A DNA stretch of 64,000 nucleotides from Thermoanaerobaculia bacterium (GCA_036375135.1 DASUSL010000091.1:10947-74946); one strand, 5' to 3'. Positions 1 to 64,000 are shown, counted from the first letter of the stretch. The notes: a model not told the origin generated them from the sequence alone. A program made the numbers and translations.

Positions 1-239
1 GAGATGAGCTTCTTGTCCGCGGCGGCCTCGATGAAGTGGACGTCCGGATGCGTCCGCCGGTCGATGCGCAGGCAGGACTGGCAGTCGTCGCTGGTCGAGC
101 CGTTGAGGCAGTTCAGCGTCTTGGCCAGCCGCACGGCAAGGTCGCGCAGGAGCGACGGCGACGGTCCGTGCAGGATGATCGCGTGGTGCAGCTCGCCGCG
201 GCGTGCGGTGTCGAGCAGGAGTGAGGTCGTGGTCGTCAT
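1..239 (-). CDS. holB: DNA polymerase III subunit delta-prime (HolB), N-terminal part; gene continues beyond window start
   Basis: Minus-strand translation from the ATG (rc of 237-239) gives MTTTTSLLLDTARRGELHHAIILHGPSPSLLRDLAVRLAKTLNCL...CQSCLRIDRRTHPDVHFIE, the HolB N-terminal pattern (zinc-module CxxC, HPD). It overlaps the tmk stop in ATGA; tmk-holB adjacency is conserved. Confidence 0.7.
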   Translation of the reverse strand, partial: MTTTTSLLLDTARRGELHHAIILHGPSPSLLRDLAVRLAKTLNCLNGSTSDDCQSCLRIDRRTHPDVHFIEAAADKKLI

Positions 240-874
240 GAGAAGAGTTGCGGCGCGCGTGCGCGGAGCGTCTCGAGGGTGCGGTCGAAGACCTCGTCGA
301 TCGTGCCGTGCGCGTCGACGACGGCGAACCGTTTCGGCTCCGCTTTCTCCAGCGCAAGATATCCCTCGCGCACCCGCCGGTGGAAGCGCAGATCCTCGGC
401 CTCGAAACGCCCCTCGTCGACGGTCATCTCCGCGTTCCGGGCATGGGCGCGGGCCAGCCCGGTCTCCTCGTCGATGTCGAAGAGCAGCGTGAGGTCGGGC
501 GCGAGGCCGTCCGTGGCCCACTGATTCAGCGTCTGGAGCCTGCCGAGGTCCAGCCTGCGGCCGTAGCCCTGGTAGGCGAGGGTGGCGTCGGTGTAGCGGT
601 CGCAGAAGACGGCCGTGCCGCGGTCCTGCGCGGGACGGATCACCTCGACGACGTGCTGACGCCGCGAGGCCGCGTACAGCAGCAGCTCGGTCATCGCGTC
701 CATGCCGGTCGCCGCGGAGTCGAGGAGGATGGCCCGGATGCGGTCGCTGATGGGCGTGCCGCCCGGCTCCTTGGTGACCACGCACTCGCGCCCGAGGCCG
801 CGATACCACGCCCCCACGCGCTGGATCTGCGTCGACTTGCCCGACCCCTCGGGGCCTTCAAACGTGATGAACAT
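236..874 (-). CDS. tmk: thymidylate kinase
   Basis: 212 aa starting MFITFEGPEGSGKSTQ (P-loop), followed by DRY and a lid region; full-length Tmk architecture. Confidence 0.9.
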   Translation of the reverse strand: MFITFEGPEGSGKSTQIQRVGAWYRGLGRECVVTKEPGGTPISDRIRAILLDSAATGMDAMTELLLYAASRRQHVVEVIRPAQDRGTAVFCDRYTDATLAYQGYGRRLDLGRLQTLNQWATDGLAPDLTLLFDIDEETGLARAHARNAEMTVDEGRFEAEDLRFHRRVREGYLALEKAEPKRFAVVDAHGTIDEVFDRTLETLRARAPQLFS

Positions 875-1763
875 TCGTCAGACCGTCGCGCAGCCCGCGC
901 AGGTAGTGCTCGCGCATGAGCGTCTCGAACACGTTCGACCGCGCGAGCAGCCGGAAGCGCTCGCCCAGGCGCGCCTTGCGGCGGAGCTTCGCGAGCTGCG
1001 CTTCGTCCGCGAGCTTACGCGTTTCCAGCTCGTGGACGCCGAGGAAGTGGCCGAGCTCGGGATGCTTCTGGTAGAAGATCGCCCCCGACTTGCCGACGGT
1101 GTACTGGCGGCGCGCGAACGAGTCGACGTTCATCGGGTGGTAGTGCCGGGTGACGGCCCGCGCGTTGTAGCGGATCTGCAGGCCGTGCTCCTTCAGCCGG
1201 TAGGCGAGCTCGATGTCCTCCCAGGCGGCCGAGGGGAAGGTCGTGTCGAAGGGATGGGCCGTGAGGACCGCGCGGTCGATGGAGATGTTGGACGTGTAGA
1301 AGAAGTTGAACGGGACCACGGCGCCGTCCTCGATCAGCTTGTAGCCGAACTGCAGGCCGTAGTCGTTGATGTAGTCCATGAACGCCGTCACCCGCTCGCC
1401 GCGCGGCCAGCCCGTATAGCCGAGGCAGGCCAGGAGCGGGTCGTCGTTGGACTCGCGATGGACGCGGGCGTGCTCGGCCAGGAAGCGCGGCTCGGGGACG
1501 GTGTCGTCGCCGATGAAGACGATGAACCGGCCCTGCGCGAGCGAGACGCCGTGGTTGCGGGCGCGTCCGGGGCCGGAGTTCGGTTGCGTGCGGAAGGTGA
1601 TGCCCTTCCGCTGTGAGATCACCCGGTCCGTGTCGTCCTTCGAGCCGTCGTTGATGACGATCGTCTCGAACGGCGGCGCGTCGATCTGCGCGTCCAGGCC
1701 ATCGAGGACGCGGACGAGCATGTCGAGACGGTTGTAGGTGGGGATGACGACGGAGAAGTACAT
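858..1763 (-). CDS. family 2 glycosyltransferase
   Basis: VVIPTYNRLDMLVRVLDGLDAQ...ETIVINDGSKDDT...GDD: GT-A fold DxD signatures. Start chosen at ATG MYFSVVIPTYN (rc of 1761-1763), because the longer ORF start at 1850 lies inside the inverted-repeat element. Confidence 0.8.
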   Translation of the reverse strand: MYFSVVIPTYNRLDMLVRVLDGLDAQIDAPPFETIVINDGSKDDTDRVISQRKGITFRTQPNSGPGRARNHGVSLAQGRFIVFIGDDTVPEPRFLAEHARVHRESNDDPLLACLGYTGWPRGERVTAFMDYINDYGLQFGYKLIEDGAVVPFNFFYTSNISIDRAVLTAHPFDTTFPSAAWEDIELAYRLKEHGLQIRYNARAVTRHYHPMNVDSFARRQYTVGKSGAIFYQKHPELGHFLGVHELETRKLADEAQLAKLRRKARLGERFRLLARSNVFETLMREHYLRGLRDGLTNVHHV

Positions 1764-1798
1764 GGTCAGAGTCGCGGCGCGGGATTGTATCGTCACCC

Positions 1799-1913
1799 GC
1801 GGAGCGCCGGCTTCCAGCCGGCCGCTACGCCGCCTTCCAGGCGGCAGCATTTCTCGCGAGAGGCGTGCCGGCAGGATGCCGGCGTAGCGGCCGGCTGGAA
1901 GCCGGCGCTCCGC
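1799..1913. repeat. perfect 34-bp inverted repeat (arms 1799-1832 and 1880-1913) with a 47-nt spacer, MITE/REP-like; possible bidirectional terminator downstream of fabG
   Basis: GCGGAGCGCCGGCTTCCAGCCGGCCGCTACGCCG and its exact reverse complement. The spacer contains a nested CCGGCAggaTGCCGG hairpin. The element sits between the fabG stop (1920-1922) and the GT2 start. Confidence 0.85.
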
Positions 1914-1919
1914 GATTCT

Positions 1920-2645
1920 CTACGCCGACGCGCCGCCGTCGATGGCGAGGACCTGGCCGGTGATTCCGCTGGCGTCGTCCGACAGCAGGAAGGCGATGGC
2001 CGCGGCCACCTCGTCGGCGCGGATGGCCCGGCGCATGGGGATCTGGCGGATCATCTCCCGCTTCACGTCCGGGTCGAGGGCCGCGATCATGTCCGTGTCG
2101 ACGAGGCCGGGCGCCACGCAGTTCACGCGGATGCCGCTGCGGGCCACTTCGCGGGCGAGGGAGCGGCTCATGGCGATCAGGGCCCCTTTCGCGGCGGAGT
2201 AGTTCGTCTGGCCGACCACCCCGTGCAGTCCCGACAGCGAGGCCACGTTCACGATCGCGCCGCGGCGCTGCTGCATCATCACCGGCAGCACGGCCTTGGT
2301 CATCGACCACGCGCCGCGCAGGTTCGTGTCCAGCACCTCGTCCCACTGCTCGGGGGACATGTTGTAGAGGAGGGCGTCCTGCCGCACGCCGGCGTTGTTG
2401 ACCAGCGCGTCGATCGTGCCGAATTTCGCGGCGACCTGTTCGGCCACGCGCTTGTTGGCGTCGTGGTCGCGCACGTCGGCCTCGAACGCCAGGGCGCGGC
2501 CTTTGGACTCCGCCTCGAACGCGAGGGCGGCATCTTTGGACTTCCCGTACGTGAACGCGATCGACCAGTCCTCGGCGAGCAGATGCATCGCCGTCACGCG
2601 GCCGATGCCGCGGGAGCCGCCGGTGATGAGTGCGACTCTGGTCAG
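1920..2645 (-). CDS. fabG: 3-oxoacyl-ACP reductase-like short-chain dehydrogenase (FabG family)
   Basis: [11 protein letters not shown] Rossmann motif, NNAG, YSAAK catalytic motif and a FabG-like C-terminus. The stop is TAG (rc of 1920-1922). No ATG/GTG/TTG lies between the acs stop and the Rossmann motif, so the start is uncertain (possibly CTG 2643-2645 overlapping the acs stop). Confidence 0.75.
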
Positions 2646-4594
2646 GATTCTTCCTCGTATTTCTCTTTCAGCGTGGCCACGACCGTGGGATCGGCGAGCG
2701 TGGTCACGTCGCCCAGGGCGCGGCCCTCGGCGATGTCGCGCAGGAGGCGGCGCATGATCTTGCCGGAGCGCGTCTTGGGGAGGTCGACCGAGATGATGAT
2801 CTTCTCGGGCCGCGCGATCGCGCCGATCTTTTCCGCGACGTGGGCCTTCAGCTCCTGCTCGAACTTCGCCGGATCGGCGAGGGCGGCCTCGCGCTCGCTC
2901 TCCTTGACGATCACGAACGCGGCGATGCCGGTGCCCTTGATCTCGTGCGCGATGCCGACCACCGCGGCCTCGGCGATCGAATGGTGGTCGACCAGCGCGG
3001 ACTCGACTTCCATGGTCCCGATGCGGTGTCCGGCGACGTTGATGACGTCGTCGACGCGGCCCAGGAGCCAGAAGTAGCCGTCTTCGTCGCGCTTCGCGCC
3101 GTCGCCCGTGAAGTAGACCCCGGGCCACTTCGACCAGTACTGCTTCACGAAGCGATCGGGGTCGCCCCAGATGCCGCGGAGCATCGACGGCCACGGGGAG
3201 GTCAGGGCGAGGTAGCCGCCGCCGACTTCCACTTCCTTGCCGCTCTGGTCCAGGATCTTCGCGTCGATGCCCGGGAACGGCTTCGTCGCGGAGCCGGGCT
3301 TGGTGGGGACCAGGCCGGGCAGCGGGGTGATGAGGATCGCGCCGGTCTCGGTTTGCCACCAGGTGTCCACGATCGGGCAGCGCTCGCCGCCGATGTTGCG
3401 GTGGTACCAGATCCACGCCTCGGGGTTGATCGGCTCGCCGACGCTGCCCAGCAGTCGCAGGGAGGACATGTCGTGCGACTTCGGCAGATCTTCGCCCCAC
3501 TTCATGAAGGCGCGGATGGCGGTGGGGGCGGTGTAGAAGATCGAGACCTTGTGCTTCTCGATGATCTCCCAGAAGCGGTCTTTCTTCGGCCAGTCGGGCG
3601 CGCCCTCGTAGATCATCACCGTGGCGCCGGCGGCCAGCGGGCCGTAGACGACGTACGAGTGGCCGGTGACCCAGCCGATGTCGGCGGTGCACCAATAGAT
3701 GTCGTCGTCCTTGAAGTCGAAGACCCACTTGCAGGTGGCCAGGCACTGGGTGAGATAGCCGCCCGTGGTGTGGACGATGCCCTTCGGCTTGCCGGTGCTG
3801 CCGGAGGTGTAGAGGACGTAGAGCATGTGCTCGGAGTCGACCCACTCCGGCTCGCACCAGGCGTCGGCGGAGGCCATGACGTCGTGGTACCAGACGTCGC
3901 GGCCGTCGTGCATGGTCACTTCATCCTCGGGGCGGCGGCGGACGACGACGACTTTCTCGATGGACGGGCACTCGGCGACCGCGGCGTCGGTGGTCTTCTT
4001 CAGCGGCACGACCGTGCCGCGGCGGTAGCCGCTCGTGGCGGTGATGCAGACCTTGGCCGTGCCGTCCTGGATGCGGTCTTTCAGGGCGTCGGCCGAGAAG
4101 CCGCCGAAGACGACCGAGTGGATGGCGCCGATGCGCGCGCAGGCGAGCATGGCCACCACGGCCTCGGGGATCAGGGGCATGTAGATCGCGACGCGATCGC
4201 CTTTGACGACGCCGAGGGACTTGAGGGCGTTGGCGAACTTGCAGACGTCGGCGTGGAGGGCGCTGTAGGAGATGCGGCGGATCTCGCCCGGCTCACCCTC
4301 CCAGATCAGGGCGATTTTGTCGCTGTTCTTCTCGAGATGGCGGTCCAGGCAGTTGAAGGACGCGTTGAGGGTGCCGCCGGTGAACCACTTCGCGTAGGGC
4401 GGCTCCCACTCCAGCACCTTGTCCCACTTCGTGTGCCAGTCGAGCTGCTCGGCCCACCCTGCCCAGAATTTCTCGCGGTCTTTGTCGGCCTTCGCCCAGA
4501 TCGCGGGATCCTTCACGTTCGCGTTCCGGCGGAACTCCTCGGATGGCGGAAACTCGCGGCTTTCCTGCAGGAGTGCGTCGATCTCTTGAGCCAT
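2642..4594 (-). CDS. acs: acetyl-coenzyme A synthetase (AMP-forming)
   Basis: 650 aa; N-terminal [24 protein letters not shown]-binding box [12 protein letters not shown]-terminal [11 protein letters not shown]; colinear with Acs. Confidence 0.95.
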
Positions 4595-4635
4595 TCTTCA
4601 TGACCTCCAGGGGAGCGAGATTGTATAGCGTTGAT

Positions 4636-4906
4636 TTTTCGAATCCTCGGCCTGATTCGTCGAATCTTCGCGAGGATTCCCATTCGCTTCGCGAGGATTC
4701 CCATTCGCTTCGCGAGGATTCCGTTTCGCTTCGCGAAGATTCCGTTTCGCTTCGCGAAGATTCGTTTTCGCTTATCGAAGATTCAGGTTCGCTTGTCGAG
4801 GATTCGTTTTCGCTTCGCGAAGATTCGTTTTCGCTGATCGAGGATTCGTTTTCGCTTGTCGAAGATTCGTTTTCGCTTCGATCGGATTTCGCGAAAATCG
4901 CGAAAA
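4636..4906. repeat. tandem array of about 12 degenerate 21-bp units (consensus TCGTTTTCGCTTCGCGAAGAT) in the acs upstream / purQ downstream intergenic region
   Basis: Direct head-to-tail repeats with no unique spacers. Each unit carries the palindrome TTCGCGAA or a near variant. The array ends in TTCGCGAAAATCGCGAAAACG. Confidence 0.9.
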
Positions 4907-4934
4907 CGCAGGCAAGTGAAGCTAGGTCAATGGC

Positions 4935-5630
4935 TTACGCCCGTGCGAACGACGCCGCGATCGATTTGAAGACCAGCAGGCCGTCGGCATTTCCGAGGAT
5001 CGACTCCGCGCAGCGCTCCGGGTGGGGCATCAGGCCGAGGACGTTCCGGCCGCGGTTGCAGATGCCCGCGATGTGGCGGGCGGAGCCGTTCGGGTTGGCC
5101 TCGCTGGTCAGGCGCCCCTCCTCGTCGCAGTAGCGGAAGATCACCTGCCGGTTGCGCTCGAGCTCATCGAGCGTGGCCTCGTCGGCGAAGTAGTTCCCCT
5201 CGCCGTGGGCGATCGGCGTGCGGATGATCTGCCCGGCCGCCAGCTCGTTCGTGAACGGCGTATCCGTCTCCTCCGTGCGAATGAAGACGTCGCGGCCGAG
5301 GAAGCGGAGGTGCTGGTTGCGCATCAGCGCCCCCGGGAGCAGGCCGACTTCCGTCAGCACCTGGAACCCGTTGCAGATCCCGAGGACCAGGCCCCCCGCC
5401 TCGGCGTGCCGGCGGATCGGGTCCATGATCGGGGCGAACTTCGCCAGCGCGCCGGCCCGCAGGTAATCGCCGTACGCGAAGCCGCCGGGGATGATCACGC
5501 AATCCGCGCCCTTGAGGTCCGTGTCCTTGTGCCACAGCATCTCGGCGTCTTGTCCGAGGACGTCCTTCGTCACGTGAAGCGCGTCGTGATCGCAGTTCGA
5601 GCCGGGGAGGACGACGATGCCGAATTTCAT
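4935..5630 (-). CDS. purQ: phosphoribosylformylglycinamidine synthase subunit PurQ (glutaminase)
   Basis: 231 aa; [16 protein letters not shown]...GICNGFQ (Cys nucleophile) ...HPER; class-I GATase of the PurQ type. Confidence 0.95.
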
Positions 5631-5681
5631 GCCCCGAGTTTAACAAGTGAAACGGTTCGGCGGTCTCCTGCACTATCGGGT

Positions 5682-6815
5682 ATGCAGGTGGAAGAAGTCC
5701 GTTTCAACCACAACCCGAATTCGGCGGCGAACGACGCCATGACGATCGCCGTCAACGGCGCGTCCGGGGCTGTCGTTGCGCCGGAATGGCAGCGCAGTCC
5801 GGTCAAGCGCGACCCGTGCGCGTACGCCCTCGGCGCCCTCAGCGGAGCGGTGACGATCAAGGCGCGCTTCTCCGGCGGACCGTCGAACGGCGTCCGGCGG
5901 ATCCGCGCGGTCGACGCCAACCCGGTGCCTCCGCAGCAGGCCGGGTGCGCCGGCTTTCTGCTCTGGCTGCTCCAAGCCATCCTCCACGCCTTGTTCGGCC
6001 CCATCGGGGACGTTCTGCCGAAAAACGTGGCGTTCGATGCGGCCGGCAACTCGGGGCTGGAGACCTTCACGCTCAACGCCCCGTACCTCGGCGCGAACGG
6101 CTTCGTCACGAAGCGCAACACGGTGTGGAAGTGGCAGTACAAGTCGGGCGGCTCGTGGATCGACTTCGACACCACCGACCACACCATGTACGTCACCGTA
6201 GACCTGCCCACCGCGCCGTGGGTGCAGTCGGGGAACCCGTCGCAGCTCCCGTGGGCGATCGCGTTGGATCAGGCGTGCCTCTGGGCCATCGGGAAGAAGA
6301 CGAAGGACGACGTCGCCGCGGCCATCACGCTGGAAGTGAATCGCGTGCCGAACGTCTCCTACACGCCGATGACGATGTTCGGCTTCAGCGACTATCAGCT
6401 CACGTCGTACCTCACGCATCTCGCGGGCGGACCGTTCATCATGAACTGCACCGACGCCGCCGACGCCGTCACGACGCTCTCCAACCTCCTCGGCTGCAAC
6501 CTGGCCGAGGGGCGGTTCTTCAACATGGTGACGCGGAAGTTCCTGACCCTGTCGGGCAATCCCGCCGTTCCCGCGGACTGGGTATCGTGGGCGTGGGGCT
6601 ATCACGAGATCTGCTGGCTGAACGACTTCTCCAGCAACACCGTGTGGGACGGCTGCCTGCAACTGGACATGAGCGACGTGCCGAACGTGCACGTGGCAAA
6701 GCTGGTGGCGAAGATGCCGTTCAGCGTGCCGGACCCGAACGACTACAAGACGCGCCTGATCGCGAGCGGCCTCGGCACGCTCGAGAGTTTCGTCCGGCAC
6801 CGGGCCGTGGTTTAA
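5682..6815 (+). CDS. hypothetical protein (377 aa) with no recognisable family; first gene of a two-gene cassette inserted between purQ and purS
   Basis: ATG at 5682 is in frame with ORF 5022-6815, whose upstream part is antisense to purQ. Codon usage and GC resemble neighbouring genes. Seven Cys; C256-x51-H308-x14/20-D323/329 spacing. Confidence 0.6.
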   Translation: MQVEEVRFNHNPNSAANDAMTIAVNGASGAVVAPEWQRSPVKRDPCAYALGALSGAVTIKARFSGGPSNGVRRIRAVDANPVPPQQAGCAGFLLWLLQAILHALFGPIGDVLPKNVAFDAAGNSGLETFTLNAPYLGANGFVTKRNTVWKWQYKSGGSWIDFDTTDHTMYVTVDLPTAPWVQSGNPSQLPWAIALDQACLWAIGKKTKDDVAAAITLEVNRVPNVSYTPMTMFGFSDYQLTSYLTHLAGGPFIMNCTDAADAVTTLSNLLGCNLAEGRFFNMVTRKFLTLSGNPAVPADWVSWAWGYHEICWLNDFSSNTVWDGCLQLDMSDVPNVHVAKLVAKMPFSVPDPNDYKTRLIASGLGTLESFVRHRAVV

Positions 6816-6824
6816 GGAGAGACG

Positions 6825-7490
6825 ATGCAGCGGGAAATCACGATGAAAGCAATCGCTCCGGTGCTCGGCCATCCGCGCGAGCCGGGTCTGCTGCTGGTGG
6901 GCTTCAAGGCCTGGTCCGGGCCGCAGCCGGACGGCGCGTCGTCGCTGCGCGAGCAGCTCGCCCCGAACAGCTCCCGCGCGGTGTGGGACCTCGGCCGCGG
7001 CCGGATCGCGCTGACGGTCACCGAGCACGGCTCGGTGGAAGACGCGCTGAGCGCGCTCGCGGACGACATGGAAGCCAACCAGCTCGCGGAAGTGCCACGC
7101 GGCCCCGAGGACGTCGGGGAGATCAGCTTCGTGCATCCGCCCGAGGCGCCGCCGGCGCTGTTCTTCGTGCGCGGCAACCTGACGATGGGCGTATTCAGTT
7201 TCGGCCGCGAGGCCGTGGACGTCGAGCCGTTCGCGCGGCGCGTCGACACCGAGCTGCGGGCGCGTCCGGCGGATGCGCGTGAAGGCAACCTGGAGGTGCA
7301 GCGCGGCGAGCGCGGCATCGTCGTGAAGCCGCGCTACGCGGGAGACGGCTACGTGAAAGTGTTCGCGGCGGGGAAGGCGCGCAAGCACGGCGCCGAGATC
7401 GTCCTCGAAGGAGACGGCGACGCGGACCTCTATTACGTGGAGCCGGGCCGCGAGACTCAGCGGGCGACGGCGGGGCGCGGCAAGTTGTAA
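6825..7490 (+). CDS. hypothetical protein (221 aa), translationally linked to the upstream gene
   Basis: AGGAGA Shine-Dalgarno 8 nt upstream of ATG 6825; 9-nt gap after the 6815 stop; no family recognised. Confidence 0.55.
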   Translation: MQREITMKAIAPVLGHPREPGLLLVGFKAWSGPQPDGASSLREQLAPNSSRAVWDLGRGRIALTVTEHGSVEDALSALADDMEANQLAEVPRGPEDVGEISFVHPPEAPPALFFVRGNLTMGVFSFGREAVDVEPFARRVDTELRARPADAREGNLEVQRGERGIVVKPRYAGDGYVKVFAAGKARKHGAEIVLEGDGDADLYYVEPGRETQRATAGRGKL

Positions 7491-8491
7491 ATCGTGAGGA
7501 ACCCCGCGCGGTCGGTGGCGACGAGGGAGTTGCTGGCCGGGTCGAAGGCCAGAGCGTAGGCGTCCACGCCATACAGCGATGCGGGCGTGACGCCGCGGGT
7601 CGAGCCGGGGAAGGCGGTGCTCGCGCTGCAGCGGCGCTCGGCGTAGACGACCAGCGTATCCGCGCCGGCGACCGTGGCCACCTGCGGGCCGGCGTTCTCG
7701 GGGATGCACACGCGGTTGCCGTTCACGAGCTCCCTGCCGGACTTCACCGCCTTCTCGAAGATCGCGTCGCGGCTGAAGGCGACGAGGGAACGGTCGCCCG
7801 CGGCGAACGTCGCGGACTCGATGGTCTTGTCGGTCTGCATCGGGTCGCGCGAGATCACGGTGAAGGTCTTCGTGTCGAATAGCGTTACGGCCGTGGCCTT
7901 GGCGTTGCCGAAGTTCTCGGTGGCGAAGACCGCGAGGGTGTTGCCGCTCGCGCTGACGGCGATGGTCATCGGATCGTCGATCGGCAGCGTGCGCAGCTCG
8001 GTGTCGCCCTCGCGGTCGTAGACGTGGACCTTGCGGCCGAGGACGTAGACGTAGCGGCCCTTCGGATCGGGGATGACGTCGCGGATCCGCTCGCCCTCCA
8101 TGGTGATCTCGCGGAGGACGGCCAGGTTCGGCAGGGAAAGGATCAGCGCGCTCTCGTCCGTACCGTTGGCGATGTAGAGGCGCGAGCGGTCGGGATTCGT
8201 GCGCAGGGTGACCAGCTCCTTGGTTGCGGCGATCTGCGCGGAGTCGAGGACGACGTGCTTCCGGACCGTGCCGGTCGCGGGGTCGATCGCGGCGACGGAC
8301 TGCGTCTCGGCCAGGCCGACGTAGATGGTGCCGTCGGCACCGACGGCGACGCCGCGCGGGTCGCCGGACAGCGTCCAGCGCTTGATCACCTTCCGGTCTT
8401 TGGTGGAGACGGGCCTGAGGGTGTCAGCGACCAATGCAGGGGCGAAGAGCGACACCGCCGCGGAGGTGAGCAGGACGAGAGCGGCGAGTCT
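7457..8491 (-). CDS. secreted YVTN/NHL-type beta-propeller repeat protein
   Basis: Signal-peptide-like SRSRLAALVLLTSAAVSLFAPALVA, followed by repeated G.DG.IYV / dPa.g.v motifs. The start codon is unclear: there is no canonical start between the purS stop and the signal peptide; in-frame GTG at rc 8453-8455 or an upstream ATG overlapping purS are alternatives. Confidence 0.6.
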   Translation of the reverse strand, partial: RLAALVLLTSAAVSLFAPALVADTLRPVSTKDRKVIKRWTLSGDPRGVAVGADGTIYVGLAETQSVAAIDPATGTVRKHVVLDSAQIAATKELVTLRTNPDRSRLYIANGTDESALILSLPNLAVLREITMEGERIRDVIPDPKGRYVYVLGRKVHVYDREGDTELRTLPIDDPMTIAVSASGNTLAVFATENFGNAKATAVTLFDTKTFTVISRDPMQTDKTIESATFAAGDRSLVAFSRDAIFEKAVKSGRELVNGNRVCIPENAGPQVATVAGADTLVVYAERRCSASTAFPGSTRGVTPASLYGVDAYALAFDPASNSLVATDRAGFLTIYNLPRPAVAR

Positions 8492-8738
8492 ACTCCTCGA
8501 GTGTGTAGGAGAATTTTTCGATGACCGTGTTCGCGAGGAGCCGCTCACACATCTGCCGAAGCTGCGTTTCGACGTTCTCCCGTGTCTGCCCACCATCCGC
8601 AAGCGTAATTCGGAACACTTTGCCCACCCGCACATCTTCCACACCGGAGAAGCCGAGCGAGCTCAGCGAGTGCTCGATGGCCTTGCCCTGAGGGTCGAGG
8701 ACGGACGGTTTGAGCTCGACGGTAACGGTTGCCTTCAT
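8490..8738 (-). CDS. purS: phosphoribosylformylglycinamidine synthase subunit PurS
   Basis: 82 aa MKATVTVELKPSVLDPQGKAIEHSLSSLGFSGVEDVRVGKVFRITL...MCERLLANTVIEKFSYTLEE matches the PurS family over its full length. Confidence 0.9.
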   Translation of the reverse strand: MKATVTVELKPSVLDPQGKAIEHSLSSLGFSGVEDVRVGKVFRITLADGGQTRENVETQLRQMCERLLANTVIEKFSYTLEE

Positions 8739-8855
8739 CGGGCGCGGATTCTATCTCCTCCGTCCCACGGAGGATAACGATGAACGATGAGCGATGAACC
8801 GCCTTCACCCCGGATGGGAGGCAGGGTTCATCGTTCATCGTTCATCGCTCATCGT
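8739..8855 (-). promoter_or_regulatory. structured purS leader: long imperfect hairpin built from GAACGAT/ATCGTTC heptamer repeats, plus a small hairpin that pairs the purS Shine-Dalgarno
   Basis: GATAACGATGAACGATGAGCGATGAACC ... GGTTCATCGTTCATCGTTCATCGCTCATCGTTC arms. On the purS sense strand, CCTCCGTGGGACGGAGG occludes GGAGG about 14 nt before the ATG. Confidence 0.5.
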
Positions 8856-9692
8856 TCAAAAGAGCGATAGCTGGCCCGGGAGGGGCTTGCGCTCGCGGCG
8901 GCGGGCGACGTCGAAGAGGCCTGTCGGCTCGAATTGTTTCGCAATGGAAAACTCGAGGCTCGCGCCCGTGCGGCGAAGCAGGCGCGTGCACATGTCGCGG
9001 ACGATCGACTCGTGGTTGTTCTTCTGCGAGAGGTGGATCATGCAGAGCGTCTTCAGGTCGGCGCCGAGGAGGCGCTGCACGGCGCTCACGGAATCGTCGT
9101 TCGACAGGTGGCCGAACCGCGACATGATCCGGCGCTTGAGCGACCACGGATAGCTGCCCATGCGGAGCATGTCCAGATCGTGGTTGGATTCGAAGAACAG
9201 GCCGTCGCATCCGCTGAGGTGGTCGAGCACTTCGCGGTTCACATAGCCGAGGTCGCTGGCGATGCCCACGCGGGTGCCGTCGCGGGACTCGATGACGAAG
9301 CAGGAGGGGTCCGCCGCGTCGTGGATCGTCTTGCGGGCGTGGACCTGCAGCTCGCCGATCCGGAACGTCGTGTCGTTCTGGAACACGACCATCTTCACGT
9401 CCGTCGTGTCGATGTTCGACGCGTCGAGCGTGCCTTTGGTCAGATAGATCGGCACCTCGTACTTGCGGGCGATCTTCTCCGCCCCGCGGATGTGATCGTA
9501 GTGCTCGTGGGTGACGACGATCGCCGAGAGCCGCTCGATGTCGCACCCCAGCGTGGCCAGGCGCTTCTTCGTGTCCCTGGGACCTATGCCGGCGTCCACG
9601 AGGATGGCTGTGCCGTCGCTCTCGAACCAGTAGGCATTCCCGGCCGAACCGGAGGAGAGAGGGGCCACGAGCATGGAGCGATGGTAGCTCAT
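8856..9692 (-). CDS. MBL-fold metallo-hydrolase
   Basis: THEHYDH (HxHxDH) motif and GSGSAGNAY N-terminus; about 270 aa. The start may be the internal ATG (MLVAPLSSGS). Confidence 0.8.
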   Translation of the reverse strand: MSYHRSMLVAPLSSGSAGNAYWFESDGTAILVDAGIGPRDTKKRLATLGCDIERLSAIVVTHEHYDHIRGAEKIARKYEVPIYLTKGTLDASNIDTTDVKMVVFQNDTTFRIGELQVHARKTIHDAADPSCFVIESRDGTRVGIASDLGYVNREVLDHLSGCDGLFFESNHDLDMLRMGSYPWSLKRRIMSRFGHLSNDDSVSAVQRLLGADLKTLCMIHLSQKNNHESIVRDMCTRLLRRTGASLEFSIAKQFEPTGLFDVARRRERKPLPGQLSLF

Positions 9693-9744
9693 TACCGCCA
9701 GCTCTGCGCTCGCTCAGGGCTAACCGGGTATGATCCGGCGCGAA

Positions 9745-11034
9745 ATGGCTGAACGGTTTATCGTCGAAGGTGGTCACCGGCTCGAAGGCTCGATCCGGCC
9801 GGGCGGCAACAAGAACGCGGCGCTGCCGATCCTGGCGGCGTGTCTGCTGACGGACGAGCCGGTGGTGCTCCGGAATCTGCCGGACATCCAGGACGTCCGG
9901 GTGATGCTGCAGATTCTCGAAGGGATCGGCGCCTCGGTCGAGCGTCTCGAGCAGAACGTCGTGCGCGTCACCGCGAAGGGCGACATCTCCTGCAACCCCG
10001 ACACGGAGCTGTCGAAGAAGATCCGCGCCTCGATCCTCCTGGCCGGGCCGCTGCTCGCGCGGTGCGGGAGTGTCTCCGTGGCGAAGCCGGGCGGAGACGC
10101 GATCGGCCGGCGCCGCGTCGATACGCATCTCCTCGCGCTGGAAGCCCTCGGCGCGCAGATCGAAGTGTCGGCGTACGAATACAACATGTCCGCCCGCGCG
10201 CTGCGCGGGAAGAAGATGTTCCTCGACGAGGCCTCGGTCACCGCAACCGAGAACGCGATCATGGCCGCGGTGCTGGCCGAGGGCGATACGTTGATCTACA
10301 ACGCCGCCGCCGAGCCGCACGTGCAGGACCTCTGTCACATGCTCATCTCCATGGGCGCGCAGATCGAGGGGATCGCCACCAACCAGTTGAGGATCCAGGG
10401 AGTCGAGGCCCTGCACGGCTGCGACTACACCATCGCCAGCGATCACATCGAGGTCGGCTCGTACATCGGCCTGGCGGCGGTGACGCGCAGCGAGCTGGTG
10501 ATCGAGGACGCCGTCCCCGAGCACATGTACGCCGTGCGGCACATGCTCGAGAAGCTCGGCGTCGAGATCAAGATCGAGGGGAAGAACATCCGCGTCCCGC
10601 GCAACCAGGAGCTGCGCGTCCGCTACGACATCGGCGCCGCGGTGCCGAAGATCGACGACGGACCGTGGCCGCTGTTCCCGGCGGACCTGCTGTCCATCAT
10701 GGTGATCATCGCCACGCAGGCCGAGGGGACGGTGATGATCTTCGAGAAGATGTTCGAGTCGCGCCTGTTCTTCACGGACAAGCTGATCGGCATGGGCGCG
10801 CGGATCATCCTCTGCGACCCCCACCGGGCCATCATCGTCGGCGGCGCGCGCCTGTACGGCGGCGAGATCTCCAGCCCCGACATCCGCGCCGGCATGGCTC
10901 TGCTCCTGGCCGCGCTCTGCGCGAAGGGGGAGAGCATCATCCACAACGTGCATCAGATCGACCGCGGCTACGAGCGGATCGACGAGAGGTTGAACGCGCT
11001 GGGGGCGCGGATCCGGCGCGAACGGGACGTCTGA
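9745..11034 (+). CDS. murA: UDP-N-acetylglucosamine 1-carboxyvinyltransferase
   Basis: MAERFIVEGGHRLEGSIRPGGNKNAALPILAACLL...; full-length EPSP-synthase-fold MurA. The ORF also allows an upstream ATG at 9730. Confidence 0.95.
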   Translation: MAERFIVEGGHRLEGSIRPGGNKNAALPILAACLLTDEPVVLRNLPDIQDVRVMLQILEGIGASVERLEQNVVRVTAKGDISCNPDTELSKKIRASILLAGPLLARCGSVSVAKPGGDAIGRRRVDTHLLALEALGAQIEVSAYEYNMSARALRGKKMFLDEASVTATENAIMAAVLAEGDTLIYNAAAEPHVQDLCHMLISMGAQIEGIATNQLRIQGVEALHGCDYTIASDHIEVGSYIGLAAVTRSELVIEDAVPEHMYAVRHMLEKLGVEIKIEGKNIRVPRNQELRVRYDIGAAVPKIDDGPWPLFPADLLSIMVIIATQAEGTVMIFEKMFESRLFFTDKLIGMGARIILCDPHRAIIVGGARLYGGEISSPDIRAGMALLLAALCAKGESIIHNVHQIDRGYERIDERLNALGARIRRERDV

Positions 11035-11427
11035 GTGCTCGCTTCGCTGACGCCGGACGATCTGGATGCACTCGCTGACGCGCGGCTGCACGACGCCGAG
11101 GCGTTGCTGGCGGCGGGCCGGTTCGACGGCGCGCGGTATGTCTGCGGGTATGCCGTCGAGTTGAAGCTCAAGGCGCGGATCTGCAGAGCGCACGGATGGG
11201 AGGAGTACCCTCCGGTGCCACAGCTCGCACAGGCGCTCAAGACGCATAACCTGCTCGTGCTGTTGCTGCTTTCCACGATGCAGACGACAATACTTTCGCA
11301 GCACGGGCAATACTGGTGGGTGGTCGTGCCGTGGACACCCGAACAGCGATACGCCACGGCAGCCGTGACGGCACAGGATGCGCAGACGATGATCGATGCA
11401 GCGCGCGCTCTGATGGCGGTTTTATGA
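11035..11427 (+). CDS. HEPN domain protein (PF05168-like)
   Basis: GTG start immediately after the murA stop (TGAGTG). DLDALADARLHDAEALLAAGRFDGARYVCGYAVELKLKARICRAHGW...KTHNLLVLL matches the HEPN helix pattern with the Rx4H motif. Confidence 0.75.
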   Translation: MLASLTPDDLDALADARLHDAEALLAAGRFDGARYVCGYAVELKLKARICRAHGWEEYPPVPQLAQALKTHNLLVLLLLSTMQTTILSQHGQYWWVVVPWTPEQRYATAAVTAQDAQTMIDAARALMAVL

Positions 11428-11816
11428 TCGAGCCCAGACACATCCAGAACGTTCGGCGGCGCCTCATCGCCGATCGTGGACAACTCACCTTCCTCGCGCT
11501 CTTCGAGCGTGACGAGGAGCCCGGCTGGTGGGATCTGCTGATCGCGGGGAGTGACCTGCGTTCCGACACGCTGGCCCACTACTCGTATGTCGCCGATGTG
11601 CTGCGGGCGGAGCTGACGCGGGATGAGATGGTGCGGCTCGCGAAGGTCGTCCTGCTTCCCGAGGATTATGAGCCCATCCAGAAGCTGCTGAGGCGAGTGC
11701 ATGTCGAAGACGGTGAGCCGGTCGAGCTCGAGTACTTCCGCTTCCACGAATTCCTCATTCGGCGCGCGCTGATCTTTCAGGCTGTTCCCGCCGCGGTGGG
11801 TGCCGAAAAGGCGTGA
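11424..11816 (+). CDS. hypothetical protein (130 aa), translationally coupled partner of the HEPN gene
   Basis: ATGA overlap with the HEPN stop; ends TGA 11814-11816, overlapping the folP GTG start. No canonical MNT motif (GSx9-13DxD is absent: only LLIAGSDLRSDT). Confidence 0.55.
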   Translation: MIEPRHIQNVRRRLIADRGQLTFLALFERDEEPGWWDLLIAGSDLRSDTLAHYSYVADVLRAELTRDEMVRLAKVVLLPEDYEPIQKLLRRVHVEDGEPVELEYFRFHEFLIRRALIFQAVPAAVGAEKA

Positions 11817-12619
11817 GCGACGCGCACGGCCCCGCCGTGATGGGCATCCTCAACGTCACGCCGGACTCGTTCTCGGACGGTGGCCTGCACTACGACCGCG
11901 CGGTGGCCATCGACGCCGCGCTGCGGATGGAGCAGGACGGCGCGGCGATCATCGACGTGGGCGGCGAGTCGACGCGCCCCGGATCGGACACCGTCTCCAT
12001 CGACGAAGAGCTGAGCCGCGTCATCCCGGTGATCGAAGGCATTCGCGCACGCAGCGGAGTGCGCATCTCCGTCGACACGAGAAAAGCGGAAGTGGCCGCG
12101 GCGGCGCTCGATGCCGGCGCGGACATGGTCAACGACGTCACGGCATTACGCGACGCGGAGCTGCGCGCGCTGGTCGCCAGTCGCGGCGTGCAGGTCATCC
12201 TCATGCACATGCGCGGCGAGCCGAAGACGATGCAGGACGACATCCACTTCGACGACGTCGTGCACGACGTCGCCCGCGAGCTGCAGCAGTGGCGCGACGA
12301 CGCCGTCGCCGCCGGCGTGAAGAAAGAGAACATCCTCATCGACCCCGGCATCGGCTTCGGCAAGACCTTCGAGCACAACCTCGAGATCCTGGCGCGCTGC
12401 GACGAGTACCGCAGCATCGCCCCCGTGGTCATCGGCGCGTCGCGCAAGGCCTTCATCGGACACCTCACCGGGCAGCCGGGCGGCGCGCCGCGCATGGCCG
12501 GATCGCTCGCGGCCGTGGCCGCGGCGGCGAAAGGATGCGCATCGTACGTGCGCGTGCACGACGTCCGCGAGACCGTCGATTTCCTGAAGGTGCTGGCCGC
12601 GATCGAGGCGCACGCGTGA
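11813..12619 (+). CDS. folP: dihydropteroate synthase
   Basis: ILNVTPDSFSDGG, IDVGGESTRPG and pterin-binding motifs over the full length. Alternative ATG start at 11840. Confidence 0.92.
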   Translation: MSDAHGPAVMGILNVTPDSFSDGGLHYDRAVAIDAALRMEQDGAAIIDVGGESTRPGSDTVSIDEELSRVIPVIEGIRARSGVRISVDTRKAEVAAAALDAGADMVNDVTALRDAELRALVASRGVQVILMHMRGEPKTMQDDIHFDDVVHDVARELQQWRDDAVAAGVKKENILIDPGIGFGKTFEHNLEILARCDEYRSIAPVVIGASRKAFIGHLTGQPGGAPRMAGSLAAVAAAAKGCASYVRVHDVRETVDFLKVLAAIEAHA

Positions 12620-13386
12620 ACTTCTTCGACCGCCTGCTGCTGCTCAACTTCACGTGGCGCGACGCGGTCGACATCCTCATCGTCGCCCTGATCATCTACG
12701 GCATCTTCGCGCTCATCCGCGGCACGCGGGCCATGCAGATCTCCATCGGCCTCGTCATCCTCGGCTCGACCTTCTTCGTCGCGCGGGCATTCGACCTTCC
12801 CGCCCTCGAGGCCATCTCGGCGCAGATCCTCTTCTATCTTCCCTTCGCGGTGATCGTGCTGTTCCAGCAGGAGATCCGCCGCGCGCTGGCGCGCATGGTC
12901 GGCAACCCGATGGCCATCTTCTTCCGCCGTCCCGACGGCACGCTGCCGATCGACGCCATCGTGCACGCGTGTGACGTCCTGGCGTCGAAGCGCGTCGGAG
13001 CGCTGATGGCCATCGAGGGACGGCAGACGCTGCGCATGTACGAGGATGGGGCGAAGCCGGTGGATGCGGTGCTGACGAACGAGTTGCTGGTCGCGATCTT
13101 CACGCCGGGCGGTCCGCTGCACGACGGCGCGGTGCTGATCCGCGGCAACCGCATCGCCGCGGCGAACGCGTTCCTGCCGCTGACGTCGACGCCCGATCCG
13201 ACACTCGCGCACGGGACGCGTCACCGCGCGGCGATCGGACTCAGCGAGGAGACCGACGCGCTGGTGATCGTCATCTCCGAGGAGAATGGGTCGACGGCCC
13301 TGGCCGCGGACGGCGTGCTGCGCGAGAACGTCGACAGCGGCGCGCTGCGCGTGGCGCTCACCGAGCGCTTCGGAGCCTCACGTTGA
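12617..13386 (+). CDS. cdaA: diadenylate cyclase CdaA (c-di-AMP synthase)
   Basis: Three N-terminal TM helices followed by a DisA_N domain (DGAVLIRGNRIAAANAFLPLT, GTRHRAAIGLSEETDALVIVISEENG). GTGA overlap with folP. Confidence 0.9.
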
Positions 13387-13420
13387 AGCGCCTGTCCTCC
13401 ACTAAACTGCGCGCGCCGCG

Positions 13421-14131
13421 ATGAAGAACCTCGGCCTCAAGCTCGTCTCGCTGCTGCTGGCGTGCATCCTCTGGTGGTACGTGTCGCTGCCGCGGCGCGA
13501 GGAAGTGCGCGAGCGCGTGGTCACGGCGTCGCTGGCGCTGGTGGGGATGCCGTCCTATCTCGTCATCACCACGCCCGACATCCCCAGCAGCGTGGCCGTG
13601 CGCGTGCGCGGGCGGAAGACCGACCTGCGCGGCGTGGCCTCGCAGACCCTCGAGGCGTCCGCCGACCTGAGCGCCATCACCACGCCGGGTGAAGTCGAGA
13701 TCACGATCCGCGCGCGGCACATCAACGTGCCGGACGAGATCGAGGTCATCTCCATCGAGCCGTCGAAGGTGCGCTTCCGCGTGGAGCAGTTGCGCCAGCG
13801 CGCGGTGCCGATCCGGCCGTTCCTCGACGGCGGCGTGCCGGCGGGCTTCATCATCGGACAAGCCACCGCGGAGCCGCCGCTGGCGCTGGTGTCCGGGCCG
13901 GCGTCGCAGATCATGAAACTGGCCGAGGTCACGACGGAGCGCATTATCATGACCGGCCGCACGGAGACGTTCGTGCAGAGCGCGGGCGTCATCGCCGACT
14001 CACCGCTGGTGCGGATCATCTCGCCGCTCACCACACAGATCACGGTTCCGGTGCTCGCGGAGGTCGGACCCGAGCCGCCCACGGACACGAGCGGTACGAC
14101 CGGCACCACGGAGACCACGAGCACACAATGA
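13421..14131 (+). CDS. cdaR: CdaA regulatory protein CdaR (YbbR-like domains)
   Basis: N-terminal TM helix followed by YbbR-like repeats. Position between cdaA and glmM is the conserved cdaA-cdaR-glmM arrangement. Confidence 0.75.
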   Translation: MKNLGLKLVSLLLACILWWYVSLPRREEVRERVVTASLALVGMPSYLVITTPDIPSSVAVRVRGRKTDLRGVASQTLEASADLSAITTPGEVEITIRARHINVPDEIEVISIEPSKVRFRVEQLRQRAVPIRPFLDGGVPAGFIIGQATAEPPLALVSGPASQIMKLAEVTTERIIMTGRTETFVQSAGVIADSPLVRIISPLTTQITVPVLAEVGPEPPTDTSGTTGTTETTSTQ

Positions 14132-15441
14132 GACAACTCTTCGGCACTGACGGCATCCGCGGCAAGGCGCGGCAATATCCTCTCGACGAGCCGACGCTGA
14201 TCCGCCTCGGATACGCCCTCGCCAAACGCTTCCCCGGCAAAGTCCTCCTCGGCCGCGACACGCGCGAGTCGGGAGCGATGATCGCCGGCGCACTCGCCGC
14301 CGGCCTGAAGGCAGGCGGCGCGCAACCGGTGGCGGTCGGCGTCATCCCCACGCCCGGCATCGCCTGGCTCTGCAGAACGACAGACGATGCCGTCGCGGCG
14401 ATCTCGATCTCCGCTTCGCACAATCCGTGGGAAGACAACGGCGTGAAGATCTTCGGTCACGACGGGATGAAGCTGCCCGATCGCATCGAGCTGGAGATCG
14501 AGCAGGACCTCGAGCGCGTCGACATCGGCGCGCAGACGTCGACCGAGAACGACGAGGAATCGCCGGAGCTCATCGAAGCGTACGAGCGCTTTCTCATTTC
14601 AGGGATCCCGCCCGCGGCGCTGAAGGGACGCAAGGTCGTGCTCGACGTCGGTCACGGAGCCGCCTATCGAATCGCGCCGGAAGTGTTCCGCCGCGTCGGC
14701 GCGGACGTCGTGGTCATCCACGACGCGCCGGACGGCCGCAACATCAACGAGAACGCCGGCGCGATGCATCCGGAGCGGCTGGCCGAGGTGGTGGTGGAGC
14801 AGCAGGCGGACTACGGCGTGGCCTTCGACGGCGACGCCGACCGCGCCATCTTCGCCGACGACGCGGGAAAGATCCGCGACGGCGACGAGATCATCTATCT
14901 CTGGGCGAAACACCTGAAACTGCCGCTGGTCGTGACGACGGTGATGTCGAACTTCGGCTTCGAAAAACAGCTCCAGGCCGACGGCATCGAGCTGCTGCGC
15001 GCACAGGTGGGCGACAAGTACGTCCTCGAGCAGATGCTCGAGCGCGACGCGCTCCTCGGCGGCGAGCAGTCCGGCCACATCATCGACCGCACCGTGCACA
15101 CCACCGGCGACGGCATCCACACCGCGGTCGTCTTCGGCAGCATCCTCGCGGAAATGGGACAGCCGTTCTCGAAGCTGCACACGTTCGACCCGATGCCGCA
15201 GCTTCTGCTGAACGAGAAGGTGGCCTCCAAGCCGCCGCTCGAGTCGCTGCCGAAGTATCAGGAGGCGCACGCCGCCGCACTGCGCCAGCTCGATGGGAAG
15301 GGACGCATTCTCGTGCGCTACTCGGGAACGGAGAATCTCGTCCGCGTGATGGTGGAAGGGGAGGACGACACGCTGATCCGGCGCATTGCGGAGGAGCTGC
15401 GCGGCGTGCTCAAAGAGGAAATCGATGACGTGTCATCCTGA
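14128..15441 (+). CDS. glmM: phosphoglucosamine mutase
   Basis: MRQLFGTDGIRGKA ... SASHNP (phospho-Ser loop) ...; 437 aa full-length GlmM. Confidence 0.95.
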   Translation: MRQLFGTDGIRGKARQYPLDEPTLIRLGYALAKRFPGKVLLGRDTRESGAMIAGALAAGLKAGGAQPVAVGVIPTPGIAWLCRTTDDAVAAISISASHNPWEDNGVKIFGHDGMKLPDRIELEIEQDLERVDIGAQTSTENDEESPELIEAYERFLISGIPPAALKGRKVVLDVGHGAAYRIAPEVFRRVGADVVVIHDAPDGRNINENAGAMHPERLAEVVVEQQADYGVAFDGDADRAIFADDAGKIRDGDEIIYLWAKHLKLPLVVTTVMSNFGFEKQLQADGIELLRAQVGDKYVLEQMLERDALLGGEQSGHIIDRTVHTTGDGIHTAVVFGSILAEMGQPFSKLHTFDPMPQLLLNEKVASKPPLESLPKYQEAHAAALRQLDGKGRILVRYSGTENLVRVMVEGEDDTLIRRIAEELRGVLKEEIDDVSS

Positions 15442-15531
15442 GGCGTGTAGACGCCGAAGGATCCCCTGCCGACGGAGCGGGCATCGGTTTCAGCACGCGG
15501 TCCTTCGCCCTCTACGGAGCTCGGGATGACA
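15436..15531. mobile_element. MITE-like element (family GTGTCATCCTGAG...CTCAGGATGACAC), about 100 bp, with terminal inverted repeats
   Basis: GTGTCATCCTGAGGCGTGTAGACGCCGAAGGA ... TCCTTCGCCCTCTACGGAGCTCGGGATGACAC. A second copy lies inside carB (19151-19258). The left end contains the glmM stop; the right end contains the ATG of the SDR. Confidence 0.8.
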
Positions 15532-16281
15532 CCGCGGTGGACGCTCGCAGGGAAAACCGCCCTCGTCACCGGCGCGACGAAAGGCATCGGCCTGGCCATC
15601 GCGAACGAACTGGCGGCCTTCGGCGCTGACGTCATCGGCGTGGCACGTGGCAATGTGGCGACGGGCTTCAGCCCTTCGCGTGACGGGCTGAAGCCCGTCA
15701 CCACATTCGCAGCCGACATGAGCAGGCCGGAAGACCGCCGGCGCCTCATCGAAGGAATCGACAGACTCGACATCCTCGTCAACAACGCCGGCACGAACAT
15801 CCGCAGGAAGGCGATCGATTACGAGGACGGCGAATACGAGCGCATCCGCGAGCTCAATCAGGATGCGGTGCTTGATCTCTGCCGTCTCGCGCATCCGCTC
15901 CTGAAGCAATCGGGCGAGGCGAGCATCGTCAACATCGTCTCCGTGGCCGCCTTCCGCCACCTCGGCACCGGCATCCCGTACGCCATGACCAAGGCGGCCG
16001 TGGCGCACATGACCCGCGGCCTCGCGGCGGAGTGGGCGGCGGACGGGATCCGCGTCAATGCCGTGGCGCCGTGGTACATCCGCACGCCGCTGGCGCAGCC
16101 GGTGCTCGACGACCCGTTGCGTCTGGCGAAAATCCTCGAGACCACGCCATTGAAGCGCGTCGGCGAGCCGGAGGAAGTCGCGTCGCTCGTTGCATTTCTC
16201 TGCATGTCGGCCGCGTCTTACATCACCGGACAGTGCATTGCGGTCGATGGCGGATTCAGCGTTGCCGGTGTTTTCCAATAA
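15526..16281 (+). CDS. SDR family oxidoreductase
   Basis: [12 protein letters not shown] and YAMTKAA motifs. Carries a 15-aa in-frame insertion ([15 protein letters not shown]) encoded by the GGGCTTCAGCCC palindromic element at 15661-15698. Confidence 0.85.
15661..15698. repeat. palindromic element GGGCTTCAGCCC ... GGGCTGAAGCCC (F2 family), in-frame within the SDR gene
   Basis: ACGGGCTTCAGCCCttcgcgtgACGGGCTGAAGCCCGT. The same core occurs at 26765, 41085/41271 and 54272. Confidence 0.8.
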
Positions 16282-16285
16282 AACA

Positions 16286-16314
16286 TTGGCGTTCTGAACG
16301 ACCGCTGCTATATT
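16286..16314 (+). promoter_or_regulatory. sigma-70-like promoter (TTGGCG-N17-TATATT) upstream of the H1-like gene
   Basis: Spacing is exact; AT-rich discriminator; about 40 nt upstream of the RBS GGAGATAGGG and ATG 16354. Confidence 0.45.
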
Positions 16315-16353
16315 GCGCCATCCATTTTTAGCCCAATATCGGAGATAGGGTGC

Positions 16354-17377
16354 ATGGCGAAGGCGCAGGGGAAGAAGGCGGTCGCCGCCGCCAGTGGTAA
16401 GAGTGCGGCAAAGAAGGTCGCGGCGAAGCTCAAGAGCGCGGCCAAAGCGGTGAAAAAAAAGGTCGCGCCGAAAAAGGCCGCCGCGCCCGCAGCGAAGCCA
16501 GCCGCGAAAAAGCCCGCGCCCAAAGTCGCGGCCAAGCCCGTCAAGCCTGCCAAGCCCGTAAAGCCCGCCCCGAAGCCGGCACCGAAGGCCGCGGCCAAAC
16601 CGGCGCCGAAGCCGGCACCGAAACCCGCGCCGAAAGCCAAGGCTCCCGCGAAACCGGTCGCGAAGGCGGCCAAGGCGGCGGTCAAGGCCGTGAAGAAAGT
16701 CGCGGCCAGGGTTGCGCCGAAGGCAGCCGAGAAGCCTGCTCTCAAGCCGAAAGCGGTCAAGCCGGCGCCGCCCACTCCCGCGCCGGTCGCGCCGAACGTT
16801 CCCGCCGTGCCGAAGCCGGCGCCCGCGCCGGAGCCGGAGAAGGCCAAGCGCGGCCGCCGCGCGCGTCCGCGCGTGATCTCCAGCGGAGCGCCCGCCGCGT
16901 CGTGGCTGTCGTCCGAGAAGCCGCGTCCGGCGTCGTTCATCGCCGCGCCCGCGCGTGCCGAGGCGCCGAGCGCCGTGGCCGCGCCGCCGGCGTCGTCGGA
17001 TCGACTCATCCGCGCCGAAGATCTGGACCATTCCGCCCTGCGCACCGTGCCGGTGCGCATCGACGTCGAGCAGGGGGCGGGACGCTTCTACGTCATCGCC
17101 AATCCGATGGAAGTCTCCGTGCGCGTCGGTGAAGGGATCGAGTGGGATTTCCGCTACATCGGCGGCGCCGACGTCAACGTCGACGAGATCGTCATCGAGC
17201 TCGAGAAGCCGTCGCCGTTCACGCAGAGCGTCTTCCGTACGCGCAAGCCGGGCGGCGCGCGTCCGCATCGCCAGCTCTCCGGCGCCGCGGTGGCGTCCGC
17301 GGCGGGCAAGCGCATTCAGTACACGGTGCGCGCGATGACGCCGTTCAAGACAGAGCTGGCGAACACGAAGGTCTGGG

Positions 17378-17394
<17 letters not shown>
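16354..17394 (+). CDS. histone H1-like Lys/Ala/Pro-rich protein fused to a C-terminal domain of unknown function
   Basis: N-terminal roughly 150 aa are AKKAAPKPAAKP repeats (AlgP/Hc1/BpH1-like), followed by about 180 aa of non-repetitive sequence ([28 protein letters not shown]...). Confidence 0.65.
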
Positions 17395-20662
<3,268 letters not shown>

Positions 20663-20690
20663 CGGGGGCGAATGATACAGTTTCGGACCG

Positions 20691-20764
20691 CAGTGCTGAG
20701 TGCTGGGTGCTGAGGGCTGAGACCACAGCGAAACTCAGCACCCGGCACTCAGCACTCAGCACTG
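20691..20764. repeat. hairpin of tandem heptamers (GTGCTGA)n / (TCAGCAC)n, occupying the carB divergent intergenic region
   Basis: GCAGTGCTGAGTGCTGGGTGCTGAGGGCTGAG ... CTCAGCACCCGGCACTCAGCACTCAGCACTG. It abuts ATG 20766 and lies 29 nt from the carB ATG. Confidence 0.85.
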
Positions 20765-20765
20765 T

Positions 20766-21236
20766 ATGAAACGCTTCATCGAGTGGGACAGCATCGAGGT
20801 CCGTGTGGACGGCGAGAAGATCGCCGCCATGGCTCGCGAGATGGTCGCGGCCGACCCGATGATCGAGCGGCTGCACCTTCGGTTCGCGAACGGACTGCTC
20901 CGCGTGGAAGGGTCGGTGCGCAAGTTCATCAGCGTCCCCTTCCAGGTCGACATCACGCAGATGATCGCGTCGGGGACGACCGTGCGCGTGCCGCTGGCGC
21001 GCATCTCCGCCGGACCGATCCCCGTGCCGACGCTGCTGGTGGGGCTGGTGCGGCAGAAGTTCCCGAAGGAGCTCGTGCGCTACGAGGACCCGGCCACGCT
21101 GGTCCTCTCGCTGGATCGCTTTTTGCCACCTTTCGTCTCCGCTGATATCCAGAAGATCTGGATCATCGACGGCGGCCTGGCCGTGACTCTCGGCAAAGGC
21201 GGCGCCGATCTTCCCACCGGAGGTACGACTTCATGA
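20766..21236 (+). CDS. hypothetical protein (156 aa)
   Basis: ORF with typical codon usage; ATGA overlap with the downstream DUF1232 gene. The start is uncertain because the repeat hairpin abuts the ATG. Confidence 0.5.
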   Translation: MKRFIEWDSIEVRVDGEKIAAMAREMVAADPMIERLHLRFANGLLRVEGSVRKFISVPFQVDITQMIASGTTVRVPLARISAGPIPVPTLLVGLVRQKFPKELVRYEDPATLVLSLDRFLPPFVSADIQKIWIIDGGLAVTLGKGGADLPTGGTTS

Positions 21237-21733
21237 GTGAACAGGGCTTCGACGAAATGATGCGTGAGAGCACCGAGGTGTCGGGGCCGGTCTCGCGCGA
21301 CCGCGCGGACCGCTTCTACGACCGCATGCGCGAGAGTATTCGCAACTATCTGGCCGCGAAAGGCTCCGCCGCGGGCTCCGCGGGCGAGTATCTGCTGCTC
21401 GCTCCCGACATCTTCGTGCTGCTGTGGCGTCTGATCAACGACGACCGCGTCAACGCCAAGAACAAGGTCATGCTCGGCAGCGGCCTGGCGTACTACATCT
21501 TCCCGCTCGACATCATGCCCGAGGGCTTCCTGGGGCCGATCGGCTACATCGACGATCTCGTCTTTGCGGTGTATCTGCTGAACAAGCTGCTCACCGACAC
21601 CGACGTGGAGATCCTGCGCGAGCACTGGAGCGGCCGGGACGACATCCTCGACTCGATCCGCAACGTGCTGAACGCCGCGGACAACCTCGTCGGCAGCGAC
21701 ATCATCGGAAAGATCAAAAAGAACGTGAAGTAA
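21233..21733 (+). CDS. DUF1232 (YkvA-like) membrane protein
   Basis: DIMPEGFLGPIGYIDDLVFAVYLL matches the DUF1232 signature (IPDFIPViGYlDD). Confidence 0.65.
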   Translation: MSEQGFDEMMRESTEVSGPVSRDRADRFYDRMRESIRNYLAAKGSAAGSAGEYLLLAPDIFVLLWRLINDDRVNAKNKVMLGSGLAYYIFPLDIMPEGFLGPIGYIDDLVFAVYLLNKLLTDTDVEILREHWSGRDDILDSIRNVLNAADNLVGSDIIGKIKKNVK

Positions 21734-21742
21734 AAAAGATAG

Positions 21743-21775
21743 TGGAAGGACAGGCAATCCTGCCTGTCCTCCACT
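21743..21775. repeat. palindromic element GTGGAAGGACAGGCAATCCTGCCTGTCCTCCAC (F1 family), intergenic copy
   Basis: A 14-bp stem around an ATCC loop. Five more copies fall inside coding regions (23765, 33010, 40312, 54036, 54078). Confidence 0.85.
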
Positions 21776-21785
21776 GGAAATGGCA

Positions 21786-21813
21786 GGCGCGGCCACACGG
21801 CCGCGCCTTTTTT
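21786..21813 (+). terminator. Rho-independent terminator after the DUF1232 gene
   Basis: GGCGCGGCC acac GGCCGCGCC followed by TTTTTT. Confidence 0.8.
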
Positions 21814-21824
21814 ACCTACGAGCG

Positions 21825-21859
21825 GTGGATATTTGTGGACTCCAGTGGACGTCAGTGGT
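21825..21859 (+). promoter_or_regulatory. putative MraZ operator: four GTGGA/GTGGT direct repeats at exact 10-bp spacing upstream of mraZ
   Basis: GTGGA at 21825, 21835, 21845 and GTGGT at 21855. E. coli MraZ binds GTGGG-type direct repeats at this periodicity in the mraZ promoter. Confidence 0.55.
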
Positions 21860-21879
21860 ACAAAAGCCTCTGAATCGAC

Positions 21880-22332
21880 ATGGAACTCAGCGTTTTTATG
21901 GGGCACAGCCCCGCGAAGATCGACGAGAAGGGGCGGCTCAAAGTGCCCGCGAACTTCCGGAAGATCATCGAGGAGCGCTACGGCAGCGAGTGCTTCATCA
22001 CCTCGAAAGACGGTGAGAGCGCGCTCGTTTACCCGCTCCCGGTCTGGCTCGAGTTCCAGGCCAAGCTGGCCAAGGTTCCGTCGACGTCGATGGCCAAGAT
22101 CAAGCTGCTCGAGCGGGTGAACTACTTCGGGCAGGTCGGGACGATGGACGCGCAGGGGCGCGTGCTGGTGCCGGCCGTCCTCCGGGGAGTGGCCGGCATC
22201 GCCGAAGACGTGGTCGTCCTCGGCAGCCAGGACCATCTCATCGTCTGGAACGAGCAGAAGATGAAGAAGCGGCTCGAGGACACGCCGCTCACGGCTGAAG
22301 ACTACAAAGAGCTCGAACTTCACGGCGTGTGA
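21880..22332 (+). CDS. mraZ: transcriptional regulator MraZ
   Basis: Two SpoVT/AbrB-like halves (DEKGRLKVP, DAQGRVLVP). The start may be the ATG at 21898. Confidence 0.9.
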   Translation: MELSVFMGHSPAKIDEKGRLKVPANFRKIIEERYGSECFITSKDGESALVYPLPVWLEFQAKLAKVPSTSMAKIKLLERVNYFGQVGTMDAQGRVLVPAVLRGVAGIAEDVVVLGSQDHLIVWNEQKMKKRLEDTPLTAEDYKELELHGV

Positions 22333-22333
22333 A

Positions 22334-23254
22334 GTGAGACACGAACCTGTTCTTTTGGAACCTGTGCTCGAGTATCTCGAGCCCAACCGCCGCGACGGCG
22401 TCTTCGTCGACGCGACGGTGGGGCTGGGAGGGCATTCGGAGGCGCTGCTGGAGCGGCATCCGGATGTCCGCCTGGTCGCGATCGATCGCGACCCGGAGGC
22501 ACTCGAACGGTCGCAGGAGCGGCTGAGCCGCTTCGGCGAGCGCGTGACGTTCGTCCGTGGACGTCACGAATCGCTCATTGACATCCTGAAGCAGTCCGGC
22601 GTGGCGAGCGTGAGTGGCTTGCTCGCCGATCTCGGCGTCTCGTCGATGCAGCTCGACGACGCGGCGCGCGGCTTCTCGTTCCGCTTCGACGGACCTCTGG
22701 ACATGCGGATGGGCTCCGAGGGGACGAGCGCGGCGGACCTGGTGAACGGGCTCGACGAGTACGAGCTGTTCCGCATCATCCGCGACTACGGCGAGGAGCC
22801 GATGGCGCGGAGGATCGCGAGAGCGATCGTCGAGGCGCGGGCGGAAGGGCGCATCGAGACGACGACGCGTCTGTCGGAAATCATCCGCTCGGTGAAGAAG
22901 CCGAGATTCAAGGAGATCGATCCGGCGACGCTGACGTTCCAGGCGTTGCGCATCGCCACGAACGAGGAGCTGGTCGGACTCGACCGCTTCGTCGACGACG
23001 CGGTGAGCGTCCTCGAGAGCGGGGCGCGCGCGGCCATCATCTCCTTCCACTCGCTCGAGGATCGCATCGTCAAGCGGGCGTTCCGGAGGCTGGAAGGGGA
23101 GTGCACCTGTCCGCCGAACATGCCGGTGTGCGGGTGCGGCGCGAAGGCGTTGGTCAACGTGTTGACCGGAAGGCCGGTCACTGCTTCAGAAGAGGAAATG
23201 GTGAGAAATCCGCGATCGCGCAGCGCCAAGCTGCGGGTGGCGGAGAGGGTGTGA
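22334..23254 (+). CDS. rsmH: 16S rRNA (cytosine1402-N4)-methyltransferase
   Basis: HEPVLLEPVLEYL, FVDATVGLGGHS and SAM-methyltransferase motifs; GTG start. Confidence 0.9.
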   Translation: MRHEPVLLEPVLEYLEPNRRDGVFVDATVGLGGHSEALLERHPDVRLVAIDRDPEALERSQERLSRFGERVTFVRGRHESLIDILKQSGVASVSGLLADLGVSSMQLDDAARGFSFRFDGPLDMRMGSEGTSAADLVNGLDEYELFRIIRDYGEEPMARRIARAIVEARAEGRIETTTRLSEIIRSVKKPRFKEIDPATLTFQALRIATNEELVGLDRFVDDAVSVLESGARAAIISFHSLEDRIVKRAFRRLEGECTCPPNMPVCGCGAKALVNVLTGRPVTASEEEMVRNPRSRSAKLRVAERV

Positions 23255-23416
23255 ATCGAGTTTGCGCGGCGCGGAGTCGTCGAGCAAGGGTGAAGGTTGG
23301 GGAAGGGTTGGGTGTGTGTGTGGCGTGGGGAGCTCGGGAGGGGTGGAGCGTGGAGCGTGGGTGTGTGTGGATGGCTTCTCGCGTTGCACTGGTAGGCAGA
23401 TCTTCACCCTTGTTCG

Positions 23417-23842
23417 TTGATTCCGCGGTTTCCGGTCATGTACACGCAGAAAAAGTCCATCGACAACACGCACGTCGTTCGCGAGCGGGATCGCCAGCGA
23501 AACCGTGAGCTGGTCGCCGTCCTCTCCTTCGGCGTCCCGATCGGCCTCTTTCTGCTCCTGTTCACCTGGCAGAACCTCGAGGTCATCCGCCTCGGCCGCG
23601 AAGCCACGAAGCTGCAGAAGGACCTCAAGAACGTCACCGCCGAGCACAAGGCCCTTCAGGCCGAGCTCGATCGCCTGACCTCCTTCGACGCCGTCGAGAA
23701 CAAAGCGAAAGACCTCGGCTTCCAGACCACGGAAGCAAAAAACATCATCATCATCGAACCGCCAGTGGACGACAGGCGATCCCGCCTGTCGGGACAGGCA
23801 GGATTGCCTGTCCTCCACAGTCCTGCGAACGGAGCGCGGTGA
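23417..23842 (+). CDS. ftsL: cell division protein FtsL
   Basis: Small bitopic protein: TM helix VAVLSFGVPIGLFLLLF, then a coiled coil; located between rsmH and ftsI. The C-terminus carries an in-frame F1 palindromic insertion (VDDRRSRLSGQAGLPVLHS). The start may be the ATG at 23438. Confidence 0.7.
   Translation: MIPRFPVMYTQKKSIDNTHVVRERDRQRNRELVAVLSFGVPIGLFLLLFTWQNLEVIRLGREATKLQKDLKNVTAEHKALQAELDRLTSFDAVENKAKDLGFQTTEAKNIIIIEPPVDDRRSRLSGQAGLPVLHSPANGAR
23765..23818. repeat. tandem double copy of the F1 palindromic element inside the ftsL 3' end
   Basis: GTGGACGACAGGCGATCCCGCCTGTC GGGACAGGCAGGATTGCCTGTCCTCCAC. Confidence 0.85.
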
Positions 23843-25779
23843 TGCAGATCTCGCATCGCCGTCTGATCCAGGTCTTCGCGTTCCTGGCCGCGTGGGGCGT
23901 CGTGGTGGTCGCGCGTCTCGTGCAGGTGCAGCTCGTGCGGCACGACCATTACGTCGCGCGCGCGCAGCGGCAGCAGGAGCGCACGCTCGACCTCAATCCC
24001 GTGCGCGGCTCGATCATGGACACGCGCGGCCGCATGCTGGCCGAGTCGATCGCCGCCGAGTCGATCTACGCCGATCCGCAGAGCATCAGCGACCGTCGCG
24101 GCGTGGCGCGCAAGCTCGCGGCCGTGCCCGGGATCGGCATGACCGCGCGCGAGATCGAGTCGAAGCTGCGCGGCAGCGGCAGCTTCGCCTGGATCGCGCG
24201 ACAGCTCCCGCTCGAAACGACGGCGGAAGTGCGCAAGCTCGGCCTCCCCGGCATCTACTTCATCGAGGCGCATCGCCGCACCTACCCGCGCTCCATGCTG
24301 GGCGCGAACGTGATCGGCTACGTCGGTGTCGACGGCGACGGTCTGGCCGGCATCGAGCACTCGTTCGCCAGCTACCTCCAGGGAACGCCCGGCAAAGTCA
24401 CGCTGCTCAAGGACGCGCGCAAAGGCGTCTACCTCGTCGGCGGCGACGGCGCCAATCGTCCGAAAGACGGGCAGCACGTCGTCCTGACCATCGACTCCGT
24501 CGTCAAGTTCATCGCCGAGCGCGCGCTGAAGACCGCGGTCGAGAAGCATCGCGCCTCCGGCGGCTCCGTGGTGGTCATGGAGCCGGAGACAGGCGACATC
24601 CTGGCCATGGCCTCGTGGCCGACCTACGACCCGAACCGCTTCCGCGACTTCACGCCGGCGGCGTGGAAGAACCGCAACGTGCAGGACTTCTACGAGCCCG
24701 GCTCGACCTTCAAGATCATCACCGCCGCGGCGGGCCTCGAGGAGCGGCTGGTCACGCCGTCGCAGATTCTCGACTGCGCCAACGGCGCGATCACCATCGG
24801 CAACATCACCATCCGCGAGCACGACAACCATCGCTACGGCCTGCTGTCGTTCGAGGACGTGATCGTGAACTCGTCCAACGTCGGCACCGTGCGCGTCGGC
24901 CTGGCCCTCGGCCAGCAGCGCATGTACGACTGGGTGCGCAAATTCGGCTTCGGCGACCGCACCGGCCTGCCGCTGCCGGGCGAGTCGCCGGGACTGGTGC
25001 GCCGCGTCAGCCGCTGGACGCAGGTCTCGCCGGCCAGCATCTCCATCGGCCAGGAGATCGGCGTCACGCCGCTGCAGGTCGTGCGCGCGGTCAGCGCCGT
25101 GGCCACGGGCGGAGTGCTCGTCGAGCCGCGCATCGTCAAGCGCGTCGTCGACGACGAAGGCAACACGATCTACGAGCCGCGCCGCGGCAAGCCGCAGCGG
25201 GTCATGTCGGAAAAGACCGCGGCCGTCCTGAACGAGATCCTGAAGAACGTCGTCGCCCGCGGCACGGGCGAGAAGGCCGCGCTCGCGGAGCATGTCGTGG
25301 CGGGGAAAACCGGCACGGCGCAGAAGGCCATCGGACGCCTCGGCTATGTCGACGGTCGCTACGTCGGCTCGTTCGCGGGATACGTTCCGGCCGACCGGCC
25401 GCGGCTGGCGATCCTCGTCGTCATCGACGAGCCGCGCGGCGAGCACTACGGCGGCGCGGTGGCCGCGCCGGCGTTCCGCGAGATCGCCGAGGGAGCGCTG
25501 AGGTACATGGGTGTGCAGCCGTCGCTGCCGTCGCGCTCGATCCAGGTCGACCGCCCGTTGCTGGCCGCGTTTTCGCAACCTCGCACGCCGAGCGGTCCGA
25601 TGTCGGGAGTACCTGATCTGCGGGGTCTGGATGCGCGCGCGGCGATCGCCCGCGCGGTCTCGAGCGGACTGACCGTACGGACCGTCGGAAGTGGAGTGGT
25701 GATCTCACAGGAACCGGAACCAGGCGGAGCTTTGCCCGCCCATCGCAGCGTCGTCCTGCGGCTGGAGGCGCGCGGATGA
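23839..25779 (+). CDS. ftsI: peptidoglycan D,D-transpeptidase FtsI (PBP3)
   Basis: N-terminal TM helix, dimerisation domain and transpeptidase motifs STFK, SSN and KTGT; dcw-cluster position. Confidence 0.9.
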   Translation: MMQISHRRLIQVFAFLAAWGVVVVARLVQVQLVRHDHYVARAQRQQERTLDLNPVRGSIMDTRGRMLAESIAAESIYADPQSISDRRGVARKLAAVPGIGMTAREIESKLRGSGSFAWIARQLPLETTAEVRKLGLPGIYFIEAHRRTYPRSMLGANVIGYVGVDGDGLAGIEHSFASYLQGTPGKVTLLKDARKGVYLVGGDGANRPKDGQHVVLTIDSVVKFIAERALKTAVEKHRASGGSVVVMEPETGDILAMASWPTYDPNRFRDFTPAAWKNRNVQDFYEPGSTFKIITAAAGLEERLVTPSQILDCANGAITIGNITIREHDNHRYGLLSFEDVIVNSSNVGTVRVGLALGQQRMYDWVRKFGFGDRTGLPLPGESPGLVRRVSRWTQVSPASISIGQEIGVTPLQVVRAVSAVATGGVLVEPRIVKRVVDDEGNTIYEPRRGKPQRVMSEKTAAVLNEILKNVVARGTGEKAALAEHVVAGKTGTAQKAIGRLGYVDGRYVGSFAGYVPADRPRLAILVVIDEPRGEHYGGAVAAPAFREIAEGALRYMGVQPSLPSRSIQVDRPLLAAFSQPRTPSGPMSGVPDLRGLDARAAIARAVSSGLTVRTVGSGVVISQEPEPGGALPAHRSVVLRLEARG

Positions 25780-27233
25780 CGCTCACCGAACTGCTCAGAG
25801 ACGTCCCCGTGCGCGAAGTGCGTGGCGACCGCAACGTCGACGTGACGTCGGTGACGCCCGACTCGCGCCTCGTCACCGAGGGTGCGCTGTTCGTGGCCAT
25901 TCCGGGCACGGCCAAAGATGGCGCGGCCTTCATCCCGATGGCGCGTGAGAAAGGCGCGGCGGTGATCGTCGGACAGAGCGGCGACGTCGACGTGCTCGTC
26001 GACGACGCGCGCGCCGCCCTCGCACTCATCGCCGCCAACTTCTACGGCCGTCCGGCCGACAAGCTCTCGCTCGTCGGCGTGACCGGCACCTCCGGCAAGA
26101 CCACCACCACGCGCATGATCGAGTCGGTCTTCGACGCGGGCAGCGAGCCGGTCGGCCTCATCGGCACGATCGAGTACCGCGCCGGCGACGAGCGCCTCAA
26201 CGCCGACCGCACCACGCCCGACGCCGTCGTGCTGCAGGAGTGGTTCGCCAAGATGGTCGACGCCGGCGTGCGGCACGCGGTGATGGAAGTGTCGTCGCAC
26301 GCCCTCGCGCTCAAGCGCACGCACGGCGTGCACTTCGCGGCGGCGGTCTTCACCAACCTCTCCCGCGAGCACTTCGACTTTCACAAGGACTTCGAGGACT
26401 ACTTCGCCGCGAAGCGCATCCTCTTCGACCAGATCGACCGCACGCGGCAGACCGCGGTGGTGAACGTCGACGACCAGTACGGCCGGCGCCTGGCGAACGA
26501 GCTCGGCGCGAGCGCGATGACGTTCGGCCGCGAAGGCGACATCCGTCCGTCGGTCGACATTTCGGTGGACGGCATCCGCGGCACGATCCACACGCCGCAC
26601 GGCGACGTGCGCATGGAGTCGCCGCTCCTCGGGCAGCCGAATCTGTACAACTGGCTCGGCGCCATCGGCGCGGCGCTGGTCGTCGGCGTCCCGATCGCAC
26701 AGATCGAGGCGGGCATCCGCAACCTCGAGTCGGTGCGCGGCCGCTTCGAGCGCGTGAATGTGGGACGGGCTTCAGCCCGCCCGGAGCCGACGGTCATCGT
26801 CGACTACGCGCACAAGCCCGACGCCATCGAGAAGCTCCTGCACGCCGTGCGCGACATCGCCGGTGAGCGGAAGGTCTCCATCGTCTTCGGCTGCGGCGGC
26901 GATCGCGACCGCGGCAAGCGTCCGGAGATGGGGGCCATCGCCTCGCGGCTCGCGGACCGCGTGATCGTCACCAGCGACAACCCGCGCACCGAGGATCCGA
27001 AAGCGATCATCGAGGAGATCCTGAAAGGGATCGACGGCAGCAACACCATCGCCATCGCCGACCGGCGCGAGGCCATCGAGCGGACCATCGCCGAGGCGGG
27101 GGACGACGAGGTCATCGTCATCGCCGGCAAGGGTCACGAGACCTACCAGTACGTCGGAGACCGGGTCATCCACTTCGACGACAAAGAAGAAGCAGAATAC
27201 GCACTCAAAAAGCGTTACGAAAAACGATCTTGA
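25776..27233 (+). CDS. murE: UDP-N-acetylmuramoyl-L-alanyl-D-glutamate--2,6-diaminopimelate ligase
   Basis: Mur ligase domains with GTSGKTTT; the DNPR motif suggests meso-DAP specificity. Contains an in-frame F2 element (GRASARPEP) at 26763-26786. Confidence 0.9.
   Translation: MTLTELLRDVPVREVRGDRNVDVTSVTPDSRLVTEGALFVAIPGTAKDGAAFIPMAREKGAAVIVGQSGDVDVLVDDARAALALIAANFYGRPADKLSLVGVTGTSGKTTTTRMIESVFDAGSEPVGLIGTIEYRAGDERLNADRTTPDAVVLQEWFAKMVDAGVRHAVMEVSSHALALKRTHGVHFAAAVFTNLSREHFDFHKDFEDYFAAKRILFDQIDRTRQTAVVNVDDQYGRRLANELGASAMTFGREGDIRPSVDISVDGIRGTIHTPHGDVRMESPLLGQPNLYNWLGAIGAALVVGVPIAQIEAGIRNLESVRGRFERVNVGRASARPEPTVIVDYAHKPDAIEKLLHAVRDIAGERKVSIVFGCGGDRDRGKRPEMGAIASRLADRVIVTSDNPRTEDPKAIIEEILKGIDGSNTIAIADRREAIERTIAEAGDDEVIVIAGKGHETYQYVGDRVIHFDDKEEAEYALKKRYEKRS
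26763..26786. repeat. single F2 palindrome GACGGGCTTCAGCCCGCCCGG inside murE
   Basis: Same GGGCTTCAGCCC core as in the SDR and sulfotransferase copies. Confidence 0.7.
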
Positions 27234-27384
27234 TTATTGCCATGACATTCGCATACTCTATCGATGTTCCGGCCCCGTCCGCCGGTTTCGCGGGTGGACG
27301 GTCGGTGTTCGCCAGGCAGTTCTCGGGGAAGGGGACGAACCATGGCGGAGAAACCCGGCGGGGCCGGACGTTGAGGGAGGTCAC

Positions 27385-28749
27385 GTGCCCACGCTGACCT
27401 TCTCCAGACTGGCCGAGATGATCGGCGGCCGCGTCATCCAGGGCGGCGACGCCGAGTGCTCCACCGTCGTCATCGACTCGCGCGAGGTGAAGCCCGACTC
27501 CGTCTTCTTCGCCATCAAGGGCGAGCGGCTCGACGGCCACGCGTTCCTCCCGCAGGCGCTGCAGACCGCGCGCGGTGCGGTGGTCTCGCAGGTGCCCGGG
27601 GACACGGACAAGGCGATCGTGCAGGTCGACGACACGACCGTCGCGCTGCAGCGGCTGGCGAAGTCGATCCGCCAGACCTACGAGCCGCTCGTCATCGGCA
27701 TCACCGGCTCGGCCGGCAAGACGACGACGAAAGAGATGATCGCCACGCTCGTGGCGACCGAGCGCCGCACGCACAAGTCGTGGGGCAACTTCAACAACCA
27801 GATCGGCGCGCCGCTCTGCATGGACAACATGCCCGACGGCGCCGAAGTGGTGGTCAGCGAGATGGGGATGAACCACGCCGGCGAGATCGCCGAGATCGCG
27901 GGGCTGATGCAGCCGCAGGTCGGCGTCTACACGAACATCGCCCCGGTGCACATCGAGTTCTTCGGCACGATCGAGGGGATCGCCGCCGCCAAGCGCGAGC
28001 TGCTGGAGAACGTGGTGCCGGGCGGCACGGTCATCGTCAACAACGACAACGAGCACGTCGTGCGCATCTCGCGCGACTTCGAAGGGCGCCGCGTGACGTA
28101 CGGCGTCGAGAACGACGCCGAGTACCGCGCCACCGGCATCCGCGAGCGCGGCCTCCTCGGCACGCGCTTCACGCTGCACGCCGAAGGGACCACGCGCGAG
28201 CTGGAGCTCGCGCTCCCCGGACGCCACAACCTCGACAACCTCCTCGCCGCCATCGCCACCGCGCGCGCCATCGGCATCTCGTGGGACGGGATCGAGCGCG
28301 GCGTGAAAGAGGTGAAGCCGGCCTATCACCGCGGCATCGTCATCCCGTGGCGCGGCGCCACGATCTACGACGACACGTACAACTCGAATCCGTACGCGCT
28401 GGCGCGCACGCTGGAGCTGATGGCCCAGGCCGACGTGCCGGGCCGGCGCATCGCCGTCATCGGCGACATGCTGGAGCTGGGCGAGCAGGAGCTGCAGTTC
28501 CATCGCGACGCCGGCCGCGGCATCCCGAAGTCGATCGACGTGGTGGTCGGCGTCGGCAACCGCTCGCAGGCGCTGCTCGAAGGGGCGCGCGAGGCGGGAT
28601 TCGAAGAAGGCAATCTGCGGCACTTCACCGATGCCGAGGCGGCGGGTGCGTTTCTCAGGGCGTTCGTGCAGCCGGGCGATCTCGTGCTGCTCAAGGGAAG
28701 TCGCGGAGTGGGGCTCGATAAAGCGGTTGCGATGCTGGAGGGTGCCTGA
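27385..28749 (+). CDS. murF: UDP-N-acetylmuramoyl-tripeptide--D-alanyl-D-alanine ligase
   Basis: GTG start; ITGSAGKTTTKEM P-loop; Mur ligase C-terminal domain; dcw position. Confidence 0.9.
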   Translation: MPTLTFSRLAEMIGGRVIQGGDAECSTVVIDSREVKPDSVFFAIKGERLDGHAFLPQALQTARGAVVSQVPGDTDKAIVQVDDTTVALQRLAKSIRQTYEPLVIGITGSAGKTTTKEMIATLVATERRTHKSWGNFNNQIGAPLCMDNMPDGAEVVVSEMGMNHAGEIAEIAGLMQPQVGVYTNIAPVHIEFFGTIEGIAAAKRELLENVVPGGTVIVNNDNEHVVRISRDFEGRRVTYGVENDAEYRATGIRERGLLGTRFTLHAEGTTRELELALPGRHNLDNLLAAIATARAIGISWDGIERGVKEVKPAYHRGIVIPWRGATIYDDTYNSNPYALARTLELMAQADVPGRRIAVIGDMLELGEQELQFHRDAGRGIPKSIDVVVGVGNRSQALLEGAREAGFEEGNLRHFTDAEAAGAFLRAFVQPGDLVLLKGSRGVGLDKAVAMLEGA

Positions 28750-29837
28750 TGCTGTTTCACCTCCTCTACCGGTTGCGGGACGTCTTCGTCGGCTTCAACG
28801 TCTTTCGCTACATCACCTTCCGCACGGCCTTCGCCGCGCTGACGGCGCTGCTCATCTCGCTCATCCTCGGTCCGTGGCTGATCGAGCGCATGCGCCGCAT
28901 CAAGCTCGGGCAGTACATCCGCGAGGAGGGGCCGAAGTCGCATCAGTCGAAGGCGGGCACGCCGACGATGGGGGGCATCCTCATCTGCGTGGCCATCATC
29001 ATCCCGACCATCCTCTGGGCCGACATCCTCAACCCGTACATCTGGATCGTCCTCTTCGTCACCGCGGCCTACGGCGCGATCGGCTTCATCGACGACTATC
29101 GCAAGCTCGCCAAGAAGCGGAACCTCGGCCTGACCAGCAAAGAGAAATTCGCCGCGCAGTTCATCGTGGCGCTGCTGGTGGCGCTGGCCATCGCCTACCT
29201 GCCGATGCTGAAGAACAACTACTCCACGGCCATCACCTTTCCGTTCCTCAAGGACGTGGTGCTGAACCTGGGGCTGCTCTACATCCCGTTCGTGATGATC
29301 GTGCTGGTCGGCGCGTCGAACGCGGTCAACCTCACGGACGGCCTCGACGGACTGGCCATCGGCTCGTCGCTGATCGCGGCGGTCACCTTCACCGTGCTCA
29401 CGTACGCGTCGGGACACGCGCGCATCGCCGAATACCTGCGCATCGCCTGGGTGCCGCAGACCGGCGAGCTGGCCGTCTTCTGCGGGGCGATGGTCGGCGC
29501 GTCGCTGGGGTTCCTCTGGTTCAACGCGCATCCGGCCGAGATTTTCATGGGCGACGTCGGCTCGCTCGCTCTGGGCGGCGCGATCGGCTGCCTGGCCGTG
29601 ATGATCAAGCAGGAGCTGCTGCTCGTGCTCGTGGGCGGGCTGTTCGTCCTCGAGGCGCTCTCGGTGATCCTGCAGGTGGCCTCGTTCAAGATCACCGGAC
29701 GGCGCATCTTCAAGATGTCGCCGCTGCATCACCACTTCGAGCTGTCGGGGTGGAGGGAGACCAAGGTCGTCGTGCGCTTCTGGATCATCGCCATCATCTT
29801 CGCGATGCTCGCGCTGGCGACGCTGAAACTGCGATGA
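28749..29837 (+). CDS. mraY: phospho-N-acetylmuramoyl-pentapeptide transferase
   Basis: Ten-TM MraY with DDxxD and NAVNLTDGLDGLA motifs; TGATG overlap with murF. Confidence 0.95.
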   Translation: MLFHLLYRLRDVFVGFNVFRYITFRTAFAALTALLISLILGPWLIERMRRIKLGQYIREEGPKSHQSKAGTPTMGGILICVAIIIPTILWADILNPYIWIVLFVTAAYGAIGFIDDYRKLAKKRNLGLTSKEKFAAQFIVALLVALAIAYLPMLKNNYSTAITFPFLKDVVLNLGLLYIPFVMIVLVGASNAVNLTDGLDGLAIGSSLIAAVTFTVLTYASGHARIAEYLRIAWVPQTGELAVFCGAMVGASLGFLWFNAHPAEIFMGDVGSLALGGAIGCLAVMIKQELLLVLVGGLFVLEALSVILQVASFKITGRRIFKMSPLHHHFELSGWRETKVVVRFWIIAIIFAMLALATLKLR

Positions 29838-29920
29838 GAGTCTCAGAGTCTCAAAGGCGCAAAGTCTCAAAGGAGGAGGCGACCTCTTTGCGACTTTGCG
29901 ACTCTGCGACTTTGAGACTT
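29838..29920. repeat. inverted repeat built from tandem roughly 10-mers (AGTCTCAAAG / CTTTGCGACT) with the RBS AGGAGGAGG in its loop, between mraY and murD
   Basis: GAGTCTCAGAGTCTCAAAGGCGCAAAGTCTCAAAGG aggaggcga CCTCTTTGCGACTTTGCGACTCTGCGACTTTGAGACT. Confidence 0.8.
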
Positions 29921-31251
29921 CGGTTCACCAACGTATGAGCAAAACACTCGTGATCGGCGCCGCAAAATCCGGCGTGGCCGCGGCGAACTGGCTCGCCGCC
30001 CACGATGCCGACGTGCGTCTGACCGACCGCGAGGCCGATCCGGTGCTGCCGTACGAGGTCGATCCACGCGTGGAGCGCGCGTTCGGCGTGCACTCGGCCG
30101 ACGTGCTCGACGGCGTGACGCAGATCGTGCTCAGCCCCGGCGTGCCGATGACCATTCCGCTGTTGCATGAGGCGGCGGCGCGCGGCATCGAGATCATCGG
30201 CGAGATCGAGCTCGCGTTCCGCAATCTGAAGGGGATCGTCATCGCCATCACCGGCTCGAACGGCAAGTCGACGACGACCGCGCTCATCGGCGAGATCCTC
30301 CGCGTGGCCGGACGGCAGCCGATCGTGGCCGGCAACATCGGCGAGCCGCTCATCGCCTCGCTCGACGAGGAGCGCCCGCGCACCTACGTGCTCGAGCTCT
30401 CGTCGTTCCAGCTCGAGGCGGTGGACAGCTTCCGCGCCAACGTGGCCCTGCTGCTGAACATCACCCCCGATCACATGGACCGCTACGCGAACTTCGACGC
30501 CTACGCCGCGGCGAAGTACCGCATCTTCCGCAACCAGGAATCGGGCGACACGGCCATCGTCAATGCCAGCGACCGCCGCGGCGCGTCGCGCGACAGCGTG
30601 GCGCGGCAGTGGCGCTTCTCGGCGACGAAAACGGTCGACACGGGCGCGTGGCTCGACGGCGACGAGCTGGTCACGAACGTCGGCGGCGACGAGCGCCGCA
30701 TCCCGCGCTCGATGCTGAAGCTGCAGGGACAGGCCAACGTCGAGAACGCGCTGGCCGCCTGGCTGGCCGCGCGCGCGGTCGGCGTCGACGACGTCGACGT
30801 ACAGATCGCCTTCGGCACGTTCGCCGGACTGCCGCACCGCATGGTGCTCGTGCGCGAGCTGGACGGCGTCCGCTGGATCAACGACTCCAAAGGCACCAAC
30901 GTCGACGCCACGTTGAAATCGCTGGAAGGCTTCGACGAATCGAGCGTGATCCTCATCCTCGGCGGCAAGGACAAGGCGGGCGAGTTCGAGCGCATGCGCG
31001 ATCTCGTCTCCGCGAAGGCGCGCACGGTCCTGACCATCGGCGCCGCCGCCGAGCGCATCGCCGAAGGATTGAACGGCGCCAGCGAGATCGTCCCCGCCGG
31101 CGACATGCAGCGCGCCGTCGAATGGGCGCGCGCGAACGCAAAGTCCGGCCAGACCGTCCTGCTCTCCCCCGCCTGCGCGAGCTTCGACCAGTACCGCAAC
31201 TTCGAGCATCGCGGCGAGCACTTCGAAGAGCTGGTGAGGGGACTGCGATGA
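29896..31251 (+). CDS. murD: UDP-N-acetylmuramoylalanine--D-glutamate ligase
   Basis: VIGAAKSGVAAANWL Rossmann-like N-terminus and GSNGKSTTTAL P-loop. The ORF begins with TTG 29896; the more likely start is ATG 29935 (MSKTLVIG). Confidence 0.9.
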   Translation: MRLCDFETSVHQRMSKTLVIGAAKSGVAAANWLAAHDADVRLTDREADPVLPYEVDPRVERAFGVHSADVLDGVTQIVLSPGVPMTIPLLHEAAARGIEIIGEIELAFRNLKGIVIAITGSNGKSTTTALIGEILRVAGRQPIVAGNIGEPLIASLDEERPRTYVLELSSFQLEAVDSFRANVALLLNITPDHMDRYANFDAYAAAKYRIFRNQESGDTAIVNASDRRGASRDSVARQWRFSATKTVDTGAWLDGDELVTNVGGDERRIPRSMLKLQGQANVENALAAWLAARAVGVDDVDVQIAFGTFAGLPHRMVLVRELDGVRWINDSKGTNVDATLKSLEGFDESSVILILGGKDKAGEFERMRDLVSAKARTVLTIGAAAERIAEGLNGASEIVPAGDMQRAVEWARANAKSGQTVLLSPACASFDQYRNFEHRGEHFEELVRGLR

Positions 31252-31266
31252 GCCGCGCTGGACGTC

Positions 31267-31351
31267 GAAGTGCTGAGTTCTGGGTGCTGCGTGCTGAGTC
31301 GCTTGCCGCCCACTGCCTCTGCTCAGCACTCAGCACTCAGCACTCAGCACT
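31267..31351. repeat. hairpin of tandem heptamers (GTGCTGA)n / (TCAGCAC)n between murD and ftsW
   Basis: GAAGTGCTGAGTTCTGGGTGCTGCGTGCTGAG ... CTCAGCACTCAGCACTCAGCACTCAGCACTTC, 22 nt before the ftsW ATG (GGAGG RBS between them). Confidence 0.85.
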
Positions 31352-31372
31352 TCGCCATGCTGGAGGCGCTCG

Positions 31373-32467
31373 ATGAGCAGGAAATTGTCCTTCGACTCCT
31401 GGCTCTTCGCCACCGCCACGATCATCGTCGTGGTGGGGATGGTCATGATCTACAGCGCCTCGGCCATGATCGCCACGCAGCGCTTCGGTCACGGGCCGTA
31501 CTACTTCCTCACGCGCCAGGGCGTCTTCCTGCTCGCCGGCGCGCTGGCGATGCTCTTCCTCATGCACGTCAATCCCGCGTTCCTGCAGGACCGGCGAGTG
31601 CAGTACGGCGCGCTCGGCCTCGTCGCGCTGGGTTTGATCGTGGCGCTCTTCCAGTCACCGATCAACGGCACGCATCGCTGGATCGACTTGCCGTATTTCA
31701 ACCTGCAGCCGTCGGAGTTCGCGAAGCCGGCCATGATTCTCTTCCTGGCGTCGTTCCTGGCGCGGCGGGAAGAGCGGATCAACGACATGACCGGCACGCT
31801 GCTGCCGGTCGGCTTCATCCTGGCGCTCTTCGCCGGACTGATTCTCCTCGGCCGCGACTTCGGCACGGCCACGACGCTGGTCCTCGTGGCCAGCGCCATG
31901 ATCTTCGCCGCCGGCATCTCGTGGCATTACATCGCCGGCCTCTCTCTGGGACTCATTCCGGCGATCGGCTACTTCGCCGGCAGCGCCGCGTACCGGCGCG
32001 AGCGGCTGCTGACGTTTCTGAATCCCGAGGCCGATCCGCTGGGCAAAGGGTTCCAGCCGATGCAGTCGCTGATCGCGCTGGGGACGGGCGGCTTCGAGGG
32101 ACTGGGGATCGGCAACGGGAGGCAGAAGCTCTTCTTCCTCCCCGAGCCGCACACTGATTTCATCTTCTCGATCATCGGCGAGGAGCTCGGCTTTCTCGGC
32201 GCCGTGCTGCTGCTGGCGGCGTTCGCGCTGCTGGCGTGGCGCGGCTTCCGGATCGCCCGCTACAGCCACAGCCGCTTCGCGTTCTACGCGGCGCTCGGCT
32301 GCACGCTGATGATCGTCATCCAGGCGCTGATCAACGTCAGCGTGGCGTTGTGTCTCCTGCCGACGAAAGGGATTCCGCTGCCGCTGGTGAGCTACGGCGG
32401 ATCGTCATTGATCGTCAGCCTCATCGCGGTGGGGCTGCTGCTGAATTTCTCCCAGCAATCGGGCTGA
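31373..32467 (+). CDS. ftsW: SEDS-family peptidoglycan glycosyltransferase FtsW
   Basis: Ten-TM SEDS protein (IYSASAM...; LPEPHTDFIFS; PLPLVSYGGSS) in the dcw cluster between murD and murG. Confidence 0.9.
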   Translation: MSRKLSFDSWLFATATIIVVVGMVMIYSASAMIATQRFGHGPYYFLTRQGVFLLAGALAMLFLMHVNPAFLQDRRVQYGALGLVALGLIVALFQSPINGTHRWIDLPYFNLQPSEFAKPAMILFLASFLARREERINDMTGTLLPVGFILALFAGLILLGRDFGTATTLVLVASAMIFAAGISWHYIAGLSLGLIPAIGYFAGSAAYRRERLLTFLNPEADPLGKGFQPMQSLIALGTGGFEGLGIGNGRQKLFFLPEPHTDFIFSIIGEELGFLGAVLLLAAFALLAWRGFRIARYSHSRFAFYAALGCTLMIVIQALINVSVALCLLPTKGIPLPLVSYGGSSLIVSLIAVGLLLNFSQQSG

Positions 32468-32487
32468 ATCGAAAAAACGAGGGCGTG

Positions 32488-33603
32488 ATGGGCGTGACGG
32501 GCGTGTTGATGGTTGCAGGCGGTGGGACGGGAGGCCACATCTATCCCGCCATCGCCATCGCACGGGAGTATCTCGCGCGCGATGCCGCGCGCAGCGTCGT
32601 CTTCGTCGGCACCGAGCGCGGTCTCGAAAAGACCATCGTGCCGAAGGCCGGCTTCCCCCTCGAGTTCATCGACGTCGGCGGCCTCAAAGGCAAAGGCGGC
32701 CTCGATCTCGTCAAGAACATTTTCCGGGTGCCGAAAGGCTTCATCCAGGCCTGGAAGCTGATCGGCAAGCACCGGCCGAGCGTGGTCCTCGGCGTCGGCG
32801 GCTACTCCTCGGGACCGGTGCTGCTCGCCGCCAGAATGCGCGGCGTTCCCACCATCGTCCACGAAGCGAACGCCTTCCCCGGTCTCGCCAACAGAAGCCT
32901 CGCCAAATTCGTCACCACCGTGGCCGTGGCCTTCGCGGAAGCCGGCCCGCGCATGAAGCGCAAAGACGCGGTGGTGACGGGCAACCCGATCCGAGCGGAG
33001 TTCTTCGAAGTGGGGGACAGGCGATCCCGCCTGTCCGGACAGGCAGGATCGCCTGTCCTCCACCGGCTGGTCCTCTTCGGCGGGTCGCAGGGCTCGCGCA
33101 TCCTCAACGACACCATGACCGGCGCGCTGCTGTTCCTGGCCCGTCACAAGGAGACGCTGGAGATCGTTCACCAGACCGGGCCGAACGAGCTGGAAAAAGT
33201 GCAGGCCGCGTATCGCACCTCCGCGTTCGCGGACACGGCGCGCGTCGTCCCGTATCTCGACCCCATCGTCGACGAGATCGCATCGGCCGACGTCGTGGTC
33301 TGCCGCGCCGGCGCCATGACCATCGGCGAGCTCGCGGCCATCGGGCGGGGCGCGATCCTCGTCCCCTTCGCCGCGGCCACGAACAACCACCAGGAATTGA
33401 ATGCGCGCGTCGTGGAGCGTGCCGGCGGGGCGGTGGTCATTACCGAAAAAGAGCTGTCGCCGGAGCGGCTGGCCGGCGCGATCAACGAAGTGCTGGCCGA
33501 TCCGCAGCGGGCCGCGCGCATGGGCGCGGCGGCGAAAACGCTGGCCATGCCTCAGGCAACGAAAACCATCGTCGATTTAATCGAGCGTATTCAGAGAATC
33601 TAA
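32488..33603 (+). CDS. murG: undecaprenyldiphospho-muramoylpentapeptide beta-N-acetylglucosaminyltransferase
   Basis: MVAGGGTGGHIYPAIAIA N-terminus and GT-B C-terminal domain with GAMTIGELAA. Contains an in-frame F1 double palindrome (DRRSRLSGQAGSPVLH) between the two domains. An alternative ATG lies at 32509. Confidence 0.9.
   Translation: MGVTGVLMVAGGGTGGHIYPAIAIAREYLARDAARSVVFVGTERGLEKTIVPKAGFPLEFIDVGGLKGKGGLDLVKNIFRVPKGFIQAWKLIGKHRPSVVLGVGGYSSGPVLLAARMRGVPTIVHEANAFPGLANRSLAKFVTTVAVAFAEAGPRMKRKDAVVTGNPIRAEFFEVGDRRSRLSGQAGSPVLHRLVLFGGSQGSRILNDTMTGALLFLARHKETLEIVHQTGPNELEKVQAAYRTSAFADTARVVPYLDPIVDEIASADVVVCRAGAMTIGELAAIGRGAILVPFAAATNNHQELNARVVERAGGAVVITEKELSPERLAGAINEVLADPQRAARMGAAAKTLAMPQATKTIVDLIERIQRI
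33010..33063. repeat. tandem double copy of the F1 palindromic element inside murG
   Basis: GTGGGGGACAGGCGATCCCGCCTGTCC GGACAGGCAGGATCGCCTGTCCTCCAC. Confidence 0.85.
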
Positions 33604-33657
33604 TTGCTTCCGTCCATTCATAAACTTAAAATTTCACATTAAGACGCCAACTCCGTA

Positions 33658-34998
33658 ATGAATTTCGGTGACATTAAAAACATTCATTTCGTCGGCATCG
33701 GCGGAATCGGAATGAGCGGTATCGCGGAGATCCTCGCGGACTCCGGCGTCTCGGTGTCGGGTTGCGACGCCCGCTCCTCCGTGGCCACCGACCTGCTCAC
33801 GCGCCGTGGCGTCCGTGTGTCCATCGGCCATGACCCCGCGCATCTCGACGGCGTGGAGATGGTGATCGTCACCGCGGCCGTCAAGGGCGAGCACGCGGAG
33901 CTCGACGAAGCGCGCCGCCGCGGCATCCGCATCATGAAGCGCGCCGAGGCGCTCGGCGCCATCACCGACCCGAAACGCACCATCGGCGTGTCGGGCACGC
34001 ACGGCAAGACCACCACCTCGGCCATGATCGCGGTCGTCCTCGAAGAGGCCGGCCTCGACCCCACGGTGCTCGTCGGCGGCATGGTCCAGAACCTCCAGAC
34101 CAACGCCAAGAACGGCCGCGGCGACTTGGTCGTCGTCGAGGCCGACGAGTACGCGCGCACCTTCCACCACCTCCACCCCGAGGTGGCCGTGGTCACGAAC
34201 GTGGAGGCGGATCACCTCGAGTACTACGGCTCGTTCGAGAACATCCAGGAAGCGTTCCGGATCTTCCTCGGCAACGTGAAGCCCGGCGGCGTCGTGATCG
34301 GCTGCGTGGATGACCCGAACGTCGGGCCGCTGCTGCCGGAAGGTGCGGTCCGTTATGGCTTGTCCGAGTCCGCCGATCTTCGCGCCGTGAACCTCGAGTT
34401 CCACGAGCGCGGCACGCGCTTCGAAGTCCCGGGCGTCGGACACTTCAAGCTCTTCGTGCCGGGCGAGCACAACGTGCGCAACGCGCTGGCGGCCATCGGC
34501 GTGGCGCGCCACCTCGGCGTCGACGCCGAACAGATCGCGAAGGGCCTGGCCAAGTTCCTCGGCGTCGACCGCCGCTTCCAGATCCTGGGCGACTACCTCG
34601 GCGCGATCGTCGTCGACGACTACGCGCACCACCCGACCGAGATCCGCGCCACGCTGCAGGCCGCTCGCGCCGGCTATCCCGGCCGCCGCATCGTGGCGCT
34701 CTTCCAGCCGCACCTCTTCTCGCGCACGCGCGACTTCGCCATGGAGTTCGGCGAGTCGCTGCGCGGCGCCGACGTCCCCATCGTCACGCCCATCTACGCC
34801 GCGCGCGAGCACCCGGTCGACGGACTCTCCGCGCGCATCATCTCCGACTCCGTTCCGGGCATCGAGTTCCTCGACCGCAGCAACTCCGAGATCGTGAACG
34901 AGATGCGCCGCCGCCTCGGCCCGCAGGACCTCTTCATCGTCATGGGCGCGGGCGACGTGCACGAGATCGCCGAGCAGCTCGTGCGGGGGGAGGCATGA
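33658..34998 (+). CDS. murC: UDP-N-acetylmuramate--L-alanine ligase
   Basis: HFVGIGGIGMSGIAEIL and GTHGKTTTSAM motifs; Mur ligase domains. Confidence 0.92.
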   Translation: MNFGDIKNIHFVGIGGIGMSGIAEILADSGVSVSGCDARSSVATDLLTRRGVRVSIGHDPAHLDGVEMVIVTAAVKGEHAELDEARRRGIRIMKRAEALGAITDPKRTIGVSGTHGKTTTSAMIAVVLEEAGLDPTVLVGGMVQNLQTNAKNGRGDLVVVEADEYARTFHHLHPEVAVVTNVEADHLEYYGSFENIQEAFRIFLGNVKPGGVVIGCVDDPNVGPLLPEGAVRYGLSESADLRAVNLEFHERGTRFEVPGVGHFKLFVPGEHNVRNALAAIGVARHLGVDAEQIAKGLAKFLGVDRRFQILGDYLGAIVVDDYAHHPTEIRATLQAARAGYPGRRIVALFQPHLFSRTRDFAMEFGESLRGADVPIVTPIYAAREHPVDGLSARIISDSVPGIEFLDRSNSEIVNEMRRRLGPQDLFIVMGAGDVHEIAEQLVRGEA

Positions 34999-35140
34999 GA
35001 ACGCACCTCCAGGCGGACCGCCGGCGTCCTCGCCGGCTGCCGCGCAGGCGTCCCGCGCCTGCGCTCCCGGGCGGGCGGCGGGACGCCGCCCTGGCAGCCG
35101 CCGGGACGGCGGCCGTCCGCAGAACCGAAAGGGGGGAGGC

Positions 35141-35941
35141 ATGAACCTCGACACCACCGCCTCCCGCTTCCTCCGCCCGACCGACCTGCAGCGGCTGCGC
35201 CGCAACCAGCGCCGCGTGCAGGTGCAGCGGCTGCTGGTGTGGATGCGCAACGGAGGCCTCGTGGCGGCGCTGATCGTCGGCGGGGTGTGGGCGTGGCGGC
35301 ACACGCAGTCCGACCCGAGCTTCGCCGTGCGCACGATCGAGATCGACGGCGCGGTGCACACGCCGCGCGCCGCGCTGCTGAAGGCGACCGAGCCGTACAA
35401 GGGACTGAATCTCTTCCAGATCGACATCGCCCGCGTGCAGCACGACCTGCGCGACCTCGGCTGGGTACGCCTCATCGACATCGAGAAGAAGCTCCCCGAC
35501 ACGCTGCGCATCAAGATCACCGAGCGCCAGCCGGTGGCGCTCGCGCGGGTGAAGGAACAGCTCCTGTACGTCGACGCCGAGGGCGTCGCGTTCGCGGAGC
35601 TGTCGCCGCGAGTGGGCGATCAGGACCTGCCGCTCATCGCCGACGCCGAAGGAGCGGAGCTGGCGCGCAGCGTGGCCTTCCTGGTCGCGCTGCGGAAGAG
35701 CGATCGCGAGCTGTACGCGCGGGTGTCCGAGGTGTGGCCGATCGCGCCGAGGGGCTTTGCGTTGTACGACCGGGAGCTGGGTGCCGTCGTCTACGCCAAT
35801 GCGGAAGACGTCTCCGCCAAATACCGCAACCTGCGCGCCGTCCTCGGCGCGGAGAGCAACCCGAAAATCGAATACGCGGACTTGAGGTTCGCGGACCGAG
35901 TCATTGTGAAAACGCTGGAGACCACACATGTCGCGAACTGA
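35141..35941 (+). CDS. ftsQ: cell division protein FtsQ/DivIB
   Basis: N-terminal TM helix and POTRA domain (VRTIEIDG); positioned before ftsA. Confidence 0.8.
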   Translation: MNLDTTASRFLRPTDLQRLRRNQRRVQVQRLLVWMRNGGLVAALIVGGVWAWRHTQSDPSFAVRTIEIDGAVHTPRAALLKATEPYKGLNLFQIDIARVQHDLRDLGWVRLIDIEKKLPDTLRIKITERQPVALARVKEQLLYVDAEGVAFAELSPRVGDQDLPLIADAEGAELARSVAFLVALRKSDRELYARVSEVWPIAPRGFALYDRELGAVVYANAEDVSAKYRNLRAVLGAESNPKIEYADLRFADRVIVKTLETTHVAN

Positions 35942-37157
35942 AGACAAGTACATCGTGGCCCTCGACATCGGCACCTCGAAAGTGTGCGCGCTGGTCGGTG
36001 AGATCGGCGACCGCGGACAGCTCGAGATCATCGGCAAGGGCACCTCGCCGATGAAGGGCACGCGTCGCGGCAACATCATCAACCTCGACCAGGCCGTCGA
36101 GGCGGTGAAGAAAGCCGTGGACGAGTGCGAGGTGATGGCCGGGCTGCAGATCGAGTCGGCCTACGTCGGCGTGGCGGGCGATCACATCCGCTCCGTCAAC
36201 TCGCGCGGCGTGGTCTCGGTCATGGGCAAGCACAAGGAGATCGCCCGCGAGGACATCGATCGCGTGATCGAGGCCTCCAAGTCGATCAACATCCCCTCCG
36301 AGCTCGAGCTGCTGCACGTCATCCCGCGCGAGTTCGTCGTCGACGGACAGGACGGCATTCACGATCCGCTGGGGATGACCGCCACGCGCCTCGAGGCCAA
36401 CGTGCACATCGTCACCGGCGCGCGCACGCACAACCAGAACGTGCTCACGTGCGTGAACAAGGCCGGCATCGCGGTGCAGGAGCTCGTGCTCGAGCAGCTT
36501 GCCGCGGCCGAAGCCGTGCTCACGCAGGACGAGCGCGAGATGGGCGTGCTGCTGATGGACCTCGGCGGCGGGACCACCGATTACGCGGTCTTCCTCGAAG
36601 GGAACGTCATCCACACCAACGTGCTCCCGGTCGGCGCGGGCCACTTCACCAGCGACATCTCGGTCGTGCTGCGCACGCCGATGGAAGACGCGGAGCGGAT
36701 CAAGAAGCGCTACGGCTGCGCGCTGGCGTCGCTGGTCATGGAAGACGATCCGATCGAAGTGCCGACGGTGGGCGGCCGCGCGCCGAAGATCCTCAGCCGG
36801 CAGGAGCTGACCGGGATCCTCGAGCCGCGCGCGGCGGAGATCGCGAAGCTCGTCTACCGCGACCTGGAGAAGGTCGGGCTGGACAAGGAGATCCGCTCCG
36901 GCGTGGTCGTCGTCGGCGGCGGCGCGGAGATGGACGGCATCGTGGAGATGGTCGAGCAGGTCTTCGACCAGCAGGCGCGCAAGGGCGTGCCGCGCGGCGT
37001 CGGCGGACTGGCGGACACGGTGAGCGGGCCGGAGTGGGCGGCGGCCAGCGGCCTGCTGCTGTGGGGACTGCGCGACCAGACCCGGGTGCGCAAGCGCCCG
37101 CGCAAGGGTCTGGCGAAGGTCGCCGACTCGTTCAAGCAATGGTTCGCCTGGAATTGA
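35928..37157 (+). CDS. ftsA: cell division protein FtsA
   Basis: Actin-fold: IVALDIGTSKVCALVGE, DLGGGTTD. Confidence 0.95.
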   Translation: MSRTEDKYIVALDIGTSKVCALVGEIGDRGQLEIIGKGTSPMKGTRRGNIINLDQAVEAVKKAVDECEVMAGLQIESAYVGVAGDHIRSVNSRGVVSVMGKHKEIAREDIDRVIEASKSINIPSELELLHVIPREFVVDGQDGIHDPLGMTATRLEANVHIVTGARTHNQNVLTCVNKAGIAVQELVLEQLAAAEAVLTQDEREMGVLLMDLGGGTTDYAVFLEGNVIHTNVLPVGAGHFTSDISVVLRTPMEDAERIKKRYGCALASLVMEDDPIEVPTVGGRAPKILSRQELTGILEPRAAEIAKLVYRDLEKVGLDKEIRSGVVVVGGGAEMDGIVEMVEQVFDQQARKGVPRGVGGLADTVSGPEWAAASGLLLWGLRDQTRVRKRPRKGLAKVADSFKQWFAWN

Positions 37158-37244
37158 TATTCAAAGCACCCCTCGACGGGGTGAGACACAAGAAATTTGA
37201 TTGAAATTGCACATCGAAACTTCTAACATCCGGAGAACGGTTAA

Positions 37245-38546
37245 ATGATCACGTTTGACGAGAGGCCTGGCGACGGAGCGCTCGCAGTCACCCTGGACGA
37301 AGAGCTGCATCTCGGCGCGAAAATCAAGGTCATCGGCGTGGGCGGGGGCGGAGGGAATGCCGTCAACCGGATGATCCAGGCCGGCATCAAGGGCGTCGAG
37401 TTCCTCGTCGCCAACACCGACCTGCAGGCCATGCGCAACTCGCTGGCCCCCACCAAGCTGCAGATCGGCGGCAAGCTCACCAAAGGCCTCGGCGCGGGCG
37501 CGAATCCCGAAGTCGGCAAGCAGGCCGCGCTCGAAGACACCGACCGCATCCTGGAAGCGCTCAGCGGCGCGGACATGATCTTCATCACCACCGGCATGGG
37601 CGGCGGCACCGGCACCGGTGCGGCGCCGATCATCGCCTCGCTGGCGGCCGAGCTGGGCGCGCTCACCGTGGCCGTCGTCACCAAGCCGTTCGGCTTCGAA
37701 GGGAAGCGGCGGCGCGTGCAGGCGGAGCACGGCATCCGCGCGCTGCGCGACACGGTCGACACGCTGATCACGATCCCGAACGAGCGGCTGCTGAACTTCG
37801 TCGAGCGCGGTACGTCGCTCAACGAGGCCTTCAAGATCGCCGACGACATCCTGCGCCAGGCGGTGCAGGGCATCTCCGACCTCATCACCGTCCCGGGCGA
37901 GATCAACCTCGACTTCGCGGACGTGAAGACGATCATGCACGGCATGGGCATGGCTCTCATGGGCACGGGCGTCTCGCAGGGCGAGCATCGCGCCGTCGAG
38001 GCCGCGCAGCGCGCGATCTCGTCCCCGCTGCTCGAGGAGGCGTCGATCGAGGGTGCCAAGGGCGTCCTGATCAACATCACCGGCGGCCCCGACATGACCC
38101 TCTTCGAAGTGCACGAGGCGGCGTCGGTCATCCAGTCGGCCGCCGACGACGAGGCGAACATCATCTTCGGCACGGTCATCGATCCGCGCATGAAGGACGA
38201 AGTGAAGGTGACGGTCATCGCCACCGGCTTCGACACGGCCACCAAGGGATTGCTCAACAGCCGCGGCGAGTCGCTGTCGCAGACGTCGTCGTCGCGCAAC
38301 ACGCAGGAGCGTCCGGCGCCCGCGCCGTACCGCCCCTTCGCACCGCCCAAGGAAAAAGAGATCGCCGCGCAGCATGAAGAGCCGGCCCCGCCGCAGGTGG
38401 GGGCGGAGGGCGAGATCTACGATCCCCCGTTTTTTCGAAGAGGCTTCTCCCGCGCCGACGGCACCGGCGGCTTCGGGCCGATGGCGTCGAGCGATTTCGG
38501 CAGTGATCTCGACATTCCGACGGTGATCAGGAACCTGAGTGATTAG
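37245..38546 (+). CDS. ftsZ: cell division GTPase FtsZ
   Basis: [13 protein letters not shown] and tubulin signature GGGTGTG, with a C-terminal variable linker and conserved tail. Confidence 0.97.
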
Positions 38547-38635
38547 TTTCGCCGGGGCGTAGGGCCTCGGCGCGGCGTACCCCTCATGTACGCCACAAGC
38601 GATCCAGGGGAGAGGGCCCCGGGATCACCTGCTCC

Positions 38636-38680
38636 CGCGGGGGCGCGGTTCTTCCGGCCGCGTCCCCGCACTTTTTTTCG
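38636..38680 (+). terminator. Rho-independent terminator after ftsZ
   Basis: GCGGGGGCGCGG ttcttccgg CCGCGTCCCCGC (one G-U pair) followed by ACTTTTTTT. Confidence 0.7.
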
Positions 38681-38855
38681 GCGAGGAGCCGGTAGAGCAC
38701 CACGCCCTTCACCCGGGCCACGACCGCCAGTCCGCGCGTCGCGACGTGGCGAACAGATACGGCGGAGGGTCCGCACCGGCAAATCCTGACAGAGGGGCTT
38801 CGTAAGAAAACCGGCCCTGCCGCCGCGTTTGCTTTAGCATCGCCAGCCGAACTCG

Positions 38856-40034
38856 ATGACGATCCTGCGCCGCTTTCTCTCCAGCAACCTCGCCGTCTTC
38901 CTCTTCGTGGCCGCGGTGCACGGCGTCATGACGCGTGCGAATGCGATCATCGGCGTCGACACGCAGCTCTACATCACGTTGGCCGATCAGGTGCGCGCCG
39001 GCACGTGGAGCGGCGTCTTCGACTCGTCGCGCGTGTTGTGGACGAAGACCATCTACATCGTCCTCCTGGCCGCGGCGCGCGCGATCAGCAGCGTGCACTG
39101 GCCGCTGATCATGGTGGCGGTGAACGTCCTCTGCAGCGCGGCCACGGCGGTGCTGCTCGTGGCGCTGATGCGGCGCGCGACGTCGTCGCTGCCGGCCACG
39201 GCGCTGGCGCTCGCGTTCTACGTCACGGGCTTCGACATCTTCACGTGGGTGCGCTGGGTGCTCACCGACACGATCTACACGCTGGCCGCCCTCGGCGTGT
39301 TCGTGCTGGTGGCGATCCCGGTCCTCGATCCGTCCGCGCCGCGGCGCCATGGCCTCCTCGCCGCCGCGCTGCTGTTCGCGCTCTTCAGCCGGCCGCCGGG
39401 GATGGTGCTGGTCGCGCTGACGGCCGTCGCCGCGCTCTGGTTCTGGCCGCCGCCGCGTCTGCGCCGCGGCCTGCTCGCGACGATGCTGCTGGTGATCGTG
39501 GCCGCGGTCGGGTTCCGCACGTACATCGTCCACGATCCGGGACGCTGGCCGGTGCATCCGCTGCGGCAGAAGATCCACGAGTTCGCGGCGCGCGAGAAAT
39601 CGGGGGAAGTGATCTTCGGCCGGCAGGAGGCGTTCCGCCCGCCGGCGCGGACGGCCGGCGATCACCTGGTCATTCAGGCGGACCGCTTCGCGCGCTTCTT
39701 CCAGTTCACGGCGGCGGGCTACTCGCGCGCGCACAACCTGTACAACGTGCTCTATTTCGTCGCGCTCTATCTGCTCGCGCTGATCGGAGTGGTGCACGGT
39801 TACCGCTCCGCGGATCGCCGCAGGCGGGACCTGGTGCGGCTGACGCTCCTCTGGTTCCTCGCCTTCGCCGTCTATCACGCCATCACGGTGCTCGACTACG
39901 ACTGGCGTTTCCGCACGCCGGTGATGCCGCAGCTGATCGTGCTGGCGGCGCTCGGCGCGGAGGCGCTGCTTCAGCGGGTGACGTGGCGGCGGACGAGCTC
40001 CGCGGCGCGCGTCGCTTTCTCCTCGTCGAAGTAG
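38856..40034 (+). CDS. polytopic membrane protein, possibly a GT-C-fold (ArnT/PMT-like) glycosyltransferase
   Basis: About 10 predicted TM segments; an Arg/aromatic-rich loop follows TM1. The call rests on topology and on context with ArnC-like and ArnB/WecE-like genes; no motif could be confirmed. Confidence 0.4.
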   Translation: MTILRRFLSSNLAVFLFVAAVHGVMTRANAIIGVDTQLYITLADQVRAGTWSGVFDSSRVLWTKTIYIVLLAAARAISSVHWPLIMVAVNVLCSAATAVLLVALMRRATSSLPATALALAFYVTGFDIFTWVRWVLTDTIYTLAALGVFVLVAIPVLDPSAPRRHGLLAAALLFALFSRPPGMVLVALTAVAALWFWPPPRLRRGLLATMLLVIVAAVGFRTYIVHDPGRWPVHPLRQKIHEFAAREKSGEVIFGRQEAFRPPARTAGDHLVIQADRFARFFQFTAAGYSRAHNLYNVLYFVALYLLALIGVVHGYRSADRRRRDLVRLTLLWFLAFAVYHAITVLDYDWRFRTPVMPQLIVLAALGAEALLQRVTWRRTSSAARVAFSSSK

Positions 40035-40783
40035 CGGTCGTTGAAGAGATTCACGACCTCCGCGTGCAGCCGCTCCGCGTGCGGGAAGCCGCGCTCGAGC
40101 GGCGCGTAGTGGCGGCTGGCGAAGAGTCCCGCGTCGAAGATCGCGCGCACCAGCTCCTCGGCGCGTGCGACGCGGATGTTGAAGCGCCACGTGCAGAGCT
40201 CCGGCGGCATTTGGACTTCCAGCGGGATGATTTCCCGATAGATGGCGTTGAGCCGCGCCTTCACGTCGTCAGCCCGGTCTCGCTCTTTGAGAACGCGCTC
40301 GAGATACTCCGGTGGAGGAGAGGCAATCCTGCCTGTCCCGGACAGGCTGTATTGCCTGTCCTCCATCATCTGCGCGAAGCCGCCCTCGCCGAGGTCGACA
40401 TACTTTGCGTAGCCCGTACTGAAGAGCGTCACATCCGCATGTGGCGAAAGATCCGTCCCTTCGACGTCGGGCGGACAGAGGCACCGATCGTCGACGATCC
40501 TGAAGTCCTCGCGCGCGAGCTCCGCAAAGAACGCGTCCGCGTCGTAGACCGCCCCGTACGTCCGCACGAAGACCACGCCCGCGCAATGCGGCGCACGAGA
40601 AAGAATCTGCTCGCGCGACGGCTCCAGCGTGACGGGGTCGACGTCGACCAGCTCGTACGCGCGCCCCGCGGCGCGCAGCGTGGCCGGCACGATGTCGCAG
40701 ACGTTGGCGGGGAGGAGCCACACCCCGTCGTGTGAGGCCACGACGTCGTGCAGGATGGCCGCGGCGCGGTGAGCGTAGATCAT
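39971..40783 (-). CDS. short DegT/DnrJ/EryC1/StrS-family (PLP-dependent aminotransferase-like) protein
   Basis: LPANVCDIVPATLRAAGRAYELVDVDPVTLEP...FRIVDDRCL...FSTGYAKYVDLGEGG resembles the DegT core including the Lys-containing motif. Contains an in-frame F1 double palindrome (EDRQYSLSGTGRIASP). Confidence 0.45.
   Translation of the reverse strand: MIYAHRAAAILHDVVASHDGVWLLPANVCDIVPATLRAAGRAYELVDVDPVTLEPSREQILSRAPHCAGVVFVRTYGAVYDADAFFAELAREDFRIVDDRCLCPPDVEGTDLSPHADVTLFSTGYAKYVDLGEGGFAQMMEDRQYSLSGTGRIASPPPEYLERVLKERDRADDVKARLNAIYREIIPLEVQMPPELCTWRFNIRVARAEELVRAIFDAGLFASRHYAPLERGFPHAERLHAEVVNLFNDRYFDEEKATRAAELVRRHVTR
40312..40366. repeat. tandem double copy of the F1 palindromic element inside the DegT-like gene
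   Basis: GTGGAGGAGAGGCAATCCTGCCTGTCC CGGACAGGCTGTATTGCCTGTCCTCCAT. Confidence 0.85.
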
Positions 40784-42015
40784 CGCAGCCGCTCGAGCCG
40801 CTGCTGTTCGCGGGCGATGTTGTGCGCATCGACCGCGTCCGCGGTCATGTCGTCGCGCGTCGTGTAAGGCTCTTCGAAAGAGCGGAGGATGTCCGGCGCT
40901 TCCTCTTCGCGGATGCCGGCGTCGTAGCCAAGGAGGCGCATCTCGGGGAAGCAGGTCGCTTCGACGAAGCGGATCACGTCCCGCGGCAGCACGTCGCGAT
41001 ACGCTCCCACCGACTCACGCGAGACGCCCCGCCGCTCGCCGTGCGACGAGTTGCCACCCCACGACATGCTCTCCCCAATGTGGGGCGTGGCTTCAGCCCG
41101 CCCCTCGGGCGGGGTGGGGGGCACCGGGATAGGCGGGACCGGGGTGGGCGGCACCGGGATAGGCGGGACCGGGGTGGGCGGCACCGGGCCGGGCGGCACC
41201 GGGGTGGGCGGCACCGGGATGGCCGGCACCGGGCCGGACGGCACCGGGCCGGCCGGCACCGGGGTGGGCGGGCTGAAGCCGCGCCCCACATTGGCCAGCA
41301 GTCGTTGCAGTTCGGCCGCGGGGGCTTGCGTGAGGTCTTCGTAGCGCAGCCAGTGAAAACCCGCGCGTCCTTCGAGCTCGAGCGCGAAGGCGACGCTCTT
41401 GCGCCACTGCCGGATGTTGAAGAGCGTCGGCTTCAGCGCGCCGCCGAACTCCGGGCCGCGGCCGTGATTGAGCGACGCCAGCACGTCGCGCGGATCGCGC
41501 ACGATCAGCGCGCACGACACACCCGCGTCGAGAAACGCGGGGAGAAACTCCTCGCACGTCGTCTCCTTCGCCCCGGCCACCGGCGCGTCGCGGCGCGCCA
41601 GCCCGCGCCAGAGCGCGGTCATCATCGGCACGAACGGAGCGTCGGTGAGTGCGGCGTCCGTCTCCTCGCGCGTGAAGCGCGTGTACTGGCCGGAGTAGGT
41701 CTCCATCCGCGCGAAGAGCGCACGCGCGCGCTCGCGGTCCAGCGTGTAGTCGCGCAGGAACGCCGTGAAGTCGGCGGGCGTGTAGCGCGTTTCGCCGAAG
41801 AGGTGGCCGAGCGGGTAGCGCGCGTCTTCTTCGCCGAGCGTGCGCAGAAAGTCGCGCTTCGCCTCGACGAACAGCAGCGGCGCGGGCTGGGAAAGGATCG
41901 TCAGTGAAGGCTGTGCGTCGAGCAGCTTTTCGAGAAGCGTCGTTCCCGAGCGCTGCATGCCGGTGATGAACATCCGGCGCGAATGATAGGGCATGGTAGG
42001 ATGCGCGGCCCTCAT
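40780..42015 (-). CDS. sulfotransferase-domain protein carrying an in-frame Pro-rich pentapeptide repeat insertion
   Basis: [17 protein letters not shown] is the PAPS 5'-phosphosulfate-binding loop; an RDPRD region follows. A 73-aa insertion (GRGFSPP[TPVPx]n...[13 protein letters not shown]) is encoded by the composite repeat 41075-41294. The start may be an internal ATG (MPYHS, rc 41992-41994). Confidence 0.75.
41075..41294. mobile_element. composite MITE-like element: about 30-bp terminal inverted repeats containing the F2 GGCTTCAGCCC core, flanking ten 15-bp tandem repeats (GGCACCGGGGTGGGC)
   Basis: Left CCAATGTGGGGCGTGGCTTCAGCCCGCCCC; right GGGCGGGCTGAAGCCGCGCCCCACATTGG (one mismatch to the rc of the left arm). 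The internal 150 bp is 10 x 15 bp, read as PxVPx pentapeptides on the minus strand. Confidence 0.8.
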
Positions 42016-43714
42016 GACCGTCCTCGTCAGTCCGTATGGCGGCCGTCTCGTCGATCTCGTCGAGAGTCTCGAGCGTCAGGCACTGCTCGAAGCGGCAAAA
42101 CAACTCCCGTCGATCCAGATCTCGGAGCGCGCGCTGTGCGATCTCGAGCTCCTCGCCACCGGTGCGTTTTCGCCGCTGGACACGTTCCTCGGACGCGCCG
42201 ACTACGAGCGCGTGGTCGAGGAGATGCGTCTCGCCGACGGCACGCTCTTCCCGATCCCGGTGACGCTCCCGGTCGAGCCGTCGGAGGCGCTGCAGCTCGA
42301 CCGCGACATCGTGTTGCGCAGCTCGCGGAACGAGATCCTCGCCGTCATGACCGTCACGGAGATTTACGAGTGGGACCGCGCCGAGGCGGCGGCGCGCGTG
42401 TTCGGCACGACCGATCCCGCGCATCCCGTCGTGGCGGAGCTGGAACAGTGGGGGAGGGTCAACATCTCCGGTCCGCTGCGCGTGCTGAAGCTCCCCACGC
42501 CGCCCGACTTCGCGGCGCTGCGCCACACCCCCGCGGGCGTGCGCAGGATGCTCGAGGAGCGCGGCCGCGCGAACGTGGTCGCCTTCCAGACGCGCAACCC
42601 GCTGCATCGCGCGCATGAAGAGCTGACGCGCCGCGCGTACCAGTCGATCGACGGCGTGCTGCTGCTGCATCCGGTCGTCGGCATGACCAAGCCGGGCGAC
42701 GTCGATCACTTCACGCGCGTGCGCACGTACAAGGCGCTGGCGGAGAACTACTATCCGGCCGACCGCATCGTCCTGTCGCTGCTGCCGCTGGCCATGCGCA
42801 TGGCCGGCCCGCGCGAGGCGCTGTGGCACGCCATCATCCGGCGCAACCACGGCGCCAGTCACTTCATCGTCGGCCGCGATCACGCCAGTCCCGGCAGCGA
42901 CAGCCACGGGAAGCCGTTCTACGGTCCATACGACGCGCAGGAGCTGCTGGCGCGACATGCCGAGGAGATCGGCGTCACGCCGGTCGCGTTCAACGAGATG
43001 GTGTATCTCGTCGATGAGGATCGCTACGAAGAATCATCGCGCGTTCCGGGGAATGCACAGGTGCGCAAGCTCTCCGGCACGCAGGTGCGCGACGAGTATC
43101 TGAACCGCGGCACGCTGCTGCCGGCGTGGTTCACGCGGCCGGAGGTCGCGGCGATCCTGCAGGAGACGTATCGCCCGCGATCGCAGCAGGGCTTCTGCGT
43201 CTGGTTCACGGGCCTCAGCGGCGCAGGGAAGTCGACCATCGCCGAGGTGCTGGTGCGGCTGCTGATGGAGCGCGGGCGGCAGTCGACGCTGCTCGACGGC
43301 GACGTCGTCCGCACGCATCTCTCCAAAGGCCTCGGCTTCTCGAAGGAAGACCGCGACACGAACATCACGCGCATCGGCTTCGTGGCCGCCGAGGTCGTGC
43401 GTCACGGCGGCGCGGCCATCTGCGCGGCGGTCAGTCCGTATCGCGCCACGCGCGACGCGGTGCGGGCCATGGTCGGACACGACCGCTTCCTGGAGATCTT
43501 CGTCGACACGCCGCTCGAGGTCTGCGAGGCGCGCGACGTCAAAGGTCTCTACGCGCAGGCGCGCGCCGGCACGGTCGCGCATTTCACCGGCATCAGCGAT
43601 CCGTACGAGGCACCGCTGTCGGCGGAGCTGATCGCGGACACGGTGCAGCGGTCGCCGGAAGAGAACGCGCGGATGATCGTCGAGCTACTGGCCGGCCGCG
43701 GTCTCGTGCACTGA
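42014..43714 (+). CDS. bifunctional sulfate adenylyltransferase / adenylylsulfate kinase (PAPS synthesis)
   Basis: N-terminal ATP sulfurylase ([30 protein letters not shown]) and C-terminal APS kinase ([12 protein letters not shown]-loop). Diverges from the sulfotransferase with overlapping start regions. The ORF also allows ATG 41993. Confidence 0.9.
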
Positions 43715-44406
43715 GTCGCGCCATCCCCAGATGAAGCGCGGCGCGTCCGGTCCGGTGTGGAACAGGAGATCGATGATGCTGACGCGGTGCTCGAACGGCG
43801 GGTGGAACTGCGGGTACTCGGGATAGCCGGCGTAGTCCTTCCACGTCAGCTCGATGCCCTGGGCCTCGAAGCCCTCCGGCTCGATGTAGCTTTTCGCGGC
43901 AGGGCCGGAGAGATACGCGCTCGCACCGGTCTCGCGCAGGATGGCCAGCAGCCGATCCTGCCGCCGCAGCTCCGGAGCCATGCCGCGCGAGTCGCCGAAG
44001 ATGGTGCGGATGCCGAGAAGCTCCGTGGCGATCGCGCGGATGAGATGCTGATTGAGATCCGACAGCAGACGCCACGGGCGCGCCAGGTAGATCTCCTCGA
44101 AGAACGGGCGATAGAGATCGAAAAACGGTGCGCGGCCGTAGGCCTCGCGGATGCGCCGCCAGTGCGTCGCGGCCCACGTGTCGGATGGAAGCTCGACGTC
44201 GCAGATGCGGCGGCGGAGGTCGGTGCCGACGGGGATGGTCAGCCACTCGGCGCCGTTGGCGGTCTTGATGCGGTTGCGGTTGCGCCAGTCCTGCCGCGTG
44301 TACTGCACGTCGTCGAGGAAGATCAGCTCGTCGACGTCATGGATAATGTCGAAATAGCCTTTCCACGGGAGATAGCCGGATTGAAGGATTGCGACGCGCT
44401 TGGCCA
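43685..44406 (-). CDS. WbqC-like family protein
   Basis: MAKRVAILQSGYLPWKGYFDIIHDVDELIFLDDVQYTRQDWRNRNRIKT matches the WbqC N-terminal signature. The longer ORF upstream is GC-artefact extension. Confidence 0.7.
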
Positions 44407-45344
44407 TGCAGGAGCAGAGTAGGAGTATAGCCACGCCGGACGTGTCGATCGTCGTCCCCGTGTACAACAGCCCCGACCTCGTCGCGCTCGTCGACCGCAT
44501 CGACGCCGCGTTCCGCGGCCGCGCCGAGTCGTACGAGGTGATCCTCGTCGACGACGCCTCGCCCGACGCGCGCATCTGGCCGCGACTGGAGACGCTGGCG
44601 CGCGAGCGCGCGCACGTGGCGGCCATTCAGTTGTCGCGCAACTTCGGACAGCAGGCGGCCACGCTGTGCGGACTGCGCGAGGCGCGCGGCGCCGTGGCCA
44701 TCACCATGGACGACGACCTGCAGCACGATCCGGCCGACATCCCGCTGCTGCTCGCCGCGCGCGGGCACGACATCGTCATCGGCGTGCTGGCCGGCAGGAA
44801 GCATCACTTCCTGCGCCGCGCCGCGAGCCGCGTCAAGAACGTCTTCGATCGCATCGTGATCGGCACGCCGAAGGGACTGCAGCTCAGCTCCTTCCGCCTG
44901 CTCAGCCGCACGGTCATCGACGGCGTGCTCTCCATGCGCACCGCGCGTCCGTTCCTCCCCGCGCTCCTGTTTCACGTGAGCAAGGACGCGACGGCGGTGC
45001 CGGTCACGCACAGCCGCCGCGCGGCGGGGCGCAGCGGCTACACGTTCTCGCGGCTCCTCGCGCTCTTCAGCAATCTGGTCATCAGTAACTCGTCGATCCT
45101 GCTGCGCGCGGGCGCGTACGCGGGCTTCACCTTCGCGTTCGTGAGCTTCGTGCTGGCGGCGATCGTCATCTACCGCAAGCTCGTGCACGGGCTGGCGGTG
45201 CAGGGATGGGCGTCGCTCTTCGCCGCGGTGATGCTGGTCGGAGGACTGATGCTCATCCAGCTCGGGATCATCGGCGAGTACCTGATCCGCATCATCGAGA
45301 CCGGCGAGGCGAAGCCCGCCTACATCGTGCGCCGCCGCTGCTGA
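44400..45344 (+). CDS. polyprenol-phosphate glycosyltransferase (GT2, ArnC/DPM1-like) with two C-terminal TM helices
   Basis: VSIVVPVYNSPDLVALVDRI, VILVDDASPD, QLSRNFGQQAATLCGL, then a DDDLQHDP catalytic region and C-terminal TM helices; ArnC/GtrB architecture. Confidence 0.8.
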   Translation: MAMQEQSRSIATPDVSIVVPVYNSPDLVALVDRIDAAFRGRAESYEVILVDDASPDARIWPRLETLARERAHVAAIQLSRNFGQQAATLCGLREARGAVAITMDDDLQHDPADIPLLLAARGHDIVIGVLAGRKHHFLRRAASRVKNVFDRIVIGTPKGLQLSSFRLLSRTVIDGVLSMRTARPFLPALLFHVSKDATAVPVTHSRRAAGRSGYTFSRLLALFSNLVISNSSILLRAGAYAGFTFAFVSFVLAAIVIYRKLVHGLAVQGWASLFAAVMLVGGLMLIQLGIIGEYLIRIIETGEAKPAYIVRRRC

Positions 45345-45480
45345 GGGGAACCGACGAAGAGGCCTCCGGCGGGCCGACGGGGCCGGCAGCGCCGGTTGCT
45401 CCGCCGAGAGCGTGCGTTCAGCGAAGCAACAAGCGCTGCCGGTCGCACCGGCCCGCCGGAGGCCTCCCGGTCGGTCTCCT

Positions 45481-46635
45481 TCAGAAGCTGCAGACCGCGT
45501 CGATGATGCGCGTCTGGTCCGCCTCGCTGAGCGTCGGATACAGGGGGAGGCGCACGACGCGATCGCTGACCGACTCCGCGACCGGGCAGTCGCCGGGGCG
45601 GCCGCCGAACCGCTCGCCCATCGCCGAGAGGTGCAGCGGCATGTAGTGGAAGATCGCCTGCACCGAGCGGCGGCGCAGATGGGCGATGAAGGCCTGCCGT
45701 TCGTCGAGCGACGGCAGGAGCAGGTGGAAGAGGTGCCAGGCCTGCGTGCAGTGCTCCGGCACGTGCGGCAATTGCACGCCGCGTTGCTGCGCCCAGTCGC
45801 GGATGCCGTCGAAGTAGCGCTCCCAGACGCGCTGGCGGGCGCGCTGGATCTTCTCGCGCGCCTCGAGCTGCGCGACGAGAAACGCGGCCAGCATGTCGGA
45901 GGCGACGTAGCTCGAGCCGAGGTCGAGCCACGTGTACTTGTCGACCTCACCGCGAAAGAAGCGGCTGCGGTCCGTCCCTTTCTCGCGGAGGATCTCGGCG
46001 CGCGCGATGAGCGACGGATCGTTGATCACCAGCGCGCCGCCCTCGCCGCAGGAGACGTTCTTCGTCTCGTGAAAGCTGAGCGTGCTCAGCGCGCCGAACG
46101 TGCCGAGGGGGCGGCCGCGGAACTGGCCGAAGAGACCGTGCGCGTTGTCTTCGATGACGTTGATGCGGTTGCGGCGCGCGATGTCGAGGATCGTGTCGAG
46201 CTCGCAGCCGACGCCGGCGTAATGCACGGGGACGATGGCGCGCGTGCGCGGCGTGATGAGCTGCGGCAGCAGGCGCTCGTCGAGGTTGAGCGTATCGGGA
46301 CGGATGTCGATGAACACCGGCCGCGCGCCGCGCAGTGCGAAGGCGCTGGCCGTGGAGACGAAGGTGAACGACGGGATGATCACCTCGTCGCCCGGCTGGA
46401 GATCGAGCAGCAGCGCGGACATCTCCAGCGCGTGCGTGCACGACGTCGTGAGGAGCACGCGCGCGCCGCCCAGGAGCTCGGACAGCATGCTCTCGCTGCG
46501 GCGCGTGTAGACGCCGTCGCCGGAGATGTGCCCCCGCTCGATGGCGTCGCGGACGTACGCCAGTTCCTGCCCGGCCAGCGACGGCCGGTTGAACGGAATG
46601 GCCGGCTCGATCACTGCGCGTTCGGCTTCTTTCAT
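45481..46635 (-). CDS. DegT/DnrJ/EryC1/StrS-family sugar aminotransferase (WecE/ArnB-like)
   Basis: IPFNRPSLAGQELAYVRDAIERGHISGDG...SCTHALEMSALLL...VIIPSFTFVSTA...FSFHETKNVSCGEGG...DKYTWLDLGSSY, colinear with dTDP-4-amino-4,6-dideoxygalactose transaminase. Start ATG rc 46633-46635. Confidence 0.85.
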   Translation of the reverse strand: MKEAERAVIEPAIPFNRPSLAGQELAYVRDAIERGHISGDGVYTRRSESMLSELLGGARVLLTTSCTHALEMSALLLDLQPGDEVIIPSFTFVSTASAFALRGARPVFIDIRPDTLNLDERLLPQLITPRTRAIVPVHYAGVGCELDTILDIARRNRINVIEDNAHGLFGQFRGRPLGTFGALSTLSFHETKNVSCGEGGALVINDPSLIARAEILREKGTDRSRFFRGEVDKYTWLDLGSSYVASDMLAAFLVAQLEAREKIQRARQRVWERYFDGIRDWAQQRGVQLPHVPEHCTQAWHLFHLLLPSLDERQAFIAHLRRRSVQAIFHYMPLHLSAMGERFGGRPGDCPVAESVSDRVVRLPLYPTLSEADQTRIIDAVCSF

Positions 46636-46667
46636 CACTCCTTCGACGATGCCAGAATACCGGAGCG

Positions 46668-47297
46668 ATGAGCCACCGAACCAGCGGTCTGTACAGATTT
46701 CTGGAGGTGCCCGCGCTCTACGAAGCCCTGCAGCGTCTCCTCGGCGCGGACGCCGCGCGGAAACGATTCGTCGCACGCTTTCTCCGTCCCGCGAGCGGCA
46801 TGCGCATCCTCGACATCGGCTGCGGTCCCGGCCCGATGCTCGACTATCTCCCCGCCGATGTCGCCTACACCGGCTACGACCTGAACGCGGCGTACATCGA
46901 GGCGGCGCGGCAGCGCTACGGCGCGCGGGCGCGCTTTCTCCACGCACGCGTCGGTGAGGAGCCGGCCGAGATCGAGGCGTCGAGCTTCGACCTCGTCATC
47001 GCCAAGGGGATCCTGCATCACCTGAACGACGACGAGGCGCATCAGCTCCTGCGCGCGGCATTCCGCTATCTCCGTCCGGGAGGCTTCTTCGTGTCGCTCG
47101 ACGGCGTGCGTCACGAGGGTCAGAAGATGCTGTCGCGATGGATCATCTCGCTCGATCGCGGGCGCGCCGTGCGCGATCCGGAGGGTTACGAGCGTCTCGC
47201 GCGCGCACACACGCCGGCGGTGGAAGGAGCACTGATCACCGACTGGCTGGCGGTGCCGTACAGCTACTACATCATGCGCGCGCAACGGACGCCGTGA
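46668..47297 (+). CDS. class I SAM-dependent methyltransferase
   Basis: ILDIGCGPGPM (motif I) and DLVIAKGILHHL. Confidence 0.75.
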   Translation: MSHRTSGLYRFLEVPALYEALQRLLGADAARKRFVARFLRPASGMRILDIGCGPGPMLDYLPADVAYTGYDLNAAYIEAARQRYGARARFLHARVGEEPAEIEASSFDLVIAKGILHHLNDDEAHQLLRAAFRYLRPGGFFVSLDGVRHEGQKMLSRWIISLDRGRAVRDPEGYERLARAHTPAVEGALITDWLAVPYSYYIMRAQRTP

Positions 47298-48114
47298 GCA
47301 GCAGGCTGGCGCCGAAGGGAATCGTCGCGCCGCGCTCGATGCGGCGGATCTCGAAGGCCAGCGACGTTTGCGCGAGCCCGCGCATTGCACCTCCGCCGGC
47401 GCGATGCTGCGCGCGCGAGCTGGCGCGTGCGACCTCGCGCGGCGAGAGACGCGAGCGCAGCGTGCGGCCGAGGAAGATCGCCGGCGGCAGCAGCGAGAAA
47501 AAGTACGTCGCGTAGTCGACGCGATAGCCGGCGGCGGTCACGGCGTCGCGCAGCGTGCGGCTCGTGTAGCGGCGCTTGTGTCCCGACGTGATGTCGTTGC
47601 GCGACCAGAGCCACGGATAGGCGGGGACCGTGAGATAGAGACGCCCGCCCGGCTGCAGATAACGCGCGAGGTCGCGCAGATAGCCGCGGTCATCCTCGAT
47701 GTGCTCGACAACGTCGAACAGGCCGATGCCTCCCGCCGTGGCTTCGCGGAACGCGGCGGAGGGAAGCGCGCCGCAGACCACCTCGCTCACGCCGCGCGAG
47801 ACGGCGTTCGCCGCGCCGGTGCGGCCCGGCTCGATGGCGATCGTGCGGATGCCGGCGCGCTGGAGCGAGGCGGTCACGTAGCCGTTGCCGGCCCCCACGT
47901 CGAAGATCGGCCCCGCGGCGGGCGGCCATCGCCGCACTGCCGCGGCGATCGCCGCGCTGCGATGCGCGAACCAGAACGACTCCTCCTCGAAGCTCAGGCA
48001 GTAGTCGTGAGCGTCGGCGGGGTAGGAAGCCGCGGCGTCGTTCGGCGCGACCCAGTAGCCCGCGGCGTCGCGTGCGAGTCCGGGTGCGATCTGCTGCAGC
48101 TCCATCCGGCGCAC
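47272..48114 (-). CDS. class I SAM-dependent methyltransferase
   Basis: IFDVGAGNGYVTASL (motif I), LFDVVEHIEDD and RLYLTVP. Confidence 0.75.
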   Translation of the reverse strand: MRRMELQQIAPGLARDAAGYWVAPNDAAASYPADAHDYCLSFEEESFWFAHRSAAIAAAVRRWPPAAGPIFDVGAGNGYVTASLQRAGIRTIAIEPGRTGAANAVSRGVSEVVCGALPSAAFREATAGGIGLFDVVEHIEDDRGYLRDLARYLQPGGRLYLTVPAYPWLWSRNDITSGHKRRYTSRTLRDAVTAAGYRVDYATYFFSLLPPAIFLGRTLRSRLSPREVARASSRAQHRAGGGAMRGLAQTSLAFEIRRIERGATIPFGASLLLTASVARA

Positions 48115-48176
48115 TTTAGAGCAAAAACAAAAAGCCCCGGCTTGCGCCGGGGCTTTCGTGATTCGCGGAACGGAAA

Positions 48177-49976
48177 TTACTTCTGCACGACGGGGAACGC
48201 ACCTTCGCGCTCGACTTCGTAGCCGAGGTAGCCCTTGCGGACGCCCTGGACGAGGTAGTCGAACTCGAGGTCCGTGCTGCCGTTGGCGACCTTGATGACC
48301 AGCTTCTCCGCCGACTTGCTGGCGACGTAGAGCTGTCCCGGCGCGCCGACCGGCGTGAGCTGCACGGTCATCCGCTCGTTCTCGGTGAGGCGGGAGAAGT
48401 AGCCCGGGAGCTCGATCACCACTTCGCCGTTGACCGTCTTCGCGGTGCCGCGGTAGTAGGTGCCGGCCTCGGGACCTTCGAGCGCGGTGTAGTAGAGCGC
48501 CTGGTTCTCGTTGGCAGGATCGACGACGGCGAAGTTCTTCACGCCGGAAACGGTGAAGTTGCCCGGAACCGTGATCGCGCCCGTCGAGGCGATCGTCATG
48601 CGGGCGGTGCTGTTCGTGCCGAGGATCAGCGGCGTCGAGCCCTGGGTACCGACGATCAGACCGTTGCCGCCGGCGTTGAGCATTTCGCTCCAGGCGCCGA
48701 GCGTCTGGCCGAAGCGCGAGATCGTGCGCCCCGTGCCGTGAGCGATCAGGCTGGTCACCGCCGTGTCGCCTTTGGCCTGCAGGACGCCCGCGGCCGAAAG
48801 ACCGGTCGAGTTCGTGTTCTGGACGAGCGTGATCGTGTTGGCGTCGTCCGACGCCTCGATGTTGAGCTTCGTGTCGGGGGAAGCGGTACCGACGCCGACG
48901 TCACCGTCGGCGCTGATGTCGATCGACGAGGTCGGGGCGCCCGGGCGGATGCGGAACGGCAGGCGCGAGCCGCTGGTCACGTCGCGGACGAAGAAGTTCG
49001 CCTCGTTGCCCGCGATGTCCCAGGTCTGGGCGGTGAAGCCGCCGGCGTTGGTCTGCTCGAGGCGGATGGCCGGGGTGTTGCTCGTCGAGACGTGGAGGTC
49101 GAGCACCGGGGTGGCGGTGCGGAAGCCGACGCGGCCCGTGCTGTCGACGAAGATCGAGTTCGTCGATGCGCCGGCGGTGATCGTCATCGGAACCTTGGCG
49201 CCGGTGATGTCCTCGATCGAGAAGCGGTTCGCGGTGCCGCCCGGCGGGTCGTTGGCGGTGAGCTGCCAGTCGTTGGACGGGAAGCTGCCCGTGGACGTGT
49301 CCTCGAACTTGATGCGCGTGCTGTTCTCTTTGAGGCGGATCGTGTCGAAGCCGAAGCTCTCGCCGTTGACGCAGTCGAAGCCGACGCAGAGGCTGCTCTG
49401 CACGATGAGGTCATCGGGGATGACCTGGTCGTTGACCGCAACCTTGCCGCCGCGCGGCGTCGTCGTGCCGCCGATGGTGGTCTCCTCTTCCTTCTGCGAA
49501 GAGGTCTCGGTCTGCATGCGCGCTTCGGTGGCCGACGGGTTGACGAACGTGCCGCCGCTGACGGTGATCGTGCCGGACGACACGTTGTCGGTCAGGCCGG
49601 CCTCGCGCATGATCTTGCGGGCGGCCGAGTCGTCGTTCGCCGCGCGGGCGTTCTCGAGCTTCTTGGCCACGGCGCCGGAGACGGTCGGGGCGACGCGGAT
49701 CTCCCACGTGTAGGCACCGTCTTCGATGTCGGAACCAAGATCGCTCAGACGGAGCGTGATCGGACGGTTGCCGTTGTAGGTCTTGGTGATGGTGTCGCCG
49801 TTCGGGAACGACAGCACGAGCTCCACGCTCTCATGCTGGCCGCTCGGATTCGGCCACTCGATCGTCGAGCTGCCGACCGACGGCTTACCGACGGCATTGC
49901 CGGCAAACGCGCTGAACGGAATGGCGAGGCAAACCACGATTGCGGCAATGCGAAGCATGGGGAACCGATAAATCAT
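48177..49976 (-). CDS. secreted tail-fibre-like repeat protein with a probable C-terminal intramolecular-chaperone (S74-like) domain
   Basis: Signal peptide MLRIAAIVVCLAIPFSAFA, Gly/Thr/Ser-rich beta-strand repeats, the GDVGVGTASPDTKLNI motif typical of tail-fibre-domain proteins, and a conserved-looking C-terminus. Confidence 0.5.
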   Translation of the reverse strand: MIYRFPMLRIAAIVVCLAIPFSAFAGNAVGKPSVGSSTIEWPNPSGQHESVELVLSFPNGDTITKTYNGNRPITLRLSDLGSDIEDGAYTWEIRVAPTVSGAVAKKLENARAANDDSAARKIMREAGLTDNVSSGTITVSGGTFVNPSATEARMQTETSSQKEEETTIGGTTTPRGGKVAVNDQVIPDDLIVQSSLCVGFDCVNGESFGFDTIRLKENSTRIKFEDTSTGSFPSNDWQLTANDPPGGTANRFSIEDITGAKVPMTITAGASTNSIFVDSTGRVGFRTATPVLDLHVSTSNTPAIRLEQTNAGGFTAQTWDIAGNEANFFVRDVTSGSRLPFRIRPGAPTSSIDISADGDVGVGTASPDTKLNIEASDDANTITLVQNTNSTGLSAAGVLQAKGDTAVTSLIAHGTGRTISRFGQTLGAWSEMLNAGGNGLIVGTQGSTPLILGTNSTARMTIASTGAITVPGNFTVSGVKNFAVVDPANENQALYYTALEGPEAGTYYRGTAKTVNGEVVIELPGYFSRLTENERMTVQLTPVGAPGQLYVASKSAEKLVIKVANGSTDLEFDYLVQGVRKGYLGYEVEREGAFPVVQK

Positions 49977-50172
49977 TTCTTCCTCCTGTTTGGACCAAAG
50001 CGTAGCCCCCGGGGTTACGCCGTCGTGCCCACGTTGCGTGAGGGCCTGCTCTCAGAATGTGGGCTTAGACGCGGATGAGTCACTATACGCTTACGCGGTG
50101 ACGAAAATCACGCGACGTTGTAATGCATGTAACCGGAAGTGGAATTGATTTACCGAAATTGACCGGCAGCGC

Positions 50173-51723
50173 TCACTCCCACTCGATCGTGCCGGGTGGT
50201 TTCGAGGAAATGTCGTAAACGACGCGATTGATGCCCCGCACCTCGTTCACGATGCGGCGCGCCATGCGGTCGAGCAGGTCGTGCGGCATGCGGTACCAGT
50301 CGGCGGTCATGAAGTCAGTCGTGGTCACGGCGCGGATCGCGCACACATTCTCGTACGTGCGCTCGTCGCCCATCACGCCGACGCTCTTCACCGGCAGCAG
50401 CACCGCAAACGCCTGCGCGATCTCGCGATAGAGGCCGGCGTTGCGGATCTCGTCGATGACGATCTCGTCGGCGTTCTGCAGCACTTCCACGCGCGCGGCG
50501 TTCACCTCGCCGAGGATGCGCACGGCCAGGCCGGGGCCGGGGAAGGGATGGCGCCAGACGAATTCCTCTTCCAGCCCGAGCTCGATGCCGAGGCGGCGCA
50601 CTTCGTCCTTGAACAGCTCGCGCACCGGCTCGATGAGCTTCAGCCCCATCTTCTCCGGCAGCCCGCCGACGTTGTGATGCGTCTTGATGACCGCGGACGG
50701 ACCTTTGATGGACACGGACTCGATCACGTCGGGGTAGAGCGTCCCCTGGACGAGGAACTCCACGTCCTGGATCCGCTTCGCTTCCTCTTCGAAGATGACG
50801 ATGAACTCGTTGCCGATGCGCTTGCGCTTGACCTCGGGATCCTCGATGCCGGCCAGTTTCGCGTAGAAGCGCTCGCGCGCGTCGACCTGCACGAAGTGCA
50901 GCCCGAGGCGGTCGCTGAGCCGGGAGCCGACCTGCACGGCCTCGTGCTTCCGCAGCACGCCGTTGTCGACGAAGATGGCCGTGAGCTGATCGCCGATGGC
51001 CTCGGCCACGAGCAGCGCGGCGACGGTGGAGTCGACGCCGCCGCTCACGGCGACGATGGTTTTGCGGTCGCCGACCTGCTGGCGGATCTCTTCGACCTTG
51101 CGGCGGCGGAAGTCGCCGAGGTCCCACGTCGGCTGGCAGCCGGCGATGTCGAAGAGGAAGTTCTTCAGGATCTGTCCGCCCGCCTCGGTGTGCGTGACCT
51201 CGGGATGGAACTGGATGCCGTAGCAGCGGCGCTCCGCGTTCTCGAACGCGGCCACGGGCGCGCTGGCGGTGGAGGCGATGGTGCGGAAGCCGGGAGGGCC
51301 GGCCAGGATGCGGTCGCCGTGGCTGGCCCACACCTGCTGTTGTTTCGGGGTGCCGGCGAAGAGCGGCGAGTCGGCGGTGACTTCGATCTCGGCGCGGCCG
51401 TACTCGCGCTCGGTCGCGGCTTCGACTCTCCCCTCGAGGAAGTAGGCCGTGAGCTGCATGCCGTAGCAGATGCCGAGGATCGGCACGCCGAGCTCGAAGA
51501 CTTCCCGCGAGCAGTACGGCGCGGCCTCGGCGTAAACCGACTGCGGACCGCCGGAGAGGACGATGGCCTTCGGGGCCAGCTCGCGGATCTTCTCGATCGG
51601 CCAGTCGCACGGATGGACGACGGAGTAGACGGCGTTCTCGCGAATCCGCCGCGCGATCAGTTGCGTGTATTGGGAACCGAAGTCGAGAACGAGGACAGTC
51701 TGCTCAGGCTGCACGGCGCGCAT
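50173..51723 (-). CDS. guaA: GMP synthase (glutamine-hydrolysing)
   Basis: N-terminal GATase ([18 protein letters not shown]), PP-loop [13 protein letters not shown]-terminal dimerisation domain ending PPGTIEWE. Confidence 0.97.
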
Positions 51724-51789
51724 TGTATGTCCCTCGACGCGTCAGGGGACGACGAGAGGCCTCCGGTCGTTCCCTGGTGCATCGAGGAG

Positions 51790-51823
51790 AAAAGGCTCGG
51801 CCGCCGTCGCGCAGCCTGTTGCG
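51790..51823 (-). terminator. probable Rho-independent terminator of the HU gene
   Basis: Perfect 12-bp stem GGCCGCCGTCGC ... GCGACGGCGGCC, followed on the minus strand by AGCCTTTTCTCC. Confidence 0.5.
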
Positions 51824-51958
51824 ACGGCGGCCTGGTGGGCCTGGGTGGTGGGATGGTGCATCACGGGGGTTGTGTGATGCGGAGTGCTTCGTTCGTCATC
51901 TCTTATGACGAATTCCCCGCGATGATGTTGCGCGCTCCGGCCGCGCGTTTCCGGTTGT

Positions 51959-52228
51959 TTACAACAGGTTCCGGAGCTCCTTGCCCGGCTTGAAGCGAAT
52001 CGTGTTGCCGGGCGGGATCTTCACCTCGACGCCGGTCTTCGGGTTGCGGCCGATTCCCTTCTTGCGCTGCTTGACCTGGAAGACGCCGAAACCGCGGAGC
52101 TCGATCCGCTGTCCGCGCGCGAGCGCGTTGCGGAGGCCCTCGATCACGGTATCGACCGCCTGCGCCGCCTTGACGCGGGAAATTTCCGAAGTCTCCGCGA
52201 CTTTGTTGACGATGTCCGCCTTGATCAT
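51959..52228 (-). CDS. HU/IHF-family DNA-binding protein
   Basis: MIKADIVNKVAETSEISRVKAAQAVDTVIEGL...RNPKTGVEVKIPPGNTIRFKPGKEL; 90 aa; GGAGGA RBS. The longer annotated ORF is an upstream artefact. Confidence 0.92.
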   Translation of the reverse strand: MIKADIVNKVAETSEISRVKAAQAVDTVIEGLRNALARGQRIELRGFGVFQVKQRKKGIGRNPKTGVEVKIPPGNTIRFKPGKELRNLL

Positions 52229-52253
52229 CTTTCCTCCGAAGGCGCTGATTATA

Positions 52254-52628
52254 CAAAGTTTAATGGAACGGCATCGCATCGACACGTGGCTCAGGCAGGT
52301 CTGCCTCTTCAAACACCGGGCAGAGGCGACCGAAGCCTGCAAAGGCGGCAAGGTCAAGATCAACGGACTCCGCGTCAAGCCGGCCGCGCCCGTCAAGGAA
52401 GGCGACGTGGTCGAGTTCTACGACGGCGGCGACCGCTACCGCCGCGTCATCGTGCAGTTCGTCCCCGACTCCAACGTGTCGAAAGTGAACGCGCGCACCA
52501 TGTACGACGACGAGACGCCGGTGCAGGACAAGATCGACGTCATCACCTCGATCTACCGCGAGCGCGGAACCGGCCGGCCGACGAAGAAGGATCGCCGCGA
52601 CATCGAGAAAATGGAGGAGATGGAGTGA
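52254..52628 (+). CDS. RNA-binding S4 domain protein (Hsp15-like)
   Basis: RIDTWLRQVCLFKHRAEATEACKGGKVKINGLRVKPAAPVKEGDVVEF matches the S4 fold of ribosome-associated Hsp15/YbcJ. Confidence 0.7.
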   Translation, partial: QSLMERHRIDTWLRQVCLFKHRAEATEACKGGKVKINGLRVKPAAPVKEGDVVEFYDGGDRYRRVIVQFVPDSNVSKVNARTMYDDETPVQDKIDVITSIYRERGTGRPTKKDRRDIEKMEEME

Positions 52629-53335
52629 ATCTGGTCGAGCGGCACGATCGCGGGGTGATCCGCCACGCGAGTACGGTTTACGGTTCCTCGGTCGACGGCG
52701 TTCCCCTGACGGTCTTTCTGCCCGATTCCGGCAGCGCCGAGCTGGTCCTCCTCGCCGCCATCCACGGCGACGAGCCGGAGACGACGGTCGCGCTCTCCGA
52801 AGCACTGCGCTGCCTGCCGGAAGGGGAGCTGCGCGCGGCGGTGATCCTGTGCGGCAATCCCGACGGGCTGCTGCGCGGCACGCGCGGCAACGCGCGCGGG
52901 ATCGACCTGAACCGCAACTTTCCGACGTCGAACTGGACTCCGGGCGAGGTGTTCTACAAGAGCCGCGCGAACGACGCGCGCGACATCGCGCTCAGCCCCG
53001 GCCCCGAGCCTGCCTCGGAACCGGAAACGCGCGCGTTGCTGGCGCTGCTCGAGAAGCTCGACCCTCGCGCGGTGGTCAGCATGCATTCCGCGCTGGCCTG
53101 CGTCGACGACTCCGGCAAGTCGCACCTCGGGAAGCAGCTCGCCGACCGTTGCACGCTCCCGCTCCTGACCGAGATCGGCTATCCGACGCCCGGCTCGATG
53201 GGGACGTGGGCCAGCGAGCGCGGGCTGAACCTGGTCACGCTGGAGCTCGAGGACGCGTCGCTGTACGCGCTGAAGGATCATCACGTGCCGATCCTGCTCG
53301 ATCTGATGACCGGCAGGTTCGAGCTCGAGGCGTAG
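52625..53335 (+). CDS. M14-family zinc carboxypeptidase/amidase (MpaA-like murein peptide amidase)
   Basis: GTGA overlap start; AAIHGDEPET (HxxE zinc ligands), NPDG and IDLNRNF motifs; about 237 aa like MpaA. Confidence 0.7.
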   Translation: MNLVERHDRGVIRHASTVYGSSVDGVPLTVFLPDSGSAELVLLAAIHGDEPETTVALSEALRCLPEGELRAAVILCGNPDGLLRGTRGNARGIDLNRNFPTSNWTPGEVFYKSRANDARDIALSPGPEPASEPETRALLALLEKLDPRAVVSMHSALACVDDSGKSHLGKQLADRCTLPLLTEIGYPTPGSMGTWASERGLNLVTLELEDASLYALKDHHVPILLDLMTGRFELEA

Positions 53336-53337
53336 CG

Positions 53338-54246
53338 ATGCACATCCTCGTCACCGACTCCGGCGTCGGCGGCCTTTCCGTGGTCGCGTACGCCGAGCGC
53401 TTCGTGCGCACGCACGGCTTCACCGAGCCGGTGCGGCTCACGTTCGCGAACGCCGCTCCGGCGAACGACTACGGCTACAACTCCATGCGCACGCGCGAGG
53501 AGAAGCTGGAGACCTTCGACCGCTTCCTGCGCAACGTGACGGAGCGCTTCGCGCCCGACTCGATTTACGTCGCCTGCAACACGCTCTCGGTGCTGCTGCC
53601 CGACACGCCGTACTTTGCTGATGCGCCGGTGCCGGTGAAAGGGATCGTGGAGACGGGCGTCGAGCTCCTGCTGCGCGAGCTGGCGCCGCGGAGTGTGGCG
53701 ATGATCTTCGGCACCCAGACCACCATCGACGCGGGAACGTATCCGCGGCTCCTCATCGAGCGCGGCATCGAGCCGTCGCGCATCGTCAGCCAGGCCTGTC
53801 CCGGGCTGGCGGACACGATCTCCGAAGACCGCGAGGGGACGCGAACGCGCGAGGAGATCCGCGGCTGGGTGAGCGCCGCGATCGCGAAGATGGAGCACGC
53901 CGGCGCGCCCGTCGTCGCCGCGCTGGCCTGCACGCACTACGGCTATCGCAAGGACGACTTCGCCGCGGCGTTCGAGGAAGCGGGGATCGACGCGCGCGTG
54001 GTGAACCCGAACGAGCGCGCCGCCGACGACCTGATGGAGGACAGGCAATCCTGCCTGTCCGGTTTTTCGCGAGATCGGGACAGGCAGGGTTGCCTGTCCT
54101 CCACCACTGACGTCGAGGTGCGCTTCGTCACGCGCTACGCGATCCCGGATGCGACGGTCGAGGCGCTCACGTTCTTCCTGAACGAGATCTCACCCCGGAC
54201 CGTCGCCGCGATGCGGCACTTCGAGCATCTGCCGGATCTGTTCTGA
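53338..54246 (+). CDS. murI: glutamate racemase-like (Asp/Glu/hydantoin racemase family)
   Basis: VTDSGVGGLSV and LACTHYGY catalytic-Cys motifs. Carries an in-frame 24-aa insertion from two inverted F1 palindromes (EDRQSCLSGFSRDRDRQGCLSSTT). Confidence 0.7.
   Translation: MHILVTDSGVGGLSVVAYAERFVRTHGFTEPVRLTFANAAPANDYGYNSMRTREEKLETFDRFLRNVTERFAPDSIYVACNTLSVLLPDTPYFADAPVPVKGIVETGVELLLRELAPRSVAMIFGTQTTIDAGTYPRLLIERGIEPSRIVSQACPGLADTISEDREGTRTREEIRGWVSAAIAKMEHAGAPVVAALACTHYGYRKDDFAAAFEEAGIDARVVNPNERAADDLMEDRQSCLSGFSRDRDRQGCLSSTTDVEVRFVTRYAIPDATVEALTFFLNEISPRTVAAMRHFEHLPDLF
54036..54104. repeat. two inverted F1 palindromic elements separated by 17 nt inside murI
   Basis: GGAGGACAGGCAATCCTGCCTGTCC ggtttttcgcgagatcg GGACAGGCAGGGTTGCCTGTCCTCCAC. 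Confidence 0.85.
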
Positions 54247-54249
54247 ACG

Positions 54250-54333
54250 CAGGGCAGGCCACAAAAACGTAGGGCAGGCTTCAGCCTGCCCATGGACAGG
54301 CTGAAGCCTGTCCTACGTTACGCCTGTCCTGCC
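54250..54333. repeat. compound palindromic element combining F2 (GGCAGGCTTCAGCCTGCC) and F1-like (GACAGGCTGAAGCCTGTCC) cores; fills the convergent murI/rodA intergenic region
   Basis: GCAGGGCAGGCCacaaaaacgtaGGGCAGGCTTCAGCCTGCCCatgGACAGGCTGAAGCCTGTCCtacgttacGCCTGTCCTGCC; likely a bidirectional terminator or REP. Confidence 0.75.
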
Positions 54334-55431
54334 TTACGCGTTCACGAACCGCCGCATGTCCACGTTCAGGATCAGCCCGATGGCGATGAAGAACATCATC
54401 GTCGACGAGCCGCCGTACGAGATCAGCGGCAGCGGAATGCCCGTCGTCGGCAGGATCCCGATCTGCATCGACACGTTGATGAGCACGTGGAAGATGATGA
54501 ACGAGATCAGGCAGATGATCAGGAACGTGCCTCCCCGGTCACGTGCCTGCTTCGCGAAGTTCAGGGCTTGAATCACGAGGAACAGATAGAGCCCCAGCAC
54601 GATGATCACGCCGATGAAGCCCCACTCCTCGCCGAGGACCGCGAAGATGAAGTCGGTGTGCCGCGCGGGGAGGAACTCCAGCTTCGCCTGCGTACCGTGG
54701 CGGAAGCCCTTGCCGTTGATGCCTCCGGAGCCGATGGCGATCTTCGCCTGCGTGACCTGGTAGCCCGAGCCGAGGGGATCGCGCTCCGGGTTGAGGAAGA
54801 TCGCCACGCGCTCCTTCTGGTACGGCTTGAGGAACGCGAACCATCCCACGGGGAGCGCGATCGCCACCAGCAGGATCATGGCGATCCAGACGCGGGCGCG
54901 GATCCCTCCGAAGAACATCGCCACGGCGTAGAGCGGGAAGAACGACGCCGCGGTGCCGAAGTCGGGCTGGATGATGATCATCCCCACCGGCAGCGTGATG
55001 ATGCCCATGACCATCAGGAACGAGCGCAGGTCGAGATAGGCGCGGTCGTTCGAGTCGAAAAAGCGCGCCACCATCAGCGCGGTGAAGAGCTTCATGAACT
55101 CCGACGGCTGGAACTGGAAGCCGCCGATGTGGATCCACGAGCGCACGTTCGCCGTGAGCCGTCCGAACACCATCAGATACAACAGCAGCAGAATGCCGAT
55201 GCCGTAGAGGATCGGCGCGATGTCGAACAGGACGTGATAGTCGACGACCATGAACGCGATCATCAGCGCCACGCCGATGGCCACCCACAGCAGCTGCTTC
55301 TTCGCGGTCGAGAGCGAGGGATCGCTGTAGTAGGTCGCGCTGTAGACGAGCAGCACGCCGATGAGCGCCAGCACCACGGCGGTGCCGAGGAAGTTCCAGT
55401 CGACGGACGGGCCACGGTCGCGAAAAATCAT
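54334..55431 (-). CDS. rodA: SEDS-family peptidoglycan glycosyltransferase RodA
   Basis: Ten-TM SEDS protein (QPSEFMK, LPARHTDFIFA, PLPLISYGGSS), adjacent to mrdA. Confidence 0.9.
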   Translation of the reverse strand: MIFRDRGPSVDWNFLGTAVVLALIGVLLVYSATYYSDPSLSTAKKQLLWVAIGVALMIAFMVVDYHVLFDIAPILYGIGILLLLYLMVFGRLTANVRSWIHIGGFQFQPSEFMKLFTALMVARFFDSNDRAYLDLRSFLMVMGIITLPVGMIIIQPDFGTAASFFPLYAVAMFFGGIRARVWIAMILLVAIALPVGWFAFLKPYQKERVAIFLNPERDPLGSGYQVTQAKIAIGSGGINGKGFRHGTQAKLEFLPARHTDFIFAVLGEEWGFIGVIIVLGLYLFLVIQALNFAKQARDRGGTFLIICLISFIIFHVLINVSMQIGILPTTGIPLPLISYGGSSTMMFFIAIGLILNVDMRRFVNA

Positions 55432-57371
55432 CGTGTAGTCGGGAGAGGCAGGTCGCCTTCCTTGATCTGCTCCAGCGTTTCGGGATTACGGAGATCGAGG
55501 CGCGCGCCCGCGACCTGGTCGCGGAACGCCGACTCGTACATCAGTTTTGCGAGAGGCGCCGCATCCGCGCCGCCGGCGCCGCCGTGCTCGACGAACACCA
55601 CCACCACCATCTGCGGGTTGTTGGCCGGCGCGAACGAGGCGAACCAGGCGTGGTCGCGGAACTTGAACGGCAGCGACGTCGCCTTGATCCAGCCGGAGTA
55701 GGCGATGACCTGCACGGATCCGGTCTTGCCGGCCACGTTCAGTCCTTCCACGCGCGCGTTGCTGCCCGTGCCGCCCTGGGCGTTCACCACGTCCCACAGA
55801 CCCTGGCGGACCGCGTTGAGCGCCGGGCCGGAGAGCTCGATCTTGTGCAGCACGCGGCTCGGGACGCGGAAACGCTTGTACGAGCCGTCGCGCTGCACGC
55901 GGTCGATGTAGCGCACCACGTGCGGCTGGAAGACGTTGCCGCCGTTGGCCACGGCCGCGGTCATGTTCGCCACCTGCAGCGGCGTGACGATCAGCGGACC
56001 CTGTCCGATGGCCACCGAGATCGTCTCGGCCGGGTACCACTTCTTGTCGCCCTTGACCGGATGCTCGGCGCGCCACTTGGTGGAGGGCACGAGGCCGGCG
56101 CGCTCGCCGTCGAGGTCGATGTGCGAGATCTCGCCGAAGGTGAGCTTGCGCGCGTACTCGTTGATCTTGTCGACGCCGAGGCGGCCGCCGACCGTGTAGA
56201 AATAGATGTCGCAGGAGACCTTCAGGGCGCGCTCGACTTCCACCGAGCCGTGCCCTTCCTTCTTCCAGCAGCGGAAGCGGCGGCCGAAGAAGTGACCGCT
56301 GCCGCCGCAGCCGAAGCTCGTGTCGGGGCCGACCACATTCTCGGAGAGCCCGGCCATGGCCATGACGATCTTGAAGACCGAGCCGGGCGAGTAGAGCCCC
56401 TGGATGGCGCGGTTCAGCTCGATCTTGAACGGGTTGCTGGTGATGGTCTTGTAGACCTCGGGGGTGAAGCGCTTCGAATAGACGTTCGGGTTGTAGGCCG
56501 GCGAGGAGACCATGGCCAGCACTTCGCCGTTGCGCGGGTCGAGGGCCACCGCGGCGCCGACCATCTCGTTCTCGACGAAGTACTGCTCCGCGCGGCGCTG
56601 CAGCTCGAAGTCGAGCGTGAGGTAGACGTTGTCGCCCGGCACCGGCTGCTTGCGCGCGGGGACGTACTCGCTGAGGCGGCGGCCGTCGGCGTCGTACTCC
56701 CAGTACTCGGCGCCGCCGCGGCCGCGCAGGTACTGGTCGTACATCAGCTCGACGCCGCGCTTGCCGATCAGCTCACCCTGCTCGAGCTCCGGGTTGGCGC
56801 GCAGCTCCTTGTCGTTGACCTCGCCGATGAAGCCGAGGACGTGCGCGGCCATGGTGCCGTACGGATAGTTGCGGCGCTGTTCCGGCACGACGTTGACCTC
56901 GGGGAAGGCGATCGACTGCGCCTGGATCGACGCGACCTGCGACATGCTCAGGTCTTCGGCGATGACGAACGGCTGGGTGAAGTTGACCTTGGCCGCTTCC
57001 TTGTCCCATCGGGCGTGCAGCTCGGGGAGCGGCATGCGCAGGATCTGCGAGAGGAAGGCTTCCAGCTTCTCGCGGCGCTGCTTGTCGGCCTTCAGCAGCG
57101 GCTTCATGACCACGCGGTCCACCTGCAGCGTGTACGACGGCTGGTTGTCCGCGAGGATCTTTCCCTTGCGGTCCATGATCAGGCCGCGTTTCGGCGGGAT
57201 CTCGATCTCGCGCAGCGCGTTGGCCTCGGAGAGGCCGCGGTACTTCTCGGCCTGCACGCCCTGCACGAACCAGAACGAGCCGGCCAGGAAGACGAACGCC
57301 GCCACGATGCCCCAGAGCACCGCGTTGATGCGGAAGGTGAGGAACTTTTGATCGTCTCGATAGACGCGCAT
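55428..57371 (-). CDS. mrdA: penicillin-binding protein 2 (elongasome transpeptidase)
   Basis: N-terminal TM helix, pedestal domain and transpeptidase motifs SVFK, SCD and KTGS; mrdA-rodA pair. Confidence 0.92.
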   Translation of the reverse strand: MRVYRDDQKFLTFRINAVLWGIVAAFVFLAGSFWFVQGVQAEKYRGLSEANALREIEIPPKRGLIMDRKGKILADNQPSYTLQVDRVVMKPLLKADKQRREKLEAFLSQILRMPLPELHARWDKEAAKVNFTQPFVIAEDLSMSQVASIQAQSIAFPEVNVVPEQRRNYPYGTMAAHVLGFIGEVNDKELRANPELEQGELIGKRGVELMYDQYLRGRGGAEYWEYDADGRRLSEYVPARKQPVPGDNVYLTLDFELQRRAEQYFVENEMVGAAVALDPRNGEVLAMVSSPAYNPNVYSKRFTPEVYKTITSNPFKIELNRAIQGLYSPGSVFKIVMAMAGLSENVVGPDTSFGCGGSGHFFGRRFRCWKKEGHGSVEVERALKVSCDIYFYTVGGRLGVDKINEYARKLTFGEISHIDLDGERAGLVPSTKWRAEHPVKGDKKWYPAETISVAIGQGPLIVTPLQVANMTAAVANGGNVFQPHVVRYIDRVQRDGSYKRFRVPSRVLHKIELSGPALNAVRQGLWDVVNAQGGTGSNARVEGLNVAGKTGSVQVIAYSGWIKATSLPFKFRDHAWFASFAPANNPQMVVVVFVEHGGAGGADAAPLAKLMYESAFRDQVAGARLDLRNPETLEQIKEGDLPLPTTR

Positions 57372-57382
57372 ATAGGGGGTCC

Positions 57383-57444
57383 GGGTGCTGGGTGCTGAGT
57401 GCTGAGTGCTGAGAACTCAGCACCCAGCACTCAGCACTCAGCAC
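57383..57444. repeat. hairpin of tandem heptamers (GTGCTGA)n / (TCAGCAC)n between mreD and mrdA
   Basis: GGGTGCTGGGTGCTGAGTGCTGAGTGCTGAG aa CTCAGCACCCAGCACTCAGCACTCAGCAC, 12 nt upstream of the mrdA ATG. Confidence 0.85.
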
Positions 57445-57456
57445 TTCTCTTTCATG

Positions 57457-57960
57457 TCAGTACGCCTTGCTGCGCGTCGCCTCGATCGGCTCTTCGCGCA
57501 GGAAGAGCGTCAGCAACTGATACACCAGCATTCCGAACAGAAGTGTGAAGATCGTCTTCACGAGCAGCGCCTGCTCGAACATCTCGATCTTCTGCTTCAT
57601 GAGGATGTTCACCAGGACGTAGATCACCAGCTCGTTCACGATCACCGCGCCGCCGAGGCAGGCGCCGAAGGCGAGAGAGCCGCGCAGCGCCAGGCGCGCG
57701 TTGATCGAGGCCACCACGTAGCCGCACACCGTCAGGGAGAAGGCGTGCAGGCCGAAGGGGGCATTGGAGAACGCATCCTGGACGAAGCCGGCCAGGACGC
57801 CGGCCACGATCGCGCCGAGGATGTTGCCGCCCATCGAGTAGTAGACCACCAGGATGACGTACGGATTGAAGAACGCCAGGGCGTTCGGATAGAAGCTGTC
57901 GAGCAGCGAGTGCAGGGTCAGGGCGAGGAGCAGCCCGATGGCGAAGCGCAACCACCTCAA
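57457..57960 (-). CDS. mreD: rod shape-determining protein MreD
   Basis: 167 aa, five hydrophobic helices, directly downstream of mreC with a 4-nt overlap. Confidence 0.65.
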   Translation of the reverse strand: MRWLRFAIGLLLALTLHSLLDSFYPNALAFFNPYVILVVYYSMGGNILGAIVAGVLAGFVQDAFSNAPFGLHAFSLTVCGYVVASINARLALRGSLAFGACLGGAVIVNELVIYVLVNILMKQKIEMFEQALLVKTIFTLLFGMLVYQLLTLFLREEPIEATRSKAY

Positions 57961-58817
57961 GGCGCGTACCTCACGACCTGCGGCGGGATCTTCCGCGTAT
58001 GAATCACGATCACTTCCTCGATGGTGCCGAAATCGACGGCCGGCTTCACCGTCACGCTCTTGAACAATGACTGCCCCGGCTGGGAGCGGACCACGGTGCC
58101 GATGGGGATCCCTTTCGGGAAGATGCCGTCGATGCCCGCGGTGAGGACGCGGTCGCCCGGCTGCACGTCGGCCAGCGCCGGGATGTCGAACATCTCCACG
58201 TTGGCGGCGCCGCTGCCGCGGACGACGCCCTGCCGGCGCGTGCGCTCGACGAGCGAGCCGACCGAGCAGTTGTTGTCGGTCACGAGCTGCACCTTGGAGA
58301 GATCGTTCGTGGTCAGCACGACACGGCCGACCAGGCCGTTGGCGTTGGCGATGATGTCGTTCACTTCCACGCCGTCGGCCGAGCCGCGGTCGATGATGAT
58401 CGATTTGAAGCGTCCCGCCGTGTCCAGCATGATCGTCTGCGCCATCGACGTCTCGAAGTCGAACTGCTCGGCGTAGGCCAGGAGGCTGCGCAGGCGGCGC
58501 ATGTCGCTGCCGGACTGGCGCAGCTTGAGGTTCTCGGTCGTGAGCGAGGCGACCTTGCGGCGCAGGTCCACGTTCTCGTTCACCGCGCGGCGCATGTCGA
58601 GGTAGCCGGAATGCATGTCCTGCGCGGTGCCGCCGACCCAGTTCACGAACTTGGGCACGGGCGAGAAGATGGTCATCACCGTCCGCTCGAACATCGTGCG
58701 CGTCTCGCCGATGTACCGCGTGCGGCTGCTGAAGCTCATCAATACGAACAGCAGCGACAGCACGATGATGAACAGGAGCGTTGGGCGCCGCGGGATGACG
58801 TCAGTGGGAACAGCCAT
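57957..58817 (-). CDS. mreC: rod shape-determining protein MreC
   Basis: N-terminal TM helix, coiled coil (LRRKVASLTTENLKLRQ), and beta-barrel domains with DVQPGDRVLTAG...GIPIGTV. Confidence 0.9.
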   Translation of the reverse strand: MAVPTDVIPRRPTLLFIIVLSLLFVLMSFSSRTRYIGETRTMFERTVMTIFSPVPKFVNWVGGTAQDMHSGYLDMRRAVNENVDLRRKVASLTTENLKLRQSGSDMRRLRSLLAYAEQFDFETSMAQTIMLDTAGRFKSIIIDRGSADGVEVNDIIANANGLVGRVVLTTNDLSKVQLVTDNNCSVGSLVERTRRQGVVRGSGAANVEMFDIPALADVQPGDRVLTAGIDGIFPKGIPIGTVVRSQPGQSLFKSVTVKPAVDFGTIEEVIVIHTRKIPPQVVRYAP

Positions 58818-58902
58818 AGATTTCGCGAAGTCAGCTCAGCAGATTTCCTGCCACCGCGCCGGCCGGAGCTAACTTTCCTTTCCCCCTCGCGTAGTTCGAC
58901 AC

Positions 58903-60117
58903 GTGATGACCGGTCAGTCGCTCCTCGCCGCCGCCGTTTTGCCGCTCTGTTTCGTGCACGGACAATGGTTCGACGGCACGAAGTTCACCGGGAAGAGTTT
59001 CTGCGCGGAAGGTGGGGTGCTCGTCCAGCGCCAGCCGCGGGCAGGCGACCGGACCATCGATCTCGGCGGCAAATTCGTGGTGCCGCCGTTCGGCGAAGCG
59101 CACAACCATAACGTCGACAGCGGCGAGCGGCTGCAGAGCCGCATCTCCGCCTACCTCGGCGCGGGAGTCTACTACGTCAAGAATCCCAACAATCTGCCGC
59201 GCACGGTGCCGCGCGACCGCGTCAATCAGCCTCGCAGCATCGACGCGGTCTTCGCGCAGGCCAGCCTGACCGGACCGGGCGGACATCCGCTCGACGTGAT
59301 GAAACGCCTCATCGACCGCGGCGTCGCGAAGCCGGAGGACGCCGACGGAGGCTTCTACTTCGTCGTCCGCGACGCGCGCGAGCTCGCCGGGCGCTGGCCC
59401 GCCGTCCTGGCGAACCGCCCCGACTTCATCAAGACCTATCTCCTCTACTCCGAGGATTACGCACGGCGGAAGGACGATCCGGCGAAAGCGGGATGGAACG
59501 GACTCGATCCGGCGCTGCTGCCGGAGATCGTCGCCCGCGCCCGCGCCGCCGGCCTTTCCGTGACGACGCACGTGGAAACGGCCGCGGACTTTCGCGCCGC
59601 CGTCGCCGCGGGCGTCGACGAGATCAATCACCTGCCCGGCTTTCGTCCGGAGAAAGAGGACTTCTCGATCTTCACTTCCGGCCGCGCGCGGCTGACCGAT
59701 GCCGACGCGCGCGCCGCGGCGCGGAAGGGGATCGTGGTCGTGACCACGGTCGGGGAGTCGATCGTCATGGCTCGCGAGCAGAAGCAGGCGGCGTGGCTGG
59801 AGACGATCGAGCACAACCTCCGCACGCTGCACCGCAACGGCGTCCGTCTCGCCATCGGCAGCGACGACTACGGCCGCGGCGTCGTCCCCGAGGCGATGGC
59901 GCTGGCCTCCCTCGGCATCTTCTCGAACGCCGAGCTGCTGCGCATGTGGACCGAGCACACGGCCGCGGCCATCTTCCCGAAACGGAAGATCGGCCGGCTG
60001 CGCCCCGGCTACGAGGCCAGCTTCCTCGTGCTCGGCGCCAACCCGCTCCGTTCCTTCGCCGCCGTCCGCACGATCGAGCTGCGTGTGAAGGAGGGGGAGA
60101 TCCTCAGCGCGAAGTAG
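58903..60117 (+). CDS. amidohydrolase-family metal-dependent hydrolase, secreted
   Basis: Signal peptide, FGEAHNHNV (HxH metal motif), later HVE and GSDD-type motifs; 404 aa. Confidence 0.7.
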   Translation: MMTGQSLLAAAVLPLCFVHGQWFDGTKFTGKSFCAEGGVLVQRQPRAGDRTIDLGGKFVVPPFGEAHNHNVDSGERLQSRISAYLGAGVYYVKNPNNLPRTVPRDRVNQPRSIDAVFAQASLTGPGGHPLDVMKRLIDRGVAKPEDADGGFYFVVRDARELAGRWPAVLANRPDFIKTYLLYSEDYARRKDDPAKAGWNGLDPALLPEIVARARAAGLSVTTHVETAADFRAAVAAGVDEINHLPGFRPEKEDFSIFTSGRARLTDADARAAARKGIVVVTTVGESIVMAREQKQAAWLETIEHNLRTLHRNGVRLAIGSDDYGRGVVPEAMALASLGIFSNAELLRMWTEHTAAAIFPKRKIGRLRPGYEASFLVLGANPLRSFAAVRTIELRVKEGEILSAK

Positions 60118-60170
60118 AGGCAAGAGGAAAGAGGAAAGAGGGAAGAGGAAAGCGCCGCGCGCTGAGGATC
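60099..60170. repeat. hairpin GATCCTCAGCGCG / CGCGCTGAGGATC enclosing a purine-only (GAGGAAA)n tract, over the amidohydrolase stop
   Basis: Purine run GAGGCAAGAGGAAAGAGGAAAGAGGGAAGAGGAAAGCG at 60117-60154. Its complement-type pyrimidine run recurs at 60745-60785. Confidence 0.75.
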
Positions 60171-60218
60171 TACTCGATCGAGAGTCGCTGCCAGCCTGAG
60201 GTTGCGTACACTTCCGCT

Positions 60219-60347
60219 ATGGCCGATGAACCGCCACCTGAGCCATCGAACAGGCTGCCGCACGCCGAGCATGCGGTAGTTCACGAGTCCAAAGTTCGCG
60301 AGTATCTGCTATCTCCCAGTCATCCTATCGGTCGCTTCGAAGTATGA
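60219..60347 (+). pseudogene. truncated DUF6883-family gene fragment (N-terminal about 40 aa only)
   Basis: MADEPPPEPSNRLPHAEHAVVHESKVREYLLSPSHPIGRFEV* matches the DUF6883 N-terminal signature (..KL.DYLLS..HP.GR.KA.FF) but stops where the family continues for about 70 more aa. Downstream frames have no convincing continuation. Confidence 0.5.
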
Positions 60348-60464
60348 GGTTCGTGGTGCTGTCGTGGGGCCTTCTGGCCGGCAGGCCGACGTTGTGACGA
60401 TCTGGATCGTTCGCGCGGGCGACACATACCCGCAGTTGGTGACAGCATTTCCGGGAGAGCAGCC

Positions 60465-60701
60465 GTGACTTATGAGGAACTCGACACCGTTGTCTTGAAC
60501 CGCGACCTTCCCGCGTACGGATTGAGGCGGGGGGATCTTGGCGCGGTCGTGCAGGTGTATCGCACGGAGGGGCTCGAAGTAGAGTTCGTAACGGCTTCAG
60601 GACGTACGCAAGCTGTGGTCACGCTGGATGTGACCGATGTGCGCCCGGTCAGTGATCAGGATTTATTGTCGGTGCGCACAGTCATTCGCGGAGCTGCCTG
60701 A
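60465..60701 (+). CDS. DUF4926 domain protein
   Basis: VVLNRDLPAYGLRRGDLGAVVQVYRTEGLEVEFVTASGRTQAVVTLDVTDVRPV matches the DUF4926 pattern; 78 aa. Confidence 0.6.
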   Translation: MTYEELDTVVLNRDLPAYGLRRGDLGAVVQVYRTEGLEVEFVTASGRTQAVVTLDVTDVRPVSDQDLLSVRTVIRGAA

Positions 60702-60710
60702 GCCCCCGCC

Positions 60711-60785
60711 GAAGAGAAAAGAGAAAAGCGCACCCGACCTCCGGGCCTCTTTCCTCTTTTCTCCTTCCTCTTTCCTCCGCTTTCG
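60711..60785. repeat. purine-run / pyrimidine-run hairpin abutting the mreB stop; inverted counterpart of the 60117-60154 purine tract
   Basis: GAAGAGAAAAGAGAAAAGCG ... CCTCTTTCCTCTTTTCTCCTTCCTCTTTCCTCCGCTTTCG. With the 60117 tract it brackets about 600 bp containing the DUF6883 remnant and the DUF4926 gene. Confidence 0.7.
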
Positions 60786-63324
<2,539 letters not shown>

Positions 63325-63443
63325 GAACGAACGGCGTGAGTTATAGCAGTTGGCGCGGCTGCCGGGAATAGGTAAACTGCGCCGCTTTTTGTGGAGCGCT
63401 GACCAGCTCTGGCCCAATCCGGGCCTTCCGAAAGGTAGTTTCC

Positions 63444-64000
63444 ATGCTCAAAGTAATGCGCGACAGCTTTCATCACCTCAAGTGGGTGCTCATCATCGTC
63501 GTAGTGGCGTTCATCTTCGGCTTTGTCTTCATCGACATGGGGATGGGCGGTGCCTTCGGCGGCGGACAGGAGCAGGCCCGCAACTACGCGGCGCGCGTGA
63601 ACGGCGAGACCATCGGCTTCGATGACTACAACCGCGCGCTGAAGAACGTCGAGGACATGTACCGCCAGCAGTTCGGCGGGCAGTTCACGCCGGAGATGGC
63701 GCAGCAGCTCAACCTCCCGACGCAGGTCATGAACATGCTGGTCGACCAGCGCCTCCTCACGCAGGAAGCGGCGCGGCTCAACCTGACCGCCAGCCCCGAC
63801 GAGGTGCGCCGGAAGCTGATGGAGATCCCGAACTTCACCGAGAACGGCAAGTTCATCGGCATGGAGCTCTACAACAACTACGTGGGCCGCCTCGGCTACG
63901 CCAGCCCCTCCGACTTCGAGGCGGACCTCGGACGCGAGATCGCGCTGCAGAAGATGGAGAGCGCGCTGCAGAATTCGGTCGTCCTCTCGCCGAAGGCCAT
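63444..64000 (+). CDS. ppiD: peptidyl-prolyl isomerase PpiD / SurA-N-domain chaperone, 5' part; runs off window end
   Basis: MLKVMRDSFHHLKWVLIIVVVAFIFGFVF (cytoplasmic tail plus TM), then a SurA-N-like helical region; no stop before the window end. Confidence 0.7.
   Translation, partial: MLKVMRDSFHHLKWVLIIVVVAFIFGFVFIDMGMGGAFGGGQEQARNYAARVNGETIGFDDYNRALKNVEDMYRQQFGGQFTPEMAQQLNLPTQVMNMLVDQRLLTQEAARLNLTASPDEVRRKLMEIPNFTENGKFIGMELYNNYVGRLGYASPSDFEADLGREIALQKMESALQNSVVLSPKA

Follow-up and report, generated by a model that had tools for sequence, protein, structure and literature searches.

A conserved, mobile gene cassette proposed to decorate a bacterial surface macromolecule with a tailored amino-sugar via a lipid carrier

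Introduction

Between ftsZ and guaA, an uncultured soil-type Acidobacteriota bacterium carries genes for amino-sugar synthesis and lipid loading together with a sulfotransferase and a fused ATP sulfurylase/APS kinase, which raises the question of whether these genes constitute one pathway and, if so, what it would make and where the product would go. A preliminary description, covering positions 38856–48114 of the window (the entire 64,000-nucleotide stretch of DNA analyzed), suggested that an aminated and methylated sugar is built on a polyprenol-phosphate carrier and transferred periplasmically, with a dedicated sulfation step. A literature search found no paper on such a cluster. Here, we propose that the locus is a conserved, horizontally mobile cassette that would decorate a surface macromolecule with one tailored amino-sugar via a lipid carrier, a reading that draws on sequence comparisons and structural models and to which we assign a probability of roughly 0.6.

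Results

Gene layout

Reading frames in the window, which has a G+C content of 61–70%, were chosen by third-position GC (GC3) and then checked against Pfam and NCBIfam, yielding ten genes, A–J, in the interval from ftsZ to guaA. All gene types named in the preliminary description were recovered. The genes are arranged in a zig-zag comprising about seven transcription units with no single operon. The functional unit probably reaches position 49976, past the previously given end at 48114, because the fiber gene J accompanies the cassette.

The start regions of genes C and D had been described as overlapping (41993–42015). This overlap belongs to the longest ORFs only (C to 42015, D from 41993); homolog-consistent starts, defined by comparison with an 85%-identical ortholog in locus L004 and by NCBIfam alignment, lie at 41994 for C and 42014 for D and leave a 19-bp gap. 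The start codons of E and F overlap by 2 nt within a common CATG.

Sugar synthesis, tailoring and lipid-loading enzymes

Judged by sequence, G (45481–46635, minus strand) is a WecE-type dTDP-4-keto-6-deoxyhexose 4-aminotransferase. It scores above the cutoffs of two WecE equivalogs (NF008687, 546.4 bits vs 375; TIGR02379, 502 bits vs 434.85), and in the PDB it matches WecE (4piw) at 2.7e-129 and ArnB at 2e-53, so that the WecE/ArnB-like aminotransferase of the preliminary description is of the WecE type rather than ArnB. The PLP lysine of G, as aligned with B, lies in the motif HETK. Neither rmlA nor rmlB is present among the scanned window genes.

Gene E (43685–44407, minus strand) encodes a WbqC-family protein, as noted before, with a PF08889 match far above the cutoff (7.5e-74, 248.7 bits vs 21.3) and an identity of 60–70% across phyla. 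Our literature search found no biochemical function for the WbqC family. The AF2 model of E (pLDDT 91.8) adopts a HUP-type Rossmann fold, and its best PDB fold match, BshC, is weak (E 7.8e-3, probability 0.99) and the sole fold match behind the role that we suggest: E is a candidate ATP-dependent tailoring or ligase enzyme.

The GT2 enzyme F (44406–45344, plus strand) combines a PF00535 GT-A domain with two C-terminal TM segments (residues 233–251 and 261–279). Its alignment with the ArnC model spans positions 7–310 of 316, and the score of 165.6 bits falls below the cutoff of 529 for the ArnC equivalog NF007986; the second-best NCBIfam match is PgfS (7.7e-36). Matches in the PDB are ArnC (2e-43), GtrB (5ekp; 1e-33) and DPMS (8e-19). 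The full-length alignment and the TM pair uphold the assignment of F as an ArnC-like polyprenol-phosphate GT2 of the ArnC/GtrB type, which is not ArnC proper.

Both predicted SAM methyltransferases belong to class I by Pfam: H (46668–47297, plus strand; Methyltransf_25/12/11) and I (47272–48114, minus strand; Methyltransf_23/11). The nearest solved relatives of H are phosphoethanolamine N-methyltransferases (PDB 5wp5, 4e-14), and I is weakly nearest to a sugar 3-C-methyltransferase (PDB 4rv9, 9e-5). H occurs in 13 of 51 related loci, and I is limited to close relatives (4/51).

Sulfation genes and the PLP partner

Gene C (40780–41994, minus strand) encodes the expected sulfotransferase, as judged by Sulfotransfer_3 (PF13469; 4e-13, 50.6 bits vs a cutoff of 27), PF00685 (5e-8) and two PAPS-binding motifs, RSGTT (5'-PSB) and RDPRD (3'-PB), kept across 29 orthologs. 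Neither a TM segment nor a signal peptide is predicted for C, and since the PAPS-binding motifs are kept, sulfation would therefore take place in the cytoplasm. A tandem repeat within C (41110–41271, minus strand; 15 nt x 10.8 by TRF) encodes PVPP(T/I/G) units inserted into a loop; this insert is missing in >80% of C orthologs.

The adjacent gene D (42014–43714, plus strand) encodes a protein of 566 residues from the start at 42014, the same length as in the L004 ortholog. With 827.9 bits against NF004040 (bifunctional sulfate adenylyltransferase/APS kinase; equivalog cutoff 669) and all three Pfam domains present (PUA_2, ATP-sulfurylase and APS_kinase), D is the fused Sat/CysC-type PAPS synthase named previously. 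It lies beside C in three different layouts (that shared by the window and L004, and those of L011 and L024), and a strong match to D is found in only 2 of 51 loci anchored on B, plus one weak match.

Gene B (39971–40783, minus strand) encodes a short, DegT-like protein of 270 residues (fold-type I PLP), recognized by remote homology. It has no Pfam match at E<=0.01, PF01041 included; in the PDB it matches TlmJ (2e-5), and alignment with G by hhalign (87%, E 4e-6) places K127 and D98-D99 of B at the PLP Lys and Asp, which are invariant in 37 homologs, from a family of >375. Compared with DegT-family enzymes, B is missing approximately the first 60–90 residues and some of the C-terminal domain. 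Thus, of the two DegT aminotransferases in the preliminary description, G is a bona fide member, whereas B is a remote, N-truncated and degenerate homolog.

C and B are closely linked. Of the 51 loci, 26 contain C as well as B, and by an ORF criterion C lies immediately upstream of B in 20 of these; in a Rhodobacter MAG (L054) the two form a single fused ORF, and in L001 an E-C-B run is joined by 4-nt overlaps. We propose that the two proteins act together. About half of the 51 loci have B but no C, and the chemistry of B therefore does not need sulfate.

A candidate GT-C membrane protein

Gene A (38856–40034, plus strand; GC3 frame) encodes a polytopic membrane protein of 392 residues with approximately eight hydrophobic/TM segments. 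It has no match in Pfam or NCBIfam, and no curated GT-C family model is significant. In an AlphaFold (AF2) model with a pLDDT of 86.5, A is helical to its end, and its top seven PDB matches include six GT-C enzymes, each with a probability of 1.00 (TMq ~0.5, E 7e-3 to 0.16), namely AftB, DPY19, Pmt4, STT3, ArnT and EmbB. As judged by its length and the AF2 model, A has no large soluble periplasmic or luminal domain of the ArnT, PMT or STT3 type. The A family comprises 1673 representatives, and some relatives give weak matches to PMT, PMT_2 (best 2.9e-6) or DUF2142. D35, just after TM1, does not vary among 19 close or 76 divergent members, and is placed in the first extracytoplasmic loop because the N-terminus of A is positive-inside. 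The fold matches, the weak family matches of the relatives and D35 favor the ArnT/PMT-like reading given earlier, in the sense of a GT-C-like protein, and the model makes A a candidate compact GT-C-fold membrane glycosyltransferase. Among A-family members below ~37% identity, the cassette genes are not adjoining.

Conservation of the cassette

We compared 51 genome loci anchored on B, from about ten phyla, which include Acidobacteriota, Alpha-, Beta- and Gammaproteobacteria, Chloroflexota, Planctomycetota, Verrucomicrobiota and others. E accompanies B in 42, G in 41 and F in 38 loci, i.e., this context comparison places a core of F, B, E and G around B in 38–42 of 51 loci, which shows that the genes are co-conserved and speaks against their belonging to separate pathways. 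Cassette carriers include Maricaulis, Rhodobacter, Pseudomonadales, Chromatium, Accumulibacter, Rhodoferax, Chloroflexota and Planctomycetota. Synteny with ftsZ and guaA is kept in relatives with A proteins 46–85% identical, and other contexts include a position next to rpsB-tsf-pyrH. The occurrence of the same gene set in unrelated contexts and in other phyla shows that it is more than a chance cluster.

No GtrA, ArnE/F or UPF0104 flippase gene lies within 38856–49976. Related cassettes contain a UPF0104/LPG_synthase_TM gene, and distant ones combine LPG_synthase_TM with a large polytopic protein; in L040 and L017 this protein belongs to the PMT_2 family. In most full-length loci the cassette is accompanied by A or by a PMT_2-type polytopic protein.

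The fiber gene J

Gene J (48177–49976, minus strand) encodes a secreted, MAT-like trimeric fiber with a signal-peptide-like N-terminus, and its family profile matches the Bdellovibrio fiber Bd2133 (PDB 8ond, 4.9e-10). Directly 3' of J is a terminator-like hairpin of the intrinsic type (48130–48157, minus strand; a 12-bp stem and then a T run), so J has a terminator of its own. Genes similar to J are found in 22 of 26 C-positive vs 1 of 25 C-negative loci, counts that are dominated by one phylum and are not independent; a J-like gene also accompanies the cassette in Maricaulis.

MAT fibers have a conserved N-terminal MAT domain of ~130 residues and undergo S74/non-S74 tip swaps (PMC10769870). 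Three MAT-type traits were compared, and J resembles the Bdellovibrio fibers in each: the signal peptide, the beta-helical repeats that match Bd2133, and the exchangeable tip, which in J orthologs is either Peptidase_S74 or another domain. J differs in being shorter (~600 vs ~1000 residues), in its strongly conserved central domain and in its occurrence in non-predatory Acidobacteriota, and MAT fibers have no reported link to a glycan cassette.

Discussion

Proposed pathway

Based on these observations, we propose the following route. It builds on the observed gene identities, fold classes, co-conservation and C–B fusion, whereas the sequence of tailoring, the activities of E and B, sulfate retention and the acceptor are postulated. 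RmlA and RmlB encoded elsewhere would supply dTDP-4-keto-6-deoxyglucose, which G would aminate at C4 to give a dTDP-4-amino-4,6-dideoxyhexose. Tailoring would follow in the cytoplasm: E probably modifies the 4-amino group, given that its nucleotide-binding HUP fold is nearest to the amide-forming BshC; B may contribute a further PLP-dependent activity; methyl groups would come from H and I; and C would add a sulfate, which is retained in our model, using PAPS made on the spot by D. F would transfer the finished sugar to polyprenyl phosphate at the inner membrane face, the lipid-linked sugar would be flipped, and A would move the sugar to the acceptor at the outer face. UPF0104 proteins are predicted flippases of lipid-linked sugars (PMC12713373), and the UPF0104/LPG_synthase_TM protein encoded in relatives, and not in the window island, is a candidate for the flipping step. 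The route of the preliminary description, with an aminated and methylated sugar on polyprenol phosphate, sulfation and periplasmic transfer, is thus supported except for assembly on the carrier, as synthesis most likely proceeds at the dTDP-sugar level, with loading only afterwards. The acceptor is, in our view, more likely to be the fiber J or a different surface protein or glycan than lipid A.

Alternative explanations

The same pathway could serve lipid A, the LPS core or an O-antigen, with Arn- or Gtr-style charge tuning and the fiber merely a neighbor; we regard this as a possible but distinctly less probable acceptor assignment. It would fit the closest characterized relatives of F (ArnC and GtrB), the presence of ArnT among the fold matches of A and the lack of J in many non-acidobacterial cassettes, and O-antigen and ECA loci typically encode members of the WecE and WbqC families. 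However, the core cassette is also found in Chloroflexota (Anaerolineales and Chloroflexia) and in a Firmicute contig, i.e., in groups that, to our knowledge, are not known to make LPS. Pfam and NCBIfam detect no ArnA, ArnD or ArnE/F in the island, and J co-occurs with the cassette in several genomic contexts and in Maricaulis. The fate of the sulfate could also differ from that in our model: C may create a leaving group that B eliminates or substitutes, yielding a deoxy or rearranged amino-sugar. DegT-family 3-dehydratases (ColD/E1) and sulfate-leaving-group chemistry (CurM) are known, and the C–B fusion, the frequent position of C directly upstream of B and the retained PLP Lys and Asp would suit such a reaction, but it appears unlikely given that about half of the loci have B with WbqC, DegT and GT2 proteins and no sulfotransferase, and that no reductase partner is encoded.

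It is rather improbable that the product of F is itself the end product, i.e., a terminal sugar-phospholipid or polyprenyl glycoside that is flipped and for which A is not the transferase. A has no significant family assignment, and the glycolipid synthases GpgSDF and HexSDF occur together with UPF0104 flippases (PMC12713373); however, GpgS is a GT4 enzyme, whereas F aligns end-to-end with polyprenyl-phosphate GT2s, and the predicted GT-C fold of A and the presence of A or a PMT_2-type protein in most full-length loci point to a transfer step. Finally, D could be a housekeeping gene of sulfate assimilation and the remainder could derive from unrelated pathways, juxtaposed by chance. The absence of D from most related loci and the alternation of strands would be compatible with this, but cross-phylum co-conservation and gene fusion largely refute it. 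The recruitment of D beside C in three separate events and in differing orientations also speaks against it, and we consider it very improbable.

Comparison with known systems

The proposed cassette shares with the Arn pathway, which adds aminoarabinose to lipid A, a DegT-type 4-aminotransferase, a GT2 that loads undecaprenyl phosphate and, as proposed for A, GT-C transfer at the periplasmic face. It differs in that G is WecE-type (dTDP-6-deoxyhexose) rather than ArnB, F is below the ArnC cutoff, ArnA, ArnD and ArnE/F are missing and A lacks the periplasmic domain of ArnT; conversely, Arn has no counterpart of the WbqC protein, the short DegT-like protein, the methyltransferases or sulfation. 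The ECA Fuc4NAc branch (WecE/WecD) provides a parallel for G, which exceeds the WecE equivalog cutoffs, but the island has no WecD acetyltransferase or WecF, and its product is proposed to go to a lipid-phosphate monosaccharide, not a repeat unit.

For sulfation, the parallels are NodPQ-NodH and RaxPQ-RaxST, in which the genes for a sulfotransferase and a dedicated ATP sulfurylase/APS kinase are linked, as are C and D; the acceptors are the Nod factor and peptide tyrosine, respectively. In contrast, the island pairs sulfation with a proposed lipid-carrier and GT-C route, and has a PLP protein fused or adjacent to the sulfotransferase.

Gtr systems (GtrA/GtrB/GtrC) for O-antigen glucosylation are likewise mobile cassettes that combine a polyprenyl-phosphate GT2, a flippase and a polytopic transferase, but they carry plain glucose, whereas the island has a nucleotide-sugar tailoring set and sulfation; GtrA is missing from the window, and relatives have UPF0104 instead. 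In Streptococcus mutans, the Pgf system (PgfS/PgfM1/PgfE/PgfM2; PMC5856776) uses a GT2 lipid-sugar synthase and GT-C transferases to glycosylate surface adhesins. The same pairing of GT2 and GT-C enzymes is found in actinobacterial Ppm/Pmt protein O-glycosylation, and is mirrored by the PgfS match of F and the PMT and PMT_2 matches of distant A relatives; Pgf differs in its sugar chemistry and has no sulfotransferase, and glycosylation of J is putative. We propose that the island encodes a variant system of the ArnC/ArnT–Gtr–Pgf type.

Island setting and gene layout

The G+C content of the window is 61–70%, which makes six-frame ORF lists rich in artefacts; coding frames were chosen by third-position GC (GC3) and then scanned with Pfam and NCBIfam. 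Every item in the gene list of the preliminary description is present. The island is bounded by a complete dcw cluster (mraY … ftsQ-ftsA-ftsZ, ending at 38546, with a strong terminator 3′ of ftsZ) and guaA (50173–51723), and the remaining window holds housekeeping genes: tmk, acs, aroA, folP, carB and a rodA-PBP2-mreC-mreB block. This block (54334–61910, 3′ of guaA) encodes a second, rodA-like SEDS protein with PBP2, mreC and mreB, so that division and elongation clusters both lie in the window. A GT2 gene (858–1919) adjoins tmk, and four GC3-supported ORFs of 224–629 aa (4926–6815, 6816–7490, 16282–17394 and 52849–54246) have no Pfam match at E ≤ 1e-4.

The ten island genes (38856–49976) alternate in strand: A (forward) encodes a membrane protein; B and C (reverse), a short DegT-like protein and a sulfotransferase; D (forward), a PAPS synthase; E (reverse), a WbqC protein; F (forward), an ArnC-like GT2; G (reverse), a WecE-type aminotransferase; H (forward) and I (reverse), methyltransferases; and J (reverse), a secreted fibre. 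Convergent genes overlap at their 3′ ends (A/B by 64 nt, D/E by 30 nt, H/I by 26 nt), and divergent pairs are separated by 19 bp (C/D) or 32 bp (G/H) or share a common CATG (E/F). The overlap previously described for the starts of C and D (41993–42015) reflects longest-ORF starts; the likely starts are 41994 and 42014, as judged by the 85% identical ortholog in L004 (C of 333 aa, D of 566 aa, 19-nt gap), the NCBIfam alignment of D and two CATG motifs in the sequence. The start codons of E and F do share a CATG. Gaps within the island are too small for conventional promoters or leaders, and a sigma-70 consensus scan of the island found no promoter; together, these observations suggest leaderless mRNAs or promoters within adjoining genes. 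J has its own strong terminator.

Co-conservation across genomes

Relatives of A occupy the same ftsZ–guaA slot with the same gene set in L001 (an Acidobacteriota MAG, 46% identity) and in L004 and L005 (85%). In the same slot, L002 (10001–19162) and L003 carry a variant with an A-type GT-C protein, a GT2, a DegT protein, two sulfotransferases and an S74 fibre, which lacks WbqC and B and gains a UPF0104/LPG_synthase_TM protein and a sulfatase-family protein. Because synteny alone could account for co-occurrence between ftsZ and guaA, we used B as the anchor for further comparison. The module is found beside rpsB-tsf-pyrH-frr in an 8.4-Mb Holophagales genome and in still other contexts in two further MAGs. 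All three loci share a sulfotransferase-B pair, WbqC, GT2, DegT, one or more methyltransferases and a large polytopic protein (PMT_2 or unannotated), and two of the three also encode a fibre and a UPF0104 protein.

A B-anchored scan in which each GTDB species was represented by one genome yielded 51 loci, the closest B being that of a Thermoanaerobaculia MAG (70% identity), which makes this class the most likely source of the window. Carriers include Acidobacteriota (Thermoanaerobaculia, Holophagales), Chromatium okenii, Accumulibacter, Rhodoferax, Pseudomonadales, Maricaulis, Rhodobacter, Alteromonas halophila, Desulfobulbus, Arcobacter, Chloroflexota, Planctomycetota, Verrucomicrobiota, Bacteroidota and Anaerotruncus. 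ORF profile matches were obtained for E at 42 of the 51 loci (those lacking it are mostly short contigs), G at 41, F at 38, C at 26, H at 13, I at 4 and D at 3, one of the D matches being weak. From these counts, the widespread core is GT2, short DegT-like protein, WbqC and WecE-type aminotransferase, and there is in addition a sulfated version, in which C is immediately upstream of B. A single 722-aa ORF of a Rhodobacter sp. MAG (L054, 8819–10984) joins a sulfotransferase (aa 17–363) to a short DegT-like domain (aa 396–712). Chance juxtaposition of the island genes is rejected on the basis of this gene fusion and the co-conservation; the linkage proposed earlier holds in relatives, in other genomic contexts and in other phyla.

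Sulfotransferase, short DegT-like protein and PAPS synthase

C (40780–41994) is a Sulfotransfer_3/1 protein by Pfam, with no predicted membrane segment, and its PAPS-binding motifs RSGTT and RDPRD are kept in 29 orthologs. A 15-nt tandem repeat in C (41110–41271; 10.8 copies, 82–87% match) is translated into an array of PVPP(T/I/G) pentapeptides, some 55–60 aa long, between two conserved parts of the protein. The array looks like a recent in-frame expansion: of 28 orthologs, more than 80% are without it, the relative of 85% identity among them.

The preliminary description counted two DegT aminotransferases. That assignment stands for G (45481–46635), which passes both WecE models (546 vs 375 and 502 vs 435 bits) and aligns with the structure of E. 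coli WecE at 3e-129 and with ArnB at 2e-53. B (39971–40783) has no Pfam match and counts only as a distant, shortened homolog of DegT proteins (TlmJ in the PDB, 2e-5; hhalign against G, 87%, E 4e-6). B has more than 375 homologs, and its Schiff-base Lys (K127) and PLP-binding Asp are both invariant in 37 of them.

D (42014–43714) passes the NCBIfam equivalog cutoff for bifunctional sulfate adenylyltransferase/APS kinase (828 vs 669 bits). L001 lacks D, and E, C and B form a single run with 4-nt overlaps; in the window, E and C are parted by D, which is on the other strand and has the look of an insertion. D of L011 is upstream of C and points the same way, and that of L024 comes after A. These three layouts argue for selection that keeps PAPS synthesis beside this sulfotransferase.

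Proposed tailoring and lipid-loading enzymes

F (44406–45344) is a GT2 that carries two TM helices at its C-terminus. Over its whole length it can be aligned with ArnC (2e-43), GtrB (1e-33) and archaeal DPMS (8e-19), and it scores far under the NCBIfam ArnC equivalog cutoff. E (43685–44407) is a clear WbqC-family protein. Identities of 60–70% between phyla suggest that WbqC acts on a conserved small molecule. The predicted model of E (pLDDT 91.8) has a HUP-type Rossmann fold, with BshC, which adds cysteine in bacillithiol synthesis, as the best PDB fold (E 7.8e-3, probability 0.99, TMq 0.43), followed by nucleotidyltransferases and class I aminoacyl-tRNA synthetases. These matches weakly suggest that E could be an ATP-dependent modifier of a sugar amine. 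WbqC is reportedly named in a gene cluster for N-acylated Qui4N. Homologs of 64–65% identity also occur in other sugar clusters, in Paucibacter sp. XJ19-41 and an Opitutaceae MAG: one cluster is Hexapep acetyltransferase-WbqC-GtrA-DegT-528-aa membrane protein, the other DegT-radical SAM-WbqC-GT1 with UPF0104. WbqC is thus a widely reused putative tailoring enzyme.

H (46668–47297) and I (47272–48114) are class I methyltransferases. The nearest solved relatives of H are phosphoethanolamine N-methyltransferases (4e-14), and that of I is a sugar 3-C-methyltransferase, weak at 9e-5; these matches leave the methylation site unfixed.

A compact GT-C-like membrane protein

A (38856–40034) has no Pfam or NCBIfam family match, and PDB sequence searches with A, E and C gave no usable match. 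A word-indexed search found 19 relatives, all from Acidobacteriota metagenomes; 1673 cluster representatives, about 380–430 aa in length, came from an exhaustive profile search. An AlphaFold model built from the family alignment (pLDDT 86.5, pTM 0.86) has AftB, DPY19, Pmt4, STT3, ArnT and EmbB, all GT-C enzymes, as its best PDB folds (Foldseek probability 1.00, E 7e-3 to 0.16, TM-score ~0.5). Some relatives have weak DUF2142, PMT, PMT_2 or ALG9-like matches; among 76 divergent family members, five match PMT_2 (best 2.9e-6) and all keep D35, directly after TM1, which we take to be the site of the catalytic acidic residue in GT-C enzymes. Based on the predicted fold, the PMT-type matches in relatives and the invariant D35, we accept A as GT-C-like at the level of its predicted fold; by sequence it falls short of curated thresholds. 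Compared with ArnT or PMT, A is compact and lacks their soluble domain, and hhalign of the A family against a PMT_2 protein of a related cassette was uninformative, at a probability of 0.4%. Cassette genes were not found beside more distant family members with adequate context, and other contexts were too short; these neighborhoods have no bearing on a glycosyltransferase role, for or against.

The fibre linked to the sulfated cassette

J (48177–49976) has a signal-peptide-like N-terminus and no Pfam match. Its central domain (residues about 183–365) is highly conserved in cassette-linked orthologs, with many positions that never vary, a Cys pair among them, and the orthologs differ in the N-terminal linker and in the C-terminal tip, which is a Peptidase_S74 chaperone domain or another. 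The family profile matches the β-helix of the Bdellovibrio fibre Bd2133 (PDB 8ond) at 4.9e-10. Bd2133 is a "mosaic adhesive trimer" fibre, and such fibres occur in S74 and non-S74 forms (PMC10769870), a likeness to the alternative tips of J orthologs. A J-like gene is present at 22 of 26 sulfotransferase-positive loci, Maricaulis included (central domain match 1e-84), and at 1 of 25 negative loci, a 3.5-kb fragment; the Fisher p of 2e-9 overstates the association, as the loci are phylogenetically non-independent. J-like genes also occur in A-containing cassettes without B and C (L064, L072).

Discussion

The cassette is real and coherent. The pathway proposed in the preliminary description, a sugar built on a polyprenyl carrier and transferred outside, remains the best-supported reading, with one refinement: a dTDP-sugar would be tailored in the cytoplasm before loading on the lipid by F. 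G would make a dTDP-4-amino-4,6-dideoxyhexose, which E, B, H, I and C would modify in the cytoplasm using PAPS from D; F would load the product onto polyprenyl phosphate; the lipid-linked sugar would be flipped, and A would transfer it at the outer face. UPF0104 proteins are candidate flippases (PMC12713373) and may serve in related cassettes that encode them, the window island having none; a Pfam scan of window genes turned up neither rmlA nor rmlB nor a gene for a flippase.

As for the acceptor, lipid A is unlikely to be a general one, given that Chloroflexota and a Firmicute carry the core cassette as well. A protein or glycan of the cell surface seems more likely to us, and J is our first candidate. 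In its most specific form, which we hold tentatively at roughly one chance in four, our reading is that a PAPS-sulfated, N-modified 4-amino-4,6-dideoxyhexose is made on polyprenyl phosphate and put by a hitherto unclassified compact GT-C family on the co-encoded MAT-like trimeric fibre or its anchoring glycan, in a cross-phylum bacterial sulfated protein-glycosylation system with the C/B pair and WbqC as new nucleotide-sugar tailoring enzymes.

Few bacterial glycoconjugates are known to be sulfated, and those few are little understood; the cassette would be a portable, defined set of genes for one such conjugate. Candidate roles would follow for three families without known function: WbqC (PF08889), the DegT-like family of roughly 270–330 aa with more than 375 members, and the GT-C family of roughly 400 aa, which has no Pfam model and counts over 1600 cluster representatives. 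Association with a phage-tail-like surface fibre hints at how abundant uncultured soil Acidobacteriota may build or decorate surface adhesins.

The gene set had been considered undescribed, and apparently it is: literature searches on WbqC/PF08889, sulfotransferase with undecaprenyl or ArnT, and Acidobacteria with sulfotransferase or PAPS returned no such system. An Arn operon is rejected, with ArnA, ArnD and ArnE/F missing and G of WecE type. The logic of the cassette is that of the ArnC/ArnT, GtrB/GtrC and Pgf/Pmt systems, although by membership tests it belongs to none of them. What is new is that a sulfotransferase is paired with a short DegT-like protein, that WbqC belongs to the core enzymes, that the compact GT-C family lacks a curated model, that a PAPS synthase has been recruited and that a fibre is linked to the cassette.

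Follow-up and report, generated by a model that had tools for sequence, protein, structure and literature searches.

The 220-bp unit at positions 41075-41294 of the DNA analyzed here, a stretch of 64,000 nucleotides from a Thermoanaerobaculia bacterium (the window), appears from its sequence to have been inserted secondarily, in frame, into a sulfotransferase gene that is otherwise ordinary. The same sequence evidence identifies it as a head-to-head dimer of REPs, REPIN-like in organization, belonging to a newly seen Thermoanaerobaculia family. We consider it likely, and the best explanation of the unit, that a REPIN-like pair of GTAG-type REPs, from a family abundant in Thermoanaerobaculia, was inserted in frame and that the array of 15-bp tandem repeats between its arms was amplified afterwards. 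Elements of this kind are known; an architecture that includes a coding minisatellite born from a junction has no description in the literature searched.

The host ORF encodes 411 residues, while the NCBI start is placed at the second ATG (41994), giving the 404-aa sulfotransferase HEX6083970.1 of a Thermoanaerobaculia MAG. Exact look-ups of both the 411-aa and the 404-aa protein gave no match in the contig index, the 404-aa form being retrieved from NCBI by a cluster look-up. Two Pfam sulfotransferase domains are recognized, Sulfotransfer_3 (PF13469, E 4e-13) and Sulfotransfer_1 (PF00685, E 5e-8). Together with the 5'-PSB and 3'-PB motifs (QRSGTT and RDPRD..S), they point to membership in the PAPS sulfotransferases. 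The PAPS-binding motifs, QRSGTT and RDPRDVLAS, are situated upstream of the insert, are intact and are invariant in the alignment of sulfotransferase homologues (alignment A1). A bifunctional ATP sulfurylase/APS kinase gene, assigned by Pfam, adjoins the sulfotransferase gene in divergent orientation. The gene and the unit that it contains are composed as follows.

40780 to 42015, minus strand: host sulfotransferase gene, 411 aa (ORF list)
41075 to 41103, plus strand: REP arm 1, the 3' arm on the gene strand, encoding 10 residues (inverted-repeat search)
41077 to 41103, plus strand: family-conserved block of arm 1, AATGTG+GGGCGTGGCTTCAGCCCGCCC, with a sharp outer edge in the family logo
41104 to 41115, plus strand: 12-nt spacer CTCGGGCGGGGT (gene strand ACCCCGCCCGAG, encoding TPPE), the same as the complete spacer of the related locus L001
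41116 to 41265, minus strand: ten 15-bp tandem units, gene-strand consensus ACCCCGGTGCCGCCC (Tandem Repeats Finder and unit dissection)
41266 to 41294, plus strand: REP arm 2, the 5' arm on the gene strand, encoding 10 residues, with the family block at 41266-41292

The two arms, of 29 nt each, are 97% complementary with one mismatch and are separated by 162 nt. An arm search allowing up to 3 mismatches returned just these two copies in the 64-kb window, with 0 expected from 100 shuffles, and a chance origin of the inverted repeat was ruled out by this shuffling. For positions 41110-41271, Tandem Repeats Finder gave a period of 15, 10.8 copies, 82% matches and a score of 191, and a 30-nt period scored higher (226). 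Exact dissection of the inter-arm stretch resolved it into the 12-nt spacer and a GGCACCGGGGTGGGC array of 10 x 15 nt. On the gene strand the unit is translated throughout, as 10 residues-(xPVPx)10-14 residues, which corresponds to residues 241-314 of the 411-aa ORF; the array peptide itself reads (T/G/I)-P-V-P-(P/A/S) ten times (residues 251-300). The first-pass annotation, which had described inverted repeats of about 30 bp flanking ten 15-bp tandem repeats, the whole being translated in frame within a sulfotransferase, is borne out on these points. Its term "pentapeptide repeat" suits the 5-residue proline-rich unit xPVPx, but no pentapeptide-repeat domain (Pfam PF00805, A(D/N)LXX) is present. 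Folding z-scores were -5.3 for the window unit and -11.4 for the L001 unit. Rfam, used at gathering thresholds, gave no match in the window.

The nature of the arms became apparent from a family scan with the 21-mer core GGGCGYGGCTTCAGCCCGCCC, which used one genome per species and returned at least 113 loci, almost all from five Thermoanaerobaculia/Acidobacteriota MAGs and mostly from three of them. Among the loci listed, these related genomes hold at least 210 arms, so the flanking inverted repeats do occur elsewhere. The listed arms form 77 close pairs, 71 of them convergent with the tag outside, i.e. head-to-head, and the pair form is AAYGTA-GGGCGYGGCTTCAGCCCGCCC-[spacer]-GGGCGGGCTGAAGCCRCGCCC-TACRTT. 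In the listed loci, pair spacers are either 6-13 nt or 26-51 nt long, many of them self-complementary. The conserved block spans 27 nt with a sharp outer boundary in the family logo, and the sequence of this REP family (family 1) written in full is AAYGTRGGGCGYGGCTTCAGCCCGCCC. The tag is GTAG in 197 of the 208 arms of related genomes among the loci listed. GTGG replaces it in all three family-1 arms of the window, i.e. the two described here and a solo copy in murE, and in none of the 208 listed arms of other genomes; the single arm seen in a conspecific scaffold (L139) also carries GTGG. These three arms are all that the 64 kb readable of the window's own genome contain. A GTGG-type variant (GTRG) has been reported for Opitutus terrae GTAG-20 (PMC3733652).

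A lone arm folds (-8.3 kcal/mol) into a TTCA loop closed by an 8-bp stem that has one bulge. Furthermore, the Y position of the paired heads covaries, with 62 matched pairs versus 6 mixed ones among the loci listed. No target-site duplication was detected, identical direct flanks of at least 3 nt being found in 0 of 69 pairs. Since the arms match the published definition of GTAG-tagged REPs and of their head-to-head dimers, "MITE" is the wrong label for the unit. Of the MITE-like mobile element initially proposed, what stands is that its arms belong to a dispersed multi-copy family; they are GTAG stem-loops, and the missing duplications do not fit a classical MITE. Neither tblastn with an approximate E. 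coli YafM query nor an HUH/Y-motif scan, over about 0.98 Mb of loci together with the window, revealed a gene for a REP-associated tyrosine transposase (RAYT). The sole HUH...Y..NP motif match, in L087, looks by eye like an unrelated protein.

Two side observations concern the distribution and structure of the family. The identical REP core after GTA is present as solo copies in another phylum, in three loci from Opitutaceae/Verrucomicrobia MAGs (L011, L053, L075). Opitutus terrae, which belongs to the same phylum as these hosts, has the most intragenic GTAG REPs (PMC3733652). It is possible that the REP systems of Opitutaceae/Verrucomicrobia and Thermoanaerobaculia are related by shared ancestry or horizontal transfer. 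In addition, a REP pair at L105 2193-2411 encloses a 177-nt non-tandem spacer holding another palindrome, GCCGGCTTCCAGCCGGC / GCCGGCTGGGAAGCCGGC, possibly from a different repeat family that inserted there.

Comparison with homologues places the unit in an evolutionary frame. A protein search collected 385 sulfotransferase homologues. In alignment A1, five of them (P0002-P0006), 76-84% identical to the window protein, have a short loop, RLGFDGEVRLAETW, without the element, and more distant homologues show a variable loop of about 20 residues at the insert position. No proline-rich tract occurs at this position among the homologues of alignment A1, and a native proline-rich linker was rejected on this alignment. 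Because the closest homologues lack the unit and none has a native proline-rich linker, the insertion is read as derived, in agreement with the initial proposal. Its site corresponds to the most length-variable surface loop of the PAPS-type sulfotransferase. The gene order is kept in all compared loci, with the dcw cell-division cluster followed by two unnamed genes, the sulfotransferase gene and a PAPS-synthesis gene.

Among the homologues compared, the palindrome is common to the window and P0001 (locus L001) only. L001 carries a perfect 26-nt palindrome around a 12-nt loop, i.e. the pair of the window and its 12-nt spacer, but no array. In the two flanking parts of the gene, the window shares 92% and 88% nucleotide identity with L001, versus 90% and 80% with L002, and the sulfotransferase genes of the window and L001 are mutual closest relatives. 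The outer flanks of the arms differ between the two, QRLL being present in the window only. The heads differ as well, ATGTG/CACAT in the window versus ACGTA/TACGT in L001, and the T versus C change is mirrored in the other arm. The GTGG tags and this mirrored change could represent a compensated change within the hairpin, a genome-specific REP variant or an independent insertion.

The origin of the array can be traced by comparing the two alleles. Along the gene strand, the order in the window is arm, 10 x 15 nt, ACCCCGCCCGAG, arm, against arm, ACCCCGCCCGAG, arm in L001. The ancestral 12-nt spacer, identical to that of L001, is thus still whole next to the array. In the consensus unit, ACCCCG-GTG-CCGCCC, the first six bases of the spacer come at the start and the last six of the arm at the end, so that each unit consists of 12 nt of the spacer/arm junction plus GTG, a trinucleotide without visible source. 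Thanks to this composition, successive units recreate the CCGCCC/ACCCCG junction of the array-less allele. Any two units differ at 0-5 positions, mostly in the first codon (T/G/I), the last codon (P/A/S) and three synonymous sites. A recent two-unit duplication is suggested by the near identity of units 7-8 and units 9-10 (30-nt blocks). As the units repeat the local spacer/arm junction and the L001 element is array-less, we infer that the array arose in place after insertion. Slipped-strand length variation of the 15-bp array is plausible.

From these elements, the following course of events can be proposed. A REP pair would have been inserted in frame in the surface loop of the sulfotransferase, a stage that would survive, array-less, in L001. 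After this insertion, a 15-nt segment across the spacer/arm junction would have been duplicated, and replication slippage or unequal exchange beside the hairpin-forming arms could then have increased it to ten copies. The outcome would be a 50-residue (x-P-V-P-x)10 tract in an enzyme loop. By analogy with other GTAG REPs, the family was probably mobilized by a RAYT.

At the protein level, AlphaFold2 with alignment A1 predicted residues 250-330 as coil with pLDDT <50, and the remaining fold mostly exceeded 90. The modeled disordered loop sits between the helix 232-243 and the C-terminal part. The invariant residues that follow the insert in alignment A1 (W319, N322, S323, S324) are intact. Given the predicted disorder and the intact PAPS-binding motifs and later invariant residues, the insert is most likely a tolerated disordered loop. 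Since this loop would lie outside the catalytic core, the 74-residue insert was probably tolerated as neutral or nearly so.

The sulfotransferase is not the only gene of the window with REP-derived coding sequence. At least five in-frame REP-derived segments are found in the 64 kb, murE and murG included, and a second REP family contributes to them.

26757 to 26782, plus strand: solo family-1 REP AATGTGGGACGGGCTTCAGCCCGCCC, in frame in murE, encoding NVGRASARP (sequence match)
21746 to 21780: solo copy of the second REP family
23762 to 23818: head-to-head pair of the second REP family, GTGG-tagged, unit GTGGAGGACAGGCRATCCYGCCTGTCC; in frame at the C-terminus of a 141-aa FtsL-like ORF
33009 to 33066: head-to-head pair of the second family, in frame in murG (VGDRRSRLSGQAGSPVLH)
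40309 to 40372: head-to-head pair of the second family, in frame in a 270-aa gene next to the sulfotransferase gene (MMEDRQYSLSGTGRIASPPP)
54032 to 54110: head-to-head pair of the second family

At the insert point of MurE, about 110 of 120 homologues read RV-GDAK-PTV and the window protein reads RV-NVGRASARPE-PTV. Within these 120 homologues, a ...GRASAR/GQASAR... insert is limited to the window protein and four others (P0122, P0125, P0126, P0140); a different REP-like peptide, AQAFQPAS, occupies the same loop in P0233. For the 270-aa neighbor gene, L001 has half of the REP segment only, and L002 and L006 have none.

In-frame residence was also assessed in the other genomes by a heuristic test, which called a pair intragenic if a stop-free frame ran through the element with at least 50 codons on each side, GC3 >0.75 and GC1 > GC2. 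Among the loci listed, 15-16 of 62 assessable pairs were intragenic by this heuristic estimate (about 24%). The other 46-47 had no spanning coding-like ORF, indicating that the pairs are mostly extragenic. The "intragenic" call at L076 was an antisense artefact (GC1 0.94, translation rich in R, D and H), and that at L097 is ambiguous between strands. The insert is flanked by Pfam domains in L023 (a zinc-type dehydrogenase), L027 (a glycogen-debranching-type enzyme) and L102 (a multidomain PTS protein). In an AcrB-family transporter (L062), ACR_tran matches in three stretches along the ORF; ArsA_ATPase matches occur at L064, and TPP_enzyme_N lies upstream of the insert at L042. Intragenic copies encode recurrent REP peptides, e.g. 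GRAEATPY. A separate observation was made in the L062 transporter gene, where three tandem copies of one REP arm (6808-6889; 27 nt x 3.0, 98% matches) lie in frame and encode GGLKPRPTS three times.

It is possible, and we suggest it only tentatively, that REP pairs in this Thermoanaerobaculia lineage are dense in coding sequence, recalling the Rickettsia palindromic elements, and that their hairpin pairs nucleate new coding minisatellites. If true, this would constitute a general route from selfish palindromes to proline-rich or other disordered enzyme loops, of which the sulfotransferase array and the triplicated arm of the AcrB-family gene would be two instances.

Several other repeats were noticed in the window. 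Inverted tandem-heptamer hairpins, e.g. (AGTGCTG)4...(CAGCACT)4, occupy short intergenic gaps at 20692-20763, 31269-31351 and 57385-57445. The same hairpin type is found at 8776-8858, at 29839-29920 and at 60116-60152 with 60746-60777, and the gaps taken together include some inside the dcw cluster; the sites vary, and other 7-8-nt units are used elsewhere. At 4666-4880, two divergent genes (2642-4594, minus; 5022-6815, plus) are separated by a gap with about 10 copies of a 21-bp unit, CTTCGCGAGGATTCGTTTTCG, which look like an iteron or binding-site array. Finally, tandem repeats of 9, 12, 18 and 24 bp (AAGCCCGCGCCG and similar) at 16531-16634 form a coding low-complexity Lys/Pro/Ala tract in a 346-aa ORF (16354-17394).

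Other explanations of the unit were weighed against in-frame insertion followed by local amplification. The array is bounded exactly by two arms from a mobile-looking family, and it had initially been proposed that a composite MITE delivers the 15-bp array as cargo, the whole being transposed as one unit with a ready-made proline-rich module. This is very improbable and disfavoured by the comparisons. In L001 the orthologous copy shares the spacer but not the array, the units are built from local junction sequence, and target-site duplications are lacking in the family. Moreover, no tandem array is present in the 71 listed convergent pairs of other genomes. A scan of JGI metagenome contigs for the arm-array junction revealed no second copy either, all 16 matches being unrelated coding sequence. 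Nothing in the metagenomes scanned matched the lineage-specific right flank ATTGGGGAGAGCATGTCGTGGGG (0 matches), and a protein search with the 77-residue insert peptide gave 11 candidates, none scoring, probably owing to low complexity and database size. Even less credible is that the palindrome was generated on the spot, through template switching or fold-back copying of the native loop. Complementarity in L001 indeed runs past the arms into native-looking codons (GGAGCTG...CAGCTCC), and where the heads of the window and L001 differ, both arms carry compensating changes. However, the same 27-nt arm recurs at least 210 times in unrelated contexts of several genomes, with a sharp outer boundary, and these dispersed copies refute fold-back as the origin of the arms. 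Intra-hairpin correction may still act in maintenance, explaining compensated head changes after insertion. More weight must be given to the idea that the lineages of the window and of L001 gained REP pairs independently in the same permissive loop, the array still being lineage-specific. Consistent with it are the different heads, the GTGG tag of all three family-1 arms of the window, the different sequence just outside the arms with QRLL in the window only, and the MurE loop, where another lineage possibly acquired a different REP-like insert (P0233). Nevertheless, both copies occupy one loop of the same gene, in the same orientation and reading frame and with an identical 12-nt spacer, the two genes are mutual closest relatives, and their neighbor gene has a REP-derived segment in common. 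We regard independent gain as rather unlikely, though possible.

The remaining alternatives concern the array itself. Its copy number rests on one short-read MAG assembly, of the k141 MEGAHIT type as record names suggest, and the array or its length could be an assembly artefact. Assemblies break at the REP arm. Indeed, the conspecific ENA scaffold L139 is 99% identical to window positions 41099-40296 over 804 nt but, in its positions 1-125, gives way to unrelated coding sequence precisely where the arm ends on its inner side. This switch is likely a repeat-induced chimera, possibly a real rearrangement, and its position indicates that assemblers struggle at the arm. On the other hand, only units 7-8 and 9-10 are near-identical; since the units otherwise differ from each other, most of the array should be resolvable with 141-mers, and the reading frame and codon pattern are kept throughout. 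An artefact thus seems quite improbable. Somewhat less so, yet still unlikely, is that selection kept the array for a function, as a flexible arm or spacer, e.g. an acceptor-site lid or an interaction tract. The P-V-P core is invariant in 10 of 10 units, with variation confined to the first and last codons and the three synonymous sites, the ORF is intact, and its context beside the ATP sulfurylase/APS kinase gene is conserved. However, an invariant core is equally expected from recent amplification, the array is found in no other allele or homologue, and the model predicts disorder.

If the unit is indeed a REP pair whose array was amplified after insertion, selfish palindromic DNA could add protein sequence in two steps, each of them visible in surviving sequence. 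For annotation, RRAWLQPA and like peptides in Thermoanaerobaculia proteins would be better regarded as encoded by REPs, and REP sites are places where contig breaks and chimeras can be expected.

Bacterial MITEs leave target-site duplications and are derived from DDE-type insertion sequences. The unit resembles MITEs such as Correia/NEMIS, RUP, ERIC and Nezha in being short, non-autonomous and bounded by inverted repeats, and some of these are also found in frame in genes. In contrast, the window family shows no target-site duplication (0/69 pairs), and its "terminal inverted repeats" are in fact hairpins. Rickettsia palindromic elements (Ogata 2000, via PMC3733652 and PMC10969869), the classic analogue of intragenic REPs, are likewise selfish palindromes residing in frame in many unrelated genes, including housekeeping ones, and tolerated at surface regions of the proteins. 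They differ in length (about 100-150 bp), in their sequence families (the short ones being CGTC-tagged) and in their host, an intracellular alphaproteobacterium; an internal tandem array is not described for them in the texts consulted. Since sequence, tag and host phylum differ, the unit is not a member of the RPE families, and the resemblance consists in in-frame residence alone. Tandem clusters of REP units within ORFs, encoding 43-82 residues, have been described in Thauera and R. conorii (PMC3733652). There, as in the window, an intragenic REP region was enlarged by local reiteration, and the L062 triplication is of the same type. In the window, unlike in these clusters, the reiterated element is a 15-nt fragment of the spacer/arm junction, not a REP, and yields a proline-rich low-complexity tract.

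The closest known relatives are the GTAG-tagged REPs and their head-to-head dimers, or REPINs (Nunvar 2010, PMC2817692; Bertels & Rainey 2011, PMC3116915; Di Nocera 2013, PMC3733652). The window family departs from them in its host, a member of the Thermoanaerobaculia (Acidobacteriota), in the GTGG tag of the window copies, in the share of intragenic pairs (about 24%) and in the coding minisatellite inside one pair; no RAYT was seen in the loci and window with the approximate YafM query and motif scan. It shares with them the GTAG tag, a G+C-rich stem-loop, a conserved unit of 21-27 nt and hundreds of copies. In both, moreover, most copies form inverted pairs that carry their tags on the outside, the spacers vary and are in many cases self-complementary, target-site duplications are lacking and a minority of copies lies in ORFs. 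For instance, the RAYT-associated REP of Haemophilus influenzae, GTAGGGTGGGCTTCAGCCCACC (PMC2817692), has an architecture like that of the window arms. Intragenic REP dimers encoding 20-30 residues are known and are most abundant in Opitutus terrae (PMC3733652, 2013), and intragenic GTAG REPs encode peptides such as VGRASAR or GRGFS (supplement of PMC3733652). The literature searched holds no description of REP families in Thermoanaerobaculia, and the present observations would extend to the Acidobacteriota what is known of GTAG-type REPs and REPINs, their frequent in-frame residence in housekeeping genes included.
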